A stretch of DNA of 64,000 nt from a virus, in the IMG/VR virus record IMGVR_UViG_3300028584_000098, positions 1 to 64,000 of that record, one strand, 5' to 3'. A model generated the notes under the pieces. It did no database searches and was not told where the DNA came from. It saw only the letters and a program-made list of their open reading frames with translations. Shown piece by piece: positions 1 through 64,000 of this stretch. Positions within the stretch are counted from its first letter, which is position 1; the number at the start of each line of letters is the position of its first letter. The translations under genes and the position numbers were made by a program.

Positions 1-146
1 CCGACTGGATTAATGTTCACGGCCATCTACACTACGGGCGCGTTCTTCTTCCTAATAAGCAGGTTGACAAACGTTATGTCTGCGTCAGCGTAGAAATGAC
101 AGACTATAAACCCGTTACACTAGAATGGATCCGAGCTCAAATTTAA
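1..146 (+). CDS. C-terminal fragment of a calcineurin-like metallophosphoesterase (5' end outside window)
   Basis: Frame 3 is open from the window edge to TAA 144-146. The translation DWINVHGHLHYGRVLLPNK... carries the GH-x-H block typical of the last metallophosphatase motif. Confidence 0.45.
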   Translation, partial: DWINVHGHLHYGRVLLPNKQVDKRYVCVSVEMTDYKPVTLEWIRAQI

Positions 147-149
147 TTC

Positions 150-178
150 TTGACAATAGCCTCTATGCATGCTAGTAT
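150..178 (+). promoter_or_regulatory. sigma70-type promoter
   Basis: TTGACA 150-155, 17-bp spacer, TAGTAT 173-178. An 11-bp inverted repeat AATAGCCTCTA/TAGAGGCTATT (155-165 / 178-188) straddles the spacer and -10. Confidence 0.7.
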
Positions 179-195
179 AGAGGCTATTAGGAGAT

Positions 196-726
196 CTGGA
201 CATTAATATTTTCATTCTTGACGATGACCTTGATAAATCAGCGGAGTATCATGTCGATAAGCATATCGTCAAGATGCCCCTAGAGGCGGCGCAAATGTTG
301 TGTGCCAACTACTGGATTATATCCACAATAGGCCCTACTCCGCGTAAAATTACGCCAGTAGAGCTAGCAATTATTAAAGCCCGGCTAAGTCCCGACTTCT
401 ACGGTATCTCGCACTATAACCACCCCTGCACGGTATGGGCGCGTTCTAGTCAACAAGCTCACGAGTACCTAATGTGCTATGCGTATGCTCTTAACGATGA
501 ATACGGTTATCGCTACGGTAAATCGCACAAGTCTATCGCAGTTATTAATAGGCTTCCCGAACTTCAATATACCGGACTTTATACTCCGCCCGCACAAGCT
601 ATGCCTGACGAGTACAAGCGCGATGATGCCGTAGCCGCTTATCATGCTTATTATCAAGGCGCAAAATCACATATAGCCTCCTGGAAATTTAGAGAAAGAC
701 CTCCGTGGTATGAAATTATTTCGTAA
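196..726 (+). CDS. conserved phage protein of unknown function (DKHIVKM ... NHPC-x2-W motifs); start codon unresolved
   Basis: The track ORF is 274-726, but the frame stays open back to 181. The upstream in-frame peptide LDINIFILDDDLDKSAEYHVDKHIVK looks like a genuine N-terminus. There is no ATG/GTG/TTG there (CTG 196 or ATT 202 are possible). AGGAG lies at 189-193. Confidence 0.55.
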   Translation: MDINIFILDDDLDKSAEYHVDKHIVKMPLEAAQMLCANYWIISTIGPTPRKITPVELAIIKARLSPDFYGISHYNHPCTVWARSSQQAHEYLMCYAYALNDEYGYRYGKSHKSIAVINRLPELQYTGLYTPPAQAMPDEYKRDDAVAAYHAYYQGAKSHIASWKFRERPPWYEIIS

Positions 727-733
727 GCCTGTA

Positions 734-847
734 ATGATGGAAGATGAGGGAAGACATTTCTATATAGGGGAGTTCACACAAGAAGAGCTAGATAAGTTCT
801 TCGAGGAACTAACGTATTTCAATAGAGGAGACTTTTATGTCGTCTAA
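734..847 (+). CDS. small acidic hypothetical protein (37 aa)
   Basis: ATG 734 to TAA 845-847 (MMEDEGRHFYIGEFTQEELDKFFEELTYFNRGDFYVV). It fills the only gap between neighbouring genes and overlaps the next ATG. It is below the track's size cutoff. Confidence 0.3.
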   Translation: MMEDEGRHFYIGEFTQEELDKFFEELTYFNRGDFYVV

Positions 848-1148
848 GCTAACTCCTACTGAGCTAGAGTTCGTTAATAGAATTACTACATCACTATTAA
901 ACTCCCGTACATGTACATTTAATAGTGATGGTGTTACTCTATCCAACAAGATGTGTTCTATTGATAAATCCCGCGTACTAACTAAAGACCTCTACACCTA
1001 TTATTTAAAAGGTACTGAGTTTAAAACTTATTATGAGGACTCTGACGTATATTATATGTTTCAACAAGGCCTAGCAGGCCGCTGTTCTGATGAAAGAAAA
1101 GCCAAAGAGGCTGAATTAAGGAAAGCACTAGATGCAAACGCTAGCTGA
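837..1148 (+). CDS. hypothetical protein
   Basis: Track ORF. AGGAG lies 7 nt upstream of ATG 837. Confidence 0.7.
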   Translation: MSSKLTPTELEFVNRITTSLLNSRTCTFNSDGVTLSNKMCSIDKSRVLTKDLYTYYLKGTEFKTYYEDSDVYYMFQQGLAGRCSDERKAKEAELRKALDANAS

Positions 1149-1368
1149 AGTAATGGGCCTGCCTGGGTGGTCGGACTATGATCTACCACGTATGACCCCT
1201 GAACGCATGACCGAGCTACTAGATATTATCGGGGACGGTAATGTTGGGTGGGTTACTCTTGCGCAGTATACCGAGCAGGACGGAAGTATCTCTCGGCGTG
1301 GGCATATTCTAATTTCTCCGGCTGGAATGGATAATATCCGTGAGTATAAGAAGATGCACATTCTATGA
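1132..1368 (+). CDS. hypothetical protein
   Basis: Track ORF with a short overlap onto its neighbours, consistent with a tightly packed operon. Confidence 0.65.
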   Translation: MQTLAEVMGLPGWSDYDLPRMTPERMTELLDIIGDGNVGWVTLAQYTEQDGSISRRGHILISPAGMDNIREYKKMHIL

Positions 1369-1544
1369 CACGGCAAGAAGCTCAAATATCTACATTTCAA
1401 AAACTGTATGGTAAAAAAGCAGACTATGCAATTTATGACGGACTAGACCTTAAAATAACTAAGCTATATGGATTCTTCCCACCACTATATACAGGAGTTA
1501 TTATAAATGAGAGTAATAACGCCGAGACAGATAGTAGAGAGTGA
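1365..1544 (+). CDS. small hypothetical protein (59 aa)
   Basis: ATG 1365 overlaps the previous stop (ATGA); the stop is TGA 1542-1544. It fills an otherwise empty 140-nt gap and overlaps the next gene by 38 nt. Confidence 0.3.
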   Translation: MTRQEAQISTFQKLYGKKADYAIYDGLDLKITKLYGFFPPLYTGVIINESNNAETDSRE

Positions 1545-1839
1545 GTTTGACGGACTTATTCGCCTAGTAAATAACATCTTTGTTGTTAATAAAAATAAAG
1601 ATAATTATATTAAGCTAGGTATGCGTCTTTCAGAATTTATGGGAATTATGGAAGGACATGGCGAATACGTGAAAGAGCGCCTTGCGGGCTGTAAAACTCT
1701 ATGTGCAGATATGACCGAAGTCGTCATTGACCCTAAAGAGATCGAAACTATTATTCGAGATAGTTTCTACACGGGCCCAATTTCAGGCTCTACAGAAAGA
1801 CTAACCAAGGCTCTAGTAGAATATATGGAGAAACTATGA
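1507..1839 (+). CDS. hypothetical protein
   Basis: Track ORF. AGGAG at 1493-1497 lies 9 nt upstream of the ATG. Confidence 0.7.
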   Translation: MRVITPRQIVESEFDGLIRLVNNIFVVNKNKDNYIKLGMRLSEFMGIMEGHGEYVKERLAGCKTLCADMTEVVIDPKEIETIIRDSFYTGPISGSTERLTKALVEYMEKL

Positions 1840-2297
1840 AAATTAAGGAACATGCACAATTCCTAGCACTAAAGAGTCAGATTGAGCCTGAACGCGGGCT
1901 AGTGCAAGTTCCTGGCGGCTACGGTGAAACCAACTTACGCTCAACTGAAGTACGTTGGGTTCACCGAGCCGAGTTTCCTCATGTGTTCAACATTATGCAA
2001 GAATATGGCCGCCAAGCCCAGGAAAGTCTAGGGATCACAAAGGTTCTTATGATCAAAGATAGTATTCAGATCTCTACGTATTACCCTGGAGACTTCTATG
2101 GCTGGCACAAAGATGGACGTGAAATGTCATGTTCTCTACTTCTTTCAAATAAATTTACTGGTGGAAGGTTAGAGTTCCGCGATCGCGGTCCATTGTTACG
2201 TGATGTTGGCCAAGCCATATTCTTTCCTAATATTGAACATCGGGTAAAGCCCGTTCGCAGCGGAGTGCGTGACTCCATGGTAGTGTGGTGGCGATGA
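1836..2297 (+). CDS. 2OG-Fe(II) oxygenase (prolyl-4-hydroxylase-like)
   Basis: H-x-D (GWHKDG), a distal His (NIEHRV) and an R-x-S block (GVRDSMVVWW) occur in the expected order. ATGA start/stop coupling. Confidence 0.7.
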   Translation: MKIKEHAQFLALKSQIEPERGLVQVPGGYGETNLRSTEVRWVHRAEFPHVFNIMQEYGRQAQESLGITKVLMIKDSIQISTYYPGDFYGWHKDGREMSCSLLLSNKFTGGRLEFRDRGPLLRDVGQAIFFPNIEHRVKPVRSGVRDSMVVWWR

Positions 2298-2497
2298 CTA
2301 GAGACCAAATTGTGGCACTGTTAGATGAAGCAGTTAAGCTGCATAATGAAACAATGAGATATTATGAAGGGCACGACTACTTAGGCGAATTAGAGTTCTA
2401 TATTCCCAAATTCAGTGCTGAGGGCGAGTATAGGGGACTTGGGCGTGGAATTGAGCTCGATTGGAGCGCTATTGGATTGGGACCTGCACTAGTATGA
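2285..2497 (+). CDS. hypothetical protein
   Basis: Track ORF that overlaps the upstream stop. Confidence 0.6.
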   Translation: MVAMTRDQIVALLDEAVKLHNETMRYYEGHDYLGELEFYIPKFSAEGEYRGLGRGIELDWSAIGLGPALV

Positions 2498-2688
2498 TTA
2501 TTATAAGTGGAATTACGTTCTATTTGGCAGTAGGCTTTTTTCTATCCTTCATCCATACGTACGCTATGACAAAAGAAGATACTCTAGCAGAGTTTCTAGG
2601 GATGATGCTAGTTTGGCTTCCAGTTTGGGTTATTAAAGCCTCTTTCGGCTCAGTGCGACTTCTAGTAAGGGCGGTATCAGGTGACTGA
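2494..2688 (+). CDS. small membrane protein
   Basis: ATG 2494 overlaps the previous stop (ATGA). It is in frame with track ORF 2461-2688. There are two hydrophobic segments (IIISGITFYLAVGFFLSFI, MMLVWLPVWVI). Confidence 0.6.
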   Translation: MIIISGITFYLAVGFFLSFIHTYAMTKEDTLAEFLGMMLVWLPVWVIKASFGSVRLLVRAVSGD

Positions 2689-3091
2689 GTATATTCCAGG
2701 AGTTACCCCCACTAAAGGTGGCTTTACGACTTTTAAACCTGAGGTTATTTGTAGTCAACCTACCCCAACCCCTTTTATTCCTGCAGGACTAAAATATGAT
2801 GGCGAAAAGCCCCGAATGGAGCTTTTACCTCCTAGAGCTCTTAAGGAAACTGCACGAGTTCTAGCGTTTGGTGCTAAGAAATATGCCCCAGATAACTGGA
2901 AAAAGCTCGATAATCTTCATAAGCGATATATTGGTGCGGCTCTTCGTCATATTAATGATGATAACATCGCACCCGGACATATTGACGAAGAAAGTGGCCT
3001 AGATGGCATTGCACATGCTATTTGTTGTCTAATGTTCATTCTAGAGAAGCGGCTAGAAGATGCTGAAAAGCCTCTTGACTCTGCAGCTTAA
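2681..3091 (+). CDS. all-alpha dNTP pyrophosphohydrolase-like protein (DUF5664 / dATP-dGTP diphosphohydrolase type)
   Basis: GTG start. The motif string KYDGEKPRMELLPPRALKETARVLAFGAKKY...NW...RH...DEESG..H matches my recollection of this phage family. Confidence 0.55.
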   Translation: MTEYIPGVTPTKGGFTTFKPEVICSQPTPTPFIPAGLKYDGEKPRMELLPPRALKETARVLAFGAKKYAPDNWKKLDNLHKRYIGAALRHINDDNIAPGHIDEESGLDGIAHAICCLMFILEKRLEDAEKPLDSAA

Positions 3092-3123
3092 AAGACTTAA
3101 ACTGTTTAAATAAGGAGATAGAT

Positions 3124-3477
3124 ATGGACTTTAGTTTTCTAAACAAAGTTATAGAGCTATATAAGCCTTCATTCGAGGCCTACATTAAGGACAAGTCCGT
3201 ACCTATTGAAGATCGTTGGGCTAGCTTTCTAACGGCTCCATACTCTATAAAAGAGCATGAATGCTACGGTACAGATCTTTTACTAGACGGTAAAGACATT
3301 AACTGGTACGATGATTTTGGAGTAGAACGTTACCAAACAGTTACTGCGGATCTTATCCTCGATTGGCTGTATGGTCGCGAAGATGATGATGGAGCCGTTA
3401 TTTCTGATACAGTTATTAATGACATGAAGGAGCAGATCCTTCAGAAAAACCTAGGGGGCTTTGAGTACGACCGGTGA
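3124..3477 (+). CDS. hypothetical protein
   Basis: Track ORF with AAGGAGA upstream of the ATG. Confidence 0.7.
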   Translation: MDFSFLNKVIELYKPSFEAYIKDKSVPIEDRWASFLTAPYSIKEHECYGTDLLLDGKDINWYDDFGVERYQTVTADLILDWLYGREDDDGAVISDTVINDMKEQILQKNLGGFEYDR

Positions 3478-4178
3478 AAAAAGGTATCAAAACTAAAGAC
3501 CACGAAAAGCTCACTCATACTAATATTGAATATGTTATCAAGCTTCTAGAGGATAAGCAGCCTATTACTAAGAAAGCTGCTTGTGAAATTCTTAATATCT
3601 CATACAATACTACCCGACTAGGTAAGATTATTGATGAGTACAAAGAAAATAAAGCTTACGAAGCCTCTCGTCGTGAAAAGAACCGTGGTAAGCCCGCTGA
3701 GTCTCACGAAATTAATACAGTTATTGAGCTTTACCTACTAGGTGAGCCAGTAAGTGATATTTCTAAAAGGCTTTATCGCTCACCGCAGTTTGTTTCGGCT
3801 ATCATTGAACGCATCGGCGTGCCAATCCGTCCCACAGGGGACGACTGGCATCGTAAGGCGCAGCTGCCCGAACAGTGCCTTTCGGATACTTTTACAATCG
3901 GACAGATTGTTTGGTCCGCTAAGTATCATGCGTCTGCGAAAATTCTAGCAGTTTATGATGAAGCCTACTACCGAACACATCCTGGTATGAGCCGCGTCGA
4001 CTACGAAGTAGTTAATGGGTGCCCCTGCTACAAGATTCACGTTAAAGAGAAGCTTGAAGATGTTCCAGGTAGGTTTGCAACTGTTCAGACCGGGGGCTTT
4101 TTTGCGTCGCAACTAGCGTACGATCTTGGCTCACTAGAACATCTAAAACAATACGGAGTGGAGCTAGAAAAACTATGA
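3474..4178 (+). CDS. hypothetical protein with probable N-terminal HTH
   Basis: GTGA start/stop overlap. The segment ITKKAACEILNISYNTTRLGKIIDEY looks like a helix-turn-helix. Confidence 0.6.
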   Translation: MKKGIKTKDHEKLTHTNIEYVIKLLEDKQPITKKAACEILNISYNTTRLGKIIDEYKENKAYEASRREKNRGKPAESHEINTVIELYLLGEPVSDISKRLYRSPQFVSAIIERIGVPIRPTGDDWHRKAQLPEQCLSDTFTIGQIVWSAKYHASAKILAVYDEAYYRTHPGMSRVDYEVVNGCPCYKIHVKEKLEDVPGRFATVQTGGFFASQLAYDLGSLEHLKQYGVELEKL

Positions 4179-4507
4179 AACATTTTACACTAGAAGCAGC
4201 AATTGAATACTACCCAGATAACCCAGAGTGGCTCGCAGAGTGGCTCGCAAACCTAGCAGATACTCTAGGGTACGCGGAAAGTCACGTTAACGTTGTTTAT
4301 CATAATGATAACATGACGGGGGCCGCTCTAATGATAGAGGGCTATATCGTTGTCACCCTAGTTGATGGGTATCTACTAAATCTTCACGTGGCAACTAATG
4401 AAGTAATTAATCGACAAGCTCTGTATAACGAGCTAGAATACCTCAATCCAGCTAGTATCACTACTAAGTTTCTGGACTATTCCTACGCAAGAACAACAGT
4501 TATGTAA
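4175..4507 (+). CDS. hypothetical protein
   Basis: Track ORF with ATGA coupling. Confidence 0.65.
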   Translation: MKHFTLEAAIEYYPDNPEWLAEWLANLADTLGYAESHVNVVYHNDNMTGAALMIEGYIVVTLVDGYLLNLHVATNEVINRQALYNELEYLNPASITTKFLDYSYARTTVM

Positions 4508-4516
4508 GGAGCTTAC

Positions 4517-5521
4517 ATGTACGACCTACTACTATATATTGGACGGTTTCAGCCGTTCCACAATGCCCATCTAGAGACTGTTATGCGAGCCTCGAAAATG
4601 GCTCATAAGGTACTTATTATTGCAGGGTCAGCGTATCAGCCCCGTACCTACAAGAATCCATGGACTACAAGAGAGCGAGTTTTAACAATTGAGAATGCTT
4701 GCGCAGATGCTAGACTAGCGAACGTAACTGTAGTCGCTAACCGCGACTCCATGTACAACGATCAAGCATGGATTCAACGCGTTCAGAAACTTTCAGCATA
4801 CCATGGTACCGGTAAAATTGGTATCATCGGGCATAAAAAGGACGACAGCTCTAGCTACTTAGATATGTTTCCTCAGTGGGACTACGTTCCCGTCGAACTA
4901 ATCGAGCCACTAGATGCTACTAAGGTACGTGAGCTGTACTTTAACGAGCGTTGCAACATGAACTTTATTAAGCATGTAGTACCTCGCTCCGTATACGTAG
5001 CGCTAGAACATTGGCAGTCTAATCCTAGCTACGCTCAGGTTATTGCCGAACGACGCGCTAATGAGGCTTATAAAGCCCAGTTTTCTACGTTGCCTTACCC
5101 GCCTATCTTTGTTACTGCGGACCCCGTAGTATTTTGTGCGGGGCACGTCCTTCTAGTAGAACGTGGTAAGATGCCAGGGAAGGGACTTCTAGCTTTGCCA
5201 GGTGGCTTCGTTAACGCTAACGATTCTAGTATAGAATCGGCTATGCTTCGCGAATTAAAGGAGGAGACTAATATTAAAGTCCCTGTTCCAGTTCTACGGG
5301 GTTGTATTAAATCAAAGCATGTATTTGATCACCCAGATCGTTCGGCTCGTGGTCGTACTATTACCCATGCTTTCAATATAGTGTTGAATGATACTGAAAT
5401 GCCTAAAATTAGGGCAGCAGACGATGCTGCTAGGGCTTTCTGGCTACCGTTTAACCAAATTAATTCGGAGTGGCTATTCGAGGACCACTACGATATTATC
5501 CAGTATTTCCTCGGACGTTGA
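4517..5521 (+). CDS. natV: bifunctional nicotinamide-mononucleotide adenylyltransferase / Nudix hydrolase (NadM-Nudix type)
   Basis: N-terminal GRFQPFHNAH nucleotidyltransferase motif. C-terminal Nudix box GGFVNANDSSIESAMLRELKEETNI. AAGGAG RBS. Confidence 0.85.
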   Translation: MYDLLLYIGRFQPFHNAHLETVMRASKMAHKVLIIAGSAYQPRTYKNPWTTRERVLTIENACADARLANVTVVANRDSMYNDQAWIQRVQKLSAYHGTGKIGIIGHKKDDSSSYLDMFPQWDYVPVELIEPLDATKVRELYFNERCNMNFIKHVVPRSVYVALEHWQSNPSYAQVIAERRANEAYKAQFSTLPYPPIFVTADPVVFCAGHVLLVERGKMPGKGLLALPGGFVNANDSSIESAMLRELKEETNIKVPVPVLRGCIKSKHVFDHPDRSARGRTITHAFNIVLNDTEMPKIRAADDAARAFWLPFNQINSEWLFEDHYDIIQYFLGR

Positions 5522-5532
5522 AGGAGTTTCAC

Positions 5533-6891
5533 GTGAGCATTATTTTAAATACCGATAGCTACAAGTACAGCCAGTATAATCAGTATCCTCCGGGCACTAC
5601 AGCCGTTTATTCATACATTGAAAGCCGCGGCGGCCGATTTGATGAAACGGTCTTTTTTGGCCTGCAAATGTTTATCAAGCAGTATCTGCTAAAGCCTATT
5701 ACGGCTGCTGACATTGATGAGGCCGAAGAACTTATTACGGAACACGGGCTGCCGTTTTATCGTGAAGGGTGGGAGTACATCCTAAATGAATACGGTGGCT
5801 ATATGCCTGTCACTATTCGTTCGGTTCCAGAAGGTACTGTTGTACCTGTACATAATGTGCTACTAACTATCGAAAACACAGACAAGAACTGCTGGTGGGT
5901 TACTAGCTTTCTTGAGACGGCACTACTACGTGCTATTTGGTACCCAACTACTGTTGCTACTAATAGCCGCGAAACTAAGCGCATTATTCTAGAAGCTCTA
6001 GAAATTAGTGGTGATCCTAGTACTATTGGATTCAAGCTGCACGATTTCGGTTCGCGTGGTGTGTCTAGTAAAGAAAGTGCAGGTATTGGTGGTCTAGCAC
6101 ATATTGTTAACTTTCAAGGCACTGATACCATTGAGTCTTTAGTATACGCTAAGCGCTATTATAGCCATAAGGGCGCTGCTGCTTACAGTGTGCCAGCAAT
6201 GGAACACAGCACGGTCACTAGCTGGGGTCGTGCACGAGAGTCTGATGCCTACCGTAATATGATTAACACCTATGGCGCTCCTGGGGGTATTGTTTCTATC
6301 GTTAGCGATAGTTATAATATTTACGAGGCTTGTGCTATCTTTGGCACAACCCTTTATGCTAGCATCATTAATAGTGGTGCCAAGCTAGTTGTTCGTCCTG
6401 ATAGTGGCCACCCAGCAACTGTTGTACTAGAGTGCTTATATATTCTAGAGCAATTCTTTGGTTCTGAGCTTAACGCTAAGGGCTACCGAGTTCTAAATAA
6501 TGTAGGCGTTCTACAGGGCGATGGCATCAACATTGATAGTATTCACGAAATTCTAGATGCTATCATGGCCGAAGGTTTCTCCGCAGACAATATTGTATTC
6601 GGTCAAGGTGGCGCGCTTCTACAGATCGTTAACCGTGATGACCAGAAGTTTGCTATGAAATGTTCGGCTGCACTAGTAGACGGCACTTGGGTAGAAGTTT
6701 ACAAAGATCCTATTACGGATACTGGTAAGCGCTCTAAACGAGGTCGTGTTACTCTTTATTTTGATGAAGGCCGGGGCTTCTATAGTGGCGTCGAAGATTG
6801 GCAGAAAGATGCGCTAGTCACTAATTATGTTAATGGCAAGCACATCACGGACTATAATCTAGAGTCAGTAAGGGCTCTAGCGGCCCTTTAA
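5533..6891 (+). CDS. nadV: nicotinamide phosphoribosyltransferase (Nampt)
   Basis: GTG 5533 lies 6 nt after AAGGAG (5521-5526), in frame with track ORF 5470-6891. The N-terminus ILNTDSYKYSQ and internal HDFGSRG / GDG blocks are typical of Nampt. Confidence 0.85.
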   Translation: MSIILNTDSYKYSQYNQYPPGTTAVYSYIESRGGRFDETVFFGLQMFIKQYLLKPITAADIDEAEELITEHGLPFYREGWEYILNEYGGYMPVTIRSVPEGTVVPVHNVLLTIENTDKNCWWVTSFLETALLRAIWYPTTVATNSRETKRIILEALEISGDPSTIGFKLHDFGSRGVSSKESAGIGGLAHIVNFQGTDTIESLVYAKRYYSHKGAAAYSVPAMEHSTVTSWGRARESDAYRNMINTYGAPGGIVSIVSDSYNIYEACAIFGTTLYASIINSGAKLVVRPDSGHPATVVLECLYILEQFFGSELNAKGYRVLNNVGVLQGDGINIDSIHEILDAIMAEGFSADNIVFGQGGALLQIVNRDDQKFAMKCSAALVDGTWVEVYKDPITDTGKRSKRGRVTLYFDEGRGFYSGVEDWQKDALVTNYVNGKHITDYNLESVRALAAL

Positions 6892-6898
6892 ATAAGTC

Positions 6899-6927
6899 TT
6901 GACTTTGTTCCCTCTTTTTGATATTAT
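6899..6927 (+). promoter_or_regulatory. sigma70-type promoter (family copy)
   Basis: TTGACT 6899-6904, 17 bp, TATTAT 6922-6927. An imperfect palindrome TTCCCTCTTTTT (6908-6919) / AAAGAGAGGGAA (6932-6943) brackets the -10 and covers the RBS. Confidence 0.7.
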
Positions 6928-6948
6928 ATTCAAAGAGAGGGAATTAAG

Positions 6949-7179
6949 ATGAGGATTTATAAACAAGAGGTTCCTTTCGAAGGAGTTTCTACTATTCCTA
7001 AGTGCCTTTGTGTAGTAAAAGTAGCTATGCAGTATGGGCGTCCAACTGCCTGGTATATTCATGAAGACTTTGTTCAAAATAAAACTGTTGAATGGGTTTG
7101 GACAGGCCAAGAAACCAAGGGTCTCTACATTGATACACTATTCTATGATGAACTTGTTTGGCACCTCATTCAAAAATAG
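6949..7179 (+). CDS. hypothetical protein
   Basis: Track ORF with a GAGGGA RBS. Confidence 0.65.
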   Translation: MRIYKQEVPFEGVSTIPKCLCVVKVAMQYGRPTAWYIHEDFVQNKTVEWVWTGQETKGLYIDTLFYDELVWHLIQK

Positions 7180-7182
7180 TTC

Positions 7183-7211
7183 TTGACTTTAGCCGCCCAT
7201 TAAACTATACT
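7183..7211 (+). promoter_or_regulatory. sigma70-type promoter (consensus family AATAGTTCTTGACTTT)
   Basis: TTGACT 7183-7188, 17 bp, TATACT 7206-7211. It opens the tRNA island. Confidence 0.8.
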
Positions 7212-7287
7212 ATGTATTCAGTCGGCCAGAGTGCCACAAGCTGGTAAGCACACAGCAAACGGAGTGGAAATCTTCGACCAGTTTCAT

Positions 7288-7363
7288 GCCGGGTTAGCCC
7301 AAAGGTAGAGGCAGCAGACTTAAAATCTGTTCAGCATCGGTTCAACCCCGATACCCGGTACCA
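7288..7363 (+). tRNA. class I tRNA with anticodon UAA (Leu codon UUA), encoded CCA
   Basis: Manual fold gives 76 nt with canonical numbering. Acceptor GCCGGGT/ACCCGGT, anticodon arm GCAGA-CTTAAAA-TCTGT, 5-nt variable loop, T arm ATCGG-TTCAACC-CCGAT, A73. Confidence 0.75.
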
Positions 7364-7483
7364 ATTACTGGCCTTTAAGGTATGGCGAAGCTGGCGATAA
7401 GCCCCGGAGCAAGATTATGGATTAGGCCTACGGGACCGAGCCATACGTTCTAAACATAGCAGGCAATGCTGCCCAGTAACTAT

Positions 7484-7558
7484 GCCACGTTAGCTCAGCG
7501 GGAGAGCAACTCCTTTACACGGAGAAGGTCGTCTGTTCAATCCAGACACGTGGTACCA
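7484..7558 (+). tRNA. tRNA-Val (TAC)
   Basis: Acceptor GCCACGT/ACGTGGT, D arm TAGCTCAGCGGGAGAGC, loop TTTACAC, T arm GTCTG-TTCAATC-CAGAC, CCA encoded. Confidence 0.85.
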
Positions 7559-7563
7559 TTTAC

Positions 7564-7634
7564 GCTCGGTTATATCATTGGTAGAGACTTAGCTTTCGTT
7601 TAAGTTGTAAAAGGTTCGATTCCTTTACTGAGCT
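7564..7634 (+). tRNA. tRNA-like, possible tRNA-Glu (TTC); atypical D arm, no CCA
   Basis: Acceptor GCTCGGT/ACTGAGC and T arm AAAGG-TTCGATT-CCTTT are good. The anticodon arm CTTAG-CTTTCGT-TTAAG lacks position 26. Confidence 0.4.
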
Positions 7635-7659
7635 TCATTTTTCATCAACGGAGATTACT

Positions 7660-7806
7660 ATGTACGCCTCTTTCACTAATCGTGGCATTCATGTGTTCAC
7701 TAGTAATAACTTAGATCGCAAAGCATACGTAGGCGCTCGTAATTGGCGTCAGTGCCACAGCCCTGCCCGCGTTCCTACTATCCCTGTCCCTGATTTTGGA
7801 ATTTAA
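7660..7806 (+). CDS. small hypothetical protein (48 aa)
   Basis: GGAGA RBS, ATG 7660, TAA 7804-7806. Below the track cutoff. Confidence 0.45.
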   Translation: MYASFTNRGIHVFTSNNLDRKAYVGARNWRQCHSPARVPTIPVPDFGI

Positions 7807-7815
7807 GGAAACATA

Positions 7816-7980
7816 ATGTATACAAAGAATGAACTAATTTACGGGTTTAACACCTGGATGGATAATTACATTAATGATCCAGAGAGCTTTGAAGCCTCTT
7901 TTAAGTCCGTAGACGGACACAGGGACGAACGAAATTATGGACAAAAATGTGTTGACTATATGGCAAAACTCCTGGATTAA
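7816..7980 (+). CDS. small hypothetical protein (54 aa)
   Basis: AAGGAA RBS, ATG 7816, TAA 7978-7980. Below the track cutoff. Confidence 0.45.
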   Translation: MYTKNELIYGFNTWMDNYINDPESFEASFKSVDGHRDERNYGQKCVDYMAKLLD

Positions 7981-8134
7981 GTATCTCTACTACCCCTTTG
8001 CTTGGCAGTTAATCTTTAGTAAGGGGGCTAATGAGTATTGGGAAAACTCTGTTACTGGGGAGCGTAGAGTAAAGCAAGAAGATTACGATAACGCAGGGCC
8101 TATTGATTACGAGTGGTTAGAGGCCACTCTTTAA
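7937..8134 (+). CDS. hypothetical protein (start uncertain)
   Basis: Track ORF. It overlaps the previous small ORF by 44 nt in another frame. Confidence 0.4.
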   Translation: MDKNVLTIWQNSWIKYLYYPFAWQLIFSKGANEYWENSVTGERRVKQEDYDNAGPIDYEWLEATL

Positions 8135-8142
8135 AATAGTTC

Positions 8143-8172
8143 TTGACTTTGTTCGGTCTTTAAGTTTATACT
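8143..8172 (+). promoter_or_regulatory. sigma70-type promoter (family copy)
   Basis: TTGACT 8143-8148, 18 bp, TATACT 8167-8172. Confidence 0.7.
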
Positions 8173-8184
8173 GTTTAAACAATT

Positions 8185-8257
8185 GGGGGCGCTATATGGT
8201 ATAGCATCTTGCTTTGCAAGCAGGAATGTGGGAGATCGTTACTGCCCGCCTCCACCA
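8185..8257 (+). tRNA. tRNA-Ala (TGC), atypical D and T arms
   Basis: Acceptor GGGGGCG/CGCCTCC with a G3:U70 wobble, anticodon arm CTTGC-TTTGCAA-GCAGG, CCA encoded. The T loop ATCGTTA is non-canonical. Confidence 0.5.
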
Positions 8258-8378
8258 ATATTTCTTAGCTAGGTCTCAGTTGAAGGCTAGGAATATTTAG
8301 AACTGAGCGTGGTCCCGTTTGTTGCATGGCGGGGCGATAACCATAGGGCGCTTTAGCTTTACATGCTTCCCAAATTAC

Positions 8379-8462
8379 GGGTAGGTAAAGCTGATGGCTT
8401 CAGCAAAGGGCCTGTAAAGCCCTTCCTTTAAGGGAATGGATCGAAACCATACCTACCCTCCA
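8379..8462 (+). tRNA. tRNA-Tyr (GTA), class II
   Basis: Acceptor GGGTAGG/CCTACCC, anticodon arm AGGGC-CTGTAAA-GCCCT, long variable arm, T loop ATCGAAA, CCA encoded. Confidence 0.8.
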
Positions 8463-8465
8463 ATT

Positions 8466-8540
8466 GCTTCCATGGTGTAGTTGTAAACATGGATCGTTGC
8501 CAACGATTTGTCGAGAGTTAGAACCTCTCTGGAAGCTCCA
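8466..8540 (+). tRNA. tRNA-Gly (GCC)
   Basis: Acceptor GCTTCCA/TGGAAGC, anticodon arm GATCG-TTGCCAA-CGATT, T arm GAGAG-TTAGAAC-CTCTC, CCA encoded. Confidence 0.85.
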
Positions 8541-8855
8541 ATTCCCGAACGTGCCGGTAAGCGAACCGGAGGCCCTAATAGTTGCGACCCTTGTGGACAA
8601 AAACTAATGGACAAACAAAAGCTGGACTATCCTAGTAATAGGCGATGAATGCAATAAATCCAGTCTGACGCAAGTCTACGCAAAACACCTTCGGGTGCTG
8701 GTCGCAGCGAGGAAGTAGTCTATAGCGAGACAACCTGAGCTATAAAAATATGAATGGTCCGTGCATACGCCTTTGTTGAGGCTTCCTCCTAAGAAGGGAA
8801 TATCAACTGGCTCGGAAGCGGCGAGCCACCGAATTTTTAGCAGAGAGAAAAGAAA

Positions 8856-9227
8856 ATGAAAACGGTAACAGTAGTATTCGGCGACGGTAACTCTAGTAAG
8901 TACGACTATCTAGTAGGTGATGCCACACAGGTAGCTAAGGGCGACGTTGCCGTAGTGCACACGGGTGCTCGTAATGGCTTCAAGTTTGTAGTAGTAACTA
9001 ATGTTCGCGCAGGTGTTTCAAAGAATGCAACTAAGACCCTAGTTACTGTTCTTAATGATTATGTACTTGATGCGTACCAGAAGCGCAATGCTGAAGTAAC
9101 TAAGAAGCGCGAACTATTCGAGCGTCTAGATCAACTTGTTGAACTAGAGTACGAAAACAACAAGTACCGAGTTCTTGCTGCTATCAATCCTGAAGCAGCT
9201 AAGCTAATTGCTGAACTTGGTATGTAA
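8856..9227 (+). CDS. hypothetical protein
   Basis: Track ORF with a purine-rich leader. Its stop abuts tRNA-Leu. Confidence 0.65.
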   Translation: MKTVTVVFGDGNSSKYDYLVGDATQVAKGDVAVVHTGARNGFKFVVVTNVRAGVSKNATKTLVTVLNDYVLDAYQKRNAEVTKKRELFERLDQLVELEYENNKYRVLAAINPEAAKLIAELGM

Positions 9228-9309
9228 GCCCCGTTGGCGGAACGGCAGACGCGCTAGTCTTAGGAACTAGTTCTTCGGAGTGAGGGTTCAAATCCCTTGC
9301 GGGGTACCA
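9228..9309 (+). tRNA. tRNA-Leu (TAG), class II
   Basis: Acceptor GCCCCGT/GCGGGGT, 3-bp D stem, anticodon arm CTAGT-CTTAGGA-ACTAG, long variable arm, T loop TTCAAAT, CCA encoded. Confidence 0.8.
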
Positions 9310-9321
9310 TTTAAGGAACCA

Positions 9322-9696
9322 ATGTTAAATACTGTAAATCAAGGTAGTATAGGATTATCTGCCGCAATATATAAACTAACTAGTTTAGGTTATACTGTTT
9401 CAGTGCCTCTTATTGATAATCAATGCTATGATTTAGTAGTTGATATTGCTGGTACGCTAAATAAAGTTGAAGTAAAATCTACGTCTGTAAACTCCAATAA
9501 CGACAATTGGATAGTACAGATAAAAAGAGTTAGGTCCAATAAAACTGTTAATACCATATATAAATTTGATAATTTATCTGTAGATTATCTATTTATTTAT
9601 ACTATGGCTGGAGACTGTTACTTTATACCTGCTAGGGACGTAGATACTAAAAATCAGCTTACTGTTCCAGGTAAGTTTTTAAAGTATAAACTATAA
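9322..9696 (+). CDS. PD-(D/E)XK-type free-standing homing endonuclease (I-Ssp6803I-like pattern)
   Basis: ATG 9322 is in frame with track ORF 9280-9696, whose first 14 codons are tRNA sequence. It carries the catalytic-like D (YDLVVD) and E-x-K (VEVKS). The gene is AT-rich and sits between two tRNAs. Confidence 0.55.
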   Translation: MLNTVNQGSIGLSAAIYKLTSLGYTVSVPLIDNQCYDLVVDIAGTLNKVEVKSTSVNSNNDNWIVQIKRVRSNKTVNTIYKFDNLSVDYLFIYTMAGDCYFIPARDVDTKNQLTVPGKFLKYKL

Positions 9697-9697
9697 A

Positions 9698-9781
9698 GGC
9701 AGGTGCCGGCAAGGTGTCAAAGCGGATTTGAAATCCGTGGTCAGCGAAAGGTGAGGGTTTCGATTACTCCACCTGCCTCCA
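9698..9781 (+). tRNA. tRNA-Ser (TGA), class II
   Basis: Acceptor GGCAGGT/ACCTGCC, anticodon arm GCGGA-TTTGAAA-TCCGT, long variable arm, T loop TTCGATT, CCA encoded. Confidence 0.75.
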
Positions 9782-10072
9782 CTATCCCGGTGCTTAGATA
9801 CGGCCGGAGGTACTATAGACAGCAACTTAGAGATAGCTTTTAGAGTAAGGCTAGGCCAAGTGTTTATGGGAAAGAAATCTAAGGTGTGTTTGCGGCACGC
9901 ACGACTCGTGACTGAGTAACGCTCCAGTTTAAGGGTATATTAGAACCCTGGGTGATGGTTGTTTCATCCAATGTCCGAGATAGGGCAAAACAACCACTTT
10001 CCGAGCGTGGAGGCGTGGGTATGGAAAGTAAGAGCGCTAGGAAGCAAGATCCTAGAACTGACGCCACAATAA

Positions 10073-10149
10073 GGGGGATTCGTCTAATTGGCCCAGGATA
10101 CCGGATTTTCGCTCCGGTGATGCGAGTTCGAGTCTCGTATCCCCTTCCA
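10073..10149 (+). tRNA. tRNA-Glu (TTC)
   Basis: Glu-type architecture: GGGGGAT-TC-GTC-TAATTGGCCCAGGAT-A-CCGGA-TTTTCGC-TCCGG, T arm GCGAG-TTCGAGT-CTCGT, CCA encoded. Confidence 0.85.
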
Positions 10150-10263
10150 TTGATAAACATGTAGTAGGTTACAGGGCTGATTACCTGTAGATTAATACCA
10201 TTAGTAGCTCGCTAAGAGACGCGGCTTAGCCACCTAGGGTCTACATGTTTTTCAATGGAATAC

Positions 10264-10339
10264 GTTGGTCTAGCTCATGGGGTAGAGCGGCAGGTTCCAA
10301 CCCTGCGCGAGGTGGGTTCGAGTCCTACGACCTTCGCCA
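10264..10339 (+). tRNA. tRNA-Trp (CCA) with two U:U mismatches in the acceptor stem
   Basis: D arm GCTC-ATGGGGTA-GAGC, anticodon arm GCAGG-TTCCAAC-CCTGC, T arm GTGGG-TTCGAGT-CCTAC. Acceptor GTTGGTC/GACCTTC. Confidence 0.6.
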
Positions 10340-10344
10340 ACAAT

Positions 10345-10420
10345 GTCACAGTGGCTCGAAAGATTAGGCTGGGGATTGCAACTCCCTATAATGTTGGTTT
10401 GAATCCAATCTGTGACTCCA
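10345..10420 (+). tRNA. tRNA-Cys (GCA)
   Basis: 76 nt with canonical numbering. Acceptor GTCACAG/CTGTGAC, anticodon arm GGGGA-TTGCAAC-TCCCT, T arm GTTGG-TTTGAAT-CCAAT, CCA encoded. Confidence 0.85.
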
Positions 10421-10648
10421 AGCCCCTACTAACCTTACTAGGGTTAGTACACATGCCTCGCTGTATAGTGCTAGGACCAGGATATAGGTCACGTCTACCT
10501 GATAGTACGCTCTACTATACTGCCAATCTAGTTTCTGTGCCAGCATAGTGGGCACGCCGGATGATAGTAACCGGCATTTTGATAAACGTATATTAGTGTG
10601 GACCTACGGGAGAAGCGCGACGCAAAAAACCTATACGTTTTTCAAAAG

Positions 10649-10736
10649 GGAGAGTTAACCGGCTGGGTGCTGGGACCGCTTGCTAAGCGAATCGAACCTT
10701 AACGGGTTTAGAGATCGAGACTCTAGCTCTCCTCCA
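10649..10736 (+). tRNA. tRNA-Ser (GCT), class II
   Basis: Acceptor GGAGAGT/GCTCTCC, loop TTGCTAA on a short stem, long variable arm, T arm TAGAG-ATCGAGA-CTCTA, CCA encoded. Confidence 0.65.
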
Positions 10737-10744
10737 TTTAGTTC

Positions 10745-10773
10745 TTGACTTTTGTTCCCTATTTTGTTATTAT
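10745..10773 (+). promoter_or_regulatory. sigma70-type promoter (family copy)
   Basis: TTGACT 10745-10750, 17 bp, TATTAT 10768-10773. Confidence 0.75.
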
Positions 10774-10792
10774 AAAGACTAAGGAGAACGGA

Positions 10793-10990
10793 ATGCTCAA
10801 AGTTTATATAGCAGCTACAGATGCTGGTTACGGTTATTTTGATAATGTTCTGTGGCTAGAGAATGGATCAGATAAGTTTCTTATTGAGTTCACGGAGTCT
10901 ACTGTTGCAAGATTTGAGACCTTGATGAGTGACGGTACCAAATTAGCTAAAATGCTTGGAATTGAATTGGAGCTTATCTATGTCAGCTGA
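10793..10990 (+). CDS. hypothetical protein (65 aa)
   Basis: ATG 10793 follows an AAGGAGA RBS and is in frame with track ORF 10745-10990, whose listed start lies inside the promoter. Confidence 0.6.
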   Translation: MLKVYIAATDAGYGYFDNVLWLENGSDKFLIEFTESTVARFETLMSDGTKLAKMLGIELELIYVS

Positions 10991-11144
10991 AATTATTGAC
11001 TTTGATCTAGCATATCAGCGTATTAAGGGTCCGATTGCCGCAATGGCATTTCGTAACCATCGTAATCTTCGTATGACACATCTTATTGTGAACGGAGTTT
11101 ACGTAGCAAAAGCAGATAAAGGTGGGCCTATGAAGGCGGCCTAA
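10980..11144 (+). CDS. hypothetical protein (54 aa)
   Basis: ATG 10980 overlaps the previous gene's end and is in frame with track ORF 10956-11144. Confidence 0.5.
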   Translation: MSAEIIDFDLAYQRIKGPIAAMAFRNHRNLRMTHLIVNGVYVAKADKGGPMKAA

Positions 11145-11223
11145 AGTTTAATCCGTCGTCTAAAGCTAGAAGACGCCTTTTAGGGTTGGATGTGAGAAGT
11201 CGATGCTCACCGGATTAACGAGA

Positions 11224-11296
11224 CGCGGGGTAGTGTAGGTGGATTTTGCACGACGGCCTCATAAGCCGTAGGAGGGGTTCGACTCCCCCGATCGCA
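11224..11296 (+). pseudogene. initiator-like tRNA-Met (CAT) with a broken 3' acceptor strand
   Basis: The 5' two-thirds are well formed: CGCGGGG-TA-GTGT...GCAC-G-ACGGC-CTCATAA-GCCGT, T loop TTCGACT. The 3' end CCCCCGATCGCA cannot pair with CGCGGGG. A homing-endonuclease cassette starts 16 nt downstream. Confidence 0.4.
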
Positions 11297-11311
11297 TCTC
11301 GAAAATATTTC

Positions 11312-11340
11312 TTGACATTTTAGCTGTACAGTGTTAAACT
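11312..11340 (+). promoter_or_regulatory. sigma70-type promoter, probably giving a leaderless mRNA
   Basis: TTGACA 11312-11317, 17 bp, TAAACT 11335-11340. The ATG at 11346 sits at the expected transcription start and has no SD. Confidence 0.55.
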
Positions 11341-11345
11341 TGTTT

Positions 11346-12065
11346 ATGTTTAAATGTCCATATTGTTCTAAACCTTTTAAGTTCTGGATTTCTGTTAGAG
11401 GGCACACAAGTAGCTGCGCTACAAATACTAAAGAATATTATATAGATAAACTATACGGTCCGTTACACTACACTATTTTTGATAGTAAGACAGATAGAGA
11501 AATTAGATCAGTTTATCCTAAGCTAAATTCTTTATCTGATATTAGACGTACTTTTAGAAATAAAAATATAGTAGTAAATATACTGGAGGGAGCTATAATT
11601 TCTAAGCAAGATATTATAGTGGCCATACAAGATTATTACTTTATACATGGTAGGATACCTCAAATACGAGATTTTTATCACTCTAAGTATCCTGGAATTA
11701 CAACTATAAGAGATAGATTTGGTTCCTGGAACGAAGCTATTAAAGCTGCGGGTTTTGAGCCTAATGAAAATGATGGGTTTGGTACAAGAACTATAGCAGA
11801 TGATGGTGTTCTATATAGAAGCCATTATGAAACTATGTTTGTAAATAGATTTCTTTTTAATAAAGAGATTTATGAGTACGAAGTAAAGTACCCAAATCAT
11901 AATAAATACTATGATTTTTATCTTCCAGAACGTGATATCTATATAGAAATAGATGGTGGTTGTAGGCCTGTTGTAATGGAAGAAAAGCTAAAAATCAATA
12001 AAGAATTAGGTAGAAATTTACTTGTCATTAAAGGTAATGAAATTGCTACTTTTAGTGGGTTCTAA
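11346..12065 (+). CDS. free-standing homing endonuclease, paralog 1 (N-terminal C2HC/C2H2-like finger, Vsr/DUF559-like PD-(D/E)XK C-terminus)
   Basis: MFKCPYCSKPF...HTSSC finger. FGSWNEAIKAAGF repeat typical of homing-endonuclease accessory domains. YDFYLPERDIYIEIDG nuclease-like block. In frame with track ORF 11331-12065. Confidence 0.6.
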   Translation: MFKCPYCSKPFKFWISVRGHTSSCATNTKEYYIDKLYGPLHYTIFDSKTDREIRSVYPKLNSLSDIRRTFRNKNIVVNILEGAIISKQDIIVAIQDYYFIHGRIPQIRDFYHSKYPGITTIRDRFGSWNEAIKAAGFEPNENDGFGTRTIADDGVLYRSHYETMFVNRFLFNKEIYEYEVKYPNHNKYYDFYLPERDIYIEIDGGCRPVVMEEKLKINKELGRNLLVIKGNEIATFSGF

Positions 12066-12187
12066 GGTTAGCCTCTAAATCGGCTCGCGTGGTCCTATGG
12101 TTAGGCCGCACCCGAGGGCGGAAGTAAAACACTTCGTTAAAAACGGGTTAGAGGCTTTCCGGTGAGCCTATCACCGGCCGGATTTAT

Positions 12188-12262
12188 TCTCATTAATGCA
12201 CAAGGTGTGCAGCCGAGCTGTTAACTCGTGTGAGCTAGGTTCGATCCCTAGAATGAGAGCCA
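12188..12262 (+). tRNA. tRNA-Asn (GTT)
   Basis: Acceptor TCTCATT/AATGAGA, D arm TGCA-CAAGGTG-TGCA, loop CTGTTAA, T arm CTAGG-TTCGATC-CCTAG, CCA encoded. Confidence 0.85.
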
Positions 12263-12273
12263 AAATTTAGTTC

Positions 12274-12302
12274 TTGACTTCAACCGCCCAATCGGGTATT
12301 AT
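12274..12302 (+). promoter_or_regulatory. sigma70-type promoter (family copy)
   Basis: TTGACT 12274-12279, 17 bp, TATTAT 12297-12302. Confidence 0.75.
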
Positions 12303-12315
12303 TAGAGGGTAGACA

Positions 12316-12516
12316 TTGAGCAGCACGGCAATCAACGCGAAGCTAATCTTCGAAAAAGAAGTATTCTTTCTAGAAGCACTGAAGCGGAAGCTAGACTCAA
12401 CTGAGTCTGACGATCCTACGGAAGTTCGTCTTGCGGAAGAAGCCTCATGGGACTATGATCTAATTATTGCCTATTTTAAAGGTCGAATTAAAGAATTTGA
12501 AAAGTTGATTTGCTGA
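12316..12516 (+). CDS. hypothetical protein (66 aa, TTG start)
   Basis: Track ORF. Its stop codon TGA 12514-12516 lies inside the first 5 nt of tRNA-His. Confidence 0.4.
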   Translation: MSSTAINAKLIFEKEVFFLEALKRKLDSTESDDPTEVRLAEEASWDYDLIIAYFKGRIKEFEKLIC

Positions 12517-12587
12517 CTTAGCTCACCCGGTTAGAGCGCTGGTTTGTGGAGCCAGAGAATAGGGTTCGAGTCCCTAAGTCAGTGCCA
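12512..12587 (+). tRNA. tRNA-His (GTG)
   Basis: Acceptor GCTGACT/AGTCAGT, D arm GCTC-ACCCGGTTA-GAGC, anticodon arm CTGGT-TTGTGGA-GCCAG, T arm TAGGG-TTCGAGT-CCCTA, CCA encoded. Confidence 0.8.
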
Positions 12588-12661
12588 AAATATTCAGGCT
12601 CTGTTTGAGAAGCTAGACAATCAGACTGTGACATTTTGTGGAAACACAGAAATCTGAATTA

Positions 12662-12908
12662 GGTATCCGGGTGGCGGATTTAATGATGCGAAACTTGGCA
12701 TCGCCAAAAACTAGGTGGCTCAGTCGTGGAGCCTTAATGATATTACGATCTGATATCGCCTGAAATATAGATACGCTGTATATGGATGCCGTAAGGTCAC
12801 AGTGCGAGGTTCGAATCCTCGGCAGCAGCAGGAGACGTTCTGCAAGTATCAAAATACGTTAGTATTTCAAGGATTGGTGGCCGTATGGCCTTAATGATGT
12901 GCATCGCC
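12662..12908 (+). repeat. three paralogous ~35-47-nt structured RNA modules (hairpin-UUAAUGAU-hairpin-CGCC)
   Basis: Copies lie at 12662-12705, 12714-12760 and 12876-12908. Each is GGT-[hairpin 1]-TTAATGAT-[GATxx...xxATC hairpin]-GCC. A T-loop-like hairpin CGAGG-TTCGAAT-CCTCG (12804-12820) lies between copies 2 and 3. Confidence 0.55.
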
Positions 12909-13097
12909 AACCATATTTCGCAAACAGCTAGGGCACACTTTAGTAGCTGTTTTCGTAATATGGTGGGAATAGGTCGAACAAAGAATAGAGCAATAGCCAT
13001 TGGATAAATAGACCTTAACAGGTTTACCAGTGTCGCCGGGTACCCAACCGGACCGAAAGGATAAACTTTATCTCCTGATAAATCATATTTTCAATAT

Positions 13098-13172
13098 CGG
13101 GCTGAACTCCTACGGTTGGAGAACTGATTGTCTATCAGTTAGCAGCGAGTTCGACTCTCGTCAGCCTGACCA
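13098..13172 (+). tRNA. tRNA-Asp (GTC)
   Basis: Acceptor CGGGCTG/CAGCCTG, D arm CTCC-TACGGTT-GGAG, anticodon arm ACTGA-TTGTCTA-TCAGT, T arm GCGAG-TTCGACT-CTCGT, CCA encoded. Confidence 0.8.
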
Positions 13173-13179
13173 CTCTTAT

Positions 13180-13252
13180 GGCCCCGCCGAGGTATTGCGG
13201 ACATGTCCCTACGAAGGACGTTGGTTGGGTTAGACTCCTAACGGGGCTTCCA
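13180..13252 (+). tRNA. tRNA-Arg (ACG)
   Basis: Acceptor GGCCCCG/CGGGGCT, anticodon arm TGTCC-CTACGAA-GGACG, T arm TTGGG-TTAGACT-CCTAA, CCA encoded. The D arm is short. Confidence 0.65.
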
Positions 13253-13364
13253 TATTTGCTACGGAATGGTACGGCCATTTTCTCCTGAGGAGGTGATTAA
13301 TCATTTGCCTCATTCTGTAGTTTCGGTGTCCGGTCGCCTACATTGGTGGGCTCCCCGGCTCCGC

Positions 13365-13404
13365 GCCCGCTCGGGCGATGCTGACGACCCGAGCGGGCTT
13401 TATT
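13365..13404 (+). terminator. intrinsic terminator-like GC hairpin
   Basis: GCCCGCTCGGG (13365-13375) pairs with CCCGAGCGGGC (13388-13398) and is followed by TTTATT. Confidence 0.6.
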
Positions 13405-13406
13405 AT

Positions 13407-13481
13407 GCACGTTAGTCCGAGTGGTGAGGGCCTGTCCTGATAAGACAGTGGTGCTGGGATCGAAACCCAGAGCGTGTACCA
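13407..13481 (+). tRNA. tRNA-Ile (GAT)
   Basis: Acceptor GCACGTT/AGCGTGT, anticodon arm CTGTC-CTGATAA-GACAG, T arm CTGGG-ATCGAAA-CCCAG, CCA encoded. Confidence 0.8.
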
Positions 13482-13488
13482 ATATTAT

Positions 13489-13564
13489 AGGCCTAGGCCC
13501 ATCTGAGAATGGGGAGCGACTCTTAATCGCTATGTTTAGGGTTTGAATCCCTTTAGGCCTACCA
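13489..13564 (+). tRNA. tRNA-Lys (CTT)
   Basis: 76 nt with canonical numbering. Acceptor AGGCCTA/TAGGCCT, D stem CCCA/TGGG, anticodon arm AGCGA-CTCTTAA-TCGCT, A73, CCA encoded. Confidence 0.85.
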
Positions 13565-13572
13565 AAAATTCT

Positions 13573-13661
13573 GGGTGAGTACCAAAGCGGCCGAATGGGG
13601 TAGACTTTTAATCTGCTTGTAGAAATACACATCATGGGTTCGAATCCCCTCTCACCCTCCA
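13573..13661 (+). tRNA. class II (long variable arm, Leu-like body) tRNA carrying anticodon UUU
   Basis: Acceptor GGGTGAG/CTCACCC, 3-bp D stem CCA/TGG, anticodon arm GTAGA-CTTTTAA-TCTGC, variable arm TGTA-GAAA-TACA, T loop TTCGAAT, U73, CCA encoded. Confidence 0.65.
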
Positions 13662-13673
13662 TAAGGAGAATTA

Positions 13674-13844
13674 ATGACATACAATATTAGATACAGCCCA
13701 GCAGGACGAGCACGAAATTCCCTGCTTACGGGTGGGGGGGCTCCTGCTGGCTTCTCGCGCACGACCTACAACGGCGTCGCGGTCACATACAACGGTCGGC
13801 CGGTCTTCGATGACGGCGCAAACTTTCTAGTGAGGGCCGCATGA
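13674..13844 (+). CDS. junction-spanning small protein (56 aa)
   Basis: AAGGAG 13663-13668, ATG 13674. The first ~9 codons are AT-rich backbone and the rest is high-GC (…TTYNGVAVTYNGRPVFDDG…). The stop overlaps the next start (ATGA at 13841). Confidence 0.5.
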   Translation: MTYNIRYSPAGRARNSLLTGGGAPAGFSRTTYNGVAVTYNGRPVFDDGANFLVRAA

Positions 13845-15421
13845 CCGAGTTCGTAAACGTCCTCTATGAGGTGGGCGTTCCGCGTGGCCTCCAAGGCTCA
13901 AACGCCTTCAATCTGGCTGACGCCGGGGCGGAGCTCAACTACTACATCGACGCCTCTACGGGTGTTGTCTCGCTGTCGCTGGCTGGTGGGACCAAGTACC
14001 ATCTGACCGGCTACATTGCCGTCAAACCGGGCGTCACCTATCGGCGTTTCAATGCTTCAGGCCCCATCGGATACTTCGACAGGAACCTGACTTGGATCTC
14101 CGGCGCGAGCCCCGGCACGACATTCACGCCGCCTGCTGACGCTGCATACGTGCGGATATCCATCGTTCGCAGCGCTTGGCGCAATTCCTGGCTGATCGTT
14201 AACGGCGGCGCGACCGTTTGGACCCCCTACGGAAACCGCATCGTCAATCAGGCGGTAAACCCGCTCCAGGTCGGCTATCTCCGCAACTCAAAATATCGGC
14301 TCGCAAAGCGACTGTTGCCGACGCCAGAGGCTGAGCGGATCATCATCAATGCAGCCGGAGACAGCTACACGCAGGCGCCAACCCGATGGACCGGCCCCTT
14401 CATGGATTACATGGCCGCGAAGTACGGCGATGGCGGCGGCGGCTGGTGCGGCTTCAGCTTCGCCTCAGCTGGAACGCCGCCCTACACCCTGGGTAACCAG
14501 CCCTCACTACTGAACGGCAATGTTCGACCCGCGACCTACCCGACCAAGGTGTACGGCTCGCCCACCGCCTCTTACGGCTCCAAGAACATGCCTGATATCA
14601 GCGCGATCACGCTGGCAGCGTCTGGCGACTACGTCTTTCAAGCCTTCCCCGCTACGCCGGTCCATAACGGTTGCGACCTGTTCTTTGAGGGCACATCCAA
14701 CGGCGTGGTCAAATACCGTTGGGGAACCTATGTGTCGGGCTCCGTCAGCGACCCGGCCAGCTATAGCTTTGGGTCTGATACGAATATCAACCTGCAAGGA
14801 GCGCTGGCTGCGACCCAAGTGGCGGACATCAAGACCGGCATGCCTAGCGGCGCGGGGGCGGTCATCGTTGAATGGGTCTCTGGCAGCTCCATCGTAAGCG
14901 GCGTCAACCTCAAGTCGGCGGCCAGCGGCGTAGTGGTCAACAAGCTGGCATGCAGCGGCTCTCAGGTCGCTAGTTGGACGAGCAAGACAGCCGCTCAATG
15001 GCAGGCGGGCATGACTGCCTTGGGCGGCGAACTCTTCGTCTTCATGGATGGTCCAAACAGCCAAGCCTCAACCATATTGCCCGCTGTCTGGCGTTCGTCG
15101 GTCGGGACGCTGATGACGCGCCTACGCACCGCGCTTCCCGCCTCAGACATCTTGCTGGCCACCCCGCCGGAGAACCAGCGCACCTACAACCGCATCAGCA
15201 TCCTGAGTTATCAGGTCGAGGCTGCGGCAGCGTCCATCGAGAACGCCTACACCCACTTGGACCTTCAAACGGCCTTCGGTGACGGCGGCAACGCTACCGA
15301 GTATGGCAGCGCCGGGATCGTCCCCTTGTTCAACGCCGACCTGCTGCATCCTGAACCCCTTACCGGCGGCAGGTTGCTCATGAAGGAGTTTGCGCGGGCC
15401 ATTGAGCCGATGGCCGCTTAG
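13841..15421 (+). CDS. SGNH/GDSL-family esterase with N-terminal lectin-like domain (tail-fibre/tailspike-type glycan esterase candidate)
   Basis: SGNH blocks appear in order: IINAAGDSYTQ (block I), GGGGWCGF (II), FMDGPNSQ (III), NADLLHPEP (V). The gene is high-GC and is the only long ORF with sensible composition in this island. Confidence 0.65.
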   Translation: MTEFVNVLYEVGVPRGLQGSNAFNLADAGAELNYYIDASTGVVSLSLAGGTKYHLTGYIAVKPGVTYRRFNASGPIGYFDRNLTWISGASPGTTFTPPADAAYVRISIVRSAWRNSWLIVNGGATVWTPYGNRIVNQAVNPLQVGYLRNSKYRLAKRLLPTPEAERIIINAAGDSYTQAPTRWTGPFMDYMAAKYGDGGGGWCGFSFASAGTPPYTLGNQPSLLNGNVRPATYPTKVYGSPTASYGSKNMPDISAITLAASGDYVFQAFPATPVHNGCDLFFEGTSNGVVKYRWGTYVSGSVSDPASYSFGSDTNINLQGALAATQVADIKTGMPSGAGAVIVEWVSGSSIVSGVNLKSAASGVVVNKLACSGSQVASWTSKTAAQWQAGMTALGGELFVFMDGPNSQASTILPAVWRSSVGTLMTRLRTALPASDILLATPPENQRTYNRISILSYQVEAAAASIENAYTHLDLQTAFGDGGNATEYGSAGIVPLFNADLLHPEPLTGGRLLMKEFARAIEPMAA

Positions 15422-15422
15422 A

Positions 15423-15451
15423 CCCCCACACCCCTACTCAGTTTGTGGGGG
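15423..15451 (+). terminator. hairpin immediately after the esterase stop (no U-tract)
   Basis: CCCCCACA (15423-15430) pairs with TGTGGGGG (15444-15451). Confidence 0.35.
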
Positions 15452-15529
15452 TGCTGGTCTCCCATCTGGCCCGATATTTGAGTCCAAGAGTTGCAGGCGG
15501 GACTTCGTTCATAGAGCGGAGTCCCGAAA

Positions 15530-15820
15530 ATGCACACCTTCTCACAAGCCGCCGCCAGCTACCTCGAACACGGCGGCGAGGCTCGATATCTCGCCCGCCT
15601 GGTCGAGCGCTTCGGCGCCGACGATGTGACCACGATCACGCCGATGGCGGTTCGAACCGCCGCGGTCGATCTCTATCCCGACGCCTCGCCTGCGACCCGC
15701 AACCGGCAGGGCATCACCCCGGCCCGCTGCGTCCTCTATCACGCCCATGAACTGGGCTGGCGCATGCCTGCGCCTGGCCAATTTCTTAAACTTATGAAAG
15801 TCAAGGATTATATAAAATAA
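15530..15820 (+). pseudogene. 5' stub of a tyrosine integrase gene (N-terminal SAM-like domain only)
   Basis: MHTFSQAAASYLEHGGEARYL...ITPMAVRTAAVDLYPDASPATRNRQGITPARCVLYHAHELGW resembles integrase N-termini. The reading frame leaves high-GC DNA at ~15,780 and ends 13 codons later in backbone sequence. No catalytic domain is present. Confidence 0.5.
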
Positions 15821-15823
15821 TTC

Positions 15824-15852
15824 TTGACTTTCACTGCCTAACATACTATACT
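15824..15852 (+). promoter_or_regulatory. sigma70-type promoter (family copy)
   Basis: TTGACT 15824-15829, 17 bp, TATACT 15847-15852. Confidence 0.8.
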
Positions 15853-15858
15853 ATTTAA

Positions 15859-16054
15859 ATCGAATATGAAATACTGATTGAAAAAACAGCGTAAGGGGTA
15901 ACGCCCTTCTGTTAGACTGCACAAAGTAAGGAGTCCTGCCCTGAAAATAAGCGCTAAGGGAATAAATAAGTGGCTTAGCGGCTGCAGATATAAGACCCAT
16001 GCATAGAATATCTGGCTTAGCGGCCTAATTTAATCAGTATCTCATATTTGATTC
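15859..16054 (+). ncRNA. ~195-nt structured leader RNA closed by a long-range helix; abuts tRNA-Gly
   Basis: ATATGAAATACTGATT (15864-15879) pairs with AATCAGTATCTCATAT (16032-16047). TGGCTTAGCGGC is duplicated (15971-15982, 16013-16024) around a CAGATAT/ATATCTG hairpin. No ORF. Confidence 0.5.
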
Positions 16055-16128
16055 GCGTCTTTCGTATAATGGTATTATCACAGCCTTCCAAGCTGAGGAC
16101 ACGGGTTCGATTCCCGTAGGACGCTCCA
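16055..16128 (+). tRNA. tRNA-Gly (TCC)
   Basis: TCGTATAATGGTATTATCACAGCCTTCCAAGCTGAGGA is close to my recollection of enterobacterial Gly(UCC). Acceptor GCGTCTT/AGGACGC, T arm ACGGG-TTCGATT-CCCGT, CCA encoded. Confidence 0.85.
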
Positions 16129-16136
16129 ATTTCTAC

Positions 16137-16213
16137 GCACCCGTCGTCAAGTGGTCCAAGACCGTGAGCTCATAACTCATTTATCACTGGTTCGAATCCA
16201 GTCGGGTGTACCA
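16137..16213 (+). tRNA. tRNA-Met or Ile2 (CAT)
   Basis: Acceptor GCACCCG/CGGGTGT, anticodon arm GTGAG-CTCATAA-CTCAT, T arm ACTGG-TTCGAAT-CCAGT, CCA encoded. Confidence 0.8.
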
Positions 16214-16238
16214 TATTTTCTTAACAAGGATACTGAAT

Positions 16239-16394
16239 ATGCGAACTGCTGTATATGATGAAGATGCTGTAGAGTTGTACGAAGATGGTACTCTTATTGA
16301 CACCCGGTACGTTGGTGATAAGAGTATTTACTGGATCGAAGATATGATCGAGAATTGGGAGTTAGGGTTAATTAATGCTGCGTTAGCTCAGTAG
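16239..16394 (+). CDS. small hypothetical protein (51 aa)
   Basis: ATG 16239 follows an AAGGA RBS and is in frame with track ORF 16206-16394. The last 6 codons and the stop (TAG 16392-16394) are encoded by the 5' end of tRNA-Thr. Confidence 0.45.
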   Translation: MRTAVYDEDAVELYEDGTLIDTRYVGDKSIYWIEDMIENWELGLINAALAQ

Positions 16395-16452
16395 GTAGAG
16401 CAACTCCTTTGTAACGAGAAGGTCGCCAGTTCGATTCTGGCACGCAGCCCCA
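16377..16452 (+). tRNA. tRNA-Thr (TGT)
   Basis: 76 nt with canonical numbering. Acceptor GCTGCGT/ACGCAGC, D arm GCTC-AGTAGGTA-GAGC, positions 34-36 TGT (weak anticodon stem), T arm GCCAG-TTCGATT-CTGGC, CCA encoded. Confidence 0.75.
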
Positions 16453-16460
16453 CTTTTTGA

Positions 16461-16532
16461 TGTTCTGGATATGGTTATCTCCCGCGGTCTCATAAGCTGC
16501 AGGATCGGGATCGAAACCCGATGGAACTCCCA
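16461..16532 (+). tRNA. atypical tRNA-like gene with CAT anticodon loop
   Basis: T arm TCGGG-ATCGAAA-CCCGA and CCA are good. Acceptor TGTTCTG/TGGAACT has a U1:U72 mismatch. The D hairpin GATA-TGGT-TATC is tiny. The anticodon stem extends to 9 bp (TCCCGCGGT/GCTGCAGGA). Confidence 0.4.
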
Positions 16533-16662
16533 AAAGTCTTTTGCCTTATAAAGTACGAGCCTGTTAGTGTCCATTGGAAGTGGGCTAATAGTGTCTTTCT
16601 AAGGGCCACACTAGCCCTGGATGATTCTGGTAGTGCGGGAGATAGTCACTTTATACCGCTAA

Positions 16663-16737
16663 GGACTTTTAGCTCAGTAGGTAGAGCGTCTGGTTGAAGC
16701 CCAGAAGGCCTCAGTTCAATTCTGAGAGGGTCCACCA
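16663..16737 (+). tRNA. tRNA-Phe (GAA)
   Basis: Acceptor GGACTTT/AGGGTCC, D arm GCTC-AGTAGGTA-GAGC, anticodon arm TCTGG-TTGAAGC-CCAGA, T arm CTCAG-TTCAATT-CTGAG, CCA encoded. Confidence 0.85.
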
Positions 16738-16739
16738 AA

Positions 16740-17447
16740 ATGAAATGTCCATATTGTAGTAAATTATTTAATTCCTGGAAATCAGTATCGGCTCATACAG
16801 CACACTGTTCTAGCAATTCGGGCGAGTACTATATACATAAAATTTATGGACCACTACATTATTCTACATTTAATACCTCTATAAAAGAAGTACGAGCACA
16901 ATATCCCTTAATTAACGATATATCTACAGTACTTAAAAACTTTGCTAAACGTAATATAGTAGTGGATTATACTCGTAGGCACCAGAGCCCTTCAGAACTG
17001 CTAGAAAATATTAGGATATTCTACAACAAATATAACAGAGTGCCTCAGTATAGAGACTTTTCAAATAACGTTCCACAATCTAAAGTATACGTTAGACGTT
17101 TTGGTTCCTGGAATGAAGCTATAAAAGCTGCTGGCTTTGAACCAAATGAAAACGATGGATTTGGTACTAGAACTATAGCTAATGATGGTGTGTTATATAG
17201 AAGTCACTACGAGACTATGTTTGTAAATAAGTTTCTATTTAACAAAGAGATTTATAAATACGAAGTAAAGTACTCAAGCCATAATAAATACTACGATTTT
17301 TATCTTCCTGAGCGTGACATTTATATTGAAATAGATGGAGGTTGTAGGCCTACTGTAATGGAAGAAAAGATTGAAATTAATAAAGAATTAGGTAGAAACT
17401 TATTTGTTATTAAAGGCAATGAAGTTGCTACTTTTAAAGGATTTTAA
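16740..17447 (+). CDS. free-standing homing endonuclease, paralog 2
   Basis: MKCPYCSKLF...HTAHC finger. The C-terminal ~115 aa are nearly identical to the 11346-12065 product. The ATG lies 3 nt after the CCA of tRNA-Phe, with no SD and no promoter. Confidence 0.6.
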   Translation: MKCPYCSKLFNSWKSVSAHTAHCSSNSGEYYIHKIYGPLHYSTFNTSIKEVRAQYPLINDISTVLKNFAKRNIVVDYTRRHQSPSELLENIRIFYNKYNRVPQYRDFSNNVPQSKVYVRRFGSWNEAIKAAGFEPNENDGFGTRTIANDGVLYRSHYETMFVNKFLFNKEIYKYEVKYSSHNKYYDFYLPERDIYIEIDGGCRPTVMEEKIEINKELGRNLFVIKGNEVATFKGF

Positions 17448-17537
17448 GGACGTGAACAGGTGTTCCAAGGGCCTTATACACCCTTTAGTCGGCAGATAAC
17501 CGATTTGGTCTGGTTTCGAGTACCAGTGCGTCTACCA
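17448..17537 (+). tRNA. 90-nt tRNA-like element (enlarged D arm, loop CAGATAA)
   Basis: Acceptor GGACGTG/TGCGTCT (wobble-rich), T arm CTGGT-TTCGAGT-ACCAG, A+CCA 3' end, D-like arm GGTGT-14 nt-ACACC, anticodon-like arm GTCGG-CAGATAA-CCGAT with A at position 33. Confidence 0.35.
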
Positions 17538-17559
17538 TTTTAACCAAAGGAAAAATTTA

Positions 17560-17790
17560 ATGACTGATATAACTGCATTTGTCGCTGCAATCGTAGGATT
17601 AGTGGTGCTGGTATTTTTAAGCCCTATTATTGCCGCCGGGTTTGGTGCACTAGCAGGCTGGCTAGTCGGTAGCGCGTTCGTAGGAACTGCAGCAACTGTT
17701 CTAGCTGTTACAGGACTTCAACCCTACCAGTGGGGCGCTATCCTAGCGTTTGCAGGTAGCTTCTTTAAGTCCTACTTACAACAAAAGTAA
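17560..17790 (+). CDS. small Gly/Ala-rich membrane protein
   Basis: Track ORF with two hydrophobic helices containing GxxxG-type spacing. Confidence 0.6.
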   Translation: MTDITAFVAAIVGLVVLVFLSPIIAAGFGALAGWLVGSAFVGTAATVLAVTGLQPYQWGAILAFAGSFFKSYLQQK

Positions 17791-17861
17791 GCCCCCGCCG
17801 AAGGAGCGGTACCGAGACTTCTAATCTTGGGAAACTGGTTCGATTCCAGTCGGGGGTGCCA
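17791..17861 (+). tRNA. tRNA-Arg (TCT), compact D arm
   Basis: Acceptor GCCCCCG/CGGGGGT, anticodon arm CGAGA-CTTCTAA-TCTTG, T arm ACTGG-TTCGATT-CCAGT, CCA encoded. Only 71 nt. Confidence 0.6.
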
Positions 17862-17867
17862 TTTCGT

Positions 17868-17941
17868 TCTGGATTCGTCTAATGGTAAGACGGTGGGCTT
17901 TGGTCCCGCAGATTGAGGTTCGATCCCTTGATCCAGAGCCA
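17868..17941 (+). tRNA. tRNA-Gln (TTG)
   Basis: Acceptor TCTGGAT/ATCCAGA (U1-A72 as in bacterial Gln), anticodon arm GTGGG-CTTTGGT-CCCGC, T loop TTCGATC, CCA encoded. Confidence 0.8.
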
Positions 17942-17944
17942 TCT

Positions 17945-18021
17945 CCAGGTATAGCTCAGCGTGTTAGAGTACTCCGTTTGGAGCGGAGGGGTCGTGAGTT
18001 CAAATCCCACTACCCGGACCA
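17945..18021 (+). tRNA. tRNA-Pro (TGG)
   Basis: Acceptor CCAGGTA/TACCCGG (one A:C mismatch), D arm GCTC-AGCGTGTTA-GAGT, anticodon arm CTCCG-TTTGGAG-CGGAG, T loop TTCAAAT, CCA encoded. Confidence 0.75.
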
Positions 18022-18062
18022 ATTTATAGGCTACTTATAGCCGCAGGCCCTCTAGGAGGACC

Positions 18063-18341
18063 ATGATAAAAGCACATAACTATAGCGGTAGTAAGTATCT
18101 TGCTGTTACAGGTACTAGCGCACGCGTTGGACCCTTTGATGCACAGGAATTGGTGATTTACTCACCAGTTACTGTGCATATTTGTATTGGGGATAGCTCA
18201 GTAACAGCTAGCAAAGGAGACGGCTCATTCCCCGTAAAAGCTGGGGATACTTTCTCTACTAGAATCGTACAAGGCCAATACGTTGCAGCCATACAAGATA
18301 GTATCGCCGGAACAATTTCGGTAATTCCTATTAAGTTATGA
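18063..18341 (+). CDS. hypothetical protein (first gene of the side-fibre cluster)
   Basis: Track ORF with an AGGAGG RBS. Confidence 0.65.
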   Translation: MIKAHNYSGSKYLAVTGTSARVGPFDAQELVIYSPVTVHICIGDSSVTASKGDGSFPVKAGDTFSTRIVQGQYVAAIQDSIAGTISVIPIKL

Positions 18342-18467
18342 TAGGAAAGCTACTATATTCTCCGGTACTATTGATAGTACAGCTCTTCACTAAGCTACTT
18401 AGCCCCGTTACTGGGGAGCAACTAATTAGCCCTATTACTAGTGAGGATCTGGGAGTACTCGAAAACA

Positions 18468-19379
18468 ATGGCTAGTAGAATATTAAACTCCGCGGACATA
18501 GCAGCAGCCGGTGGAGTGCTTAGCGGCGACGTAGGTACAATAACCGCCGTAATTGCCGCAAGTGAAAGTCAAACTGAACTTGCAGCTATAGCAACAGATG
18601 CGGCTAATGATGCTGCACTAGCGGCTACTACAGCCGCTGGACTTGCTAATACTGCAACTACAGCGGCTAATACGGCTACTAGTAACACAAATGCTGCTAT
18701 AACTGCAGCTAACACGGCTACTACTAATACAAATGCTGCTATAGCCGCGGCTACTACAGCTACTGGACTTGCTAATACTGCGACTACAGCGGCTAATACG
18801 GCTACTAGTAACACAAATGCTGCTATAACCGCAGCTAACACGGCTACTACTAATACAAATGCTGCTATAGCCGCGGCTACTACAGCCGCTGGACTTGCTA
18901 CAACAGCTACAACGGCCGCAACTGCTGCCGCCGCAGAGGCTACAGCTTCTGCCGATGCAGCCGACCTAATTACAGCTGCTGCGGAGGCATTCCTAGACAA
19001 TGTTAGTGGGCAAGAAATTGTAACTATTACAGCCCCTAGAATTCTTAGTGCCTCAGATAACGGAAAGCTTATTGCATTTAATGGAGCATCTCCTGGCTTA
19101 CTATACGCGGATGTAGGACTTCCTAATAGCTTTCAAGTAGAGATTATGAAAGCAGGTACGGGAAGTGTATTTACTATACCTGGTCCAGGAGCTACTATCG
19201 GTGCTGTAGCCGACGCAAAAGCTATAACAACTAGGTACGTTAGTGCTTGGTTAAGACAAATTGCAGATGGTTCATTTGTACTTACAGACGGAGACAGTAG
19301 TTCTTCGGCACCTAGTATTAATCGTCCTCTATTTAATAATTCTCTAGCGTCGGGCTTGGCCCTCGCTTGGTTCGCATAA
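18468..19379 (+). CDS. fibre-like protein with Ala/Thr/Asn-rich 42-aa tandem repeats
   Basis: ATG 18468 (GTG 18441 also possible). The repeat is AAGLANTATTAANTATSNTNAAITAANTATTNTNAAIAAATT, x2.3 copies, followed by a globular C-terminus. Confidence 0.6.
   Translation: MASRILNSADIAAAGGVLSGDVGTITAVIAASESQTELAAIATDAANDAALAATTAAGLANTATTAANTATSNTNAAITAANTATTNTNAAIAAATTATGLANTATTAANTATSNTNAAITAANTATTNTNAAIAAATTAAGLATTATTAATAAAAEATASADAADLITAAAEAFLDNVSGQEIVTITAPRILSASDNGKLIAFNGASPGLLYADVGLPNSFQVEIMKAGTGSVFTIPGPGATIGAVADAKAITTRYVSAWLRQIADGSFVLTDGDSSSSAPSINRPLFNNSLASGLALAWFA
18637..18915 (+). repeat. 126-bp tandem repeat (2 full copies plus a partial one)
   Basis: CTGGACTTGCTAATACTGC... recurs at 18637, 18763 and 18889. 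The two full copies differ at only a few positions. Confidence 0.85.
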
Positions 19380-19387
19380 GGAAAATC

Positions 19388-19966
19388 ATGGACTCAAAAA
19401 CTATTATAGATCAAGCGGGTAATCCCTTACTAATGGCAGGCCGTTTAGGCTCAGACGGTATTTTCCGTCCGGTTCACCACTCAGACGTTATCACTATTCA
19501 AACTGAAATTACCCGCCCAGCAGATACCGCTGCGTACCTTGCAGGCGATGCTATCGGAACAAGTGGTTCTGGTGTTATGAGTTTCAATATTGGTGCTCTT
19601 GGCCTAACAGCAGGGCTTATTGTTGGCGCTAGCTTAGTTCGTGACAAGGTAACAAACCCGGGAGTACGCTTTAGAGCTGCCATTCACGATGCTGCTATTG
19701 CCACAGCTCCGGCTGCTGATAATGCCCCAGCTCCTATGCTTTATGCCAATCGTGTGACTCGCCGTGGTTGGGTGGATTTCTTCACCTCAAACGCAGGCGT
19801 AGCCTCCGGGTCTAATGCACTAGAATATGCAGGTGTTCTTAGCAATCCACAAGGAATTGTTGTAGCTCCAAATGCTGGTATTCTATATTTAAGTCTACAG
19901 ACTTTAGATGCTTTCACTCCTGAAAGTGCTGGTAAGTTTATGATTGAGTTAGATATAGTAGTATGA
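19388..19966 (+). CDS. hypothetical protein (fibre cluster)
   Basis: ATG 19388 follows AAGGAA and is in frame with track ORF 19367-19966. Confidence 0.6.
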   Translation: MDSKTIIDQAGNPLLMAGRLGSDGIFRPVHHSDVITIQTEITRPADTAAYLAGDAIGTSGSGVMSFNIGALGLTAGLIVGASLVRDKVTNPGVRFRAAIHDAAIATAPAADNAPAPMLYANRVTRRGWVDFFTSNAGVASGSNALEYAGVLSNPQGIVVAPNAGILYLSLQTLDAFTPESAGKFMIELDIVV

Positions 19967-22302
19967 GTATGGCAGGAGCCGTTGCGGCGGCTATCCGCAA
20001 TACTAATTATTATAGTGATCTGTTTTCGGGAGGAGCTAGATTAGCCCTAGAGTTTGTTGGGACTAAAACAGGTAAGCCTTTTTACGGTTACGATAATAGA
20101 GTACTTAACTCCTACGCCAACATCCCCGGCTGGACCTTCACCCGCGCCTCAACGGGCTATGCGGAAGGGCTGGTTGACGACGTTGTGACCAACAAGGTTA
20201 CGGCTTGGAATGCCAACCCAACTGAAGCTGCTGGGTTTGTCGGCACTCCGTTTGGGATGCTCAAGGGCGGCGACGCGGCAGCGGTGCTGTCGGTAGTCAA
20301 CGACGTTGCTGCGTTGGCTGCTGCGGGCCTGTCGGGCGTCTGCACTTCCGGCAAGGTTTACAAGCTGGACAATACTGCGGGGAGTACGGCGGCATTCTGT
20401 AATACTGTCGGGCCATGCGGAAACACCAACAATCACTCGGTGTCTTCTTGGGCTAGGGGCGCTGCAGGTATTTTAGGGATTGGTGCGGGAGGCTCTACCG
20501 GCTTCGCGGCTTCTGGCCCGTATGTGCGGCGCACCCATGCCACGCCCGGTGTAGCCCCTAACTCCATGTTTATCGGGGCCAACGCCGGAGCCGTCGTCTA
20601 CTTCATCCTCCCCCAACTGATCGAGCGCCCCGCCGCTATCAGCCAAGACATTGTGACTGAAGGCGCTGCTGCGTCTGCTGTGGTCGGTCGGGTCAATGGA
20701 TACGTCTCGTTTGCATCGGGCGTTCCTGCAATTACCAGCAAAGGCCTGTCGGTGTGGGAAAGCCGTACTAACCTCTGCTTACAATCTAATACTCCATCTG
20801 ATGCATCATGGAACAAGAACGCTTGTTCTGTGGGTAGCGCGGTTCTCGGTCCAGATGCTGTCTTATCCGCGTATCCCATCACGGAGAGTACGGCAGGGTC
20901 TCTCCTGCGGAATATTACTGCAATCACAATTGCCTCTGGGTCAACGTACGCAATCAGCCGACTTGTTCGCCGGGGCAACTGCGACTGGATCCGTATACTG
21001 GCTGGCGACGACACCTCATTCACCAACAGTGTGCGCATCTGGTTCAATATGGCGACAGGAACAGTTGGCACTGCTGGCGTACTAGGCACTGGCTGGTCGT
21101 TCGCCAAGACTTCTGAAGTGACGGCGCTGGGCAATAGCTGGTATCGCGTCACCATGTTCGTGACGACTGGCGCAACCACCCTGTTCATCGGCAACTGCAC
21201 TGCAAACTCCGACAACACTACCAACCGCGCCGACGTCGGTGGCGGCTTTGGCGTGAATGCAGCGTACATTGTACACAACGCTGATGTTGAGCTTGGAGCA
21301 TTCCCTACTCCTCCGGTCATCACCACCACTGCCGCCGCAACCCGCGCTGCTGACAATGCCAGCATCACCGGGCTGGGCCCGCTCCTGGGGCAGTTCAGGA
21401 CGAACCTGCTGCTGCACTCAAACGATTTCGCTAATGCGGTCTGGCAAAAGGTAGCCCTCGGTAGTGGCGTAGCCCCAGTTCTGACTGCTGGTTTTGCAGA
21501 CCCGAACGGGGGTCTAGAGGCCACAAGGATCGTGTTTGATCGGGGATCTGGTACGACTGGCAACGACAGATCCAATATTAATCAGGACTATGGTGCCACC
21601 TCTGTATACACCTCTTCCATATGGCTGCGCGCAGACGCCCCAGTGCCTGTTAGTCTTCGCAGCCCCGCAAACACTGGCGGCCACACTACTATCAACGTTA
21701 CTACGGCGTGGCAGAGGTTTGAATTGTACGGAACGGCGACGCTCAGCTCAAACTTTCTGCTGGGCCTTCGCGGTGATCTAACGGCGAACAGTACCGCTAC
21801 GGTCTATGTTTACGGTGCCCAAGGTGAAACCGGCCCAGTCGCAACTCCGTACATCCCCACCACGACTGCTGCCGTCACGGTCGGCAACCCATTTACAATG
21901 GTGTCTTGGGGGGATTTGCCGGCGATTGATGGCACGGAAAGATATTTGGCAATTGCTCGGGACGCGGGCGGCGGGCTTGGCAATAATGTTTCGCTAAGGC
22001 GTTCTTCTGCAAACGCGGCGCGAATGACAGTTACAAATTCCGGTTCCGCTGTTGCTGTTAGTCCGCCGGGCGCTTTTGCGGGTGCCCTTACTATTAAGAG
22101 CGCAGGAAGGGTGCGTGTGGATGGTTTCGCGACCGCAGCTAATGGTTCGGCACTGGCTTCCGCCACACAAGCCGCCCCCGCTGTGTTGGCAACGCTATAT
22201 CTAGGCATAAACATAAATACGCAGTTCCTCAATGGCTACCTCCAGCGCGTCTTCATCTATGGCGATGTAGGCGATGCACAATTACAAAGGTTAACACAAT
22301 GA
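19963..22302 (+). CDS. mosaic tail-fibre / receptor-binding protein with two lectin-like repeats
   Basis: ATGA-coupled at both ends. About the first 50 and last 25 codons are AT-rich backbone and the ~2.1-kb core is high-GC. Two internal repeats begin NLCLQSNTPSDASWNK... and NLLLHSNDFANAVWQK... Confidence 0.65.
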   Translation: MSMAGAVAAAIRNTNYYSDLFSGGARLALEFVGTKTGKPFYGYDNRVLNSYANIPGWTFTRASTGYAEGLVDDVVTNKVTAWNANPTEAAGFVGTPFGMLKGGDAAAVLSVVNDVAALAAAGLSGVCTSGKVYKLDNTAGSTAAFCNTVGPCGNTNNHSVSSWARGAAGILGIGAGGSTGFAASGPYVRRTHATPGVAPNSMFIGANAGAVVYFILPQLIERPAAISQDIVTEGAAASAVVGRVNGYVSFASGVPAITSKGLSVWESRTNLCLQSNTPSDASWNKNACSVGSAVLGPDAVLSAYPITESTAGSLLRNITAITIASGSTYAISRLVRRGNCDWIRILAGDDTSFTNSVRIWFNMATGTVGTAGVLGTGWSFAKTSEVTALGNSWYRVTMFVTTGATTLFIGNCTANSDNTTNRADVGGGFGVNAAYIVHNADVELGAFPTPPVITTTAAATRAADNASITGLGPLLGQFRTNLLLHSNDFANAVWQKVALGSGVAPVLTAGFADPNGGLEATRIVFDRGSGTTGNDRSNINQDYGATSVYTSSIWLRADAPVPVSLRSPANTGGHTTINVTTAWQRFELYGTATLSSNFLLGLRGDLTANSTATVYVYGAQGETGPVATPYIPTTTAAVTVGNPFTMVSWGDLPAIDGTERYLAIARDAGGGLGNNVSLRRSSANAARMTVTNSGSAVAVSPPGAFAGALTIKSAGRVRVDGFATAANGSALASATQAAPAVLATLYLGININTQFLNGYLQRVFIYGDVGDAQLQRLTQ
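20112..22200. other. high-GC core (island 2) inside the fibre gene
   Basis: Line 21301 has 39/60 G+C. Long spurious ORFs run on both strands (for example 20598-21575 on the - strand). Confidence 0.75.
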
Positions 22303-22550
22303 CATGGAACTTAGCAATAATTGATAACCCAAAATTTGATACAGGGTACCACATTAACCTGCCCAACTATCTTCTTACAGAAGAACTAGGGCAATTCCAA
22401 GTGTTTCCCGAAACACCTAATGTGGTTTTCGCAGGACAGGAGACAGTATTCCTATCCTTTGAAAATGAGGCTCAAGCAATTGCAGCTTTACCCCAATATT
22501 GGATCGAAGAATATGTAACCGATGAGGAATTGGTAGAGCTTAGTGAATAA
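22299..22550 (+). CDS. hypothetical protein (possible fibre chaperone by position)
   Basis: Track ORF with ATGA coupling to the fibre gene. AT-rich backbone composition. Confidence 0.55.
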   Translation: MTWNLAIIDNPKFDTGYHINLPNYLLTEELGQFQVFPETPNVVFAGQETVFLSFENEAQAIAALPQYWIEEYVTDEELVELSE

Positions 22551-22556
22551 AAGTTC

Positions 22557-22585
22557 TTGACTTTAACTGGTTGATGGACTATACT
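22557..22585 (+). promoter_or_regulatory. sigma70-type promoter, tandem copy 1
   Basis: TTGACT 22557-22562, 17 bp, TATACT 22580-22585. Confidence 0.8.
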
Positions 22586-22589
22586 AAAT

Positions 22590-22628
22590 CAGAGGTGGAG
22601 AAGCCCTTCGGAGAATACTCCGCCTCTG
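22590..22628 (+). ncRNA. 39-nt hairpin RNA
   Basis: CAGAGGTGGAG (22590-22600) pairs with CTCCGCCTCTG (22618-22628). The inner loop contains C-TTCG-G. It starts about 5-7 nt after the -10. Confidence 0.5.
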
Positions 22629-22638
22629 AAAATAGTTC

Positions 22639-22667
22639 TTGACTTTAACTGGTTGATGAACTATACT
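22639..22667 (+). promoter_or_regulatory. sigma70-type promoter, tandem copy 2
   Basis: TTGACT 22639-22644, 17 bp, TATACT 22662-22667. The ~37 bp around it are near-identical to copy 1. Confidence 0.8.
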
Positions 22668-22674
22668 ATATAAA

Positions 22675-22746
22675 TCGACACATTAGATAAGACATTAGTC
22701 AGCATATTCTCACGAATCCACTGCTACAGAGTATCTAATGTGTCGA
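22675..22746 (+). ncRNA. 72-nt RNA closed by a perfect 15-bp terminal helix
   Basis: TCGACACATTAGATA (22675-22689) pairs with TATCTAATGTGTCGA (22732-22746). It is not a cloverleaf. Confidence 0.5.
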
Positions 22747-22755
22747 AAATAGTTC

Positions 22756-22784
22756 TTGACTTTAGTTACTTAAAAGTCTATAAT
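22756..22784 (+). promoter_or_regulatory. sigma70-type promoter, tandem copy 3
   Basis: TTGACT 22756-22761, 17 bp, TATAAT 22779-22784. Confidence 0.8.
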
Positions 22785-22808
22785 ATCTAAAGCGACATAT
22801 TAAATAAA

Positions 22809-22876
22809 GCATGAGACGCGTTTCGTGGGGGGAGTCCAGCTAGTGCAACTGGATGAGGTTCAATTCCTCCTCATGC
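22809..22876 (+). ncRNA. tRNA-like domain at the 5' end of the large RNA
   Basis: Perfect 7-bp acceptor GCATGAG/CTCATGC, T arm GAGG-TTCAATT-CCTC, arm TCCAG-9 nt-CTGGA. No variable loop and no CCA. Confidence 0.45.
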
Positions 22877-23690
22877 TTTACTTTATATGCCGCGTGCGGC
22901 AAGAGGTTACGTGAGTAACTGACAGGGGAGGCTCCCATAGCCCTTCCCGACCTCGCAAGAGGCCAAAGCACGCAGATTGGGCTAGCAGGAGAGACCCTGA
23001 GCTTCCGAGAGGGAGACGAATCTAGAAGGTATGCCTAAAGAGTCGGGTCTGGGTAACTCCGGGACTTGGTCTGCTCGTCGCAAGCGAGATAGGGGTGCAA
23101 CATTCCGATAGAGGAGCTGCTAACAATCGAGAGTACGTTATAGTTCGAGTCCCGCAGACAAGAGCGCGTATCAAAGCACTAGGGAACTGGTTATACAAGG
23201 GCGAAAGTTCTTGTAGCGTCAATATGTCCTAGCGTTTAGTCTAGTAGGCCGCAAACCGAAAGATATTGAGGTGTGTTGTATTTCGCTCCCAAAAGGAACC
23301 GAAGCAACTGGACTGGCACATCTCCGTGGGTTGCAAAAATTTCATTTGGATTGAAAATCAATAAACGCAAAAGACTGGTCCGGTACATGGTGTAAGTAGC
23401 CAAATACTTCAGCGTAAGCAATGAAGTCATGGAGAGGCCGCAAGCTAATTCATGTTGGTTGGGAAGGTTTCATAGGAAGTTAGCGCTTTCGAATGGCTCG
23501 CAAGGTCAGTGGGAATAGAACAGCCGAGTAATCATGTATGACAGAGTAAATGCTAGCTCTTTAAATCTAGCGGCTATGGCGAAATAGAGAATACTTTCTC
23601 TGGACACGTATAAACCCTCCGGGTCGCACTGGGTGTGGAATTATATACTAAGGTTCGTCGTACTAAGCGGTAATCTCACGCTTATCAATA

Positions 23691-23720
23691 AGGCCGTCAC
23701 TTCCTGTGACGGCCTTTTTC
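23691..23720 (+). terminator. intrinsic terminator
   Basis: AGGCCGTCAC (23691-23700) pairs with GTGACGGCCT (23706-23715) and is followed by TTTT. Confidence 0.8.
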
Positions 23721-23733
23721 ATTAGGAAGACTC

Positions 23734-24183
23734 ATGTTAGAAGATGCAAAAAAAGCAATAGCTGCAAGTTCAAAAGAAAGCTCTGTCTATATTGGTAGCG
23801 ACTCAATTCGCTTCAAGAAAGCTGGAGTTTGGTACGCCCGATATTCAACAGTCGTAATTCTTCACCTAGACTCTAAGCACGGCTGTAAACTATTTCATAG
23901 CACAGAAACCATGCGAGACTATGGTTCGATGAAGCAGAGACTCCTGACAGAAGTTTCGTACACAGTAACACTAGCTCTAGAATTACTAGAGGTAATCGGT
24001 GAACGCCACTTGGAAGTTCACCTTGACCTTAACGCTAATCCTCGGCATAAATCTAACGTAGCCGTTAAGGAAGCACTAGGATTCTGCCATGGTAGTCTAC
24101 CTGGAGTACAAGTAGAGATTAAACCTAACGGATGGGCTGCATCTTCTTGTGCAGATCATCTAGTACGCGGTAAGCTCCAATAA
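23734..24183 (+). CDS. RNase H-like protein of the YkuK/DUF458 type
   Basis: The pattern YIGSDS ... VVILH ... LEVHLDLN ... S matches my recollection of the DUF458 fold family. Confidence 0.45.
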   Translation: MLEDAKKAIAASSKESSVYIGSDSIRFKKAGVWYARYSTVVILHLDSKHGCKLFHSTETMRDYGSMKQRLLTEVSYTVTLALELLEVIGERHLEVHLDLNANPRHKSNVAVKEALGFCHGSLPGVQVEIKPNGWAASSCADHLVRGKLQ

Positions 24184-24191
24184 AAAAGTTC

Positions 24192-24220
24192 TTGACTTTT
24201 AGTGCTCTATCGGATATTAT
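24192..24220 (+). promoter_or_regulatory. sigma70-type promoter (family copy)
   Basis: TTGACT 24192-24197, 17 bp, TATTAT 24215-24220. Confidence 0.8.
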
Positions 24221-24241
24221 AGACTTTCAATGAGGGAATAA

Positions 24242-24682
24242 ATGGGCGACCGTTTTTACCAAGCACAACTACAAGACCGTGGCACCTGCCCCGGTTATAC
24301 TGGAAAGAGAAAACAGAAAATGGCATGGGATGATACTCGTAAGGCTGAAGCAGTAAAGCTATATATTGCTGGAAACCCTACAGCAGAAAACTCTATGGAG
24401 ATTGTTAAGGAAATTGCAGACTCCATGGGTGAAAGCCCTAATGGTGTTCGTATGATTCTTACCAAGGCAGACGTCTACGTTAAGAAGGCTGCTGCAAGCG
24501 GTACTGCCTCTAAGCCTGCTAAGGAAGGCGGAGCCGGAGCCGGAGCCAGAGTTAGCAAGGAAGCTGCACACGCGCGTCTAATCGTAGCCCTAACGGATCG
24601 CGGCGCGACTGTTAACGACGAAATCGTTAGCAAGCTAACGGGTAAGGCAGCTCTATACTTCGCTGAAGTTCTAGAAGCTTAA
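24242..24682 (+). CDS. hypothetical protein sharing the W/Y-x3-E...IA..-G-S..-V..-L repeat motif with 27859-28587
   Basis: Track ORF with a GAGGGA RBS. Confidence 0.6.
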   Translation: MGDRFYQAQLQDRGTCPGYTGKRKQKMAWDDTRKAEAVKLYIAGNPTAENSMEIVKEIADSMGESPNGVRMILTKADVYVKKAAASGTASKPAKEGGAGAGARVSKEAAHARLIVALTDRGATVNDEIVSKLTGKAALYFAEVLEA

Positions 24683-24687
24683 TATAA

Positions 24688-24718
24688 TACCCCCTTGACT
24701 GAATAGGTCAAGGGGGTA
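24688..24718 (+). terminator. 12-bp stem-loop after the gene (weak U-tract)
   Basis: TACCCCCTTGAC (24688-24699) pairs with GTCAAGGGGGTA (24707-24718). Confidence 0.5.
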
Positions 24719-24782
24719 TAAGTGTTTCCTAAAGCATGTATGGCGCGAAGAGGTTTGCCGACCTACTGATAAGGAGTACACT

Positions 24783-25061
24783 TTGAAAAAAGAAGAATTA
24801 AGAGCCCTAGTACTAGAACAGGGAGACAGCATTATTGACTACATTAGTGCCGAGTCCCTGAAACTAAAGTACAATGTATGCACCCTGAATTTCAGCACAC
24901 CATACATTGCTGAAAAGCAAAATAGAGCCAAAGAGACAGAAGATACACTTCTAATGTTTTGCTGGGATACGGACTCTTTTAGATTAATTAAATGCGCAAA
25001 TGTTAAAAAAGTAGAGGCTTTAAACGTAGCCCTACAGCGCAGCAGAGGCTCACGTGGATGA
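24783..25061 (+). CDS. hypothetical protein (TTG start)
   Basis: AAGGAG lies 7 nt upstream of TTG 24783. Confidence 0.6.
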   Translation: MKKEELRALVLEQGDSIIDYISAESLKLKYNVCTLNFSTPYIAEKQNRAKETEDTLLMFCWDTDSFRLIKCANVKKVEALNVALQRSRGSRG

Positions 25062-25344
25062 GTCAATTTATGAACGAGTAGTTCACTACAACGAAGAAAA
25101 AGACTTTCAAGTACGTTTGACTCTTAATGAGTTTAGGGGTATTGAGTACCTGCACTTACGTAAGTATTATCTTGACTTCGATGAGCAATGGAAGCCTAGC
25201 AACGAAGGAATAGCTATGCCTCTTGATCTCACTAATGTTAAAGAACTCTTTATTGGGCTAGTAGAGATATTAAGTCTAGCGGAGAGTAAAGAAATTATTA
25301 TTGATCATTTTGCTGAACTAATTTCCACCGTATATCAAGATTAA
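25054..25344 (+). CDS. PC4/YdbC-like ssDNA-binding protein
   Basis: RLTLNEFRGIEYLHLRKYYLDFDEQWKPSNEGIAMPL fits the PC4-type pattern. GTG start. Confidence 0.5.
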   Translation: MDESIYERVVHYNEEKDFQVRLTLNEFRGIEYLHLRKYYLDFDEQWKPSNEGIAMPLDLTNVKELFIGLVEILSLAESKEIIIDHFAELISTVYQD

Positions 25345-25369
25345 TATTCACTGGCCAATAGGATAGAGT

Positions 25370-26293
25370 ATGAAACAATTACTAGATAAGGCCAGCGCAG
25401 CGTACTACGTAGGCAACCCTATTATGTCAGATGAAGAGTTTGACGCTCTAGCTACCGATTACGCCGCTATTGGGGCCGCTCCTACTAAGAGTAAGAGCCA
25501 ACACCCGTACCCTATGTGGTCACTTAACAAAGTATATACGGAAGACCCCCCATTTACTGGGGGCATCAAGTCTCCAAAGCTAGATGGCGCTGCTATTCGA
25601 CTAACCTATAGTATTGCGCTATTCGCAGGAGCTACTCGGGGTAACGGTGTTATTGGTGAAGGTATTACGGACCTACTTAAACACTACGCCTACAAGGGTG
25701 TACTGCCGATCCAAATACCTGCCACAGGTACGTATCAGATAGTTGGCGAGATGGTAGCGCCGAAGCACATAAAAAACTCTCGTAACTATGCCGCGGGTGC
25801 TCTAAACCTCAAGTCTATACCTGAGGCTATGGAACGAGAGCTAACTTTTATTGCGTATGGCATCGAGCCTCATCTTAGCACATCTTGGTCGTCAGATATG
25901 GCGGTTCTTCGTAGTTGGGGCTTCAATACTGTACTTGATTCTGATTGGGATCAATTCCCCCAGGACGGTACAGTATATCGTATTGATAGTTACGCAGAAT
26001 TCAATGCACTTGGCTATACTAGTAAGTATCCTCGGGGTGCTTATGCCCACAAAGTACAGTCTGCGGGTGAGATAACTACTCTACTAGACGTAGTTTGGAG
26101 TGTGGGTCGCTCTGGAGTTGTGTCCCCAGTAGCTATTCTAGAGCCTGTAGAGGTTGAAGATGCTATCGTAGCAAAAGCTACTTTACATAACATGGCATAT
26201 ATTAATGCCTTAAACCTGGATATTGGCTGTAAAGTACGAGTAATTCGTTCTGGGGGCGTAATTCCTAGAATTATCGGGAGAGTATATGATTGA
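25370..26293 (+). CDS. NAD-dependent DNA ligase, subunit A (adenylation + OB domains)
   Basis: KxDG adenylation motif (SPKLDGAA). It ends after the OB-fold motif VIRSGGVIPRI. A split ligase is the T5-type arrangement. Confidence 0.8.
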   Translation: MKQLLDKASAAYYVGNPIMSDEEFDALATDYAAIGAAPTKSKSQHPYPMWSLNKVYTEDPPFTGGIKSPKLDGAAIRLTYSIALFAGATRGNGVIGEGITDLLKHYAYKGVLPIQIPATGTYQIVGEMVAPKHIKNSRNYAAGALNLKSIPEAMERELTFIAYGIEPHLSTSWSSDMAVLRSWGFNTVLDSDWDQFPQDGTVYRIDSYAEFNALGYTSKYPRGAYAHKVQSAGEITTLLDVVWSVGRSGVVSPVAILEPVEVEDAIVAKATLHNMAYINALNLDIGCKVRVIRSGGVIPRIIGRVYD

Positions 26294-26388
26294 TGACGAA
26301 GACTTAAAGCGCTGGACTATTTGGGGTCTACTAATGGCTCTTATGCTAATTGGTACTCATGTCTGGGGTATATAAGCGTAAGGTAACA

Positions 26389-27120
26389 ATGCGCAAATCT
26401 AGTGAAGAATATGGCTTAGAGTTAGCTCAGCGAGAAATAGACTTTAATCCTTTAGAACCTTATGTAGATGATTCTACCCCTATTTTACATGAATGCTTTA
26501 ATAGCCATATAGTACGAATGACCCCAAATAGCGTATTACAGGGGACTAAATGTTCCAACTGTAGTACTGTTGATAAAGATATTAAATACAAAAATGAGCT
26601 AGTACAATTAAACATCCCATACATACCATTAGAGCTTTATATAGGAGCTTCTACTCCTATATATCATGCGTGCCCCTTTGGGCATGAAAATTGGCTCGCA
26701 GCCCCCGTTAGAATTAAAAAAGGTCATGGGTGTCCTAAATGTAATAGAGTTGGAGGTTATAATACTAAATTCTTTAGTAATAACCCAGATAAAGCCAAGT
26801 CCCCCGGAATACTTTACCTAGTCGCTTTGATTAATAAAGATACAAGTACTAGAGAGTGTCTAAAGATAGGCATCACTAAAGGATCCTCTAATAAAGATAT
26901 TCTGCGTAGAGCAGGGGGATTTATAGGCTATGAAGTACGAGTACTAAAAATGCATAAAGGTACTTTACTAGACGTATTTAATTTAGAACAAAAGTTACAT
27001 AAGTACTGGAAAGACCAGCAGTATATACCTTTGAAAAAATTCGGTGGATGGACGGAACTATTCAGTTTAAATGATGATATTATCCGAAGCTTTCCCAACA
27101 TACCAGAAAATAATCCTTGA
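26389..27120 (+). CDS. free-standing homing endonuclease with zinc ribbons and a T5orf172 / GIY-YIG-like domain
   Basis: ATG 26389 is in frame with track ORF 26350-27120. Zinc ribbons C-x2-C (KCSNC, CPKC). C-terminus GILYLV...KIGITKG...R...GWTELF. It sits between the ligase halves. Confidence 0.6.
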   Translation: MRKSSEEYGLELAQREIDFNPLEPYVDDSTPILHECFNSHIVRMTPNSVLQGTKCSNCSTVDKDIKYKNELVQLNIPYIPLELYIGASTPIYHACPFGHENWLAAPVRIKKGHGCPKCNRVGGYNTKFFSNNPDKAKSPGILYLVALINKDTSTRECLKIGITKGSSNKDILRRAGGFIGYEVRVLKMHKGTLLDVFNLEQKLHKYWKDQQYIPLKKFGGWTELFSLNDDIIRSFPNIPENNP

Positions 27121-27145
27121 CTTCTTCCCCTTAAAGAGTTATACT
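27117..27145 (+). promoter_or_regulatory. sigma70-type promoter, probably giving a leaderless ligase-B mRNA
   Basis: TTGACT 27117-27122, 17 bp, TATACT 27140-27145. ATG 27152 is 7 nt after the -10 and has no SD. Confidence 0.6.
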
Positions 27146-27151
27146 ATATAA

Positions 27152-27856
27152 ATGATCAAGGCACCCACCAATTGTCCAAGTTGCAATAGCCTATTAAAAA
27201 CAGTAGGAGAACAGCTTTACTGTACTAATGAAGAGTGCGGGGATAAGCAGTATAAAAACGTAGAACATTTCTGTAAAACGATAAAGATCAAAGGCCTAGG
27301 TCCCTCTACGATTAAGTTCTTAGATATACGTACCATTAATGAAATATACGAGCTAGACCTGCCTGCAGGCAAGACGTACAAAAATATCGCTATAGAGATT
27401 GAGAAGTCTAAATTAGCTACATTAAACGTTCTTTTACCTGCGCTAGGTATACCCTTAATTGGGCAAACTGCTACAGATAAGCTTGCTAACGTAGTAGATA
27501 CATTACAAGAGGTTACAGAATTAAAATGTCGAGAAGCAGGTCTGGGGGAGAAAGCAACTTCAAATCTAATGGATTTCTTATTTGATTTCGATTATGATCT
27601 ACCTTTTGATTTCAAGTTTGCTAAAAAGACTGCTACTAATGGTATTGTATGTATTACAGGTAAACTAACCAGTTATAAAAATAAGGCTGAAGCTACCAAA
27701 GTGCTCCAAGCACGAGGGTACGCAGTTAGGCCCTCTATTACTAAAGAGACTACTATCCTAATAAACGAAAGCGGTGAAGAAACCGCTAAAGTCATCAAAG
27801 CTAGAGCATCTAGCATAACCGTTGTAAACAACATTAATATATTTCTAGGAGAATAA
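27152..27856 (+). CDS. NAD-dependent DNA ligase, subunit B (Zn finger, HhH, BRCT)
   Basis: CPSC...C-x5-C zinc finger, IKGLGPSTIKF HhH motif, C-terminal BRCT-like ICITGKL... Confidence 0.8.
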   Translation: MIKAPTNCPSCNSLLKTVGEQLYCTNEECGDKQYKNVEHFCKTIKIKGLGPSTIKFLDIRTINEIYELDLPAGKTYKNIAIEIEKSKLATLNVLLPALGIPLIGQTATDKLANVVDTLQEVTELKCREAGLGEKATSNLMDFLFDFDYDLPFDFKFAKKTATNGIVCITGKLTSYKNKAEATKVLQARGYAVRPSITKETTILINESGEETAKVIKARASSITVVNNINIFLGE

Positions 27857-27858
27857 AC

Positions 27859-28587
27859 TTGACTACACTACCTAAGTGGACTGATGAACGTACCGCCGCC
27901 CTAACCGAAGGTCTAGACCTCGGTACCCAAGTAACTACTACTGAAGTAGAAGCACTAGCCGGTCAGCTAGAAACTTCTTCTCGTTCAGTAGCCAGTAAGC
28001 TACGTAAGATGGGCTACGACGTACAGTCCTCAGCCGATAAGGCCGCTGTTAAGGCCTACTCAGCCGACCAAGAAGCCGCCCTTCGTGAGCTAGTTGAAGA
28101 TAATAGCGGCCAGTATACTTATGCTGAAATCGCCGCTGAATTTGCTAACGGAGCCTTCTCCGCTAAGTCAGTTCAAGGTAAGATCCTTTCAATGGAACTT
28201 ACCTCACATGTTAAGCCTACCCCAAAGGTTGAAGTCGCTAAGACCTATACCGACGCTGAAGAGGCTACTTTCGTTAGCCTAGCACAAAGTGGTGCTTCAA
28301 TCGAAGATATCGCTGCTAAGCTTGGTAAGGCCGTTAACAGTGCCCGTGGTAAGGCTCTTAGCCTACTTCGTGCCGGTCTCATCGACGCAATCCCTACTCA
28401 AGTAGTTAAGGCTGCTGCCAAGGAAAATATTCTTGATACAGTAGGGGATCTCAAGGAACTAACTGTTGCTGAGATTGCCGAAAAGACAGGTAAGACTCCT
28501 CGTGGTATTAAGACAATGCTTACCCGCCAAGGTAAGTCTGCTTCTGACTATGATGGTGCTGGTCGCAAGGAAAAGGCCACTCAGTAA
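27859..28587 (+). CDS. protein with about 4 tandem HTH/HeH-like repeats; unknown function
   Basis: TTG start after AGGAG. It repeats ...EIA..LG.S..S..GK.LS..., for example SVASKLRKMG, SVQGKILSM, SARGKALSLL, PRGIKTMLTRQG. Confidence 0.6.
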   Translation: MTTLPKWTDERTAALTEGLDLGTQVTTTEVEALAGQLETSSRSVASKLRKMGYDVQSSADKAAVKAYSADQEAALRELVEDNSGQYTYAEIAAEFANGAFSAKSVQGKILSMELTSHVKPTPKVEVAKTYTDAEEATFVSLAQSGASIEDIAAKLGKAVNSARGKALSLLRAGLIDAIPTQVVKAAAKENILDTVGDLKELTVAEIAEKTGKTPRGIKTMLTRQGKSASDYDGAGRKEKATQ

Positions 28588-28611
28588 GCTTTTTCCTTAA
28601 GGAAACCTATT

Positions 28612-28646
28612 GGCGGGAGCGAAGAGATTCGCTTCCGCCTTTGTCT
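28612..28646 (+). terminator. intrinsic terminator
   Basis: GGCGGGAGCGAA (28612-28623) pairs with TTCGCTTCCGCC (28628-28639) and is followed by TTTG. Confidence 0.7.
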
Positions 28647-28658
28647 TGAGGAAAACTA

Positions 28659-30038
28659 TTGAATATAGCGAGCGCATTACTTAAACAAGTACTAGAGCAA
28701 CGAGACTTTGAGTGCTGGGGTAATCTTCGCAAACATTACCTGCCTTCTGAGTACCACACTCTATTTAATATTATTGATAAACACTGCGAAAAAAATCATG
28801 CACTACCAACCTTTGAAGAATTAAAGTTTGGTATACGTGACGCGCAGACCCGAGCTAAACTATACGCCGTAGAAACTAATGAGGTAGATGTTTCTGCGCA
28901 GCTACTACTAGACTACCTAAAAAATGAGTATACTCAAAGAGAAATTCTTGGGCAGCTTGAGATATACGTTGACTCATCCATTGCGTTTGAGACAGCCGAA
29001 GAAAGTCTCGCTAGCCTACACCAAATCATTATAGACGTAGAACAAAAAGTAGATATTAAAGATCCTAGTGAGACTATGGAACGCATTACTCTATTCGAGA
29101 GTGATGAGGAATTATCTAAATATATTACTTTAGGTCTAAATAGTGATTATGACAGTGAATTCAAGTTCTCCCCTATCGACTTCATACTAATTGGTGGTAG
29201 GAGAGGTGCTGGTAAATCCATTACCTGCGCAAATCTAGTAGTTAATGCTAGAAACGCAGGTAAAGCTTCTATCTATTTTACTATCGAAATGGATAGTAGG
29301 CAAATTCTACAACGAATTTGTTCAATGGATACGGCTATTCCGCTCGGTAGACTACGCGTCAAAAACCTTAGTGTTACAGAATGGGAAATTGCTGCTAAGT
29401 GGTGGTGTGCACGTAAAGAGCACGGAGAGTTTCACTATAAAGAATATCTGAAGCATAGAGATTGGGATAAGTTACACAACTCTCTTCTAAGAGAAAAGTT
29501 GCTGCCTGGCCAGATACATATTATTTATGACCCTAGCCTTACTCTAGCCAAGATTAACTCTGAAGTAGCTCGGGTACTATCACTAGAGGGTGATATAGCC
29601 CTGGTAGTAGTAGACTATCTAAACCAAGTACGTAGAAGTAACTTACCCGGTAAGCAGTATGATTGGACTGAGCAAATTGAAGTTTCTAAAGCTATTAAGT
29701 TAATGGCTCAAGAGTATAAATTTCCATTTATTAGCCCCTATCAAATTGATGCTACCGGCGAAGCTCGTTTCTCTAAGGGTATCCTTGACGCTGCCGACGC
29801 CGCGTTTATTATGGAAACCCACGATCACGCAGATGGCTGTATTACTTTTAAGTGTACAAAGATGCGTGGCCAAGAAGAGAAAGACTTCACCTCAGAAATG
29901 GACTGGAATACTCTTAAGATTGGTCCAGGCTCTAAAGAGCCTCCTAAGGAAAAAGAAGCTCCTAAAATTGGTAAAAAGAAGAAATCGGAAGACGTAGAGA
30001 AATCTACTGAAAGTATTGATGAGGAGTTACCGTTTTAA
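28659..30038 (+). CDS. DnaB-like replicative helicase
   Basis: TTG start after GAGGA. Walker A GGRRGAGKS and RecA-like core motifs (VVVDYLNQV). Confidence 0.75.
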   Translation: MNIASALLKQVLEQRDFECWGNLRKHYLPSEYHTLFNIIDKHCEKNHALPTFEELKFGIRDAQTRAKLYAVETNEVDVSAQLLLDYLKNEYTQREILGQLEIYVDSSIAFETAEESLASLHQIIIDVEQKVDIKDPSETMERITLFESDEELSKYITLGLNSDYDSEFKFSPIDFILIGGRRGAGKSITCANLVVNARNAGKASIYFTIEMDSRQILQRICSMDTAIPLGRLRVKNLSVTEWEIAAKWWCARKEHGEFHYKEYLKHRDWDKLHNSLLREKLLPGQIHIIYDPSLTLAKINSEVARVLSLEGDIALVVVDYLNQVRRSNLPGKQYDWTEQIEVSKAIKLMAQEYKFPFISPYQIDATGEARFSKGILDAADAAFIMETHDHADGCITFKCTKMRGQEEKDFTSEMDWNTLKIGPGSKEPPKEKEAPKIGKKKKSEDVEKSTESIDEELPF

Positions 30039-30868
30039 TGACAGTAGAAGAACTACTAGTAAGTAAATCGTTAGAATTCACTCCTCGCGGTGCCGATTAT
30101 CTGCTAAAGTGCATTAGTCCAGACCACGATGATAGTAAGCCATCAATGCGTATTGACCGTACAACTGGAATTTTCCATTGTCTTTCTTGCGGATTTAAAG
30201 GTAATGTATTTTCGTACTACGGGGCTAAGTCTAATCCCGTACAGATTAGGCGAGAGTTATTCAAGCAAAAGATTCAGTTAAAGTTAGCTGAGTCTATTGG
30301 TTTGAATAAGCCTAATGATTCTGTAGATTACGTAGGGGACTGGAGAGGTATCTCTAAAGAAACTTACGCAAAGTTTGGGGCGTTCCAAAACGCGGGGTCC
30401 GATTACATAGGCCGTATAATCTTTCCTGTACTAGATGTTAGTGGAAGATACGTAGCTTTTGTGGGGCGCCACACAAACATGATGCACTCTCCAAAATACA
30501 TGATATACCCTGCTAAAGCTAAGATGCCTTTATTCCCTATAGTTACACCTATACAGGGTAAAGTCATCTTAGTTGAGGGATTATTCGATATGTTAAATCT
30601 TCATGATAAAGGGTTGCCAAACGCAGTCTGTACATTTGGAACTAGAACTATCAACAAAGATAAGTTAGAGCTTCTAAAAATGCAGGGTGTTGAGGGTGTT
30701 GACATATTTTTTGACGGGGACGAAGCCGGACAAACTGCTGCTGAACTTGTGCAAGAACTAGCAACCGAGGTTGGACTAACACATAGGAATATTGCACTCA
30801 AGGAAAACGATCCAGGCTCCCTAGCGGGATCCACGATCTTAAAGCTGAAAAGGAGCTTATATGGCTAA
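30038..30868 (+). CDS. DNA primase (CHC2 zinc finger + Toprim)
   Basis: C-x-H-x-C-x2-C finger (CISPDHDD...FHCLSCGFKG). Toprim EG...D / DGDEAG. Confidence 0.8.
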   Translation: MTVEELLVSKSLEFTPRGADYLLKCISPDHDDSKPSMRIDRTTGIFHCLSCGFKGNVFSYYGAKSNPVQIRRELFKQKIQLKLAESIGLNKPNDSVDYVGDWRGISKETYAKFGAFQNAGSDYIGRIIFPVLDVSGRYVAFVGRHTNMMHSPKYMIYPAKAKMPLFPIVTPIQGKVILVEGLFDMLNLHDKGLPNAVCTFGTRTINKDKLELLKMQGVEGVDIFFDGDEAGQTAAELVQELATEVGLTHRNIALKENDPGSLAGSTILKLKRSLYG

Positions 30869-32569
30869 AGTAGCTATTATTGAGTCAAAGAGATCACGAA
30901 ATGACTTCCGTACTTATTTTGACTTTGACTTTGATACATATACACTAACCTCTGATCCATCTCTTAAGAAGATTCTTAAGAAAGATGTAGATATTAGTAT
31001 TGACTTAACGCAGTACGACTGGGTTATTCTAGTAGGTTCGGAACCTTTGAAGTACTTTACTAAAATTACTTCTATTACAGAATATACCGGTAGGTTAGTA
31101 GAAGATAAATTTCTACCTATTATCAATCCCGCTATGCTAGCTTTTAAACCAGAAGCTAAGAATGTTTGGGAGCAGTCACGCGTTAATATCGCCAAATACG
31201 TGCAAGGAGAACTACATAAAGTAGTTATTGATGACAAAGTAGCTATCGGCATTACAGATACCGAAGAAGCTAAGCGGTATGTTAGAGCTGCTATTGAGCA
31301 TCCTGGGGATGTTGTTGCACTCGACTCTGAAACTAGTAATCTGTACCCTAGAAATGGTTTTGTACTAGGAATTAGCTTATCCTACATGCCGCATTTGGGT
31401 GCTTATATTAGTACTGAGTGCTTTGATGATGAGCTAGAGTTTCTACTACAAGAACTCTTTAATAAAAAGAAAGTAGTATTTCATAACGCTAAGTTCGATA
31501 TGGGCTTCTTTATGTATCACTTTGGCTGGGAATTCCCCAACTTTGAAGATACAATGCTACTTCATTACTGTATAGATGAAAACCCCGGCACGCATGGACT
31601 TAAGCAGCTCGCTCTTCGTTATACCATTTACGGAGACTATGAGAAAGAGCAGGGAGAATGGATTTCTGCGTACTGTAAGAGCCATGGGATTTTAAAAGGT
31701 GACTTTACCTTTGACCTAATTCCATTTGAAATTATCTATAAGTACGCGGCTATCGACTCCGTAGTAACTCTATTACTCTATAACAAGTTCCGTCCCGTAG
31801 TAGCTAAGAATTCTAAGTTAGAGAATGTTTATACTCGTATTCTTATTCCTGGGTCTAGGTTCCTGACAGAAGTGCAAGATAATGGGGTTCCTTTTGATAA
31901 GGATCGCCTAGTTAAAGCACAAGGACTAATGCAAGAGGAAATTGACGAAGCTACTGCAAAGTTACGGGAAGACCCAATAATTGCACAGTTTGAGTCTGCG
32001 CAGGGTAAGCCGTTTAACCCTAACAGCGTAATGCAATTACGTGTTCTACTGTTTGACTTCCTTCGGCTAAAGCCCACAGGTAAAAAGACAGGGACAGGAG
32101 CGGCTAGTACAGATGCTGAGGTTCTTAAAGAATTAAGTAGCGTACACCCAATTCCGGGGTTAATTCTACAAATTCGTCAGAAGTCTAAGATCAAGAATAC
32201 TTATCTAGATAAGATTATTCCGCAGCTTGATCGTGATATGCGACTCCGTACTGGATTCAATCTGCACTCTACTACTAGTGGTCGATTATCTTCTAGTGGT
32301 AAGCTTAACATGCAGCAGCTGCCCCGAGACAACCCTATTATTAAGGGCTGTATCAAAGCACGTCCTGGGTACAAAATTGTATCAATGGACTTAACGACTG
32401 CCGAAGTTTACGGAGCAGCGGTACTATCAGGAGACCGAGCCCTGCAGGATGTATTCCGACTGGGTCAAGACTTCCACAGTACTATTGCTAAGAAAGTATT
32501 CAACCTTAGTTGCTCTATCGAAGAAGTTAAAGAATTCCATAAAGACAAACGTCAAAGCGTGAAGGCGGT
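30861..32569 (+). CDS. family A DNA polymerase, exon 1 (3'-5' exonuclease + palm up to motif B)
   Basis: ExoI ALDSETS. The reading frame runs into an intron after ...KRQSVKA(V). The track ORF ends at an intron-encoded TAG (32577-32579). Confidence 0.8.
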
Positions 32570-32717
32570 TAAGAAGTAGCTGCCTATAAATCCCTCTAAT
32601 TGCTGGAAACTCCTGAAGAATTACTAACTACAACGTGACTGGAAACAGTGGGCGTGAATGTTTAAAAATAGTAATTATTGGACAATCAGCAGCCAAGTAC
32701 CTAAATTAAAATATACC

Positions 32718-32746
32718 TTGACGACATGTCGATAATATGATATATT
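32718..32746 (+). promoter_or_regulatory. intron-internal promoter for the endonuclease ORF
   Basis: TTGACG 32718-32723, 17 bp, TATATT 32741-32746. Confidence 0.5.
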
Positions 32747-32824
32747 ATTTTTTAATATGGTAAAGGTTCAGAGACTATCCAGAAATGGAGTAGCAGTTAG
32801 AAACTGCGAAATGGGGGACACATA

Positions 32825-33721
32825 ATGAATGATATAACTATAGCGCTAAATAGTGCTAAAAACTACTATGAAAATAATAACCTACCCGTACCTACTTCAG
32901 TAGTAGAGTATATAAAATCGTACCCTAAAGGTTTATCTAGACAAGTCTTATCTAGTACATATGGATTGAAATGCAGTGAATTTGTTAAGCTGTTAAATCC
33001 CTCATATGTAAAACCGCTTAATGCGTCGGAGCGCGCAACACAAGAGGCATTACGGTTAGAGTATACTATAAAAAGCGACTTATCCTTATTAACTAGTAAC
33101 AAAGATAAAGTCACTTTACAGTGCAAAAATTGTGAACATATCCATATAACTTCTATAATTTCTCTTATAGGCACAAAACTAGGTTGTCCTAAATGCAAGA
33201 GTGGTAATCTACCTTGGCATCTACGAAAAGAGGAACTAGAGTATCTTTTGTATAAAAATTTTGGTGTTGAGCTAGAATCTAGTATACCGAAAGATCAAAC
33301 AGGTTTAATTACCCTTAAACATATAGAATGTGGGACCATATATACCAACACGTTAGTTGGTATGGTTAGCCCACAAAGTAATTTACGAGGTACTTGTCCT
33401 AACTGTAGAAGTACAGATAGAAGAGTTACACTAAATGGAATTACTTTTGGGTCTCAATTTGAAGCGGACTGCTACAATTTATTAAAGCCTTTAAACCCAG
33501 AGTTACATGTAAAATACTCAGACTATTTCAGTACAAATAGATACTGGGTATGCGATTTTAAAATACGTGATTACTGGATTGAAGTTTCTAATTTTAAAGT
33601 AGATTATAAAGGTTATTTTTCAAACATAGTAGATAAAGAGAACTTAGTAGAGTCTAATGGTAAAATATTTTTATTTATTAGAAGTTTAAAAGAACTCAAA
33701 GAAATCATATCATTAATGTGA
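32825..33721 (+). CDS. intron-encoded homing endonuclease (zinc ribbons + PD-(D/E)XK-like C-terminus)
   Basis: CKNCEH...CPKC and HIECG...CPNC ribbons. C-terminal FEADCYNLL...VCDFKI..YWIEVSNFK (D...E-x-K). Very AT-rich. Confidence 0.6.
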   Translation: MNDITIALNSAKNYYENNNLPVPTSVVEYIKSYPKGLSRQVLSSTYGLKCSEFVKLLNPSYVKPLNASERATQEALRLEYTIKSDLSLLTSNKDKVTLQCKNCEHIHITSIISLIGTKLGCPKCKSGNLPWHLRKEELEYLLYKNFGVELESSIPKDQTGLITLKHIECGTIYTNTLVGMVSPQSNLRGTCPNCRSTDRRVTLNGITFGSQFEADCYNLLKPLNPELHVKYSDYFSTNRYWVCDFKIRDYWIEVSNFKVDYKGYFSNIVDKENLVESNGKIFLFIRSLKELKEIISLM

Positions 33722-33789
33722 AGATATAGTCCGATCTATATGGAAACATATAGAGATTAGGTGGAATCGACCTAATCGTAACACAAATG

Positions 33790-34414
33790 TACATTCGGTA
33801 TTCTATACGGAGCCGCCGCGGCTAAGATTAGTGAACAGATTACTAAAGATACCGGAAAGTTCTTTAGTCGTACTGAAGCCCAAGAAGTCATTGACGATTA
33901 TTTCGCTGCATTCCCCGATCTTAAGAAGTGGATTGATACTAACCAAAAGTTTATTGCAACTAATGGTTTCACTTATAGCTTCTTCGGTCGTAAGCGTAGA
34001 CTCGGTAACGTCATGTCCGAGGACTCCGGCACTCGCAGTCACACTATCCGAAGTGGCCTAAACTTCCTAGTTCAGTCTATCTCTAGTGACATTAACCTAC
34101 TTGGTGCTATTGACATGCAAAGTTACGTCAAAACTGCCAAAATGGATACTAAGATATTCGCTCTAGTACATGACTCCATCTTAGCCGAGGTTAGAGAAGA
34201 CTTGATTGATCTTTACTGTGAAAAGCTAACAGGCTTTATCCAGCTAGATCGGGGCCTAACAATTCAAGGTACTCCTATTGGGTGCGACTTTGAAATTGGA
34301 GACGACTACTCTACAGGTAAGTTCTCTAAGGAATACTCGGAGCTTATAGACGATGATATACACGTACCAGAATCTGTCGAAGATAGTCTTCCCGGTCTAT
34401 CAGTTACCGAATGA
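33790..34414 (+). CDS. family A DNA polymerase, exon 2 (motif B to C-terminus)
   Basis: (V)TFGILYGAAAAKIS (motif B) and LVHDSILAEV (motif C). In frame with track ORF 34013-34414. Confidence 0.8.
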
Positions 34415-34841
34415 TAACTGGCACGTAGTAGACGGTCTAGTATACATTGATACCGAGCTACTAGATGACAGAAATATGCCAGCACCCACACTAGGGGGTA
34501 GAAGATTACAATCTCCTATGGGAGCGTTCTTCCGCTTACGTAAGGGTGTTGGCACTATACCACAAATGCTTAAATTTAAGCATTTTATTGATTCTTCTGG
34601 TAAGTTAATTACGTACCAAAAGACTAAGTATCATGACCTTAGATACTTTAAAATACTAAAGGTTGTCCTCAAGGATACTTCATCCTTATTATGGTTAGAG
34701 GGTATTTCATTTCCTTTTGAATTACCTAGACCCCCGCCACATGGCTTAGCATACGCCGGAGTACTGTTTTTAAATGGTAATCCCTGGCTTATCTACGATT
34801 TTGCTCATAGTTGGAGCAAATCTACTAGAAGGATGGTATGA
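34353..34841 (+). CDS. hypothetical protein (start uncertain)
   Basis: Track ORF. It overlaps the polymerase 3' end by 62 nt. Confidence 0.5.
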   Translation: MIYTYQNLSKIVFPVYQLPNDNWHVVDGLVYIDTELLDDRNMPAPTLGGRRLQSPMGAFFRLRKGVGTIPQMLKFKHFIDSSGKLITYQKTKYHDLRYFKILKVVLKDTSSLLWLEGISFPFELPRPPPHGLAYAGVLFLNGNPWLIYDFAHSWSKSTRRMV

Positions 34842-35515
34842 GTAAAAGAAGAACGAAACCCGTAAATAGCTTTGGTAACTTTGAGCTGCAGACTATTTCT
34901 GCACTGACTGAAAATCAAAGTAGGGTTCTGCGATCTGACGAGCATAAAGTAATGCATGGATCTGCTGGTACTGGTAAGACCTTTTTAGGAGTATATCAGG
35001 CTCTAGAAGCTATTACAGCTAATGAGTATAATAAACTAGTAATTATCCGCAGTACAGTATCAACTAGAGATATTGGCTTTATGCCCGGTAATGAAGAAGA
35101 GAAAGCTAAAATGTACGAGAGGCCATATGTGCCTATTGTAAATGAGCTCTTTAATAGAGGAGACGCTTATCCAATTCTAAAACAAAAAGGTACTATAAGT
35201 TTCGAAATTACTTCGTTTCTTCGTGGTACAACATTCAATGACTGCTTTATACTAGTAGATGAAATACAAAACATGAATTACCATGAACTAGACACTGTGA
35301 TGACTAGAATTGGTAAAAACTGTAAAATTATACTCTGTGGTGACTACAAACAAACAGACCTTAAAGACTCCGGGGTGCGCAAATTCTTAGAAATTGTTAA
35401 GAGCATGCAATCGTTCCAATTCACTGAGTTTACTAGAGATGATATTGTGCGTAGTGGCTTTGTTAAAGAGTATATTATAGCTAAGGAAGAATATGAAGAA
35501 GGCGGTTCTAAGTAA
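34838..35515 (+). CDS. phoH: PhoH-like ATPase
   Basis: Walker A GSAGTGKTF and Walker B FILVDEIQN. ATGA coupling. Confidence 0.8.
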   Translation: MSKRRTKPVNSFGNFELQTISALTENQSRVLRSDEHKVMHGSAGTGKTFLGVYQALEAITANEYNKLVIIRSTVSTRDIGFMPGNEEEKAKMYERPYVPIVNELFNRGDAYPILKQKGTISFEITSFLRGTTFNDCFILVDEIQNMNYHELDTVMTRIGKNCKIILCGDYKQTDLKDSGVRKFLEIVKSMQSFQFTEFTRDDIVRSGFVKEYIIAKEEYEEGGSK

Positions 35516-36791
35516 TAGGATTTACTTAGAGGCTTCGCCCGAGCTTCAGGAGAGGATAGATAAGGAACTAACTTATTCTATCCCCTCCTTTAGCGAGGCC
35601 GAGCCTCCTCTAGTAATTAGGAATATGAGTATAATTCGTCCTGGCTTAATATCTATACCCGTAGGTAGGCGAGACCTTATACCAAGTGACTACGAGATAA
35701 AAGATAAGAGGGTGCTTGCGCCGACCGACTTTCCTAAGTTCAAATTCAATTTACGTGCGAGTCAGCAAGCTGTACAAGATGAGTTAGTTGATAACGCTAT
35801 TATTAACGCATCAGTAAGCTGGGGGAAGACCTTCTCCGGGCTTTCAATAGCAGGAAACTTAGGTCAAAAGACTTTAGTAGTTACACACACAGTTCCTCTT
35901 AGAAACCAATGGGTAAAAGAGACCGAGAAGGTATATGGGTTTACTCCAGGTATTATAGGTAGCGGTAAATTTGATGTTAGTAAGCCTATAACTATAGGCA
36001 ATACGCAGACGCTAGTAAAAAATATTGATAAAATCTCCCGAGAATTCGGGACCTTACTAGTAGACGAAATGCACCACACCAGTAGCCCTACTTTTAGTAA
36101 AATTATAGACACTAACTACGCCAGGTATAAGATAGGGCTAAGTGGTACCATTCAGCGTAAGGACGGAAAACACGTAGTATTCAAAGATTACTTTGGAACT
36201 AAAGTGTTTAAGCCGCCTAAAGAAAACTATATTATACCCGAGATACATGTTTATAAGTTACCTATTAAATTTATAGATGGTACTGCTACACCCTGGGCTA
36301 TAAGAGTAAATCATCTATTATACGATATCAACTACCAGGGCTCGGTAGCCCTTATAGCTGCTAAGTATATGGCTCTAGGACATAATGTACTTATAGTAGG
36401 AGATAGAGTAGAATTTCTAGAGGCAGTTACTAAGCTTATAGGCCCTAAGGCAGTTGCTATTACGGGTGCTGTTACACACGAAGATAGAGACCGTCTAATG
36501 TTATCAGTAGGTAACGGTACGGTACAGGCTCTAGCAGGAACTCAGGCTATCTTTTCTGAAGGTATCTCACATAACCCGCTAAGCTGTTTAATACTAGGGA
36601 CTCCTGTTAATAATGAGCCTCTACTAGAGCAGCTTATAGGTCGTGTAATTCGTGAGTACCCAGGCAAGCTACAGCCCATAATTGTAGATATTAATTTACT
36701 TGGCAATACGGCCAAAAACCAAGCTAATGCAAGGCTTGGACATTACATTAAACAAGAGTATAAAATCAGGAGCATAGATGTTAGATCTTAA
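35493..36791 (+). CDS. SF2 DEAD/DExH-box helicase (T5 D10-like by position)
   Basis: Motif I-like WGKTF, motif II LLVDEMHH, motif III SGT, C-terminal RecA-2 motifs (QLIGRVIR). Confidence 0.7.
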   Translation: MKKAVLSNRIYLEASPELQERIDKELTYSIPSFSEAEPPLVIRNMSIIRPGLISIPVGRRDLIPSDYEIKDKRVLAPTDFPKFKFNLRASQQAVQDELVDNAIINASVSWGKTFSGLSIAGNLGQKTLVVTHTVPLRNQWVKETEKVYGFTPGIIGSGKFDVSKPITIGNTQTLVKNIDKISREFGTLLVDEMHHTSSPTFSKIIDTNYARYKIGLSGTIQRKDGKHVVFKDYFGTKVFKPPKENYIIPEIHVYKLPIKFIDGTATPWAIRVNHLLYDINYQGSVALIAAKYMALGHNVLIVGDRVEFLEAVTKLIGPKAVAITGAVTHEDRDRLMLSVGNGTVQALAGTQAIFSEGISHNPLSCLILGTPVNNEPLLEQLIGRVIREYPGKLQPIIVDINLLGNTAKNQANARLGHYIKQEYKIRSIDVRS

Positions 36792-37179
36792 TAATATGAA
36801 TGAAGAAGAGATTATTATTTCGGAAGGTATGGATGCCCTTATTGATCTATGCCATGGTGCAGCAGTAGACGGTGGCTGGTGGAACGATTCTGTTACGGGA
36901 AAGCCTATTCACAGAGAGTCGGGCACGTTGTTTATGCTTATGGTTTCTGAGATTTCAGAAGCCATGGAGGCAGATCGCAAAGACCTAATGGATGATAAAC
37001 TAACGCATCGTAAGGGCGTAGAAGTAGAGCTCGCAGATGCTATCATCAGAATCTGTGATTATGCTGGGTATCATGACCTAGACCTATCAGGTGCTATTCT
37101 AGAAAAGATTGAATACAATGCTAGACGAGCGGACCATAAACCAGAAAATCGTCTAAAAGAAGGTGGTAAAAAGTATTGA
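36778..37179 (+). CDS. mazG: MazG-like nucleotide pyrophosphohydrolase
   Basis: EISEAMEADRK ... VEVELADAIIRICD (E-x2-E ... E-x2-D metal ligands). Confidence 0.7.
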   Translation: MLDLNNMNEEEIIISEGMDALIDLCHGAAVDGGWWNDSVTGKPIHRESGTLFMLMVSEISEAMEADRKDLMDDKLTHRKGVEVELADAIIRICDYAGYHDLDLSGAILEKIEYNARRADHKPENRLKEGGKKY

Positions 37180-37955
37180 GCGTAAAATTAATTGGCATTA
37201 CGCAGCCAACCGCGTATAGTGAGTGTAACACTGCTAATGATCTAGTAGCTTACACAGCCCGTGTTTCTAACCCAGGCAACCAAAGAAACCTTGAAACTTC
37301 CGGAAAACTAGTAAAGTTTCTAGTGAGGGAACATCACTGGTCACCATTTGAGATGGTTCATCTAGTGATGGAAATTAAAACAACTAGGGATATTTCTAGG
37401 CAGATTCTGCGCCATCGTAGTTTTAGCTTCCAAGAGTTCTCACAAAGATACGCTTTGGCGGAAAACTTTATAACTGATAGAGAGTTTAGACTACAGGATA
37501 CCAAGAATAGGCAAAATTCTATCGAAGTAAATAACCCAGTATTACAAGCACGGTGGCGTGCAATGCAAGAAGTAGTTAAGGCTGCGGCTATGCAAGCGTA
37601 TAACTGGGCTAAAAGTGAGGGGCTAGCTAAAGAGCAATCTCGCGTAGTACTTCCAGAAGGTCTTACGGAAACTACCGTCTACATGAGCGGGACTTTACGT
37701 AGTTGGATCCATTATTGTGAATTACGTAGCACTATTGGTACCCAAAAAGAACACCGTATTGTAGCTATTGATGCGTGGAACATTATTGCTGAGCATTTCC
37801 CAGACGTAGTTGAAGCCATGGACAGCATAAACTTAGATAAACAAAAAGCTTTATCTAAGATTGAGCTAGTTGACTATATGGAGAAGTATCATCCAGAGTT
37901 ACTATCCGAAGCGCTTAGTAGCAAGTCAAAAATTTGTCTTGACAAATTGTCCTAA
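37176..37955 (+). CDS. thyX: flavin-dependent thymidylate synthase
   Basis: ThyX signature RHRSFSFQEFSQRY. TTG start overlapping the previous stop. Confidence 0.85.
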   Translation: MSVKLIGITQPTAYSECNTANDLVAYTARVSNPGNQRNLETSGKLVKFLVREHHWSPFEMVHLVMEIKTTRDISRQILRHRSFSFQEFSQRYALAENFITDREFRLQDTKNRQNSIEVNNPVLQARWRAMQEVVKAAAMQAYNWAKSEGLAKEQSRVVLPEGLTETTVYMSGTLRSWIHYCELRSTIGTQKEHRIVAIDAWNIIAEHFPDVVEAMDSINLDKQKALSKIELVDYMEKYHPELLSEALSSKSKICLDKLS

Positions 37956-37967
37956 TTGATATATAAT
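37939..37967 (+). promoter_or_regulatory. sigma70 consensus promoter inside the thyX 3' end
   Basis: TTGACA 37939-37944, 17 bp, TATAAT 37962-37967. The -10 overlaps ATG 37966 of the next ORF. Confidence 0.6.
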
Positions 37968-38364
37968 GGTTCTTCAATACGATTGGAAGAAAATCAGCAC
38001 AGCAGCTAAAGGTCGCTTAGGTAGAATTATTACCATCTTTAACATGATAACTTTTAATTCTAAGCCTTTAAGTAAAAAAGATCCTAAAATTTTTGTTTAT
38101 AATAAAGATTTCTCAGGTAATTCTTATATGCTTAATCCGAAAGGGTTATTTAAGTATAGAAACTCCTATACTGACAGAGAGATTTGTCAATATATAGCCC
38201 TAGCTGCCTTAAGAAACTATTCCGAGTATGTAATATCAGGAGATAAATCTTTAAGCCTGATAAAAAGCCCTCTATCAACCGAAAAAATTAAAGCAAACAG
38301 ACTACTTGACATACGTGAAGGTAAAATATACTTTATGTATGAGGAAGTCACAAAGGAGAAATAA
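37966..38364 (+). CDS. hypothetical protein (start may be downstream if transcribed from the 37939 promoter)
   Basis: Track ORF. Confidence 0.55.
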   Translation: MVLQYDWKKISTAAKGRLGRIITIFNMITFNSKPLSKKDPKIFVYNKDFSGNSYMLNPKGLFKYRNSYTDREICQYIALAALRNYSEYVISGDKSLSLIKSPLSTEKIKANRLLDIREGKIYFMYEEVTKEK

Positions 38365-38366
38365 CT

Positions 38367-39014
38367 ATGGCTAAGGCATTTAAGAATACTAAGGGTTCCG
38401 CAGTAAAGGGTAAGGTAGCTACCTATACCTATAAGGACGGAGACAACCGTATTCGTCTAGTTGGCGATGTGCTAGCTAGGTATGTTTATTGGATTAAGGG
38501 CGAAAATGGTAAGGACCTACCATTTGAATGTCTAGCGTTTAATCGTGATGAAGAACGATTTGATAACGCTGAGGTAGACCACGTAAAGGAATACTACCCA
38601 CAACTAAAGTGTGGCTGGGCTTACGCGGTACAGGCGTTTGACGCATCAGAAGGTGCCGACAAGAGCAAAATCATCGTCGTAAACCTTAAGAAGAAGCTAT
38701 TCGAAGCTATTATCTTAGCTGCCGAAGATTTAGGTGATCCTACCGATCCGGATACCGGGTGGGATGTTGTATTCCGTAAGGTAAAGACTGGTCCTCTACC
38801 AATTAACGTCGAATATCAACTACAGGTTCTAAAGTGTAAGCCTCGTCCGCTAGACGCGACTGAGCGCGCCACATTAGCAACTATCAAGTCAATGGATGAG
38901 CTACTAGTTCGTCCTACTGCCGCTGCGCAAAAGGAGCTTCTAGACAAGCTACGCTCTGGGGCAACTTCTGAGAATATTGACGAAGAAATTGACGAAGAAT
39001 TCGAAGTGAAGTAA
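38367..39014 (+). CDS. putative ssDNA-binding protein
   Basis: AAAGGAGA RBS. It has an acidic C-terminal tail DEEIDEEFEVK as in phage SSBs and sits in the replication module. Confidence 0.45.
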   Translation: MAKAFKNTKGSAVKGKVATYTYKDGDNRIRLVGDVLARYVYWIKGENGKDLPFECLAFNRDEERFDNAEVDHVKEYYPQLKCGWAYAVQAFDASEGADKSKIIVVNLKKKLFEAIILAAEDLGDPTDPDTGWDVVFRKVKTGPLPINVEYQLQVLKCKPRPLDATERATLATIKSMDELLVRPTAAAQKELLDKLRSGATSENIDEEIDEEFEVK

Positions 39015-39020
39015 TAACAG

Positions 39021-39049
39021 TTACGGGGGCCTTGTGCCCCCGTAATTTT
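39021..39049 (+). terminator. intrinsic terminator
   Basis: TTACGGGGG (39021-39029) pairs with CCCCCGTAA (39037-39045) and is followed by TTTT. Confidence 0.8.
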
Positions 39050-39063
39050 GTCTTAGGAGTACA

Positions 39064-40014
39064 ATGAAGATACTATTCACGGCAGACTGGCATTTAAAGC
39101 TGGGCCAGAAAAATGTACCTGTACTATGGGCTACAAATAGATACAGAGAGTTTTTTAGACAGGTATACGATATAGAACCTAATGTTGACCTTCATATAGT
39201 TGGCGGGGATATATTCGATAGATTACCTAGCATACAAGAGTTAGAACTTTATTTTGAGTTTGTTAGTTTAGTAAAGGTTCCTACTCTTATATACGCGGGT
39301 AATCATGAGTCCACTAAAAAAGGGGCTACTTTCTTTTCCAATCTAAAAACGGTAACTAATCGTATTAATCCACTAGTACGGATAGTAGATTATATTAAAG
39401 AAAATGAAGATTTTACAATCGTACCTTATGAGTTTATTCATAAGAAAGGTGTGTGGGATGGGTTAGACAAGTCTAAGCCTTTATTTACACACGTTAGAGG
39501 AGAGATTCCTCCGCATGTAAAGCCTGAAATAGACTTAGAATTATTAGCAGAGTTTCCTATTGTGTATGCGGGAGATTTACATTCGCACTCTAATACTCAG
39601 CTTAATATAGTCTACCCGGGTAGCCCTATGACTACTTCTTTTCATAGAAATGAAGTAAAAACCGGGTATTTAATTATTGACGGTGATACTTGGCATTGGG
39701 GTGAGTTTAAGCTACCTCAACTAATCCGTAAAACAGTAACGGATCCCGCGGGTATGCTACCTACGGGTTATCACCACACTATTTATGAGCTAGAAGGAGA
39801 CGCTATTGACTTATCTCAGGTTAAAAGTAGTGAGCTACTTGATAAAAAGTTAGTTAAGCGCAGTACTGATGCAACACTACTTTTAAATAAAGACATGTCT
39901 ATATTAGACGAACTAGTAGAGTACCTTCGGTATGTATTAGAAATACCTGAGGATAAAATTCCTAGTTTAACTGGAGTATATAATGATTACTTTCAAAAGG
40001 CTAAAGTGGGATAA
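39064..40014 (+). CDS. Mre11/SbcD-like nuclease (T5 D12-like)
   Basis: Metallophosphoesterase motifs DWH, GGDIFD, GNHE, GDLH. Confidence 0.8.
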   Translation: MKILFTADWHLKLGQKNVPVLWATNRYREFFRQVYDIEPNVDLHIVGGDIFDRLPSIQELELYFEFVSLVKVPTLIYAGNHESTKKGATFFSNLKTVTNRINPLVRIVDYIKENEDFTIVPYEFIHKKGVWDGLDKSKPLFTHVRGEIPPHVKPEIDLELLAEFPIVYAGDLHSHSNTQLNIVYPGSPMTTSFHRNEVKTGYLIIDGDTWHWGEFKLPQLIRKTVTDPAGMLPTGYHHTIYELEGDAIDLSQVKSSELLDKKLVKRSTDATLLLNKDMSILDELVEYLRYVLEIPEDKIPSLTGVYNDYFQKAKVG

Positions 40015-41785
40015 CTGCTTCAGTTACGGGGAATCTAACTATATTGATCTAGATCAATACACGTTAACACAGATTATTGGCCCGAATGGCGCTGGTAAAT
40101 CTTCCATCCCTCTGATAATTGAAGAAGTTCTATTCAGCAAAAACTCTAAAGGAGTGAAAAAAGCCGACATACCCAATAGAAATACGGGTAAAGACGCATA
40201 TAATATCTCCCTTGCTTTTGATATTGACTCCGTAGAGTATGAGCTAACTGTTAATAGAAAGTCTACTATTAAAGTTAAGCTTGTAGAAAACGGGGTAGAT
40301 ATTAGTAGCCACACAGCAACTAATACTTTTAAGTCAGTACTTGATCTAATGGGCATAGATTTTAAGACTATGTCTCAGTTGTTTTATCAAAACACTAACG
40401 CTAGTCTCCAATTTCTAACCGCTACAGACACTAATAGAAAGAAATTTCTAATAGACCTTCTAAGGCTAGAGGATTATGTAGCATTATTTGAAGTCTTCAA
40501 AGAAGCTGTAAAAGAGATTTCTAACAAAGTATCTGGGGCTCAAGCTACTGTTAATACCGTACAGAAATGGCTTGATGGAAATAAAATCGAGACTACTACA
40601 GTACTGCCCCTTCTGGAAATAGATTTAAATACGGAAGAAGACGAGGTCACTCTCCGTAAAGTTTCATTAGAATTTCAAAATATCGCCAATGAAAATCGAA
40701 AAGTTTCCATAAACGAAGATTACAAGGCGCGGCTAGCTAAGATACCTTTAGACGAGGCTAAGGCTATAGATATTACTGCCCATCAAAACTACGACAGTGA
40801 TATGGCAACTTTAGGTGCTAAAAAGCAAGAAGGAACTAGCATAACCAAGTATATAAGTAAGCTAGAATCACTAGGGGATACCTGCCCTACTTGTGAGCAA
40901 AAAATACTGCCGGAATTTAAAGGTACTCTTTTAGCAGAGTCAAAGGCTACTCTTAGCGTTATTAAGGCAGAAGTGGCTAGTATCGAGGAGCGTATTACTA
41001 CTATTAAGGTAAATAATACTCAGTACGCTAAGAAATTAGCTATTCAGAAAGACTGGGAGGATACGTACCGTAACATAGATGAAAGTCTACCCAACACGTT
41101 ACAGGATAAGCAAGCCTATCAAAATAGTATTGATGAAATTACTAAAAGGATAGATGCTACTAAAGCCGCTATTGCTACAGCTACTTACGAGAATAACAAG
41201 CGTATGCAAGAAAATGCCCGTAATGAAGTTATTCAAGAGCAAACAGCCAAGTTTAAGCTACAGCTAGAGGAAGCTTCCGCAATACTATTAGCAGAAACTA
41301 ATAGATTAGCAGAGGTAGAAATACTTAAGAAGTCCTTTAGCACAAACGGGTTGATTGCGTATAAGATTGAAAACTTAGTAAAAGACTTAGAAGACTATAC
41401 TAATGAGTATCTAGCCGAGTTATCTGATGGTAGATTTACTATTCAGTTTGTAGTCTCTAATGACAAACTGAACGTGGAAGTTACCGACTTTAATAACGTA
41501 GTAGACATTCTAGCACTTTCTAGTGGCGAGCTTGCCCGAGTTAACACTTCCACGCTTCTGGCCCTACGTAAACTAATGGGTGCTACTTCTAAAAGTAACA
41601 TCAATGTGCTGTTCCTAGACGAAGTTATTAACGTACTAGATGAGCAGGGTAAAGAACGATTAGTAGAAGTTCTACTAGAAGAAAAGTTAAATATATTTAT
41701 TGTATCCCATAATTGGACTCACCCACTTCTAGAGAAACTAGTTGTAGTTAAGGATTCCAAAGGGATAAGTTACATAGAAAGGTAA
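39983..41785 (+). CDS. Rad50/SbcC-like ATPase (T5 D13-like)
   Basis: Walker A GPNGAGKSS, coiled-coil middle with a CPTC zinc hook, signature LSSGE, Walker B LFLDEV. Confidence 0.8.
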   Translation: MITFKRLKWDNCFSYGESNYIDLDQYTLTQIIGPNGAGKSSIPLIIEEVLFSKNSKGVKKADIPNRNTGKDAYNISLAFDIDSVEYELTVNRKSTIKVKLVENGVDISSHTATNTFKSVLDLMGIDFKTMSQLFYQNTNASLQFLTATDTNRKKFLIDLLRLEDYVALFEVFKEAVKEISNKVSGAQATVNTVQKWLDGNKIETTTVLPLLEIDLNTEEDEVTLRKVSLEFQNIANENRKVSINEDYKARLAKIPLDEAKAIDITAHQNYDSDMATLGAKKQEGTSITKYISKLESLGDTCPTCEQKILPEFKGTLLAESKATLSVIKAEVASIEERITTIKVNNTQYAKKLAIQKDWEDTYRNIDESLPNTLQDKQAYQNSIDEITKRIDATKAAIATATYENNKRMQENARNEVIQEQTAKFKLQLEEASAILLAETNRLAEVEILKKSFSTNGLIAYKIENLVKDLEDYTNEYLAELSDGRFTIQFVVSNDKLNVEVTDFNNVVDILALSSGELARVNTSTLLALRKLMGATSKSNINVLFLDEVINVLDEQGKERLVEVLLEEKLNIFIVSHNWTHPLLEKLVVVKDSKGISYIER

Positions 41786-41786
41786 T

Positions 41787-42224
41787 ATGGTAGATTCTAG
41801 AGCTAAAGGAGCCCGTGGAGAATACACGGTTAGAGACTTATTACGAGCCGCTACTTCTTTACAGTTTGAAAGGGTTCCCTTATCTGGAGCGCTTCCATAT
41901 CTGAAAGGGGACCTATACGTTCCTAACCAAACCAACAGATTTTGTATAGAAGTTAAAAACTACGCAGATTCTCCTTTAACAGATAAGCTGTTCACAGCCC
42001 CTAAAACTAATAACTTAGTAAAGTGGTGGCTAAAGATCAAGAATCAAGCTTTTAATTCCGGGCAAGAACCTCTACTATTTTATAAATATGATAGATCAAA
42101 GGTATTTGTGGCTACTGAATTAAAACCGCTAAATGTAGAAAAATACCTTTACATTAGCTGGTTAAACTGCTATACTATGTTAGCAGAAGATTGGCTGGCC
42201 AATGAGAAAGTAACTTTTATATAA
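41787..42224 (+). CDS. PD-(D/E)XK nuclease (Holliday-junction-resolvase-like; T5 D14-like position)
   Basis: GARGEYTVRDLL ... GDLYV ... IEVKNY (D ... E-x-K). Confidence 0.55.
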   Translation: MVDSRAKGARGEYTVRDLLRAATSLQFERVPLSGALPYLKGDLYVPNQTNRFCIEVKNYADSPLTDKLFTAPKTNNLVKWWLKIKNQAFNSGQEPLLFYKYDRSKVFVATELKPLNVEKYLYISWLNCYTMLAEDWLANEKVTFI

Positions 42225-43057
42225 TGGTATCGTTTAATACTACACCTAAACCAACCGATAATATATTAGTAGTAGACGCCCTAAACCTAGCTTTCCGATG
42301 GAAGCACACGGGCTCTACTAAATTTGTAGATGAGTATGTAAAGACAGTAAAATCTTTTGCAAGGTCTTACAGCGCCGGTACTGTAATTATTACAGCAGAC
42401 CAGGGCAGTAGTTCTTATAGAAAAGATATTTACCCTGAGTATAAGGGCAATCGTACTGCCCTCAGAGAAGAGCAGACCCCTGCAGAAAAGCGGGAGTTTG
42501 AGCTATTTTTCAAAGAGTATGAGAATACGTTGGAAGCTCTATCAAAAGAGTTTCTGCTGTTTAAGTACAAAAATGTCGAGGCCGATGATATTGCTGCTTG
42601 GATAGTTAATAACAAGGATACATTTGGTTTTAAGAATATCTGGCTTATAAGCTCAGATAGAGACTGGGATTTGCTAGTTGAAGACAGTGTGAGCAGATTT
42701 TCTTATGTTACTAGAAAAGAAATTACCGTTGATACGTGGGATTATCCCGTTAGCAGGGAACACTATATCTCCTACAAGTGCTTAGTTGGAGATAGTGGCG
42801 ATAATATTCTTGGTATACCAGGTGTGGGCCCTAAGCGAGCCGTAGCTCTTATAGAAGAATACGGGGACGCTTTTGATATTTATGCCGCATGTCCTGTACC
42901 CGGCACTAATAAATTCATTCTATCTTTGAATGAGCATAAAGAACGATTACTAGTAAATTATGAACTTATGGACTTAAAAACTTACTGTGCAGATGCAATA
43001 GGCGAGTCCAACGTTAAAGACCTTGAGTGGAGACTTAATGAATATAGATTACAATAG
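42224..43057 (+). CDS. 5'-3' flap endonuclease (T5 D15-like)
   Basis: Acidic PIN-like N-domain (VVDALNLAFR, ADDIAA). H3TH motif LVGDSGDNILGIPGVGPKRA. Confidence 0.85.
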   Translation: MVSFNTTPKPTDNILVVDALNLAFRWKHTGSTKFVDEYVKTVKSFARSYSAGTVIITADQGSSSYRKDIYPEYKGNRTALREEQTPAEKREFELFFKEYENTLEALSKEFLLFKYKNVEADDIAAWIVNNKDTFGFKNIWLISSDRDWDLLVEDSVSRFSYVTRKEITVDTWDYPVSREHYISYKCLVGDSGDNILGIPGVGPKRAVALIEEYGDAFDIYAACPVPGTNKFILSLNEHKERLLVNYELMDLKTYCADAIGESNVKDLEWRLNEYRLQ

Positions 43058-44807
43058 AGATAAGCTACTATCTGACTTTGGTATTGAAACACTAAAAGAC
43101 CGATATATGATTCCAGGAGAAAAGTCTCCCCAAGATGCGTTTGCTAGAGCAGCTACGGCATTTGCCGATGACGAAGCACATGCACAGAGACTATATGACT
43201 ATGCAAGTAATTTATGGTTTATGTTTAGCACTCCAATTCTTAGTAATGGCGGTACTGACAGGGGCCTTCCTATTAGTTGCTTCCTTAACTATGTTCCTGA
43301 TAGCCGTAAAGGAATTACTGACCACTATACTGAAAATGCATTTCTAAGTTCTGTAGGAGGCGGTATTGGTAGCTACTGGGGCGACGTTCGTTCAGTAGGT
43401 TCGTCCACCTCTAAGGGGTCACAGTCTACTGGAGTTATTCCGTTCATTAAAGTAGTAGATGCCGAAATGCTGGCGTTTTCTCAAGGGATTACCCGCAGAG
43501 GTAGCTGTGCAGTTTATCTAGATATTGATCACCCGGAGATCGAAGAATTCCTAGATATTCGTAAGCCTACAGGCGGAGACACTAACCGAAAGTCAACTAA
43601 TCTACACCATGCTGTAATTCTTTCTGATAAGTTTATGCGTATCATTAAGGAAGCAGCTTCTACGCCTGGATTTGATGATAGTTTTGATCTGATTGACCCT
43701 AACTCTAAAAGGGTGTTGAAGACAGTTTCTGCTAAAGCTCTTTGGGTTAAGATTATCCAAAACCGCGTTGAAACTGGAGAGCCTTACATTATGTTTGGGG
43801 ATACAGTTAACAGGGCTCTACCCGAGTGGCTAAAAGCTCAGGGCTTGAAGGTACACCACTCTAATCTATGTACAGAGATTCTACTACCAACCTCAGAAGA
43901 TCGTACCGCAGTATGCTGTCTATCAAGTGTTAATCTAGAAGAATTTGATAGCTGGAGAGATAATAAAGACTTCATTCCGGACATTATTCGGATGCTAGAT
44001 AACGTACTAGAACACTTTATCTTAAATGCCCCGGATGAGCTTTATAAAGCTGCGTATAGCGCAGTTAGAGAACGCTCTATTGGCTTGGGAGCCATGGGCC
44101 TACATGCCTATCTACAGAGGCACTATGTAGCATACGAAAGTCCTTTTGCCCGAAAGATCAATAAGGACATTTATAAGCATCTTAAGTCAGAAGGCTTACG
44201 AGCCGACAAAATCCTGGCGGATGAACGAGGACCTTGCCTGGACGCTCTAGACTATGGAGTACACCGCAGGTTCTCACATATTATGGCCCCTGCCCCTAAT
44301 GCTAGTTCTTCAATATTCTGTGGGGATACTAGCCCTAGCAATGAGCTTTACCCCGCTAATGCTTATACTAGAAAGACTACAAGTGGTTCTAGCCTCCTGA
44401 AAAATGAGTATCTTGAGCATATTTTACAGGAGATGGATAGAGATACTATGGAAGTGTGGTCCAGTATTATTACTAATCAGGGCTCCGTACAACATCTAGA
44501 ATTTTTAGATCAGCATACTAAAGATGTGTTTAAGACCTCTAATGAAGTACGCCAGTCTTCTATTATTCTTATGGCTGCTGACCGAAGTGCAGATATTTGT
44601 CAAGGGCAAAGTACTAACCTGTCCTACCCTAGTGATGTTTCTAAAAGGGAGCTTCATGATGATCTAATTCTTGCGTGGGAAACGGGAGTTAAAACACTAT
44701 ACTACCTCCGCAGTAGGGCAGTACGTAAAGCAGAAAAAGTTTCTAATATCACCGAAAGAGTTTACATTCCAATTGATGCCTCTGACTGTGTAGCCTGTGA
44801 AGGATAA
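43038..44807 (+). CDS. nrdA: ribonucleotide reductase large subunit (class I, no ATP cone)
   Basis: ATG 43038 is in frame with track ORF 43023-44807. Active-site NLCTEI. C-terminal redox pair CVAC. Confidence 0.85.
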   Translation: MNIDYNRDKLLSDFGIETLKDRYMIPGEKSPQDAFARAATAFADDEAHAQRLYDYASNLWFMFSTPILSNGGTDRGLPISCFLNYVPDSRKGITDHYTENAFLSSVGGGIGSYWGDVRSVGSSTSKGSQSTGVIPFIKVVDAEMLAFSQGITRRGSCAVYLDIDHPEIEEFLDIRKPTGGDTNRKSTNLHHAVILSDKFMRIIKEAASTPGFDDSFDLIDPNSKRVLKTVSAKALWVKIIQNRVETGEPYIMFGDTVNRALPEWLKAQGLKVHHSNLCTEILLPTSEDRTAVCCLSSVNLEEFDSWRDNKDFIPDIIRMLDNVLEHFILNAPDELYKAAYSAVRERSIGLGAMGLHAYLQRHYVAYESPFARKINKDIYKHLKSEGLRADKILADERGPCLDALDYGVHRRFSHIMAPAPNASSSIFCGDTSPSNELYPANAYTRKTTSGSSLLKNEYLEHILQEMDRDTMEVWSSIITNQGSVQHLEFLDQHTKDVFKTSNEVRQSSIILMAADRSADICQGQSTNLSYPSDVSKRELHDDLILAWETGVKTLYYLRSRAVRKAEKVSNITERVYIPIDASDCVACEG

Positions 44808-44810
44808 CCA

Positions 44811-45770
44811 ATGAGTTTACTAGAAAAGCGCGATTACTACAAGCCTATGGATTATCCGTGGGCATATGAATACTACAAAAAGCAACAGCAAATGCATTGG
44901 ATGCCAGAAGAAGTTCCTCTGGCGGACGATCTGAATGACTATCGTGTTAAACTAAGTGAAGGTAACAAACTTCTTATTACTCAGCTATTTAGGTTCTTTA
45001 CTACTGCTGACGTTAACGTTGCTGGTGGTTACGCGGAGCACTATATGCCACGCTTTAAGCCCCCTGAAGTTAGACAGATGCTAAGTGCCTTCGCAGCAAT
45101 GGAAGGTGTTCATATTGAAGCATACTCACTTCTACTAGAAACCCTAGGATTTCCTGACGATGAGTACCAGAAGTTCGTAAACATCAAAGCTATGGCGGAC
45201 AAACATGAATACTTAAGTCAGTTTGGTACTGAAACTAAGGAACAGCTTCTAAAGACTATGGCAGTCTACAGCGCGTTCACTGAGGGTGTTCAGCTATTCT
45301 CTTCTTTCGCAATTCTGTTGAACTTCTCTAGGTTTAACTTAATGAAGGGCATGGGCCAGATTATCACGTGGAGTATTAGAGATGAAAGTCTCCACGTCGA
45401 AGGTATGAGCCGTCTTACTGTAGAGTTCATCAAAGAAAACCCAGAACTGTGGACTGATGCAGTAAAGTACGATATCTACTGTTCTGCTGAGAGAGTAATT
45501 GAACTTGAAGACGCCTTCATTGATATTTGCTATGAAGGTGCTGACGTTCCTGACCTGACTAAAGAACAGGTTAAGGCGTATATTCGGTTCCTAGGAGACA
45601 AGAGACTAAACGGTATTGGACTAAAAAAGATCTTTGGTAGTGAGGAAAACCCACTACCTTGGATTGACCACATGGTAAATGGGGTGGAGCACGCTAACTT
45701 CTTCGAAACTCGTTCGACTGAGTATGGTAAGGCCACTACTACCGGTAACTGGAAAGATATTTTTCAATAA
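44811..45770 (+). CDS. nrdB: ribonucleotide reductase small subunit
   Basis: Di-iron ligands EGVHIEAYS, FTEGVQLFSSF, IRDESLH. Confidence 0.85.
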   Translation: MSLLEKRDYYKPMDYPWAYEYYKKQQQMHWMPEEVPLADDLNDYRVKLSEGNKLLITQLFRFFTTADVNVAGGYAEHYMPRFKPPEVRQMLSAFAAMEGVHIEAYSLLLETLGFPDDEYQKFVNIKAMADKHEYLSQFGTETKEQLLKTMAVYSAFTEGVQLFSSFAILLNFSRFNLMKGMGQIITWSIRDESLHVEGMSRLTVEFIKENPELWTDAVKYDIYCSAERVIELEDAFIDICYEGADVPDLTKEQVKAYIRFLGDKRLNGIGLKKIFGSEENPLPWIDHMVNGVEHANFFETRSTEYGKATTTGNWKDIFQ

Positions 45771-45773
45771 GCA

Positions 45774-45806
45774 AAAGCCCCTGAGATTGCTCTCAGGGGC
45801 TTTTTT
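45774..45806. terminator. bidirectional intrinsic terminator between convergent modules
   Basis: AAAGCCCCTGAGA (45774-45786) pairs with TCTCAGGGGCTTT (45791-45803). It is flanked by an A-run and a T-run. Confidence 0.85.
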
Positions 45807-45808
45807 AA

Positions 45809-46165
45809 TTAAAAGAGGAAGAACTTCTTTTGTTTGGGAGTTAGTATTTCCATAACTTTTTTATTGCGCTCATCACATTTATCTACTATACTAATGACGT
45901 CTAATTTCTGACTACCTTCTTGTGTAAGTTTAGCAGTTTGAGTATCTAACGCGCTACCTAAGTCTCCCAAATCTGAGCCTTTCGGTAGCTGTGCAACACC
46001 TACTACTCGCTTCCTATACTCTTCTGGTATATTAGGCCCACACTCAATTGCTAGCGCAGCCAGGTGTAGTTTCTGGGTACTTGCACAACCCGCGATTAAG
46101 CTGCTCGACATAAGCATCGTCAAGGACAATGCCAGCGCCGGAAGCACTTTGGATTTTTGTAACAT
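45809..46165 (-). CDS. o-spanin (outer-membrane lipoprotein, Rz1-like)
   Basis: Signal peptide with lipobox LIAGC. It starts inside the 3' end of the i-spanin gene in another frame (overlapped architecture). Confidence 0.7.
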   Translation of the reverse strand: MLQKSKVLPALALSLTMLMSSSLIAGCASTQKLHLAALAIECGPNIPEEYRKRVVGVAQLPKGSDLGDLGSALDTQTAKLTQEGSQKLDVISIVDKCDERNKKVMEILTPKQKKFFLF

Positions 46166-46394
46166 TTTCCGCGTTTATCCCTTCTAGTCGACGTTGATTT
46201 GCCACTCCACTAGCATAAATTTTATTGGAGTCTCTAGCTAGTATAGTACCTTGATCAGATACTACTGCATCCCCCTTTGCAAGAGCTGCACTAATTTCCG
46301 CTTTTTCAGCTCGGCGTTCCATATATTTATAAGAGCCAAAGCCTCCACCTAGTATCACTAGTATAATTATTAAACCTACCAACCACTGGGGCAT
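46044..46394 (-). CDS. i-spanin (Rz-like)
   Basis: N-terminal TM helix WLVGLIIILVILGGGF followed by a periplasmic helical domain. It lies directly downstream of the endolysin. Confidence 0.7.
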   Translation of the reverse strand: MPQWLVGLIIILVILGGGFGSYKYMERRAEKAEISAALAKGDAVVSDQGTILARDSNKIYASGVANQRRLEGINAENVTKIQSASGAGIVLDDAYVEQLNRGLCKYPETTPGCASN

Positions 46395-46395
46395 A

Positions 46396-46917
46396 TTAAG
46401 CCTCGTTGGTTGACATAGCTCCAGTAGCAGCTACAATATAGGGCTTTACACTACCTGGTGTTACATTATATTTTGGTCTACGAGAAGCAATACATCTTGT
46501 TTTAGCAATTCTAGTAATAGTCACTTTGTCGCTCTGATTACCTCCCAGAACATGAAATGCAGTAGAATCCTCTGCTACGTAAAAACCGACATGGCCGCCG
46601 CCATCCCGAACAAATACTAATATGTCGCCAAGACTTGGGGTACCCGCAGCATCACCAAACTTAGCCCAATTTCTAGCCCACAAAGGGTCTTTAACAGCAT
46701 CTTTGCCTGCTCGTTTAGTGACTATTCCAGCAAATAGTCCACACCATGGGATACTATCCGCAGAGTAAGATTTATCTAACCCCAGTTCTTTACCCCACGA
46801 CATAATTATAGGATTATTCTTAACTCCAGGGGTTTCTACCGTCCCTAGTAACTTTAGACCCTCCGCAATAGTTTTAGGTAGCGTTCCTACCTCTGTTAAC
46901 CAAGTATAGTTACTCAT
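46396..46917 (-). CDS. endolysin, NlpC/P60-CHAP-like peptidase (TIGR02594-type)
   Basis: Catalytic Cys context IPWCGLF and His context GGGHVGFY. It lies between the holin and spanin genes. Confidence 0.7.
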   Translation of the reverse strand: MSNYTWLTEVGTLPKTIAEGLKLLGTVETPGVKNNPIIMSWGKELGLDKSYSADSIPWCGLFAGIVTKRAGKDAVKDPLWARNWAKFGDAAGTPSLGDILVFVRDGGGHVGFYVAEDSTAFHVLGGNQSDKVTITRIAKTRCIASRRPKYNVTPGSVKPYIVAATGAMSTNEA

Positions 46918-47194
46918 CTTTATTATTTCCTTTCCAACTAGCTACTACTTTGGCGTAGTCTAATACAGAAGCGCCTGCCATATAAAGGCCATCTAAAATT
47001 ACTTTTGCTCCGATCAGAGCTAAAGCCACCCATTTTACATCACTTGAATCGTCTAGTTTAACTATAGAAAATGCTAATATTGCCATATATATAGCGGAGG
47101 ATACAAAAGTATACCACCTTCTATAGAACCAGCCATTTTCTGCTGGAGTATCATCCTGCTCCATATTTTTCTCCCCTTGGCTGTAGTATGCCAA
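46910..47194 (-). CDS. holin (two TM segments, charged C-terminus)
   Basis: TM segments TFVSSAIYMAILAFSIV and WVALALIGAKVIL, tail KGNNKDE. It overlaps the endolysin start. Confidence 0.6.
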   Translation of the reverse strand: MAYYSQGEKNMEQDDTPAENGWFYRRWYTFVSSAIYMAILAFSIVKLDDSSDVKWVALALIGAKVILDGLYMAGASVLDYAKVVASWKGNNKDE

Positions 47195-47813
47195 CCCAAG
47201 CTATAACTTTATCGTTAAGCATAGTCGGTACAGCCCTACAATAGCACTCTACTACTAATCCCTTTCTATCAATTACTTTATATGTTTTTTCAAAGACGCG
47301 TTTTTGCTCTACAGCTACGTACCACTCAGACCTAACTAAGGCAAGATCTTCAGCTGCTATTGATAAAGTCCAGCCCCAGCTTTTCAGCTCACTCATAGAT
47401 CTACCTGTTAAATTTTCATACTCTTTAGATACCCAAGTGTACAAGCCTTCTGCTGTAGTTTCAAACATAATAGCTTGTTTACTATCTAAATAATGAGCCA
47501 TTTTTGTTTCATGTATTAATTGATTAGTCTCCAGTCTATTAATTGCGTCCCGTAAAGAGCTACCACTATTAGGTTTTAACTGCTCTACTATATAATCTAG
47601 TTTTTCTCCAGCAGCTATATAGTCTTGTTGTAGCTTAGTAATATTTCTACTATTTCCAGAAAAAGGAGAAGAAATACTTTTATATATTGAAGCAACCCAC
47701 CCTCGAATGGCTGGTATAGTTGTTGCTCCAAATACAGAAACGGTTATACCTAGTATAGCGACGGCTATCCCCAACTCTTGAGAGATAATTGTTAGCATTG
47801 TAGGTTCTGTCAT
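47151..47813 (-). CDS. membrane-anchored PAS-domain protein
   Basis: N-terminal TM (LGIAVAILGITVSVFGATTI), a linker, then a PAS-like fold (GLYTWVSKEYENLTGRSMSELKSWGW...AAEDL...YKVIDRKGLVVECYCRAVP...AWVGIL). Confidence 0.6.
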   Translation of the reverse strand: MTEPTMLTIISQELGIAVAILGITVSVFGATTIPAIRGWVASIYKSISSPFSGNSRNITKLQQDYIAAGEKLDYIVEQLKPNSGSSLRDAINRLETNQLIHETKMAHYLDSKQAIMFETTAEGLYTWVSKEYENLTGRSMSELKSWGWTLSIAAEDLALVRSEWYVAVEQKRVFEKTYKVIDRKGLVVECYCRAVPTMLNDKVIAWVGILQPRGEKYGAG

Positions 47814-47895
47814 TTTTATCCTATAAACGGCTATTCCCGTTCTTGCGTTACGCTAGTTGAGTGAGCAGCTAGTAACTAGCTGCTCACTTTATATA

Positions 47896-48312
47896 CTATT
47901 CCGGAGGTATTGGCCATATAGGATTGAAAACATCTATTACAGTTTCTGGGAAACTGAGTAAAGCCTCCCTATAATTTTGCCACTCCTGCACTTTTCCTGT
48001 GGTCATAGACATAAGCCTCAAAGAACTTAGTGTATCTATTTCCTGTTTTAACTTACTATCTCTATCTCTACGAATATTGCGTAAAGCTATAAACTCTAGT
48101 TCTTGTTGTATTATTTCTGGGGGTTTTGGATGAATGATTCCGTTTACAACATAATAATCTTTAGCAGATATTACGTCCTCTACCTCTACAAAACTTTCTC
48201 CTTCTTGTAATTGATTTTGTACTAGGAACGAGTGGCAGAACACTACTCGTTTAATAGCCCCAGTACTAGTATCGTAGATTACTATAGTAGTATTTCTACC
48301 CCAGGTACTCAT
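47896..48312 (-). CDS. tail-fibre assembly chaperone-like protein
   Basis: ATG 48312 overlaps the fibre-gene stop (ATGA) and is in frame with track ORF 47896-48351. The C-terminal W-x-YR-x-L...P pattern is typical of fibre-assembly/DUF4376 proteins. Confidence 0.5.
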   Translation of the reverse strand: MSTWGRNTTIVIYDTSTGAIKRVVFCHSFLVQNQLQEGESFVEVEDVISAKDYYVVNGIIHPKPPEIIQQELEFIALRNIRRDRDSKLKQEIDTLSSLRLMSMTTGKVQEWQNYREALLSFPETVIDVFNPIWPIPPE

Positions 48313-51300
48313 CTTTTTAACTCCTGTCCATACATTGATCCACCTAACCAATCTATATTTGTTCCAGTAACTTTACCAACAGAATAATAGTATGCACCGC
48401 CTGCAACAGCAGTAGTATCATAGAATGTTATAGTCATAGGAACTTCATCTTGTCCATCAAAGGACGCCCTGGCTACGGCTCCTGCTAATGGCACCCCGTC
48501 TCTATATAGCTGTAGTAGTAGTGTAGTACGTGAAGATGGGAAGTGGAAATTCGAATAGAAATCAATCTTAATACCCCTAGAAGTTACTGGGTACACCGAA
48601 AACCCAATAAAAGTTGTGTTTGGCATGTTATAGTAACTATAATTAGCCGTAGCAAACACAGGCAATGATATTGAGTTATCTACTAAATGATCCGTAATTA
48701 CTGTATTAGCACTGATTTTATTAGTAGTTATTGCATTGGATGCAATATTAGCAGCTTCAATAGTGTTAGCAGCCACGTGGTACCCTGCTATATTACCTGC
48801 TTTAATTTTTGCAGATGTAACTGATTCAGTATTTAGATTGTTTGCATCAATAGTAAAAGCTGCTATATGATATCCAGCAATATTAGCTGCAGCAATTTTT
48901 GCTGCAGTTATGGCACCAGCATCTATTTTATCAGCAGTAACTGCACCCGTAAATATTTTACCCGCTGTAACCGCTCCCGCCTCTATAGTACCAGCAGTTA
49001 CCGCATTAGTAGCAATTGTGCCTGCTGTTACAGCTCCTGTATTAATTTTACCTGCAATCACTGCACCGGCTTCAATAGTGGCAGATGTTACTGCATTAGC
49101 CGCAATAGTACCTGCAGTTACAGCTCCAGTATTAATTTTACCCGCCGTAACTGCACCTGCTTCAATAGTACCTGCGGTTACAGCATTAGCCGCAATAGTA
49201 CCTGCAGTTACAGCTCCAGTATTAATTTTACCCGCTGTAACTGCACCCGCTAAGATAGTTCCAGAGGTTACAGCGTTGGCAGCAATAGTTCCTGCGGTTA
49301 CAGCATCTGCAGCAATTTTACCCGCAATAATAGAACCAGCTAAAATTTTAGGGGAAGTTACTGCATCTGTACCTATTTGTGTACTAGTGATAGTTCCTGT
49401 TATCTTTGTAGCTGCAAGATCCGCGACTTGTGCATTAGTAAGTTGTCCAGTTATTTTAGCAGCAGCAATATCTGCTAATTGAGCATTGGTAAGTTGACCT
49501 GCAATTTTAGCAGCAGCAATGGAGGCTAGTTGGCTATCTGATAGTTGCCCAGTTATTTTAGCAGCAGCAATATCAGCTAACTGAGCATTAGTAAGCTGCC
49601 CTGTCATATCCGTAGCGGCTACTGCAGCAGTCCATGCTGTTCCTGTATACCTGTACAATTTATCTGGAGCATTAACCCCATCTGTAGTTGTAAGGAATAC
49701 CATTCTACCTTGAAACAAGTTAGTAACTGGTAGTGCCGAAACTATTTCGTAGCCAGTTTTAACCTTACTGACGGAGAATACTTTGGTATACGTTACAGAA
49801 TTATACACACAATTCAAAGTAAGAGTACCTGAGTCGCCTGGCATAGCTGTTATTCTATAGTACCCCTTAGGGAACCCAGCTACCGGAGTACCTGTTGCAG
49901 TATTTATAGTCCCAGTAACACCACTAGCGGTCGCAGATAAACTTGCTAGTGACGTAATATCCGTTCCACCTAAGTATATCTTAAGGTACCCATCTACACC
50001 TGCGAAAGATGGAACAGTTCCCTCTGCGTAAGCAAAAACAGTGTACGCGTCATTTGTAATAGTTACTGATACAGCATCTGTTCCGTCTAGGCCTATTACA
50101 CCGTCTTTAACTATAGTAACATTAAATGTCTTATCTATAGTAATTCCACCGTATGCAGCGCGTAAGTTTAGTTTTGCTGTAGGTGCCGACATAACTATAA
50201 CTGCATAGTTACCGGAGCTGTCTATAGAACCTGTACAAGAAACTGTAGATACTACAGAATACGCAACTCCTGTAGTCACTTCTGTGATACCGGTATATAT
50301 CTTAAATATACCAGAGGCTGGGGTGTAACTGCTAACTACCCCGGCACTATCCGCAGACAGAACAACTACTTCGTTAGTAAGTTGCCCTGTTATAGTCTGC
50401 GGAGCCCCATCTGTAGACCCTAAAATAGCAAGTGAAGTTAGGTTGGGATAAAACTCGGAATAGTTATCTGCAGATACACCATTTATATTAGTAGTAATAG
50501 TTCTATGTCTAATTCTATAGTACTTAGATACAGAGCTAGTAGAATATACTACGTCGAAATATTTGTTTATAGGTACATCTAAAGTAGCTAATAAACTATG
50601 CTTACCTACAGATATACCTAATCCAGTACCATTAGTTAAAGTAACAGTGCTACCGAGAATAGTTTTTAGTGTAAATGTAGTAGTAGTAGGGGTACTGGCT
50701 ACATAGTATAGCTGCCCGGCAGTAACACCATTTCCAGTAATAAAAGCTACTACTGCAGTATCTACAGATAAATTATGGGCCACGTCAGTAGTAGCTACGT
50801 TGCTACTAATAGAGGTTATTAGAATATCCTTACTATAGCTGTATATTTCGGTTTTAGTTCCTGTAGGCGACGCTGTTAGACTATTATCCCAAGTAAGATT
50901 TATAGTTACTGTTGTGTCATCACTATCAACTAATTCTGACGCAGATAAATTACTTGGAGCATTAATTACAGGTACGTTTGGTAGACCTGTTAGGCCTGAA
51001 CCTCCTTGCTTAGAGATATTACTTATTTGGTAAAAGCTATCGTCGTACTCCGTAGCTACTATATCTACTAAACAGTCCGCGGCTATATCTATTGTTTCTA
51101 CACGGAACTTCTTTGGTGTAGTCCAGCCATACTTAGGGTACTCTACTTGTATTATAGACCCAGGTACTAGTAGTATACCTTTAGGTCTAATAGTAATAGA
51201 AATCTCTAAGCCGAACCTAGATTTATTAAGATACCTATCGGCTAATAACCTAGCATTATAGTAGTTAGTAATCCCAGGGATAGATAAGTTACCTTTTCTA

Positions 51301-54300
51301 GGAACGTTTCTATCTGCTTTTAGGTAGTCAGAATTAAAGAAGCTTATATTTCTAGCTTCATATTTATTGGAGGGGTCCGCGTAGGATACTGCTAAAGAGT
51401 TATAAGCACCTCGGATACCCTGGTCTACTAAGTTGATCTTCCCAATAATATCGTCTTCGGTAATATTATGTACGTCTGACGATAGTATTGGTGTAGCAGG
51501 CTTTTCAACATCTAAGTGGTACTTTCCAGAACTATACCTTAGAATACCCCCAAAATGGGATAGTATGCTATTAATATTATCAAATATAGGCTGAGAAGTA
51601 TCTATAGCAATATTACCCTGGTGCTTAGTGACGTAACGCTGTTCTTGCGCCGACCAGCCTACATACTTCCAATAATCTATGCCATCAGAATCGTACAGAG
51701 AGTAACCAGAAGATAGCCTATCAGACTTAATTCCTTGGACAGGATTTCCAGAAGTAAATATGCCTTCAGTAGAGGGGCCTGTACCAGATATCTTACTAAT
51801 AGTTGTAGTGCCTAGAAATTCTAGGTTCCCCGTAGTACCACTAGTATGCTCTGGGGCACTACCTCCCGCGGCATAACCAGTAGCAACTTTATAAAGTCTA
51901 TTGTTATAGTATACTAAATCGCCTTGCTTAAATACTTTCCAGCTATTCCAAAGGTTTGATAATTTACCTATAACATTAGTGAAAGTCACAAACTTAGTAG
52001 AAGTTCCTGGTACAGTAGAAGTATCTACTGAGGACACAGTACCCTGCCAGATAGTTTTGCTAGCAGAATTTACTAAATTATAAATATCTCCTACAGCTAT
52101 AGAAGACCCCGCATTAGTTATACGAACTGTAACATCAGAATGAATATCACAGGATCTAGCGGACTCTAGCCAAGATGGTAAGTATAAATCTGAAGATAGG
52201 TTTAAGCCCCTGCCGTAAGACTTAGAAGTACAGTATTCCAGGGCTACCATGGCAAAGTTAGTACTCGTTCTATGATCTGAGTATGCCTGCGATATATTAT
52301 AAGTATTACTAATTGTAGGGATGGTATCCCATAGTCCATTAATAGTAGCTATTTTGCTAGCACCATCATACGCCACTATACGCTTTGTTTGAGTAACTTG
52401 TTTGCCCGTAATATCTGTTTTAATAACAGTTATATCATGGTCAATATAGTAATCATTAACAGAGCTAGCAGAACTAGATAGCTTTATAGTATTTCTTGAA
52501 CATATTTTATTGCCCACTAAACCTGTAGCGAAAACGTTATTAGTACTATAATTTAATTCAGTAGTTACGTCTGTCGCTGTTGTAACTCCTCCTATAATAG
52601 AATCACTAAACTTTTCGTTAGTAATAGGAGCTAAGTTACTATCAAGAATACTGAATTTTGGGTAGTCATCAAAAGTATCACCGCCTATAGCTAGAGACGC
52701 TAATGATGCGTACGATATTCTTAATGCCCCAGCTGAGTTAGACACAGCGGTTATAGTAGAACTTAGTTCAAGCGCTGGGCTACCAGAAGTTTCACTGTAA
52801 TTATAAGTTACCATAGTCCAAGTATAAATACCGGAACTAATATAGAACTTAGTAATACTAGGTACTCCGTCTGTATAATCTAGACTAGGAGGCACACTAA
52901 ATCTGAATCTAGTGTCCGCACTACCATCAGGCTTATATATAGTCCACTTATCTATTATCTGTACAGATGCATTAATAGTAGCATTATTATCTGATCTTTT
53001 TAAAGTTACCCAGTCACCTAAGCTAAAGTTATCAGAAGATTCTGCATCTGCTTTATTATAATGAGTATAGCTGTAATCGTAATTGTAACAGGGTATAACC
53101 TTACCATTAACTATAAATTCTAGCTTAGGTATAGAAGTCTCGCCTTCTGCTATTTTATATTTAACTACTACATAAGCCGTATCTAGCAGTCTGTGATTTG
53201 GACCCCAGTATTCTGCAGTGTCAGTACCTGTCCAATAGTCGCTTTGTACTTTAAAGTTACTTGTCTTAGCAATATTTACTAAAGATTGCGCAGCCTTTTG
53301 GCCCTCTTTACCAGAAAAGAAGTCCATAACAATAGTTTGTGGAGATGTTAGGCTTAAAGTTTCCCCGTCTTTTATACCACTAGAGGTTACGGGAGCTGTA
53401 ACTATAGGTTCTACGTAATTTCTATATCTAATCTGATCTATTAAATTATATCCCAAATCATATAGGTAGGTCTCATCACTATAGTAAGAAATAGGAGTAC
53501 CACTAGTAGCTATTGCCCCTCCAAGTACATCCCCTCTATCAGCCCGTCCCATACATACTAGAGGTACAGTATTATCTGGGTTTTGTACTGAACGAGCATC
53601 AAAGTCAGACTTATTACCACAGATTAAAGAGTTGCCATCAATATAAACATCATATATTGATGCTACCTCGCCCTCAGATAGAGCATAGATAACATATACC
53701 GAAGAAGCATCATCTTTTAACGTATCCGCAAATACAGGGATACCTGTTACAGGCCTTACGCCATATATAACAGGCAGACTTTTAGCCTGTAATTGAAAGT
53801 CTAACTCTGTACTTCGTACTTCAGGGGATAGATAATTTCTAACTTTCACTTTACTAATTAGACCAAAGAACTTCTTTTTTACTGTTACATCTTGTTTTTC
53901 AACAAGAGTAGTATAATTAGCTAGTAAGTTTACCGAGGTTTCTGCGTGGGAGAAGCCCTTATCGTAGGCGTATTCAGGTTTAATTGATGATATAGGGTTA
54001 GGGTTACCATTAGAGTCCAGCGCTCTGTGAAAATCATCAGAGGTTATTCTACCGGATACTTGGGACCAATCCCCCCAATGGCTAGTCATACCCCAGGATA
54101 CTTTAATATATGTCTCGGTATCTTCAAAGCTAACATTGCTGATAAGGCCTTTGAATATAAGTATTGGCTCCCCAACTATAATACCTTCTTGAAAGAAGGC
54201 TTTCCATATAAAAACTTCTCTATTAATGAAAGAAGCATAGTTAGCGGTATTCTTGTCTAGAAGTATACTCTTTATTTCTTCTGAGGCTAAAGACATAGTT

Positions 54301-54857
54301 ATGTTAATAGCATTTTCAGCAAGCATAACTACGTCAATTTGAGTTAGTCTAACTACATTATTAGCCATAAAAGCTTTAATGTTAAAATCTCCGGGGCTAC
54401 TATTTCCAGAGATAGTTACTTTATCCCCCTCGCGGAATCCCTCCCTAACCAAGTCGACTTCAGGAGGAACAACTATATCAAATACTCCCGTAGATACTAC
54501 GGATATATTTACCAAAGCTTCCGCGTAAGCACCAATGGAAGTTCCATCTAGTTCTACATTAAAAGTAGTCGCTTTGGCTTCACTATCCTCAGATACTGAA
54601 CCTACTCGAACTACTTTATTAGCTATGTAATTTTGTGCCCCATTCGAGACCCCAGCTAAACTAGTACTTCCATCATCAAAAGATACGTCTATAGAAGAAT
54701 CAGTTATATAGGTGTAACGCTCTCTAGAGGTACTAACACTACCACTCGCAGAGTCTGGTAATGAAGGTCTCTCAAATTTAATTAAGTGACAATAGTCAAA
54801 CGACTCATTGTTCATTAACATTGTTTTTAAAGTAGAATTAATAGTACGTTCTGTCAT
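48309..54857 (-). CDS. 2182-aa baseplate hub / host-specificity (gpJ-like) protein fused to a long repeat-rich central fibre
   Basis: It is the largest ORF and lies downstream of the TMP and Dit-like genes. The C-terminus has 17-aa and 10/30-aa repeat arrays and ends in a globular domain. Confidence 0.65.
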   Translation of the reverse strand: MTERTINSTLKTMLMNNESFDYCHLIKFERPSLPDSASGSVSTSRERYTYITDSSIDVSFDDGSTSLAGVSNGAQNYIANKVVRVGSVSEDSEAKATTFNVELDGTSIGAYAEALVNISVVSTGVFDIVVPPEVDLVREGFREGDKVTISGNSSPGDFNIKAFMANNVVRLTQIDVVMLAENAINITMSLASEEIKSILLDKNTANYASFINREVFIWKAFFQEGIIVGEPILIFKGLISNVSFEDTETYIKVSWGMTSHWGDWSQVSGRITSDDFHRALDSNGNPNPISSIKPEYAYDKGFSHAETSVNLLANYTTLVEKQDVTVKKKFFGLISKVKVRNYLSPEVRSTELDFQLQAKSLPVIYGVRPVTGIPVFADTLKDDASSVYVIYALSEGEVASIYDVYIDGNSLICGNKSDFDARSVQNPDNTVPLVCMGRADRGDVLGGAIATSGTPISYYSDETYLYDLGYNLIDQIRYRNYVEPIVTAPVTSSGIKDGETLSLTSPQTIVMDFFSGKEGQKAAQSLVNIAKTSNFKVQSDYWTGTDTAEYWGPNHRLLDTAYVVVKYKIAEGETSIPKLEFIVNGKVIPCYNYDYSYTHYNKADAESSDNFSLGDWVTLKRSDNNATINASVQIIDKWTIYKPDGSADTRFRFSVPPSLDYTDGVPSITKFYISSGIYTWTMVTYNYSETSGSPALELSSTITAVSNSAGALRISYASLASLAIGGDTFDDYPKFSILDSNLAPITNEKFSDSIIGGVTTATDVTTELNYSTNNVFATGLVGNKICSRNTIKLSSSASSVNDYYIDHDITVIKTDITGKQVTQTKRIVAYDGASKIATINGLWDTIPTISNTYNISQAYSDHRTSTNFAMVALEYCTSKSYGRGLNLSSDLYLPSWLESARSCDIHSDVTVRITNAGSSIAVGDIYNLVNSASKTIWQGTVSSVDTSTVPGTSTKFVTFTNVIGKLSNLWNSWKVFKQGDLVYYNNRLYKVATGYAAGGSAPEHTSGTTGNLEFLGTTTISKISGTGPSTEGIFTSGNPVQGIKSDRLSSGYSLYDSDGIDYWKYVGWSAQEQRYVTKHQGNIAIDTSQPIFDNINSILSHFGGILRYSSGKYHLDVEKPATPILSSDVHNITEDDIIGKINLVDQGIRGAYNSLAVSYADPSNKYEARNISFFNSDYLKADRNVPRKGNLSIPGITNYYNARLLADRYLNKSRFGLEISITIRPKGILLVPGSIIQVEYPKYGWTTPKKFRVETIDIAADCLVDIVATEYDDSFYQISNISKQGGSGLTGLPNVPVINAPSNLSASELVDSDDTTVTINLTWDNSLTASPTGTKTEIYSYSKDILITSISSNVATTDVAHNLSVDTAVVAFITGNGVTAGQLYYVASTPTTTTFTLKTILGSTVTLTNGTGLGISVGKHSLLATLDVPINKYFDVVYSTSSVSKYYRIRHRTITTNINGVSADNYSEFYPNLTSLAILGSTDGAPQTITGQLTNEVVVLSADSAGVVSSYTPASGIFKIYTGITEVTTGVAYSVVSTVSCTGSIDSSGNYAVIVMSAPTAKLNLRAAYGGITIDKTFNVTIVKDGVIGLDGTDAVSVTITNDAYTVFAYAEGTVPSFAGVDGYLKIYLGGTDITSLASLSATASGVTGTINTATGTPVAGFPKGYYRITAMPGDSGTLTLNCVYNSVTYTKVFSVSKVKTGYEIVSALPVTNLFQGRMVFLTTTDGVNAPDKLYRYTGTAWTAAVAATDMTGQLTNAQLADIAAAKITGQLSDSQLASIAAAKIAGQLTNAQLADIAAAKITGQLTNAQVADLAATKITGTITSTQIGTDAVTSPKILAGSIIAGKIAADAVTAGTIAANAVTSGTILAGAVTAGKINTGAVTAGTIAANAVTAGTIEAGAVTAGKINTGAVTAGTIAANAVTSATIEAGAVIAGKINTGAVTAGTIATNAVTAGTIEAGAVTAGKIFTGAVTADKIDAGAITAAKIAAANIAGYHIAAFTIDANNLNTESVTSAKIKAGNIAGYHVAANTIEAANIASNAITTNKISANTVITDHLVDNSISLPVFATANYSYYNMPNTTFIGFSVYPVTSRGIKIDFYSNFHFPSSRTTLLLQLYRDGVPLAGAVARASFDGQDEVPMTITFYDTTAVAGGAYYYSVGKVTGTNIDWLGGSMYGQELKR
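48930..49300 (-). repeat. 90-bp (30-aa) tandem repeats, each made of three 10-aa units (xGAVTAGxIx)
   Basis: GCATTAGCCGCAATAGTACCTGC... recurs at 49093 and 49183. The protein reads AGAVTAGKINTGAVTAGTIAANAVTAGTIE, repeated. Confidence 0.85.
49400..49612 (-). repeat. 51-bp (17-aa) tandem repeats GQLTNAQLADIAAAKIT, x4
   Basis: AGCAGCAGCAAT recurs at 49458, 49509 and 49560. Confidence 0.85.
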
Positions 54858-54863
54858 AATAGT

Positions 54864-54892
54864 ATCCTATATAACTAAGACTTCTTTGTCAA
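54864..54892 (-). promoter_or_regulatory. possible promoter upstream of the hub/fibre gene
   Basis: On the - strand: TTGACA (54892-54887), 17 bp, TAGGAT (54869-54864). Confidence 0.4.
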
Positions 54893-54903
54893 GAGTTAAA
54901 ATT

Positions 54904-55839
54904 TTATGGTTGTAGCTCTTCAACCGAAAGACTGAAATTAAATAAATTATTAGTTCCTAAGCTATACTCCTGTATATCATTTTTTAATATACAGCGAATT
55001 TTAGGGTTACTAAATATTACTAAGGTAGGAGAGGGAATTATAGTAACGTTACTACTTACAGTAGCTACGGAACCTCCTTGCGTTGTAGAAAGGCTGAAAG
55101 TATTTGCTGATAAATAAATTACGTAGTATACCGTATGCGCTGTTAAACCACCTCCAGATACAATTCGTACCTGTTGATTGTTGTATAAACCATGCGAAGT
55201 TTTAGTAAACACGTTACTAGTAACACTAGTTGTTACTATTTGAGTAAACCCTCTAACTACCGCCCTACTTAATGGCGGTGTAAAATGCACTCTTCTCTGT
55301 GTAGTTAATAACCCGCTAGTTTCATATACTAGATAATTTTCAGACCTAGTAACTCTGTACGCTTTTGTGTGGTTTACATTATTACTATCTTGAATGGTAA
55401 ATAAATCGCCAGGAGAAGGGTCCCCCACAATACTAGAATGCCTTATAATTAGCGAACTTGTACCTGCTGCTGCGTCTAAGTCTACACACATTGGGTATAT
55501 GGCTACACAAGCTGCAAAAGTACTATTTCTAGGGGCCGCGTACTCAGGTAACGCCATATAAAATGCATCCTTACGGCCATTTCTAGATAGTAAAAAGGAG
55601 AATACGGGCTCAAACTGAGCCCGTGTCATTGGATGATAATTAATATCCACTTCCCAATACTGACCACCACTAGATCTCGTTACTCCTCTGCCACTTACTG
55701 TACGAGATACTTGCGTATCTCGTACAGACCTAAGTGAAATGGAAGCAAATCCCGGCCCTGCTGTACCAGTCGTATTATCATACACACCAGCATTTGTTAT
55801 TTTATTTACTGGATCTGGTAATATATTAGAAAAAGCCAT
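54904..55839 (-). CDS. distal tail protein (Dit)-like, with an extra C-terminal domain
   Basis: It sits between the TMP and the hub. The start overlaps the TMP stop. The C-terminus carries the H-x-L...V...G...Y-x-V motif also seen in the fibre and tail-tube proteins. Confidence 0.5.
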   Translation of the reverse strand: MAFSNILPDPVNKITNAGVYDNTTGTAGPGFASISLRSVRDTQVSRTVSGRGVTRSSGGQYWEVDINYHPMTRAQFEPVFSFLLSRNGRKDAFYMALPEYAAPRNSTFAACVAIYPMCVDLDAAAGTSSLIIRHSSIVGDPSPGDLFTIQDSNNVNHTKAYRVTRSENYLVYETSGLLTTQRRVHFTPPLSRAVVRGFTQIVTTSVTSNVFTKTSHGLYNNQQVRIVSGGGLTAHTVYYVIYLSANTFSLSTTQGGSVATVSSNVTIIPSPTLVIFSNPKIRCILKNDIQEYSLGTNNLFNFSLSVEELQP

Positions 55840-58800
55840 TATCTGCTCCCACTGTTTCTATATTTAGAAACGTTTACATTTTCTAAGAAAGTTTGCCCAT
55901 TTGCATTAGCAGCCTCTCTTAGCATTGAAATTATAGCTCCCCGGTTCTTAACTAGTACTTTTTCAACACCTTCTGCATCAACTGCTTGGATATTGAAAGA
56001 CGCGTTAATTCCGCCGGAACTTTCCTTAGAGGCGGCATCATTAGAAACTATCGTAGATGAAACGTCTGGGTAGATCTTCTCGGGGCCCTTTTCACCAACT
56101 ATAATACCAGCACGGCCACCATAAGCAGCTCGTTTAAAGTTACTAGCGTCAGTTCCTTGTCCCATAGATCCAGTTACATAACCAGATTCTCCCCCTGCAT
56201 TTGAGTTATTTCTAGCCAAGTCTACAGAGTTAGATCTAGTACCAATACTTAGAGAGGCTGGCGCAGACGCGGCAGCTCCCGCAGTAGAAGCACCACCTTG
56301 ATAGCTAGTTCCGGCGATAATAGCTAATTGTGCTGCACCAAGTGCGGCAAATATAGGAGCTAGCGGGATTCCGAAGATACCCGTTTGTCCCATAACCATA
56401 GCAATAGAAGCGGCGGTACTCATAACAACTTGAGCCATCATTAGCTTTTTATTAACATCAAAAGCTTTTCTAGCTGCGCTATCCTTCTTTTTTTCAAGAG
56501 AAGCTAACAATGCAACACTTTGGGCTGATTTACCGTCACGCTTTTGTTCAGCGGAAATTTCACTATCAATAGCAGCTATTTTTGCTTTCGCGCTAGCTTG
56601 AGCAATTGAAGCAATTTGACCAACGATAGCACCCATAGCGGATAGCCCGTCAGCGGAAGTTATACCTGCTTCCCCTATCTTAAGAATAGAGTCCGCAATA
56701 ACTAAAGAACCTTGAGCTAGGGAAGATACGAACTCTCCATCAGGACCTAGAGCTCTTAACTTCTCAAATACAGGGTCTAAATCAGCACTAAGTGCAGTTA
56801 AACGTTGAGACATTGTATCCGTGGGTTCTAAAGCCCTTAAGTTAGCCCCAGAAGACTCTGGAGGCCCGGATAGTCTTGCGGCAGGTATAGATACTTTTTC
56901 TAAAGTATTTTTTGCAGCAGTAACAGAATTAGTAACTTCAGCAATTGCTCCCGACATAGCATTAGGTATAGTTTTTAAAAGTAAATCTAAGCTATTAGCG
57001 TATGCAATCTGTGCGTTAGCTGTAGCTACCATAGCGGATTTCTGCTCTTCATTTAACCCAGGGATTGCACTTATAGCCCTAAGATTATTCGCAGCGTTAG
57101 TTTTAGCCGCTAAACTATCATAGGTATACTTAGCTTTTAAAAGTGCATATTCTGCTTTTATAGTTTCAATCTTTATATCCGCGGATGCTTTAACAGCATC
57201 GTAAGTAGCTTTAGCTAGTTCTATATTTAGAGCCCGCTCTTCTGTTGGGACTAACTCTCTACCTGTTTTAGCTATAGCTATTTCTTTAGTTTCTTTTCGT
57301 AATTCCGCAGCTGCAATAGCGGAGGCTTCTAGTGCTGTTGCTTGCTCCTTTTTAATATCTAGAGTTTGTTTTTCCAGCTCTAAAATATCTATATTAGTTT
57401 TTATATTTAGAGTTTTTAATACGGCAGCTTTAGAGTCTAGGTCTAGTTGGTCGGCTTTAATAGCACTAGAATGTGCAAGTAAGTCCACTTGTTTATCCAA
57501 AATATCTAAGTCTGTTTCTCTCTGGCCTTTAGCAGCTCTTCTAAGCCCAGATTCTTCTTTTTCTCTTATAGTTACTTGTAGAGCTGCTAGCGAGGCGGCT
57601 TGCTCTAATCTTAACTTTTCTTGGAGTAACGGGACAACTTTGTTGTAATATTCAATAGCACTTGCGTAATTAGCATCAGTTATACTGCCCAAGGCCTCAG
57701 AAGCTGCGTACTCAGATTGTGTAATTTTAGTTAAACCTTCTTGTATACCTAGCTTTTCATTAAGTAGGTTTACATCAGTTTCCCTATCTTGAAGAACCCC
57801 CTTAAGTCTAGCAACTTCAGTTGATGTTGCATTCATCATTATAGCTGCAGCTTGATTTTGTGCAGCTGATATTCCTGCTTGTAAAATTGATTCTCTATTA
57901 CGAGCAGCTTTTTCAGTTGCTATAGCAGCTTCTTTCTTACGTAGAATATCTATTTCAGCTGCATAAAGGCCTTTATTAACCGTACTAGTTTCTCGGGCAA
58001 TTTTAAGCTCTATAGCACCAATACGCTCTGCAACGTTGGTTAATTCACTTTCTAGAGACCCAGATTTAATTGTAGCTACATATTTCTTATAAGCCTCATC
58101 TTTTTCTCTAATTAGTTTAATGCTCTCTAGTTCTAGCTTTAGAGCCCAAGTAGCCGCTAAAATTTGACGAGCTTGCGTAGCTAGGATATTATTTTCTGCA
58201 TTTATTCTACGCTTAACTTCTTCCCCAGTAAGAGCGGCTGTTTTATTAAGCTTATTAAGTCTAGCTTGCTCTAGCGCTATAATACTAGTTAACGCTATAG
58301 ACTCTACCTGCCTAGCAGTTACCGTATCACTAAGAATCATCAGCTCACTAGAGGCTAAGCTTAGTCGTGACTGTAGCGTAGGAATAATATCTTGAGCAAT
58401 TTTAAGCTGCTTCTTTTCTTCTTCCGTCTTCTTGTAGCCTTCAGCAGTAAGCTTAGTGATTATGGCTGTTTGTGTATTATAGTCAGAGATAGCTTTTGTA
58501 GTATCTGGCTCTAAAAACTTTTGAATATCTGGACCTAATCCTGATATAACAGCGGCCATACCAGCAACGCCTCTTCCACTACTTGTAGCTTCAACAGTTA
58601 GTTTAGCTAGTTCTGAATTAGTATTAGCTAGTGAGGTTGCGAAAGCATCATACTGGGTAGTAGGAATACTTGACTTAGTTAATGCGGTAGCTGCAGCATT
58701 TAACTCTTTCATAGCTTCAGCAGTAGCTGAAACAGCAGGGCCGTATCCAGTAAACGCCTTGTTAACTTCATTAAGTACTTGAGCCTGTAACTTAGTACTT

Positions 58801-60797
58801 TTTCTAACTTTTTCAGAACCCCCTGCGAACTCTATAGAATTGTTAATAGCTTTTTCTACTAGAGGATCTAATAAACGTAATCTATTGATTTCTTGTAGGG
58901 CACTCTTATCTGATACTGCTGATTTAGTTGCTAAAGTACCGTCCCGTCTAATTCCACTGGTAGTACCCACAGTAGACAGTTGAGCCTTTCTAGCCTTGTT
59001 TGCCTCGTTATACGCATCAGTTACTTCTTTAATAGAGTTAGAAAGCAGCTCGGAAGATTTCTGCTCCTTCATTGCCGAAGAGATACTGGCTTCAGAGATT
59101 TTCTTTCTTTCAGCAGCTTTATTCTTTAGCTCATCCATTATAGTTTTAAGCTTCTTATTCGCCTCTATAACTTCTTTACCAACTATAGATGTATATAACA
59201 TCTTTAAGCCCTCAAATAGTAGCGTAGCTACTAGGATAACTTGACCTATAATTGGTAACATGTTTAGCAGTGCAGATCCAAGAACTTTAGCTCCCAGAGC
59301 TGCTCCGTACATAGCTGTTTTAGTAAAGATAATTCCACGACCCATAACACTGTTAGTTGCAGTGAAAACTCCGTTAGTCATAGCAGCAGCCTTTAATGAC
59401 TTATTATAAGAATTAGTGCTTTCTGAAATTCCTGAAAACATTGCAGAAAGTGCAGCTTTACCGCTCGATAATCCTGTTATATCTCCGGAAGCCGCGTTAA
59501 TAGCACTAGCTGCTGCACGAGCAGCCGCAGCCTTTCCTTCCGCAGCAGTCAACTGCTGTATAAGTACTAATTCTTGTCTTCTAATAGCATTTGTTTTAGT
59601 TAAACCGGCAACTGTTTCTCTGCTACGAAGATTCATAGCTCCCGCTATTTTAGACTCATTCACTTCAATTTGCTTAGTAATACTGCTATGTGCAATTTGT
59701 AGTTCCTGTAAATCCGCAGTACCATTTTTAATAGCGTTCTTTACGCCAGTAAAAGTAGTACCTTGTCTACCCCCAGTTACCTTTGCGTTAGCAGCGGATT
59801 CTTTAGTTATCTTGCTCATTTCCTGAGCAATTTTAGTAGACTTTTCAGCGGCTTTAGATAGCCCCGGTAGTAGCTGAGATGAAATTGTGCTAGCAAATAG
59901 TACTGCTCCCCCAAGTAGAAGACCTCTAGAGCCTAGAAGACCTGCCAGTGGTAGCGCAAGAACGTTTACTAAGTTCAATACATCTTTAGTTAGGTTTTGG
60001 AACTCGGTTCCTAACTTAGCTAGGTTATTTAGGTTGTCATTGCCTGTGATGGCACCAAACTTTAGTTCACCCTCAGCAAGCGCAGCATTAAGGAAGCCCT
60101 GACGCTTTTCAGTAGTTGTCAGCGCCGAAGCTGACTTTCCTAGTTGTACTGCATAAATAGCTGTTGCTTCATCTAGACGAGTCATGATACCAAGTTCGTC
60201 GATAAGTTCTGGTTCTAGCTTAATGATACCTCTAGTTAGACGGTCCATAGAATCCGTCATATCTCTACCAAGAGTTAGAGAGGCTTGTCTAGCTACGACT
60301 GTAATTCTTTCTAGCTCCTTAGTAGAGAAGCCAGCGCTAATTACCTGTGCAGTTGAGCGAGCTGCTTGTTGCGCATTTAGTAGGCCTCCTGATAGGGCCT
60401 GCACATTTTTAGTTGTTAATTCTAGGGTAACACCCATTTGGTTACCCATTGAGCGTAGTCCTGCTTCTACTTGTTGCAGTTGCGCTGCGTCTTTAAGAGC
60501 TAAATAAGCAGCACTAACGGCGAAGATGTTAGCAGCTAGTGTTGCATATGCTCCGACGAGCGAATTTGAGCCGCCGTCAAGGGTTTGACGCAGCTTAGCA
60601 AAATTCTTAGTAGAATTAGCTGTCCCTATGACACCCTTCTCTTGTCTGTTAAAGTGACCATCGGCCTCTTTAGACGCATTTTTATGCGCTGAGGCTGTTT
60701 TATTAACCTCAGCGCCTAAACCGCGAACACCCTGTGTGGCTGCTTTTAGAGTACCGTTATCATCAACGTATACCTCAAAAACTACTTTGTTACTCAT
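55839..60797 (-). CDS. tail tape measure protein (1652 aa)
   Basis: Very long, Ala/Leu/Lys-rich helical protein with hydrophobic segments. It lies downstream of the chaperone pair. Confidence 0.8.
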   Translation of the reverse strand: MSNKVVFEVYVDDNGTLKAATQGVRGLGAEVNKTASAHKNASKEADGHFNRQEKGVIGTANSTKNFAKLRQTLDGGSNSLVGAYATLAANIFAVSAAYLALKDAAQLQQVEAGLRSMGNQMGVTLELTTKNVQALSGGLLNAQQAARSTAQVISAGFSTKELERITVVARQASLTLGRDMTDSMDRLTRGIIKLEPELIDELGIMTRLDEATAIYAVQLGKSASALTTTEKRQGFLNAALAEGELKFGAITGNDNLNNLAKLGTEFQNLTKDVLNLVNVLALPLAGLLGSRGLLLGGAVLFASTISSQLLPGLSKAAEKSTKIAQEMSKITKESAANAKVTGGRQGTTFTGVKNAIKNGTADLQELQIAHSSITKQIEVNESKIAGAMNLRSRETVAGLTKTNAIRRQELVLIQQLTAAEGKAAAARAAASAINAASGDITGLSSGKAALSAMFSGISESTNSYNKSLKAAAMTNGVFTATNSVMGRGIIFTKTAMYGAALGAKVLGSALLNMLPIIGQVILVATLLFEGLKMLYTSIVGKEVIEANKKLKTIMDELKNKAAERKKISEASISSAMKEQKSSELLSNSIKEVTDAYNEANKARKAQLSTVGTTSGIRRDGTLATKSAVSDKSALQEINRLRLLDPLVEKAINNSIEFAGGSEKVRKSTKLQAQVLNEVNKAFTGYGPAVSATAEAMKELNAAATALTKSSIPTTQYDAFATSLANTNSELAKLTVEATSSGRGVAGMAAVISGLGPDIQKFLEPDTTKAISDYNTQTAIITKLTAEGYKKTEEEKKQLKIAQDIIPTLQSRLSLASSELMILSDTVTARQVESIALTSIIALEQARLNKLNKTAALTGEEVKRRINAENNILATQARQILAATWALKLELESIKLIREKDEAYKKYVATIKSGSLESELTNVAERIGAIELKIARETSTVNKGLYAAEIDILRKKEAAIATEKAARNRESILQAGISAAQNQAAAIMMNATSTEVARLKGVLQDRETDVNLLNEKLGIQEGLTKITQSEYAASEALGSITDANYASAIEYYNKVVPLLQEKLRLEQAASLAALQVTIREKEESGLRRAAKGQRETDLDILDKQVDLLAHSSAIKADQLDLDSKAAVLKTLNIKTNIDILELEKQTLDIKKEQATALEASAIAAAELRKETKEIAIAKTGRELVPTEERALNIELAKATYDAVKASADIKIETIKAEYALLKAKYTYDSLAAKTNAANNLRAISAIPGLNEEQKSAMVATANAQIAYANSLDLLLKTIPNAMSGAIAEVTNSVTAAKNTLEKVSIPAARLSGPPESSGANLRALEPTDTMSQRLTALSADLDPVFEKLRALGPDGEFVSSLAQGSLVIADSILKIGEAGITSADGLSAMGAIVGQIASIAQASAKAKIAAIDSEISAEQKRDGKSAQSVALLASLEKKKDSAARKAFDVNKKLMMAQVVMSTAASIAMVMGQTGIFGIPLAPIFAALGAAQLAIIAGTSYQGGASTAGAAASAPASLSIGTRSNSVDLARNNSNAGGESGYVTGSMGQGTDASNFKRAAYGGRAGIIVGEKGPEKIYPDVSSTIVSNDAASKESSGGINASFNIQAVDAEGVEKVLVKNRGAIISMLREAANANGQTFLENVNVSKYRNSGSR

Positions 60798-60825
60798 AAG
60801 ATTCTCAAGCCCTTACGGGTCCGGG

Positions 60826-61137
60826 TTATTTACTTTTCAGTTTCTCGCGGGCTCTTTTCATTTCCTCCGCAGATTCAACTATAACTTTTCCATCAAGCCA
60901 GGCTAGTACCTCTAAAAAGGTATCTTTATCCTCTATATCATTTAAGTATACAGATAAGATAGAGTAGTCTTTGCCTAAATAACCAATATCGGCTGCTATT
61001 CTATCTCCAAGCTTATTAAATATGCCTAAGGCCTCTTGTACTACATCAGGAAAATCGCTAATATCTGGGGGCATTTTTAGGGGGTCTGGCTCGGTACCTA
61101 GTTGACTACACATATCTAGGTACCGAGCTTTAGTCAT
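60826..61137 (-). CDS. tail assembly chaperone-like protein 2 (start uncertain; frame open up to TTG 61215)
   Basis: ATG 61137 has AAAGG 5 nt upstream. Track ORF 60826-61215 overlaps the upstream chaperone ORF by 62 nt in the +1 frame. Confidence 0.5.
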   Translation of the reverse strand: MTKARYLDMCSQLGTEPDPLKMPPDISDFPDVVQEALGIFNKLGDRIAADIGYLGKDYSILSVYLNDIEDKDTFLEVLAWLDGKVIVESAEEMKRAREKLKSK

Positions 61138-61153
61138 TTTTGCCTTTATATTA

Positions 61154-61597
61154 TTATACCACTTTTCCAGCCGTTCCCACAGCAGGTCCTTCTGGCTTTG
61201 TACGAAAATTATCAAGATCCATTACGACCTCCGTTAACCAACGGTCAAAGTCAATAGAACCGCCAACTAGAGTCACAGCATTTTCGGTAGAATACTCTAG
61301 TTGGTCGTCAAGATTCTTACCCTTTAGGTCTACTAGCATAAGATCTTCTAGATAGCGTAGTTTTAAACCTTCCCAGCCCTTAACAGCAGCTAGAGTAAAT
61401 TCCCTACCAAACTTCTCATCATCAAGCTTTTCTATAGACTGATGGGTCTTCCTATCAAAAGAAGATGCACTACAACGCTTATGTAAAGCGGTAAGTTCTT
61501 TACGGCTAAGTGCGGTTACGTTAACCTTAAAGCCCTCTAGTCCAGGATATTCTACCCAGGCAGCCTTAGTGTCGATAATTAGTGATTGTAAATTCAT
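61154..61597 (-). CDS. tail assembly chaperone-like protein 1
   Basis: Small acidic ORF immediately upstream of the TMP region (synteny only). Confidence 0.5.
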   Translation of the reverse strand: MNLQSLIIDTKAAWVEYPGLEGFKVNVTALSRKELTALHKRCSASSFDRKTHQSIEKLDDEKFGREFTLAAVKGWEGLKLRYLEDLMLVDLKGKNLDDQLEYSTENAVTLVGGSIDFDRWLTEVVMDLDNFRTKPEGPAVGTAGKVV

Positions 61598-61616
61598 AGT
61601 ATCCTTTCAATGCGCA

Positions 61617-62498
61617 TTATTGCGCTATATCTAAATCTGAAGACATTCGGAAATCATATACTTGTGCGTATACTTCTCCGGGGTCCGTTCTATTTGTGAA
61701 TATGGCCTCAGGAGCTAGTAGCTGTAAAGCATACTCTCTACCGCCTATTCCTATTCTTATATAAATTTGTGCGTTCAGCTTCCAAGATTGAGCAGCTAAA
61801 TAGTATTCAGAAGTAATATACTGTGTTATAGCCCCATTTAACATCCGGTTACTAATAGTAAATACTTCCGGGTAAATAGTATTAGATACATCTGTAACTG
61901 ATAAACTCGCATGTACTGTATCATTGGACACCCATTCCACGCCATTTTTTAGTTCCAGGTATATATCTGATATAGAATCTTGTTCAATACCATCTATAAC
62001 TACCAAGATATTCCTTATTAAAGTATAATCTTGGCTAGGTAGTGGTTGAATAGTTCCTGGTATAGTATAGGTAGAGTCTCCAACCCGTTCCAGCCTTTTA
62101 CCGGTTCCGGTAATTGATAGCCCTAGGACTTCTTTTATATTTACTAAGAACCTACCGTACTCTAGTACAGCTCCGTTTATTTTATACGTGTCATTACCAG
62201 TCTGTACGTATAAATCAAACTGGTTTAATGTAGTGTACTCAGAATCATACCCTACTAGTAAATCGACCAGTATTTTATGCTCAGGAACTAATGGTACAGA
62301 AAAACTAAAATTAGCTGGGGAAGCCTTAGTTATTACTGCCCCTTCGAAGTACTGACTAGGATGAAGCGTTTTATTTTTTACAGCTTCTTCAGAAAATGTT
62401 TGAGAAAACGTTATATCATTATATATAGCAAGCTTGTACTTATTGCCCGCGTATACAAGGTATAAATCTGTATCTCTCTTAAAACTATATACGGGCAT
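61617..62498 (-). CDS. minor tail protein (T5 p140-like by position)
   Basis: Track ORF with a GGAGG RBS. It has its own promoter and follows the tail-tube gene. Confidence 0.45.
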   Translation of the reverse strand: MPVYSFKRDTDLYLVYAGNKYKLAIYNDITFSQTFSEEAVKNKTLHPSQYFEGAVITKASPANFSFSVPLVPEHKILVDLLVGYDSEYTTLNQFDLYVQTGNDTYKINGAVLEYGRFLVNIKEVLGLSITGTGKRLERVGDSTYTIPGTIQPLPSQDYTLIRNILVVIDGIEQDSISDIYLELKNGVEWVSNDTVHASLSVTDVSNTIYPEVFTISNRMLNGAITQYITSEYYLAAQSWKLNAQIYIRIGIGGREYALQLLAPEAIFTNRTDPGEVYAQVYDFRMSSDLDIAQ

Positions 62499-62522
62499 TA
62501 AATTCTACCTCCATTATTTCGT

Positions 62523-62551
62523 AGTATACCAGTGGGGTGGTTTCATGTCAA
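62523..62551 (-). promoter_or_regulatory. sigma70-type promoter on the - strand
   Basis: On the - strand: TTGACA (62551-62546), 17 bp, TATACT (62528-62523). Confidence 0.7.
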
Positions 62552-62572
62552 GAATTATTTCAAGGACCTATT

Positions 62573-62609
62573 AGATAAAGTAAAGGCCCAAGGTGTTAAC
62601 CTTGGGCCT
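62573..62609 (-). terminator. intrinsic terminator after the tail-tube gene
   Basis: GGCCCAAGG (62585-62593) pairs with CCTTGGGCC (62600-62608). The T-rich tract on the - strand side reads TTTACTTTAT. Confidence 0.7.
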
Positions 62610-62617
62610 CGCTTAGA

Positions 62618-64000
62618 TTATAGTGTTTGACCTACGTATCTGATTGCGCCAACTTCATCTGTACCACTGATAGTAGATGGTAGAGCGTGGAAGTTAACTT
62701 CAGTAGAGATAACGTCGTCAAAGTTAATGTTGGGCACTTCTAGATGTGCCTGTGGGAACTTGAACTGAACTCCAGGTGCAGTCGGTAGGTTATTACCACC
62801 ACCGCCAACATAGAAATCTAGTGCAAATGAGTTAGTAACAGTGGTATTGCCTTTTTCAGCAAGATTCTGGAATAAGTCAATTGAACCGTTAGTAGCCTCA
62901 TCGAGATAACAAGTAAAGTTACCCCCCACCGTACGAGTACCTGTAACGTGTCCTAGTGGCTTGTTAACAATTCCTAGAACTTCAGGAGTTAGATAAGAAA
63001 TGTTATTGCTAATGGTAATCTGTCCGCCCGTAAGCGTAATACCATAAGTAGTACTTGTAGGTAGCGTGCTAACAGCTGTTAGAGCAGTTAGACGATTACG
63101 AATGAAGTTTGAGGAACTTGTAGTACCCATGATACCCGCGTTAACCGCGTACATGCTACCTAACTCTGCTAGGCTTGAACCCATACCACTCCAGCTTACT
63201 GTAGAGATACCGTCAATTTCAAAGCTAATTGAAACTTCATTAATAACACCATCAGTAACCTTATAGATAGTAGTTGTACCACCATCTGTACCACCGATGT
63301 AATTTCTGTCAGCAGCTCTGTTAGCACCCATTACGTAGTAAAGGTTAATAGTACCTAGTACTACGCTGTTTGAGCCAGCAAAATCAAATACTAGATCGTT
63401 AGTACCTCTAGTTACTCCAGAAGCCCAGGTTGTAGTTTGAGTGTTACCAGCACCGGTTACTGTTGAGTAGTTCTTAGAAACTAGGTTAGCCCATAGAGGC
63501 TCTTCAATACAATACTGGTTAGTATTCTTGTATGGGCGGACATAAGTATCGAAACTCCACTCAGTTGGGCTAAGAGCTGTGTTAAACATCTGACGACCAC
63601 GACGACTTACGCCCACCGCATTAGTCATTTCGTTTAGAGTAATTTCAGCAGTTTCTGTACCTTGCGAAGCTGAATATCCACTAAGTACAGGAATTTCCCA
63701 TAGGTTTTCTCTAGCTATACGAATTGTTGTAGGGTTAGAGATAGTTCCTGTAGCCGCAGTAGCAACTGTGAATGAAACGGTAGTTGAAATAGATGCAACT
63801 GTAAATACGCCGTTTAGATCAAAAGAAGCATTATCAGAAACTCCAGAAATAGCAACTGTGTCGCCTACTTGAAAGTTATGAGTAGCTGTAATTGTAGCCG
63901 CTGTACCACTCAGTACTACAGCAGTAGCTGAAACATAGGAGTCCACCGCATTTACAACACCAGTAGAGGGCGTGCCTGTTACTGTAATTGGGCTACCTGT
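62618..64000 (-). CDS. major tail (tube) protein candidate, 5' end outside window
   Basis: The track lists GTG 63946 as the start, but the frame stays open to the window edge (…TGSPITVTGTPSTGVVNAVDSYVS…). Function is inferred from position upstream of the chaperones and TMP. It has Ig-like repeats. Confidence 0.5.
   Translation of the reverse strand, partial: TGSPITVTGTPSTGVVNAVDSYVSATAVVLSGTAATITATHNFQVGDTVAISGVSDNASFDLNGVFTVASISTTVSFTVATAATGTISNPTTIRIARENLWEIPVLSGYSASQGTETAEITLNEMTNAVGVSRRGRQMFNTALSPTEWSFDTYVRPYKNTNQYCIEEPLWANLVSKNYSTVTGAGNTQTTTWASGVTRGTNDLVFDFAGSNSVVLGTINLYYVMGANRAADRNYIGGTDGGTTTIYKVTDGVINEVSISFEIDGISTVSWSGMGSSLAELGSMYAVNAGIMGTTSSSNFIRNRLTALTAVSTLPTSTTYGITLTGGQITISNNISYLTPEVLGIVNKPLGHVTGTRTVGGNFTCYLDEATNGSIDLFQNLAEKGNTTVTNSFALDFYVGGGGNNLPTAPGVQFKFPQAHLEVPNINFDDVISTEVNFHALPSTISGTDEVGAIRYVGQTL

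Follow-up and report, generated by a model that had tools for sequence, protein, structure and literature searches.

How did a block of high-GC DNA come to lie within the AT-rich tRNA region of a T5-like phage, and what might the protein that it encodes do there? The question is raised by IMG/VR virus record IMGVR_UViG_3300028584_000098, of which we analyzed the first 64,000 nucleotides (hereafter the window). The T5 tRNA, or deletable, region is populated by homing endonucleases, and both morons and mosaic gene capture are known in tailed phages. An original prediction, made by reading the window alone, proposed that an SGNH esterase gene and the start of an integrase gene had recently been captured together from a high-GC temperate element. 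Here, we describe a computational analysis of the composition, coding content, relatives and junctions of this block. We present evidence that it is a foreign fragment related to prophages of Caulobacter-type bacteria, and we weigh several ways in which it could have arisen.

Results

The tRNA region contains a sharply bounded block of foreign composition

Both gene layout and nearest relatives bear out the T5-like character proposed for the backbone, which has 41% G+C and is a distant member of this group, its polymerase being 45-49% identical to those of Demerecviridae. The G+C content of the island (~13,697-15,773) is 0.616 (61.6%), versus 0.411 for the backbone. In 300-nt windows it is 0.57-0.65 from ~13,650 to ~15,750 and is down to 0.39 by 15,750-16,049. 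At a 40-nt scale, G+C rises at ~13,697-13,700 and drops at 15,774-15,780, with values of 0.32-0.42 across 13,663-13,696 compared with 0.62-0.72 from 13,700 onwards. The best 2,100-nt G+C window in the whole 64 kb begins at 13,701. Third codon positions follow the same pattern, GC3 being 0.757 in the esterase gene and 0.79 in the integrase part versus 0.25-0.38 in eight backbone genes. The tetranucleotide L1 distance between island and backbone is 0.776, as against a median of 0.246 and a 95th percentile of 0.554 for backbone windows, and the island is the strongest tetranucleotide outlier within the 64 kb. The composition jump at ~13,700 and the return at ~15,780 that had been read by eye are thus borne out by G+C, GC3 and tetranucleotides alike, and the accompanying hand counts of 39/60 G+C in an island line and of 20/60 and 22/60 in backbone lines were exact on recount. 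The high-GC island is confirmed, and it shows the compositional deviation with sharp boundaries of a horizontally acquired (moron-like) island. The features of the region are collected in Table 1. A second and weaker GC-rich block, absent from the original prediction, lies at ~20,113-22,300.

Table 1. Features of the island and of the backbone DNA that adjoins it, in window coordinates
Feature	Position	Strand	Description
Last backbone gene before island: tRNA, UUU anticodon	13573..13661	+	89 nt, long variable arm; ARAGORN, Rfam 47 bits
AT-rich backbone DNA left of island	13663..13696	+	Shine-Dalgarno (SD) AAGGAG 13,663-13,668; ATG 13,674; first ~8 codons of small ORF
56-aa fusion ORF	13674..13844	+	Codons 12-56 foreign; stop overlaps esterase start (ATGA)
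Foreign high-GC block	13697..15773	+	~2,077 nt; composition, GC3, tetranucleotides; right end set by loss of homology
526-aa SGNH O-acetylesterase-like protein, intact	13841..15421	+	Catalytic blocks, predicted fold, profiles
Hairpin 3' of esterase stop	15420..15460	+	GC-rich, without T-run; -22.4 kcal/mol, z -2.1
Integrase 5' leader and codons 1-81	15459..15773	+	blastn, 315 nt, 99.05% nt identity to viral contig L190
Hairpin just 5' of integrase ATG	15498..15526	+	Covers GGAG; -26.7 kcal/mol, z -5.1
96-aa ORF	15530..15820	+	Codons 1-81 integrase core-binding domain; 82-96 unrelated
Backbone right of island	15795..15852	+	17-bp AT-rich palindrome 15,795-15,833; promoter TTGACT-17-TATACT 15,824-15,852

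The block encodes a protein with the sequence and predicted fold of an SGNH esterase

The SGNH/GDSL blocks AAGDSYTQ, GGGGW, MDGPNS and DLLHP, recognized earlier in the 526-aa ORF, are all present, and both fold and profile searches agree with them. In an alignment of 19 sequences, G173-D174-S175 of block I, containing the catalytic Ser, the oxyanion-hole residues G199-G201 (GGGGW, block II) and G404/N406 (GxN, block III), and the catalytic Asp and His of block V (D500 and H503 of DxxH) are invariant. Structure prediction returned an SGNH alpha/beta fold (AF2; pLDDT 83.4, pTM 0.83; residues 1-19 disordered). The model comprises an N-terminal beta-sandwich (residues ~20-130) and an SGNH domain (~145-526), which a further beta-sandwich interrupts between blocks II and III (about residues 205-370, strands ~235-370), as in Ape1-type O-acetylesterases. 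Its top Foldseek matches are all SGNH esterases; those to Ape1 (4k3u and 8gkd) have TMt of 0.72-0.75 over ~390 columns (E 1e-14 to 1e-16) at 11-15% identity, and a profile search against the PDB matched 4k3u as well (E 5e-7). Pfam gave no match for the 526-aa protein at E<=0.1, nor any for the window proteins searched; PF13472 was found in 12 of the 19 esterase homologues (best 2.6e-9). The N-terminus had been called lectin-like, and of this description the beta-sandwich stands but the lectin identity does not: a separate model of the N-terminus (pLDDT 73) gave weak CBM4/CBM22 matches (E ~7e-3) with poor TM scores, and we rejected the lectin reading.

Among the relatives of the esterase are the C-terminal parts of phage tail fibres. 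The tail-fibre family phrog_38670 was matched (E 3.6e-49) at profile positions 880-1270 of 1280, tblastn found Klebsiella phage tail fibres 27-30% identical over 89-95% of the query, and BFVD tail fibres match as well. One homologue (P0032) is fused to a T7 tail-fibre N-terminal domain (PF03906) and another (P0004) is located in a tail module. Among genomic relatives, those of Sphingobium, Sphingomonas, Caulobacter and Novosphingobium come first, and cultured T5-like phages are absent among the matches. SGNH domains are reported to be prevalent in the receptor-binding proteins (RBPs) of temperate phages and to be active acetyl esterases (PMC13123978). With such proteins, for example G7C gp63.1 and the SGNH tail fibres of Klebsiella prophages (PMC13123978), the window protein shares the SGNH fold and intact catalytic residues, and it is homologous to tail fibres over their C-terminal ~500 aa. 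Unlike them, it is a stand-alone protein in which the virion-attachment domain is absent, nothing aligning to the first 880 positions of phrog_38670, and its gene lies outside the tail module, on the + strand of the tRNA/early region of a virulent phage whose tail genes occupy 48-64 kb on the - strand. As judged from sequence and model, the protein is an intact, Ape1-like SGNH esterase of the type found at phage tail-fibre tips, and it probably serves to deacetylate a surface glycan.

The likeness to Ape1 raises the alternative that the block is real but that its esterase acts on peptidoglycan, where removal of MurNAc O-acetyl groups would aid lytic enzymes at lysis or DNA entry. Ape1 of Neisseria (4k3u) and Campylobacter (8gkd/8gld) provides the top structural and profile matches (4k3u and 8gkd), has the same inserted beta-sandwich within its SGNH domain, and is a remote sequence homologue, the GDS...GDGGxGW region being part of the match. 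We regard this substrate as unlikely, given the low identity noted above, the occurrence of family members in tail fibres or tail modules where Ape1 belongs to cell-wall metabolism, the lack of a signal peptide, and the absence of an endolysin or holin gene next to the esterase gene. The window protein also differs from Ape1 in having an extra N-terminal beta-sandwich and in lacking a secretion signal, no signal peptide being seen on inspection of residues 1-30.

A truncated integrase gene points to a temperate donor

The 96-aa ORF at the right end of the island had been taken for an integrase N-terminal stub of about 80 codons, cut at the composition boundary. Its homology to integrases indeed stops at codon 81 (nt 15,772/3); codons 82-96 begin at 15,774, and the last ~13 come from AT-rich backbone. 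The 81-aa stub gave 1,094 profile matches and aligns to residues 1-81 of integrases of the 271-aa type and to residues ~60-150 of those of 330-350 aa, and its full-length relatives carry PF00589 after the matched segment. This catalytic domain, with the active-site Tyr, is entirely missing from the ORF, which stops at codon 96, and without it the window copy cannot act as a recombinase; no other integrase was found within the window.

The closest match to the leader and stub is in L190, an IMG/VR viral contig from sample 3300028584 with 64.4% G+C that encodes a full 271-aa integrase (PF00589 at residues 104-251). Nucleotide identity to window positions 15,459-15,773 is 88.9% in L200 and L201, 77% in L191, a prophage with the integrase WP_099538658.1 of Caulobacter sp. 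X, and 76% in L003 and L192. The homology to L190, L191, L200 and L003 is lost at 15,771-15,773 though those loci run on. The window copy thus resembles the 271-aa Caulobacter-type prophage integrases (WP_099538658.1 family) at 99%, 89% and 77% nt identity through its leader and 81 codons, and differs from them in lacking PF00589. The hairpin noticed earlier in the island, 3' of the esterase stop, is shared with L191, the blastn match to which begins at window position 15,419, and the second hairpin is conserved in the donor lineage, 7 of its 20 pairs keeping their pairing through double changes (6 loci). The tetranucleotide distance of the island to a Caulobacter MAG locus (L008) is 0.263 and to L003 0.265; that of a backbone window to the backbone is typically 0.246.

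These comparisons support, as the probable donor, a lineage of temperate phages or prophages from high-GC alphaproteobacteria of the Caulobacter/Sphingomonad type. They agree with the high-GC temperate source that had been proposed, given the 99% nt match to L190, whose integrase is complete, and the 77% match to the Caulobacter sp. X prophage, and the donor-like GC3 and tetranucleotides together with the 99% match fit the recent, unameliorated capture that it envisaged. L003 itself was ruled out as the donor, given its 76% nt identity and its unrelated GDSL gene. For the esterase part (13,700-15,458) no near-identical source was found: the best match is 70% identical in amino acids, and L190, L191, L200 and L003 contain none; the island may therefore be a mosaic, or its donor may be unsampled. 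An esterase HMM found no match in L190-L199, and an integrase HMM run over 23 esterase loci matched L003 and the window and nowhere else. The esterase and this integrase were thus not found together in related loci, which indicates that the exact donor arrangement is unsampled. The integrase-adjacent slot in donor relatives holds other glycan-modifying genes, namely different SGNH esterases in L190 and L003 and an Acyl_transf_3 gene in L200. A megablast search of the island against GenBank phages gave no match.

The junctions argue against misassembly and site-specific integration

The island follows the final tRNA of one transcription unit and precedes the next promoter of the backbone, in a region that also carries HNH_repeat endonuclease genes. 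The backbone promoter consensus flanks it, the extended -35 motif having 8 occurrences versus 0.5 expected, and the palindrome on its right has a fold z of -7.3. A search of the + strand from 12,302 to the island revealed no terminator. At the left junction an in-frame ORF begins with the SD and ATG of the backbone; its codons 12-56 are homologous to a small ORF 5' of the esterase in phage contig L001 (tblastn 58%, aa 12-56), and the nt differences in this alignment are mostly in third positions. No microhomology or shared repeat was found at either junction. Megablast of the 13.5-kb surroundings against GenBank phages matched tRNA fragments alone. NAMPT searches of IMG/VR and JGI metagenomes found no close backbone relative (identity <= 68-73%), and synteny was limited to NAMPT/NadR and a few tRNAs; the polarity and recency of insertion are thus not demonstrable from an empty site.

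An assembly chimera, in which the metagenomic assembler wrongly joined 2.1 kb from a co-occurring temperate phage of high G+C into the T5-like contig, deserves consideration because the window comes from one 97-kb JGI contig, both junctions rest on this single assembly, and exact look-ups of window proteins gave no record in another. The 99%-identical integrase segment on a separate viral contig shows, moreover, that such DNA is present in public metagenomes. A chimera would, however, require two misjoins, the second one leading back into the same phage right beside the point of departure in a colinear tRNA array, with no shared repeat at either join and an in-frame ORF created at the left one. 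In addition, the same two-gene cassette occurs, 70% identical in amino acids and with a GC3 of 0.43, in an unrelated low-GC phage of 165 kb, where it lies on six contigs drawn from JGI and Logan assemblies, which indicates that such cassettes do enter large low-GC phages and persist. We consider misassembly highly improbable.

Least probable of all is that the island is the remnant of a temperate or satellite element that integrated site-specifically into a phage tRNA gene and was then mostly deleted. Its start 36 nt after a tRNA gene and its integrase fragment would suit such an event. However, the search for an att-like copy of the tRNA 3' end at the right junction gave nothing but generic T-arm similarity to the next tRNA (76%); both junctions lie inside ORFs, and the integrase is directed away from the tRNA and cut at codon 81. 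Another possibility is that an ameliorated cassette, as in L001, was already resident and was overwritten by homologous recombination with a prophage homologue that dragged in the integrase start. The small-ORF homology does begin at much the same place in both L001 and the window, and the cassette is 70% similar between the two phages versus ~45% for other shared genes. High G+C nevertheless extends right up to the start of this homology with no ameliorated remnant, the two phages share nothing else nearby, and the right junction would be illegitimate all the same; we judge an overwriting very unlikely.

Discussion

The reading that we favor, and consider probable, is that a virulent T5-like phage recently captured ~2.08 kb from a high-GC temperate phage or prophage by illegitimate, rather than site-specific, recombination. 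The fragment would have run from the end of the donor's late/receptor-binding region into the first part of its integrase gene, carrying in order the final 45 codons of a small ORF, the intact esterase gene, the donor hairpin, the integrase leader and 81 integrase codons. It would have landed in a dispensable tRNA region, 3' of the last tRNA and 5' of the next phage promoter. There, the ribosome-binding site and ATG of the backbone would now start the small ORF, to which the esterase gene appears translationally coupled through ATGA. With this start and coupling, read-through from the phage early promoter at 12,274 probably drives expression of the esterase; the integrase fragment is dead cargo. 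Most likely, the enzyme takes O-acetyl groups off a polysaccharide on the host surface (LPS, capsule or EPS). In doing so it would uncover a receptor or form a new one, or else work against masking by acetylation. Host range, receptor destruction or superinfection exclusion, as first proposed, may be the purpose; the protein has neither a virion-anchoring N-terminus nor a signal peptide.

A broader account, which we hold to be doubtful, is that the small ORF and the esterase gene form a discrete cassette repeatedly mobilized from prophages into large low-GC lytic phages of Alphaproteobacteria, where it would supply an early, soluble, non-virion host-glycan deacetylase. Such an enzyme could undo acetylation-based masking imposed by related prophages, as the Acyl_transf_3 gene in the integrase-proximal slot of L200 might suggest; another possible function is the destruction of receptors that would otherwise trap progeny. 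On this account, the 99% match would also link a T5-like phage to a Caulobacter-type host for the first time.

Under capture from a temperate donor, the island resembles morons and the contents of the T5 deletable region in being a foreign-composition block between transcription units of a tRNA region with HNH_repeat genes. It differs from them in that its donor lineage is identifiable to 99% nt and that a truncated integrase directly marks a temperate-to-virulent transfer. No new mechanism is revealed, since SGNH esterases in phage RBPs and mosaic capture are both well known, and the event is ordinary phage gene exchange. It nonetheless left an unusually clean record of gene flow from temperate to virulent phages, in which the donor composition is kept and a dead integrase fragment marks the source, and it indicates glycan deacetylation as a traded function. 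The donor lineage also suggests a host for this uncultured T5-like phage, namely an alphaproteobacterium of the Caulobacter/Sphingomonad type, where the hosts of its cultured relatives are gammaproteobacterial.

A GC-rich island in a T5-like backbone

A compositional island, sharply bounded on both sides, interrupts the tRNA region of the window. In 300-nt windows G+C content is 0.57-0.65 across ~13,650-15,750 and drops to 0.39 just beyond; at 40-nt resolution it rises sharply at 13,697-13,700 and falls at 15,774-15,780, and the 2,100-nt stretch richest in G+C within the 64 kb begins at 13,701. The island contains 61.6% G+C versus 41.1% in the backbone, and GC3, which is 0.25-0.38 in eight backbone genes, reaches 0.757 in the 526-aa ORF and 0.79 in the integrase portion. 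The tetranucleotide distance between island and backbone is 0.776 (backbone median 0.246, 95th percentile 0.554), and the distances to L008, a Caulobacter MAG locus, and to L003, a locus of the temperate donor lineage described below, are 0.263 and 0.265. Distances of this size are what backbone windows typically show against the backbone itself. All three measures uphold the jump in composition first proposed from hand-counted G+C (39, 20, and 22 of 60), counts that were exact on recount.

The backbone is T5-like, as originally predicted, both in gene layout (see table) and in its closest cultured phages, which are of Demerecviridae type (Vibrio VCPH, Proteus PM135, and Erwinia KEY; 45-49% identity in the polymerase and ~32% in the major tail protein). 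No nucleotide-level relatives were found among GenBank phages.

Features of the window and of integrase-proximal slots in related loci
Feature	Location	Strand	Remarks
NAMPT, NadR-like gene, then 19-20 tRNAs	tRNAs at 7,288-18,021	+	
NAD-dependent ligase, DnaB, primase, polymerase, SbcCD, RNR	downstream of tRNAs	+	
Tail genes		-	include 1,652-aa tape measure, major tail protein
TTCTTGACTTTnACyG sites	include 7180, 12271, 15821, 22554, 22636, 24189		extended -35 motif
HNH_repeat (PF18780) genes	11,331-12,065; 16,740-17,447		zinc-finger, homing-endonuclease-like; two paralogues
Small ORF	13,674-13,844		stop overlaps esterase start (ATGA)
Esterase ORF	13,841-15,421		526 aa
Integrase-stub ORF	15,530-15,820		first 81 residues align to integrase N-terminal domains
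SGNH esterase	L190 3964-5133		near integrase; unlike the window's
SGNH esterase	L003 549-1817		near integrase; unlike the window's
O-acyltransferase (Acyl_transf_3)	L200 5703-6770		near integrase

The right junction truncates an integrase of a temperate lineage

A profile search with the integrase stub recovered 1,094 relatives, among which the 330-350-aa members carry PF00589 immediately after the matched segment; no other match to the integrase-family HMM was found over the window. In a scan of IMG/VR, the viral contig L190 (14,075 bp, 64.4% G+C) was 99.05% identical in nucleotide sequence to window positions 15,459-15,773 and encodes a complete integrase of 271 aa that matches PF00589 and phrog_1. 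Identity of the integrase segment is 88.9% in L200/L201, 77% in L191, a prophage locus of Caulobacter sp. X (integrase WP_099538658.1), and 76% in L003 and L192. Homology stops at 15,771-15,773 in every comparison, where the other loci continue (RIRPF...), and is followed in the window by six unmatched bases and then AT-rich sequence, with a stop 15 codons on. The integrase is therefore truncated where the composition falls, as had been claimed.

Two hairpins accompany this segment. One (15,420-15,460), 3' of the esterase stop, is common to the window and L191. The other (15,498-15,526) stands directly before the integrase ATG and takes in the GGAG ribosome-binding site; it is kept across six loci (including L190, L191, L192, L200, and L003), among which double changes maintain 7 of 20 pairs, and it probably controls translation in this integrase family.

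Within about 2.3 kb upstream of the integrase, the donor lineage carries differing glycan-modifying genes, and this slot appears to be a variable locus for glycan acetylation and deacetylation. L190 and L003 have unrelated SGNH esterases there. On the simplest reading, an unsampled L190-like temperate phage would have borne the 526-aa esterase in the slot beside its integrase. No near-identical source of the esterase part was found in any collection searched.

The left junction and its promoter context

AT-rich backbone DNA supplies the Shine-Dalgarno site, the ATG start codon, and the first ~8 codons of the small ORF, whereas its GC-rich codons 12-56 share 58% identity with a small ORF upstream of P0002, the closest esterase homologue (70% identity). 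The two small ORFs differ chiefly at third codon positions, indicating protein-level constraint on this segment. The left junction thus lies inside the small ORF, where it made a new start. An assembly chimera is unlikely. We read the island as mosaic gene capture, a known kind of event, that brought in an SGNH enzyme thought likely to modify receptors.

The extended -35 motif occurs 8 times (0.5 expected), its copies standing ahead of tRNA and early-gene batches, and is probably the early promoter consensus of this phage. The island is placed between the last tRNA of the unit begun at 12,274 and the promoter at 15,824-15,852. Since no terminator-like sites were found on the + strand between the unit start and the island, its genes are likely expressed through read-through. 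No att-type repeats flank the island. Both HNH_repeat paralogues sit within the tRNA array, one ~1 kb from the island, and, speculatively, DNA breaks made by such endonucleases could have helped capture.

Other features were observed nearby. The right junction coincides exactly with a near-perfect AT-rich palindrome of 17 bp (15,795-15,833; z -7.3), which extends into the -35 box of the following promoter and could be an operator, terminator, or recombination hotspot. The 89-nt tRNA at 13,573-13,661, called Lys(UUU), has a class-II-like body: a D stem of 3 bp closes a large loop, the variable arm forms a long hairpin, position 73 is U, and the CCA is encoded. Long-arm tRNAs do not usually bear a Lys anticodon, and this one might undergo non-cognate charging. 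An additional tRNA at 13,489-13,561 (Rfam, 40.5 bits), missed by default ARAGORN, is called Lys(CUU) at relaxed threshold.

The captured gene encodes a predicted Ape1-like SGNH esterase

The prediction of an SGNH esterase is supported by both sequence and structure. Four SGNH blocks (G173-D174-S175, G199-201, G404/N406, and D500/H503) are invariant in the alignment, and 12 of 19 aligned relatives match PF13472; a Pfam search with the window esterase itself gave no match. The closest structural matches of the AlphaFold model (pLDDT 83.4, pTM 0.83) are Ape1 peptidoglycan O-acetylesterases from Neisseria (4k3u) and Campylobacter (8gkd), with E 1e-14 to 1e-16 and TM 0.72-0.75, and the family sequence profile also finds 4k3u (E 5e-7). 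From these likenesses we infer an esterase function. The protein shares with Ape1 a beta-sandwich inserted between SGNH blocks II and III. It lacks an N-terminal anchor, and no signal peptide was seen by inspection. A further beta-sandwich (residues ~20-130), modelled separately, gave weak CBM4/CBM22 matches only, so that a lectin-like identity is plausible.

The esterase matches the C-terminal 390 positions of phrog_38670, 'tail fiber protein' (E 3.6e-49), and is 27-30% identical, across 89-95% of its length, to proteins annotated as tail fibres in Klebsiella phages and in Proteus phage Mydo. Genomic relatives are mostly alphaproteobacterial (Sphingobium, Sphingomonas, Caulobacter, and Novosphingobium; 41-51% identity).

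The esterase family in other phages

P0002 and the same small ORF lie in L001 (JGI 3300046542), a 165-kb phage contig of 42% G+C, an arrangement seen on six contigs. This copy of the cassette is ameliorated (GC3 of P0002, 0.43). L001 also carries rIIB, NAMPT, and ligase; NAMPT and the NadR-like gene (~45% identity) are all that it has in common with the window. The nearest relatives of its primase-polymerase come from phages of Sphingomonadales (Erythrobacter, Sphingobium, and Citromicrobium) and of Brevundimonas. A second homologue, P0004 (53% identity), belongs to a lambda-like tail module, where the tape measure gene and gpM flank it. Taken together, these two contexts identify the family as a tail-associated module of alphaproteobacterial phages, which large low-GC phages have acquired on more than one occasion.

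Elsewhere in the window, a second GC-rich block (20,113-22,300) falls within an ORF for a 'tail protein' of 779 aa (19,963-22,302; phrog_5939). GC3 is backbone-like (0.34) in its first 50 codons and 0.42-0.76 in the remainder, which makes the gene a chimera; its best homologues, on uncultured phage contigs, are 34-38% identical. Directly 5' of this ORF and a 199-aa ORF is the gene (18,441-19,379) for a protein of 312 aa, rich in Ala and Thr, that contains ~30-aa tandem repeats (NTATTAANTATSNTNAAITAA...), an arrangement that looks like a fibre-like module within the early region.

The original prediction was thus correct on the contents of the island and essentially correct on its meaning. To it are now added the 99% donor-lineage match, the exact position of the junctions, an architecture like that of Ape1, a start codon produced by fusion, the promoter setting, and a second copy in another phage. 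The chief value of the island lies in the host link that it provides and in its use as a marker that DNA passed from a temperate into a virulent phage.

Follow-up and report, generated by a model that had tools for sequence, protein, structure and literature searches.

In the genome of a distant T5-like siphovirus of 42% GC, ORF779 is probably an accessory adhesin whose body (codons 49–767) was exchanged for the homologous stretch carried by another, GC-richer phage or prophage. The gene lies in the window, the 64 000-nt stretch of DNA analysed here (positions 1 to 64 000 of IMG/VR record IMGVR_UViG_3300028584_000098). It provides a very clean case of a well-known route by which phages alter attachment, and leaves the general view of phage tail-fibre evolution unchanged. 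Sequence alone locates both ends of the exchange in this receptor-binding gene to about 10 codons, and instead of marking domain borders they fall in terminal motifs that the modular adhesin family conserves. Such positions are useful as splice points for host-range engineering, and the locus is useful with regard to gene exchange between phages of very different base composition. A second result is a conserved adhesin cassette of four genes, centred on the GTA head-spike-fibre domain, with a 70-residue N-terminal adaptor fused to many unlike bodies.

A composition break within an intact reading frame

ORF779 (19963–22302, plus strand) encodes a multi-domain adhesin of 779 aa and, as first described, is ATGA-coupled at both ends: the overlap at 19963–19966 unites the stop of ORF199 with the start of ORF779, and that at 22299–22302 the stop of ORF779 with the start of ORF83. 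Its GC3 over the whole gene is 0.573 versus 0.25–0.38 in twelve backbone genes; this rise in GC is synonymous and is not caused by the amino acids. A maximum-likelihood fit with two breakpoints, applied to the GC3 series of the four cassette genes, delimits a block at 20109–22263 (codons 49–767), with GC3 of 0.597 inside versus 0.286 outside (the gene's own ends and the three neighbours). The log-likelihood ratio is 67.8 nats, versus a largest value of 12.1 in 200 permutations, and the 2-lnL support intervals are 20085–20115 on the left and 22251–22278 on the right. A two-state HMM returns a single block at 20104–22263 (posterior 0.97), and heterogeneity indicative of a patchwork within the block is not significant (chi-square p = 0.06). 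The borders given in the preliminary description (20100–22260) were accurate, and its count of 39 G+C in a line of 60 nt was recovered at 21301–21360.

The gene is thus mosaic, with a composition discontinuity inside an intact reading frame and native flanks. The native 5′ segment (19963–20106, plus strand; codons 1–48; GC3 0.31) covers the first two thirds of the anchor module. The foreign block (20107–22263, plus strand; codons 49–767; GC3 0.60) spans 719 codons and takes in the last part of the anchor (IPGWxFxRASxGYAE) together with module A, domains B1 and B2, and most of the C-terminal domain. The native 3′ segment (22264–22302, plus strand) comprises the last 12 codons and the stop, including the ORF83 overlap. 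Native ends of about 50 and about 25 codons had been proposed; the first estimate stands (48 codons), the second is reduced to about 12 (range 8–17), because the dip in plain GC on which it relied included an AT-rich patch (22195–22225) lying inside the block.

A donor shared with island 1, another GC-rich region, had also been suggested, and this received no specific support. GC3 is 0.60 in the core versus 0.76 in island 1, and the correlation of their RSCU values (0.66) falls inside the range that unrelated high-GC phage genes give with the core (0.59–0.74), so that the codon similarity is generic to high-GC DNA. Dinucleotide signatures are likewise no closer than to such unrelated genes, and in none of the fetched loci do homologues of both the core and island 1 occur together. 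Two other candidates were discarded: a direct repeat at the two island edges (13093–13114 and 20095–20116, 77%) has a 10-nt seed, and chance alone would give dozens of such seeds in 11 kb, and the ORF at 15530–15820, considered as an integrase N-terminal fragment, has no Pfam, PHROG or NCBIfam support.

Junctions, relatives and the origin of the block

The left breakpoint (aa 48/49) lies within the conserved anchor module (aa 1–68), away from a domain border, and the right breakpoint within the conserved motif LNGYLQRVxIYGD at the end of the C-terminal domain. From the position of both breaks within such motifs it follows that the donor gene was a homologue, and the event is a near-whole-gene replacement by a homologue, not the addition of a new distal domain to an old shaft. 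The in-frame swap announced earlier, with a native 5′ end and a foreign body, is retained, and the grafting of a distal part is not. By sequence comparison, the first ∼70 residues are a conserved N-terminal adaptor, found at residues 1–70 of proteins 226 to 1023 aa long and in every cassette with an ORF199 homologue; this distribution agrees with the proposed conservation of the virion-attachment end.

A double crossover within both conserved terminal motifs would have brought in, for codons 49–767, the matching part of a homologue carried by a phage or prophage with a clearly higher GC content, keeping the reading frame, the first 48 anchor residues and both translational couplings. The short N-terminal module would fix ORF779 to the virion, with the jelly-roll protein ORF199, encoded immediately upstream, as its most likely docking partner. 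The four β-sandwich domains (A, two GTA_spike_fiber and C-terminal) would bind surface polysaccharide in a first, reversible adsorption step, and the expected result of the exchange is a changed glycan specificity.

The flanks are shared with two AT-rich relatives, L009 and L019 (ENA ERZ28594541 and ERZ27275010). ORF199 of L009 is 91% identical at the protein level and 81% at the nucleotide level (ORF199 codon alignment), and the blastn match over the 3′ end of ORF312 and ORF199 is 76%. In L019, the 3′ end of ORF199 and the ATGA junction are nearly identical to those of the window, and the anchor and module A are written in AT-rich codons (GC3 0.19 and 0.38–0.40), so that the refuting case named in the preliminary description, a gene GC-rich throughout in relatives, was not seen in this one. 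Synonymous codon agreement with L019 is 0.60 in the flank, 0.55 in codons 1–48 and 0.29 in codons 49–120, the drop falling exactly at codon 49. L019 is the only relative showing the native gene body. It may be chimeric, its 3′ end in particular, because it is a 1.2-kb contig that covers codons 1–243 only, begins with a sequencing adapter and has its own switch to GC-rich sequence at codon ∼218.

These values weigh on the proposal that no intragenic recombination occurred, the high GC3 being intrinsic (through codon selection or local mutational bias), or the whole cassette having been imported with subsequent drift of the neighbours and ends. Fibre genes of the family do deviate from their backbones (GC3 0.68–0.69 versus ∼0.8–0.9), and module A has a GC content of ∼0.45–0.54 in backbones of 0.44–0.64. 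Drift, however, cannot give steps within ∼10 codons at both ends of 719 homogeneous codons; moreover, the AT-rich L019 has the same anchor and module A at low GC3, and the highly expressed structural genes of the phage have GC3 of only 0.25–0.29. The proposal is extremely unlikely.

Comparison of sequences suggests that the likely source pool of the core is that of contigs of 62–70% GC, which harbour the closest full-length homologues placed on contigs as well as the cassette homologues. The core contains patches of 74–92% DNA identity to phage loci of 62–67% GC, and inter-domain linkers reach 86% (21321–21419, to L002) and 92% (21850–21901, to L001). On the left side, DNA identity to GC-rich loci starts at 20116–20119, just past the breakpoint. 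The native version of the left junction motif, as seen in L019, has almost zero DNA identity to the GC-rich version, so that classical homologous recombination at this junction would have had microhomology only. No donor lineage was found, the best full-length homologues being 28–38% identical, and megablast and tblastn against INPHARED phages gave only one weak local match (42%). Scans of JGI metagenome contigs with ORF779 and ORF199 gave no match, the source contig itself being likewise unmatched, and scans of IMG/VR with ORF199 and two DNA patterns conserved in the AT-rich relatives gave none either.

Both junctions are known from one metagenomic contig, and the protein cluster has one member on that contig, with no independent contigs emerging from these metagenome and IMG/VR scans. 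This would suit an assembly chimera, in which an AT-rich phage was joined to a GC-rich one occurring alongside it, via short identical stretches of their fibre genes, in and out of the same gene. The GC-rich linker DNA is indeed near-identical across the family (for instance 32 nt at FILPQLIERPA, almost identical between the window and L019); at this very linker L019 changes composition and then loses homology, and L009 breaks off 12 nt after the start of the fibre gene, as would happen where an assembly graph branches. A chimera would nevertheless require two in-frame jumps that leave the 779-aa ORF uninterrupted and both ATGA couplings in place, and at the left junction the native sequence of L019 has no stretch of k-mer-join length in common with the GC-rich versions. 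Furthermore, ORF526, a second GC-rich gene on the contig and unrelated to the first, is flanked by native tRNA genes and a native promoter, and in other independent phage contigs the GC of module A often departs from that of the backbone, upwards as well as downwards. An artefact of assembly is thus very unlikely, and exchange with a homologous gene is the preferred explanation.

Comparable exchanges are familiar. Tetart et al. (1998) reportedly observed exchange between conserved motifs in gp37/gp38 of T-even phages, and Haggard-Ljungquist et al. (1992) are said to have described fibre mosaics among P2, Mu, P1 and lambda; the branched lateral fibres of T5-like DT57C, reportedly described by Golomidova et al. 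(2016), belong to the same group of systems. ORF779 resembles such mosaic fibre genes in its conserved virion-proximal N-terminus, its exchangeable distal receptor-binding parts, the breaks in short conserved motifs and the exchange between otherwise unrelated phages. It differs in that the GC gap (GC3 0.29 versus 0.60) allows both junctions to be placed so closely in one sequence, and in that nearly the whole gene, not the tip alone, was exchanged. Sharing of host-recognition modules by unrelated phages is also known in Alteromonas phages (PMC10579305).

Domain content of ORF779

ORF779 is a string of β-sandwich domains, in which the anchor and module A precede a pair of GTA_spike_fiber domains and the C-terminal domain. 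Its AF2 monomer model (pLDDT 78.4, pTM 0.72) is a chain of globular β-sandwich domains with zero shaft repeats, unlike the trimeric fibrous shaft of a siphovirus side or lateral fibre. The protein matches phrog_5939 (‘tail protein’), and Pfam searches gave zero matches for ORF779, ORF199, ORF312, ORF83 and ORF526. Module A (20179–20628, plus strand; aa 73–222; VVTNKVT ... CTSGKVYKLDN ... YFILPQLIER), a β-sandwich, is matched by an HMM from homologues with E = 2.6e-58; in a genome scan made with a 4-sequence alignment, it is present in prophages and phages of 44–71% GC.

The two lectin-like repeats noticed at the outset, which start with NLCLQSN (aa 270) and NLLLHSN (aa 481), are copies of one domain. 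B1 (20761–21354, plus strand; aa 267–464) starts with RTNLCLQSN and ends with TTTAAATRAAD; B2 (21397–21879, plus strand; aa 479–639) starts with RTNLLLHSN and is more divergent. Direct BLASTP between them gives only E = 0.002, and an HMM built from homologues only matches both, B1 with E = 6e-37 and B2 in two pieces with E = 2e-11 (1.6e-11) and 2e-14. The curated NCBIfam model NF048003 (GTA_spike_fiber) matches in two stretches with 181.6 bits and E = 2e-53 (curated cut-off 36 bits), the best stretch aligning profile positions 2–182 of 182 with aa 264–463. A search of the PDB with the single ORF779 sequence gave no match; the family profile alone reaches the fibre protein Rcc01080 of RcGTA (6tb9, E = 1.5e-35), and it also matches E217 gp45 and Pa193 gp46 over the B domain (E = 1e-14). 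Foldseek with the ORF779 model retrieves 9b45 (E = 3e-10) and 8env (E = 3e-9).

The C-terminal β-sandwich domain (21880–22299, plus strand; aa 640–779; NPFTM ... LNGYLQRVFIYGD) was delimited by alignment and secondary structure, and its BFVD matches are ConA-like lectin/glucanase phage proteins. ORF779 thus shares with ConA-like lectins and glucanases and with CBM ‘beads on a string’ proteins an all-β build of several jelly-roll or β-sandwich domains; the match is at the fold level only (BFVD matches, and CBM40, CBM22 and laminin-G in the PDB). A lectin-type body, as originally proposed, is borne out by these profile comparisons, its β-sandwich domains including two copies of the capsule-binding RcGTA head-spike fibre domain.

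The cassette and its place on the virion

The conserved cassette consists of ORF312, ORF199, the fibre gene ORF779 and ORF83. ORF312 (18441–19379, plus strand; native composition, GC3 0.26; true start likely the ATG at 18468) combines Ala/Thr-rich 14-aa (42-nt) tandem repeats (18606–18983) with a conserved C-terminal domain. Identity of this domain is 68% for L009, 45% for L005 and 31% for L007, and each time an ORF199 homologue follows downstream; this separate, repeat-rich product is possibly a shaft-like protein. ORF199 (19367–19966, plus strand; native composition, GC3 0.31; start likely the ATG at 19388, giving 192 aa) encodes a single jelly-roll protein and is the conserved partner gene upstream of the adhesin, with 14 homologues found, that of L009 being the 91% identical one. 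Its co-occurrence with the anchor makes it a candidate docking adaptor. The AF2 model of ORF199 (pLDDT 83.7) has viral capsid jelly rolls as best PDB folds (TM ∼0.35), with no sequence match to PDB chains and no profile match at E ≤ 10. ORF83 (22299–22550, plus strand; native composition, GC3 0.35) is a small conserved downstream partner, homologous to the gene immediately 3′ of the adhesin in L001, L002 and L005 (E = 1e-11 to 7e-16). Three tandem consensus promoters of the phage (TTGACT-17-TATACT/TATAAT; 22557–22784, plus strand) mark the end of the cassette.

The label ‘fibre’, given in the preliminary description, and attachment to the tail are tentative for ORF779: the cassette (18.4–22.6 kb, plus strand) lies ∼25 kb from the tail genes (46–64 kb, minus strand), and the best-studied homologue is a head spike. 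This distance from the tail genes within the window weighs against the main reading, an accessory adhesin with an exchanged body. In the window the cassette does not have the usual place of siphovirus side-fibre genes, past the tape-measure and tip genes where the tail module ends, whereas the homologues in the relatives L005 and L003 do. More generally, homologues in relatives are found where tail modules end or immediately before lysis genes.

It is possible, though rather unlikely, that ORF779 belongs to a head spike instead of a tail fibre, with ORF199 as a multimeric base on the capsid vertices and ORF779 as a flexible, N-terminally anchored fibre. The mosaic history would be the same and only the place on the virion would differ. 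The model is the head spike of RcGTA from Rhodobacter capsulatus, with the fibre Rcc01080 (GhsB) and the base Rcc01079 (GhsA) (PDB 6TB9/6TBA; PMC7296036, PMC5026251, PMC10218006). Rcc01080 is a capsule-binding protein with its N-terminus as anchor (PMC7296036, PMC10218006), and Rcc01079 is described as a jelly roll (PMC7296036). ORF779 contains the curated ‘phage head spike fiber’ domain twice and would likewise be fixed by its extreme N-terminus with a flexible remainder, the RcGTA fibre binding capsular polysaccharide. In both systems the fibre gene directly follows a jelly-roll gene (PMC7296036) at a locus apart from the main structural cluster, here between a tRNA array and early-type promoters, and homologues are patchily distributed and presumably exchanged by phages. 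In addition, the family member P0010 begins with MPLSLSLGLGL, resembling the Rcc01080 anchor IALGLGLGL (PMC7296036).

The details fit less well. The five-fold (Ile/Leu-x) repeat of Rcc01080 (residues 2–10) is absent from the N-terminus of ORF779 (MSMAGAVAAAIR), which starts with MSMAGAVAAAIRN; cassette relatives start with MAITGAVAAAIR or MSVQGAMAASLR, and all these termini show an alternating small/hydrophobic pattern without a Leu repeat or the (Leu-Gly) repeat of Rcc01080. ORF779 is also 2.4 times longer than Rcc01080, with module A and the C-terminal domain as extra parts. Although ORF199 is a jelly roll like Rcc01079, no relationship between the two is detectable by sequence, profile (E ≤ 10) or fold search; the 50 best fold matches, with TM of ∼0.35–0.45 at most, include no RcGTA entry. 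Moreover, homologues in two relatives come right after tail-tip genes (in L005, tail tube, tape measure and a 967-aa tip, then the cassette; in L003, TMP_2, DUF1833, NlpC_P60 and a 904-aa protein, then the ORF779 homologue), and baseplate proteins contain the GTA_spike_fiber domain too. An accessory adhesin with an exchanged body, independent of its place on the virion, is the reading retained.

A broader proposal would make the cassette a widespread, exchangeable head-spike system, with the jelly-roll base ORF199 on the vertices and a monomeric multi-lectin fibre retargeted by imported GC-rich bodies. This is quite doubtful. If true, the system would resemble the RcGTA head spike in logic and partly in sequence, its carriers would be lytic T5-like and other phages, and an AT-rich, tRNA-rich phage would import gene bodies from GC-rich phages or prophages of its host. 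The carrier of ORF779, a lytic-type, tRNA-rich T5-like phage of 42% GC, differs from that of the RcGTA spike.

The best structural matches of ORF779, E217 gp45 and Pa193 gp46, are baseplate ‘triplex’ or wedge proteins (PDB 8ENV and 9B45; PMC10329688, PMC11456595), which indicates that the domain also occurs on tails. Unlike terminal adhesins, they are fixed parts of a myovirus baseplate that hold the real tail fibre, and they share one domain only with ORF779.

Composition of the adhesin gene

The adhesin gene ORF779 (19963–22302, plus strand) encodes 779 aa and overlaps both neighbours through ATGA junctions, with ORF199 upstream and ORF83 downstream, as had been described earlier together with the 39/60 G+C found at 21301–21360. 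Its GC excess lies at synonymous sites, with a GC3 of 0.573 versus 0.25–0.38 in backbone genes; the three cassette neighbours have values of 0.26, 0.31 and 0.35. A two-breakpoint likelihood fit delimits one block at 20109–22263 (codons 49–767; LLR 67.8 nats, the largest value in 200 shuffles being 12.1), with GC3 of 0.597 inside and 0.286 outside, and support intervals of ∼30 nt on each side. A two-state HMM also yields a single block (20104–22263), and no significant heterogeneity was found within it. Since fit and HMM agree, the coordinates 20100–22260 of the preliminary description are confirmed. Its native 5′ end of ∼50 codons also holds, the block starting at codon 49, but the native 3′ end comprises ∼12 codons and not 25.

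Origin of the gene body

Contigs of 62–70% GC carry P0004 (on L001), the full-length homologue for which a contig could be assigned, as well as partial homologues (L002–L004) and the cassette loci (L005–L008), with adhesin GC3 values of 0.68–0.79. In module A, the DNA of the GC-rich core is 74–77% identical to L001; its B1/B2 linker (21321–21419) is 86% identical to L002 and its B2/C linker (21850–21901) 92% identical to L001. No close donor was found in the collections searched. At the left edge, identity with the GC-rich homologues starts at 20116–20119, with ATCCCCGGCTGG present in both, immediately beyond the break. The left break is located inside the N-terminal anchor, ahead of IPGW, and the right one inside LNGYLQRVxIYGD. 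Because both fall within conserved terminal motifs, the donated segment probably came from a homologous gene, and the replacement took in almost the entire gene. Thus, the in-frame swap proposed earlier stands as regards the foreign body and the native 5′ end, but it is not restricted to the distal part.

The best anchor match (63% identity) occurs in L019, a 1.2-kb AT-rich contig in which the 3′ end of ORF199 and the ATGA junction are nearly identical to those of the window. Counted among identical residues, the fraction of identical codons is 0.60 in the ORF199 flank and 0.55 in adhesin codons 1–48, and falls to 0.29 in codons 49–120, so that the body of the window gene is probably not the vertical counterpart of that in L019. 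A gene that is GC-rich throughout in relatives would have spoken against a swap, whereas the anchor (GC3 0.19) and module A (0.38–0.40) of L019 are written in AT-rich codons. Further downstream, at the FILPQ motif (codon ∼218), the L019 adhesin switches from a GC3 of about 0.3 to one of 0.95, and homology is lost after codon 243. This 3′ end may represent a second, independent mosaic with another breakpoint, or else a chimeric contig; the contig (1–1156) starts with the Nextera adapter AGATGTGTATAAGAGACAG.

An assembly artefact joining AT-rich and GC-rich DNA has likewise to be considered for ORF779, both junctions being known from one metagenomic contig. Such a chimera is, however, very improbable, since two separate joins would both have to be in frame, no common k-mer can be seen at the left junction and the same contig contains an independent second GC-rich island. 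Module A is found in (pro)phages of 44–71% GC and is often mismatched to the backbone, in either direction; the reverse mismatch occurs in four IMG/VR phage contigs (L021, L023, L024 and L028; match 6001–6500), with module A at 49–50% GC (GC3 0.44–0.47) in backbones of 57–61% GC. Exchange across GC boundaries is thus normal for this family. ORF779 is a real, very clean example of an already known process.

The second island (island 1) corresponds to ORF526 (13841–15421; GC3 0.757 in a 42%-GC phage), of a GDSL/SGNH-esterase family (PF13472 recorded in homologues). Among its relatives, those from phages carry tail fibre annotations, and the named ones of cellular origin belong to Sphingobium and Novosphingobium. 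L016, a phage contig of 165 kb and 42% GC, has a 70%-identical homologue next to the NAMPT gene, which differs little in composition from the genes around it (GC3 0.43 versus 0.28–0.47). ORF526 is a second host-interaction-type gene of foreign composition in the window. One donor lineage for both had been suggested; codon usage of island and core correlates at r = 0.66, no higher than that of the core with unrelated high-GC phage genes (0.59–0.74), and their GC3 differs by 0.16, so that a common donor is neither supported nor excluded.

Modules, cassette and placement on the virion

Forty-six homologues were found, five of them full-length (about 780 aa; 28–38% identity). The family alignment reveals shuffled modules separated by conserved linkers. 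HMMs made from homologues only delineate an anchor (aa 1–68), module A (aa 73–222; E 3e-58), B1 (aa 267–464; E 6e-37), B2 (aa 479–639; E 2e-11 and 2e-14) and a C-terminal domain (aa 640–779). Direct similarity between B1 and B2 is barely detectable (E 0.002). The B repeat corresponds to the curated domain NF048003 ‘GTA_spike_fiber’, which matches in two stretches and scores 181.6 bits (cut-off 36). A profile of the adhesin family hits the head-spike fibre Rcc01080 of the Rhodobacter capsulatus gene transfer agent (RcGTA) at E 1.5e-35 and two baseplate proteins, E217 gp45 and Pa193 gp46, at 1e-14. The AF2 model is all-beta (pLDDT 78.4, pTM 0.72); its best PDB matches are again E217 gp45 and Pa193 gp46, with multi-CBM, laminin-G and CBM40 structures next, and among viral proteins it most resembles ‘concanavalin A-like lectin/glucanase’ proteins and annotated tail fibres. 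Rcc01080 binds capsule, and its residues 2–10 anchor it in the jelly-roll base Rcc01079, which is a pentamer (PMC7296036, PMC10218006). Given the NF048003 stretches, these folds and capsule binding by Rcc01080, ‘lectin-like repeats’ was a fair label. We take ORF779 to be an accessory glycan-binding adhesin, the specificity of which would have been changed by the replacement.

Cassette adhesins have residues 1–68 in common (M-x-x-x-GAVAAAIR ... PYYWY ... IPGWxFxRASxGYAE). Residues 1–70 give 20 hits among 1.84 billion representative proteins, most matching from residue 1; these proteins are 226 to 1640 aa long, those matched at the N-terminus being of 226–1023 aa. Occurrence at the N-terminus of proteins of such different lengths is the signature expected of a virion-proximal adaptor joined to interchangeable bodies, which the anchor probably is. 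P0010 (L002:10001–11791), from a 62%-GC temperate phage, begins with MPLSLSLGLGL, closely resembling the Leu-Gly repeat that plugs the RcGTA head fibre into its pentameric base, and continues with the same anchor module as in ORF779.

Each of the 14 ORF199 homologues in a locus long enough to show neighbours is flanked by ORF312-type and ORF779-type genes. In L001 and L002 the gene directly downstream of the adhesin is an ORF83 homologue, and one is also detectable as the small downstream gene in L005; the equivalent gene in L007 gave no BLAST match. L009 (47.6% GC) is a close, AT-rich relative with an ORF199 protein 91% identical to that of the window and with 76–81% identity over the aligned DNA; the contig breaks off after the first 12 nt of the adhesin gene. 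ORF199 is predicted as a single jelly roll (pLDDT 83.7) with generic capsid-type fold matches only, and has no sequence match in the PDB; a weak homologue precedes a pectin-lyase-fold protein in the N4-like Rhizobium phage RHEph16. ORF312 contains 42-nt/126-nt tandem repeats (18606–18983) encoding an Ala/Thr/Asn-rich 14-residue repeat, possibly the shaft of an appendage. The L007 equivalent has an analogous Ala/Asp/Thr-rich repeat.

NF048003-type domains are known from both heads and tails. In L005 (67% GC), genes for the tail tube, the tape measure and a tip protein of 967 aa immediately precede the cassette, which in L007/L008 (70% GC) lies at a prophage end, ahead of lysis genes. Gene order in L005 and L003 favours the tail, which has about an even chance of being the site of ORF779; the RcGTA analogy and the cassette position in the window favour the head, an unlikely though arguable location.

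Phage backbone and surroundings

The window (42.3% GC) comes from a 97-kb JGI metagenome contig and is part of a large tailed phage. Its plus strand carries a replication and nucleotide-metabolism block and its minus strand a siphovirus tail module (major tail protein, 1652-aa tape measure and 2182-aa tip protein). The DNA polymerase of the phage shares 45–49% identity with its counterparts in T5-like phages of 97–120 kb. NAD-salvage genes (NMN adenylyltransferase/Nudix and nicotinamide phosphoribosyltransferase) lie at 4517–6891, a pair also present in L016. The tRNA array (7288–18021) comprises 19 tRNAs called by ARAGORN and two Rfam-only calls (11225–11296 and 13489–13561), with anticodons mostly for A/U-ending codons. 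Within it, two very AT-rich paralogous ORFs (11331–12065 and 16740–17447; GC3 about 0.2) combine a C2H2-like zinc finger with an HNH_repeat domain and are homing-endonuclease-like.

An element of ∼70 nt that contains TTGACT-17 nt-TATACT/TATAAT occurs once directly after island 1 (15824–15852) and three times directly after the adhesin cassette (22557–22585, 22639–22667 and 22756–22784); thus, both GC-rich blocks stop just ahead of a native promoter. The three tandem consensus promoters (22557–22784) precede a match to GOLLD RNA (RF02032; 23268–23682, plus strand), ∼720 nt downstream of the cassette, which is full-length at 169.8 bits (gathering score 150) and followed by a strong terminator-like hairpin (23690–23716) and an RNaseH-like ORF (23734–24183; PF04308). 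The GOLLD match lies beside the phage tRNA array.

Follow-up and report, generated by a model that had tools for sequence, protein, structure and literature searches.

The unit at positions 22756–23720 (+ strand) of a 64,000-nt stretch of viral DNA, hereafter the window, is very probably a full-length GOLLD RNA of an uncultured T5-like phage, one that by homology would self-assemble into a cage. GOLLD RNAs are among the largest non-coding RNAs of bacteria and phages; the family has been known since 2009 and its structure was solved in 2025. The locus adds a divergent member from a T5-like phage, with transcript ends cleanly marked by predicted signals, and its comparison with the relatives collected here supports helices of the little-studied GOLLD 5′ domain. 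In the window and its relatives, GOLLD has tRNAs or tRNA remnants immediately 5′ of it or within its linker, an arrangement that bears on how the RNA is processed. The locus brings no new kind of biology, and cultured GOLLD-bearing Vibrio phages are better experimental systems.

Family assignment and the conserved 3′ domain

When the window was scanned against the whole of Rfam 15, the only non-tRNA match above threshold was GOLLD (RF02032), at 23268–23682 (+), with 169.8 bits against a gathering score of 150, an E value of 6.6e-46 and coverage of model positions 1–416 of 416; the model spans the conserved 3′ domain only. Accepted members from related phages score 158–190 bits, so the value found here is typical for the clade. 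A sequence-only reading of this DNA had proposed a large structured non-coding RNA, belonging either to GOLLD or ROOL or to a new class, and had recommended such a scan. The full-length match decides for GOLLD and, being above the gathering score, rules out a new class. In a permissive scan of 22500–23900 (E up to 1), the only two matches were GOLLD and a weak one to tRNA-Sec; ROOL, HEARO, raiA, OLE, group I and II introns, RNase P and tmRNA gave none. Judged by its fit to the model, this RNA is a divergent sequence of a known family and not a new class.

GOLLD RNAs combine a universally conserved 3′ region with a less conserved 5′ region (PMC12286853; PMC12990946). The signatures of the 3′ domain are all present in the window: the CAAAAG loop, the GCAAAAG junction, the long-range stem with GAGUA and the GUAAUCUCA loop. 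The features of this domain, with bridges named as in the solved env-38 GOLLD, are the following.

23268–23682, +, conserved 3′ domain of GOLLD (P14–P27), 415 nt; RF02032 positions 1–416
23290–23295, +, A-rich L14 loop CAAAAG (bridge B6 in env-38); model alignment and PMC12286853
23326–23365, +, variable A/U-rich linker from P14 to the rest of the 3′ domain; unaligned insert without an embedded tRNA (ARAGORN)
23366–23376, +, conserved junction CGCAAAAGACU (J13/15); model alignment and PMC12286853
23383–23391, +, long-range stem of the 3′ domain, 5′ strand; pairs with 23531–23539, a bracketed stem in the model
23439–23444, +, L20 loop CGCAAG; model alignment
23480–23485, +, L21a loop UUAGCG with self-complementary GC at 23483–84 (symmetric kissing bridge B8 in env-38); model alignment and PMC12286853
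23498–23504, +, L21b loop UCGCAAG, GCA 23500–02 as env-38 G675-C676-A677 (bridge B9); model alignment
23531–23539, +, long-range stem of the 3′ domain, 3′ strand, directly after the conserved GAGUAA (GAGUA 23527–31)
23670–23678, +, terminal loop GUAAUCUCA (L27), the most conserved GOLLD signature; invariant in 5 of 5 aligned GOLLDs

The genomic setting is likewise that expected of GOLLD, in a phage and beside a tRNA island, with T5-like replication and tail genes, 19 tRNA genes (7288–18021 of the window; ARAGORN) and a tRNA-like leader on the RNA itself. The replication genes find their best matches in T5-like phages, and the DNA polymerase shares 46–49% identity with its counterparts in Demerecviridae of Vibrio, Proteus and Erwinia. 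The window further encodes tail proteins, a DnaB-like helicase, an SbcC-like protein and an NAD-dependent ligase. By this gene content the genome is that of an uncultured T5-like phage. Megablast of the window against 50,697 phage records found no close DNA relative.

The region shows no sign of encoding a protein. Between 22551 and 23733 there is no + strand open reading frame of at least 60 aa, as had been claimed, the longest being 45 aa; the flanking + strand frames are an 83-aa frame ending at 22550 and a 149-aa frame starting at 23734, and two chance frames of 66 and 64 aa lie on the − strand. No frame is conserved in the relatives beyond the nucleotide-conserved P14 stretch. A conserved coding frame in homologues, the finding that the sequence-only reading had named as speaking against an RNA, is thus absent, and together with the lack of a + strand frame of at least 60 aa this led us to reject the protein-coding reading. 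The elevated G+C content that had been noted is borne out: 0.479 over 22790–23690 versus 0.423 for the whole window, with 0.523 in the 5′ domain and 0.448 in the 3′ domain. The tail gene just 5′ of the unit has a higher G+C content, 0.55–0.61.

Transcription signals, 5′ domain and leader

The ends of the predicted transcript are marked by the following elements; the gene directly downstream is listed with them.

22557–22585, +, promoter copy 1, TTGACT-17-TATACT, 10/12 consensus; preceded by the phage promoter box AGTTCTTGACTTTA
22589–22629, +, stable leader hairpin after promoter 1, without a U-run; −21.9 kcal/mol, z −5.2
22639–22667, +, promoter copy 2, TTGACT-17-TATACT; promoter scan and box count
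22675–22746, +, second stable leader hairpin, 15-bp outer stem, without a U-run; −27.2 kcal/mol, z −6.8
22756–22784, +, promoter copy 3, sigma-70-type, TTGACT-17-TATAAT, 11/12 consensus
23690–23721, +, intrinsic terminator: 11-bp stem (23690–23716) with 7 G-C pairs, 5-nt loop, then TTTTT
23734–24183, +, RNase H-like gene (PF04308), E 7.5e-20; 149-aa frame, start 13 nt past the terminator

Three tandem promoter copies thus lie within 22552–22784, and the box AGTTCTTGACTTTA occurs nine times in the window, always on the + strand, versus 0.9 expected. The hairpins after the first two promoters lack a U-run, so all three promoters could feed the GOLLD unit. Both the consensus promoter of its own and the canonical terminator (placed at 23691–23720) with which the unit had been credited are present. 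From promoter spacing, transcription would start near 22790–22792, and, given the terminator, the proximal promoter is predicted to yield a primary transcript of about 930 nt.

Directly upstream of the 3′ domain lies a structured, variable domain of roughly 400 nt, as expected of GOLLD, preceded by the leader.

22807–22878, +, degenerate tRNA-like leader; tRNA-Sec 24.8 bits (gathering score 47), E 0.034
22889–23267, +, variable GOLLD 5′ domain, ~380 nt; nhmmer, profile, RNAalifold and pair counts
22889–91/22898–900, 22906–10/22915–19 (GUGA loop), 22925–28/22943–46 and 22976–84/23121–31, +, 5′ domain helices, first part
23007–12/23105–10, 23133–37/23168–72, 23143–46/23162–65 and 23174–77/23234–37, +, 5′ domain helices, middle part
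23180–83/23227–30, 23239–41/23262–64 and 23247–49/23255–57, +, 5′ domain helices, last part
22906–22919, +, conserved 5-bp hairpin with GNRA tetraloop GUGA; aligned rows show GNRA for 10 of 11 homologues, 5 of 5 stem pairs covary

At the level of deposited phages, the sole similarity found by blastn was an 85-nt P14 match to the roseophage DSS3_MAL1, and a pattern derived from P14 retrieved 13 loci from IMG/VR. Against the closest relative found, L004 (IMG/VR UViG_3300047476_001386, 71 kb, 26 tRNAs; 3′ domain 12031–12431), nhmmer aligned the window’s 5′ region over 378 of 389 positions (E 3.7e-10), and RNAalifold on these two sequences gave 67 pairs, 25 of them changed on both sides yet kept. 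The 5′ domains of the remaining IMG/VR loci are ~385–390 nt long and mutually alignable; an iterated nhmmer profile of such DSS3-type domains recovered DSS3_MAL1 (E 1e-52), positions 23139–23266 of the window (E 4e-11) and L004 (E 1e-11). The middle of the window’s 5′ domain (~23013–23104) aligns poorly with this family.

Covariation among homologues, which had been proposed as a check, supports a structured 5′ domain. In a MAFFT alignment of 11 sequences (the window, L004 and nine other homologues), the RNAalifold consensus comprises 12 helices with 51 pairs, of which 42 show compensatory changes on both sides. Standard pairs fill 85.9% of cells versus 36–39% when the 3′ partners are slid by 1–3 columns, the covariation score is 0.642 versus 0.10–0.14 in the slid controls, and 0 of 500 shuffles reach any observed value; these figures are somewhat biased in favour of the structure, which was derived from the alignment on which it was tested, but they exceed the controls by a wide margin. 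As aligned, the window forms 39 of the 51 consensus pairs, or 44 with helix 7 (23133–37/23168–72) shifted by hand by one column, in our own reading. Minimum-energy folding of single sequences gave no information on the architecture (z −1.6 for the 5′ domain, −3.0 for the full transcript). By position, the hairpin at 22906–22919 would correspond to the env-38 GAAA loop G33–A35, which docks into a neighbouring chain as the A-minor bridge B1 (PMC12286853 Supplementary Table 2).

Several smaller motifs that had been singled out by eye change their meaning against this consensus. The pentamer CGCAA occurs not five but six times (22954, 23079, 23250, 23366, 23439 and 23499), four of them in the CGCAAG context as counted, and CGCAAG reaches four copies in 0.9 kb versus 0.08 per kb elsewhere in the window. 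Of two presumed C-GAAA-G loops, both sequences exist: CGAAAG at 23202 forms the GAAA tetraloop of a hairpin specific to the window, and the copy at 23257 is the conserved junction before P14 and no hairpin loop. The sequence GTTCGAGTC does stand at 23143, but what had been likened to a T-loop is the 5′ strand and loop start of the conserved helix 23143–46/23162–65. We rejected the proposed long-range helix between CGGGACT (23060–23066) and AGTCCCG (23148–23154): the complement exists, but in 930 nt chance alone would yield about 26 complementary 7-mer pairs of this kind (our own arithmetic, not tool output), it is not kept in L004 and it clashes with that same conserved local helix.

The leader had been described as a 68-nt tRNA-like domain at 22809–22876. 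It can indeed be drawn as a cloverleaf, but it falls below threshold in every tRNA model, and neither the general model RF00005 nor ARAGORN made a call on 22807–22878. Read by hand, it has an acceptor-type stem of 7–9 bp, a 6-nt spacer, a mini D arm with a 3-nt loop without GG, a 6-bp anticodon-type stem with a 9-nt loop, no variable loop, and a 4-bp T stem with a canonical UUCAAUU loop. It thus lacks the GG of a canonical D arm, the 7-nt anticodon loop bearing U33 and the 7/5 stacking of acceptor and T stems, and is tRNA-like in its acceptor stem and T loop only. Its fold is modestly better than shuffles (z −2.2), and comparison with the phage’s own 19 tRNAs detected derivation from none of them. 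The leader ends 10 nt 5′ of the GOLLD 5′ domain. In the relative L014 a tRNA-Thr ends ~6 nt before that domain, env-38 GOLLD lies downstream of a tRNA-Met (PMC12286853) and seven relatives have a tRNA within the linker; L004 has no tRNA-like counterpart directly upstream of its 5′ domain. From its position, and from the tRNAs beside or within other GOLLDs, we infer that the leader is a decayed tRNA gene, which may still act as a processing handle.

Proposed assembly and competing explanations

Cryo-EM has shown that env-38 GOLLD forms a protein-free cage of 14 chains and Streptococcus agalactiae GOLLD one of 12 (PMC12286853, PMC12990946), that chain number depends on the helices present, with members of 10, 12 or 14 (PMC12990946), and that the solved GOLLDs are free-standing particles (PMC12286853). 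By inspection, the env-38 contact motifs B6–B9 are kept in the window; the mapping is approximate, motif-level and local, as the supplementary env-38 sequence text is incomplete (816 nt versus the true 833). Within J13/15, GC 23367–23368 could pair with GC 23440–41 of L20, the counterpart of kissing bridge B7. L24 of env-38 gives two adenosines for bridge B10, unlike that of the window, which has no A-rich loop and reads UACU in our own alignment; B10 is therefore doubtful here and may be missing. By analogy with the solved members, assembly of the window RNA into a cage is likely, with 10–14 copies, a range that sequence does not narrow.

Pieced together, the unit would work as follows. Transcription would start at one to three tandem sigma-70-type promoters and stop at the intrinsic terminator, yielding a transcript composed of the tRNA-like leader (22807–22878), the 5′ domain (22889–23267) and the 3′ domain (23268–23682). 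The leader, as a putative decayed tRNA gene, would offer a handle for RNase P or tRNA 3′-end processing that frees the GOLLD 5′ end, a role modelled on the flanking and embedded tRNAs of other GOLLDs. The mature RNA of ~800 nt would then fold into two domains, by homology with the env-38 and Streptococcus agalactiae structures, and self-assemble without protein into a dihedral cage of 10–14 copies held by A-minor contacts and kissing loops, for which the L14, J13/15–L20, L21a and L21b sequences are kept. As to what the cage does, our leading guess ties it to the phage tRNA and translation programme; published hints at a GOLLD role are expression that rises during lysis, a ribosome pull-down and embedded tRNAs (PMC12286853, PMC12990946).

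The neighbouring RNase H-like gene raises another explanation, in which GOLLD is chiefly a giant cis-acting structured leader whose folding or assembly sets read-through into, or translation of, a gene expressed by read-through only. A scan found no promoter-like site between the terminator and the gene’s ATG at 23734, the next promoter box lying at 24187, and L004 shows the identical order of GOLLD, terminator and RNase H-like gene, the two proteins being 68% identical. Against this, the terminator looks strong, the solved GOLLDs are free-standing particles, tRNA genes rather than an RNase H-like gene follow GOLLD in the Vibrio T5-like phages, and in L014 and L015 the RNase H-like homologue sits 1.6–1.7 kb farther on, past tRNAs. 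An exact look-up of the RNase H-like protein 3′ of GOLLD returned no match, and a pattern-based IMG/VR search found none. We treat the adjacency as synteny, perhaps no more than that shared by two related phages, and consider a chiefly cis-acting role improbable. We give still less credence to a tRNA-handling device, in which the cage holds or hides tRNA-like cargo, be it the leader or phage tRNAs, and delays its maturation or cleavage in a kind of ‘inhibited storage’. GOLLDs do occur in tRNA islands, many with a tRNA in the inward-pointing linker, and the window unit has its tRNA-like leader; its own linker, however, contains no tRNA, and the leader is joined to the 5′ domain instead of that linker and is not a recognisable tRNA.

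That the unit is a decaying remnant, a non-functional GOLLD pseudogene carried along with the tRNA region, has hardly any probability in our estimate. Its score exceeds the threshold by only ~20 bits, the leader tRNA is degenerate and the contact loop L24 departs from consensus; but the whole 416-position model is matched, similar scores are normal in the clade, consensus promoters and terminator are intact, and the helices keep their pairing through compensatory changes relative to L004 and nine other homologues. A functional, cage-forming GOLLD thus stays the preferred reading. Going beyond it, the window and L004 might together define a compact GOLLD subtype with a tRNA-free linker and central CGCAA-loop hairpins of its own, in which the window’s tRNA has been reduced to an acceptor/T-arm handle and GOLLD is coupled by read-through to the RNase H-like gene. 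We hold this to be unlikely; were it true, RNA cage and nuclease would form a functional module, and stoichiometry or cargo might differ from those of env-38.

Relatives and known systems

By the sequence searches made here, the window GOLLD has no close copy in the phage, IMG/VR, metagenome and genome collections covered. The pattern GCCGCAANCCGAAAGAYAT... used to scan for closer relatives gave 0 matches. The pattern GGCAAGAG-N5-GTGA-N5-TGACAG found only L004 in IMG/VR, and 12 matches in metagenome contigs, all of them chance; a pattern scan of genome contigs turned up DSS3-type GOLLDs on five MAG contigs, and none of these is a closer relative of the window. L004 is ~70% identical to the window, counted over the alignable parts only. 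Like the window it is a tRNA-rich phage contig with an alignable 5′ domain, a terminator and an RNase H-like gene directly downstream; it differs in carrying a tmRNA and in having ~470 nt of other structured sequence between promoter and 5′ domain, where the window has the tRNA-like leader.

Both T5-like (Demerecviridae) Vibrio phages and roseophages were already known to carry GOLLD. The published alignment includes the T5-like Vibrio phages vB_VpS_PG07, vB_ValS_X1, VspSw_1 and others, as well as roseophages and Caulobacter and Mycobacterium phages, and GenBank MW824424.1 annotates an ncRNA ‘GOLLD’. The roseophage and marine set comprises DSS3_MAL1 (MN602268, 7420–7883), DSS3P8, MD18 and the IMG/VR loci L012–L023. 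These GOLLDs share with the window the P14 sequence GGUGUGUKGUAUUU...GCACAUCU, a 5′ domain of ~385–390 nt, helices and the GNRA hairpin, and their phages also carry the RNase H-like protein family. By contrast, they mostly have a tRNA in the linker after P14 (tRNA-Arg in DSS3_MAL1), where the window has none, and another central 5′ domain; the phages are ~150 kb in size, several with a tmRNA. The Vibrio T5-like phages (Pogseptimavirus vB_ValS_X1, PG07 and VspSw_1; 70E35.6, whose GenBank entry has the ncRNA annotation ‘GOLLD’) resemble the window in their DNA polymerase, 46–49% identical, and have GOLLD in or beside the tRNA region, with Rfam scores of 176–190 bits. A tRNA-Gln lies upstream of GOLLD in two of the three examined (vB_ValS_X1 and PG07), with none called in 70E35.6. 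From this tRNA to the 3′ domain the distance is ~640 nt in vB_ValS_X1 and PG07 versus ~390 nt in the window, and the 5′ domains are alignable with that of the window over the last ~150 nt only.

ROOL, like GOLLD, is a large and ornate RNA of phages and prophages that occurs near tRNA genes and forms RNA-only cages (PMC12286853), but the two are unrelated in sequence and secondary structure. The two GOLLDs of solved structure, env-38 (PDB 9MEE, 833 nt, 14-mer) and that of Streptococcus agalactiae (12-mer), have a 5′ domain whose primary sequence is unrelated to that of the window. They nevertheless share with it the two-domain layout and the 3′ motifs L14 CAAAAG, J13/15 with L20, L21a, L21b and the GUAAUCUCA loop; like env-38, the window has in addition both the P21a and P21b hairpins and a GNRA hairpin near the 5′ end.

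tRNA-like elements, tail-like genes and promoters 5′ of GOLLD

In addition to 19 clear tRNA genes, the phage apparently has several tRNA-like genes that are odd or decayed. Open reading frames (ORFs) resembling tail genes lie amid the tRNA genes and shortly past them, 5′ of GOLLD; in a T5-like layout, structural genes are unusual at this position. The phage promoter box, AGTTCTTGACTTTA, occurs 9 times in the window, exclusively on the + strand; three copies stand in tandem at 22552–22790.

Features of the window
9697–9778, second sub-threshold tRNA-Sec-like element (31.9 bits against a gathering score of 47)
11225–11296, Rfam tRNA match, not called by ARAGORN
13489–13561, Rfam tRNA match, not called by ARAGORN
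13841–15421, tail-fibre or tail-protein-like ORFs, high G+C
19963–22302, tail-fibre or tail-protein-like ORFs, high G+C (0.52–0.62)
22589–22629, very stable hairpin after promoter copy 1, without a U-run
22675–22746, very stable hairpin after promoter copy 2, without a U-run
23734–24183, RNase H-like gene (PF04308, PHROG 11311)

The two hairpins may represent small leader RNAs, sites of processing or elements that stabilise the 5′ end. In L004, the contig with the closest GOLLD relative, about 470 nt (11230–11690) containing several hairpins, with no ORF or tRNA, separate a promoter from the GOLLD 5′ domain; this stretch may be an extension of that domain or a separate RNA.

tRNA and tmRNA genes near GOLLD in relatives

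Seven DSS3-type GOLLDs (L001, which is DSS3_MAL1, with its tRNA at 3090–3165, and the IMG/VR loci L013, L015, L017, L019, L020 and L021) hold a complete tRNA gene, for Arg, Ile, Leu, Pro or Asn, in the linker directly 3′ of P14, the first helix of the 3′ domain. L014 has a tRNA-Thr directly beside the 5′ domain rather than in the linker, whereas the window GOLLD has a tRNA in neither place, only its degenerate tRNA-like leader. DSS3_MAL1 and two IMG/VR contigs also encode an alpha-type permuted tmRNA close to the tRNA/GOLLD region; none was found in the 64,000 nt of the window.

Features of the relatives
L001 3552–3968, alpha-type permuted tmRNA
L004 749–1101, alpha-type permuted tmRNA
L004 11191–11219, promoter TTGACT-17-TATAAT
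L014 8209–8581, alpha-type permuted tmRNA

The RNase H-like gene 3′ of GOLLD

The RNase H-like gene of the window starts 13 nt past the GOLLD terminator and lacks its own promoter. L004 shares this order of GOLLD followed by the RNase H-like gene (68% identity); in L014 and L015 the homologues lie 1.6–1.7 kb downstream of GOLLD, and further homologues occur elsewhere in GOLLD-carrying roseophages.
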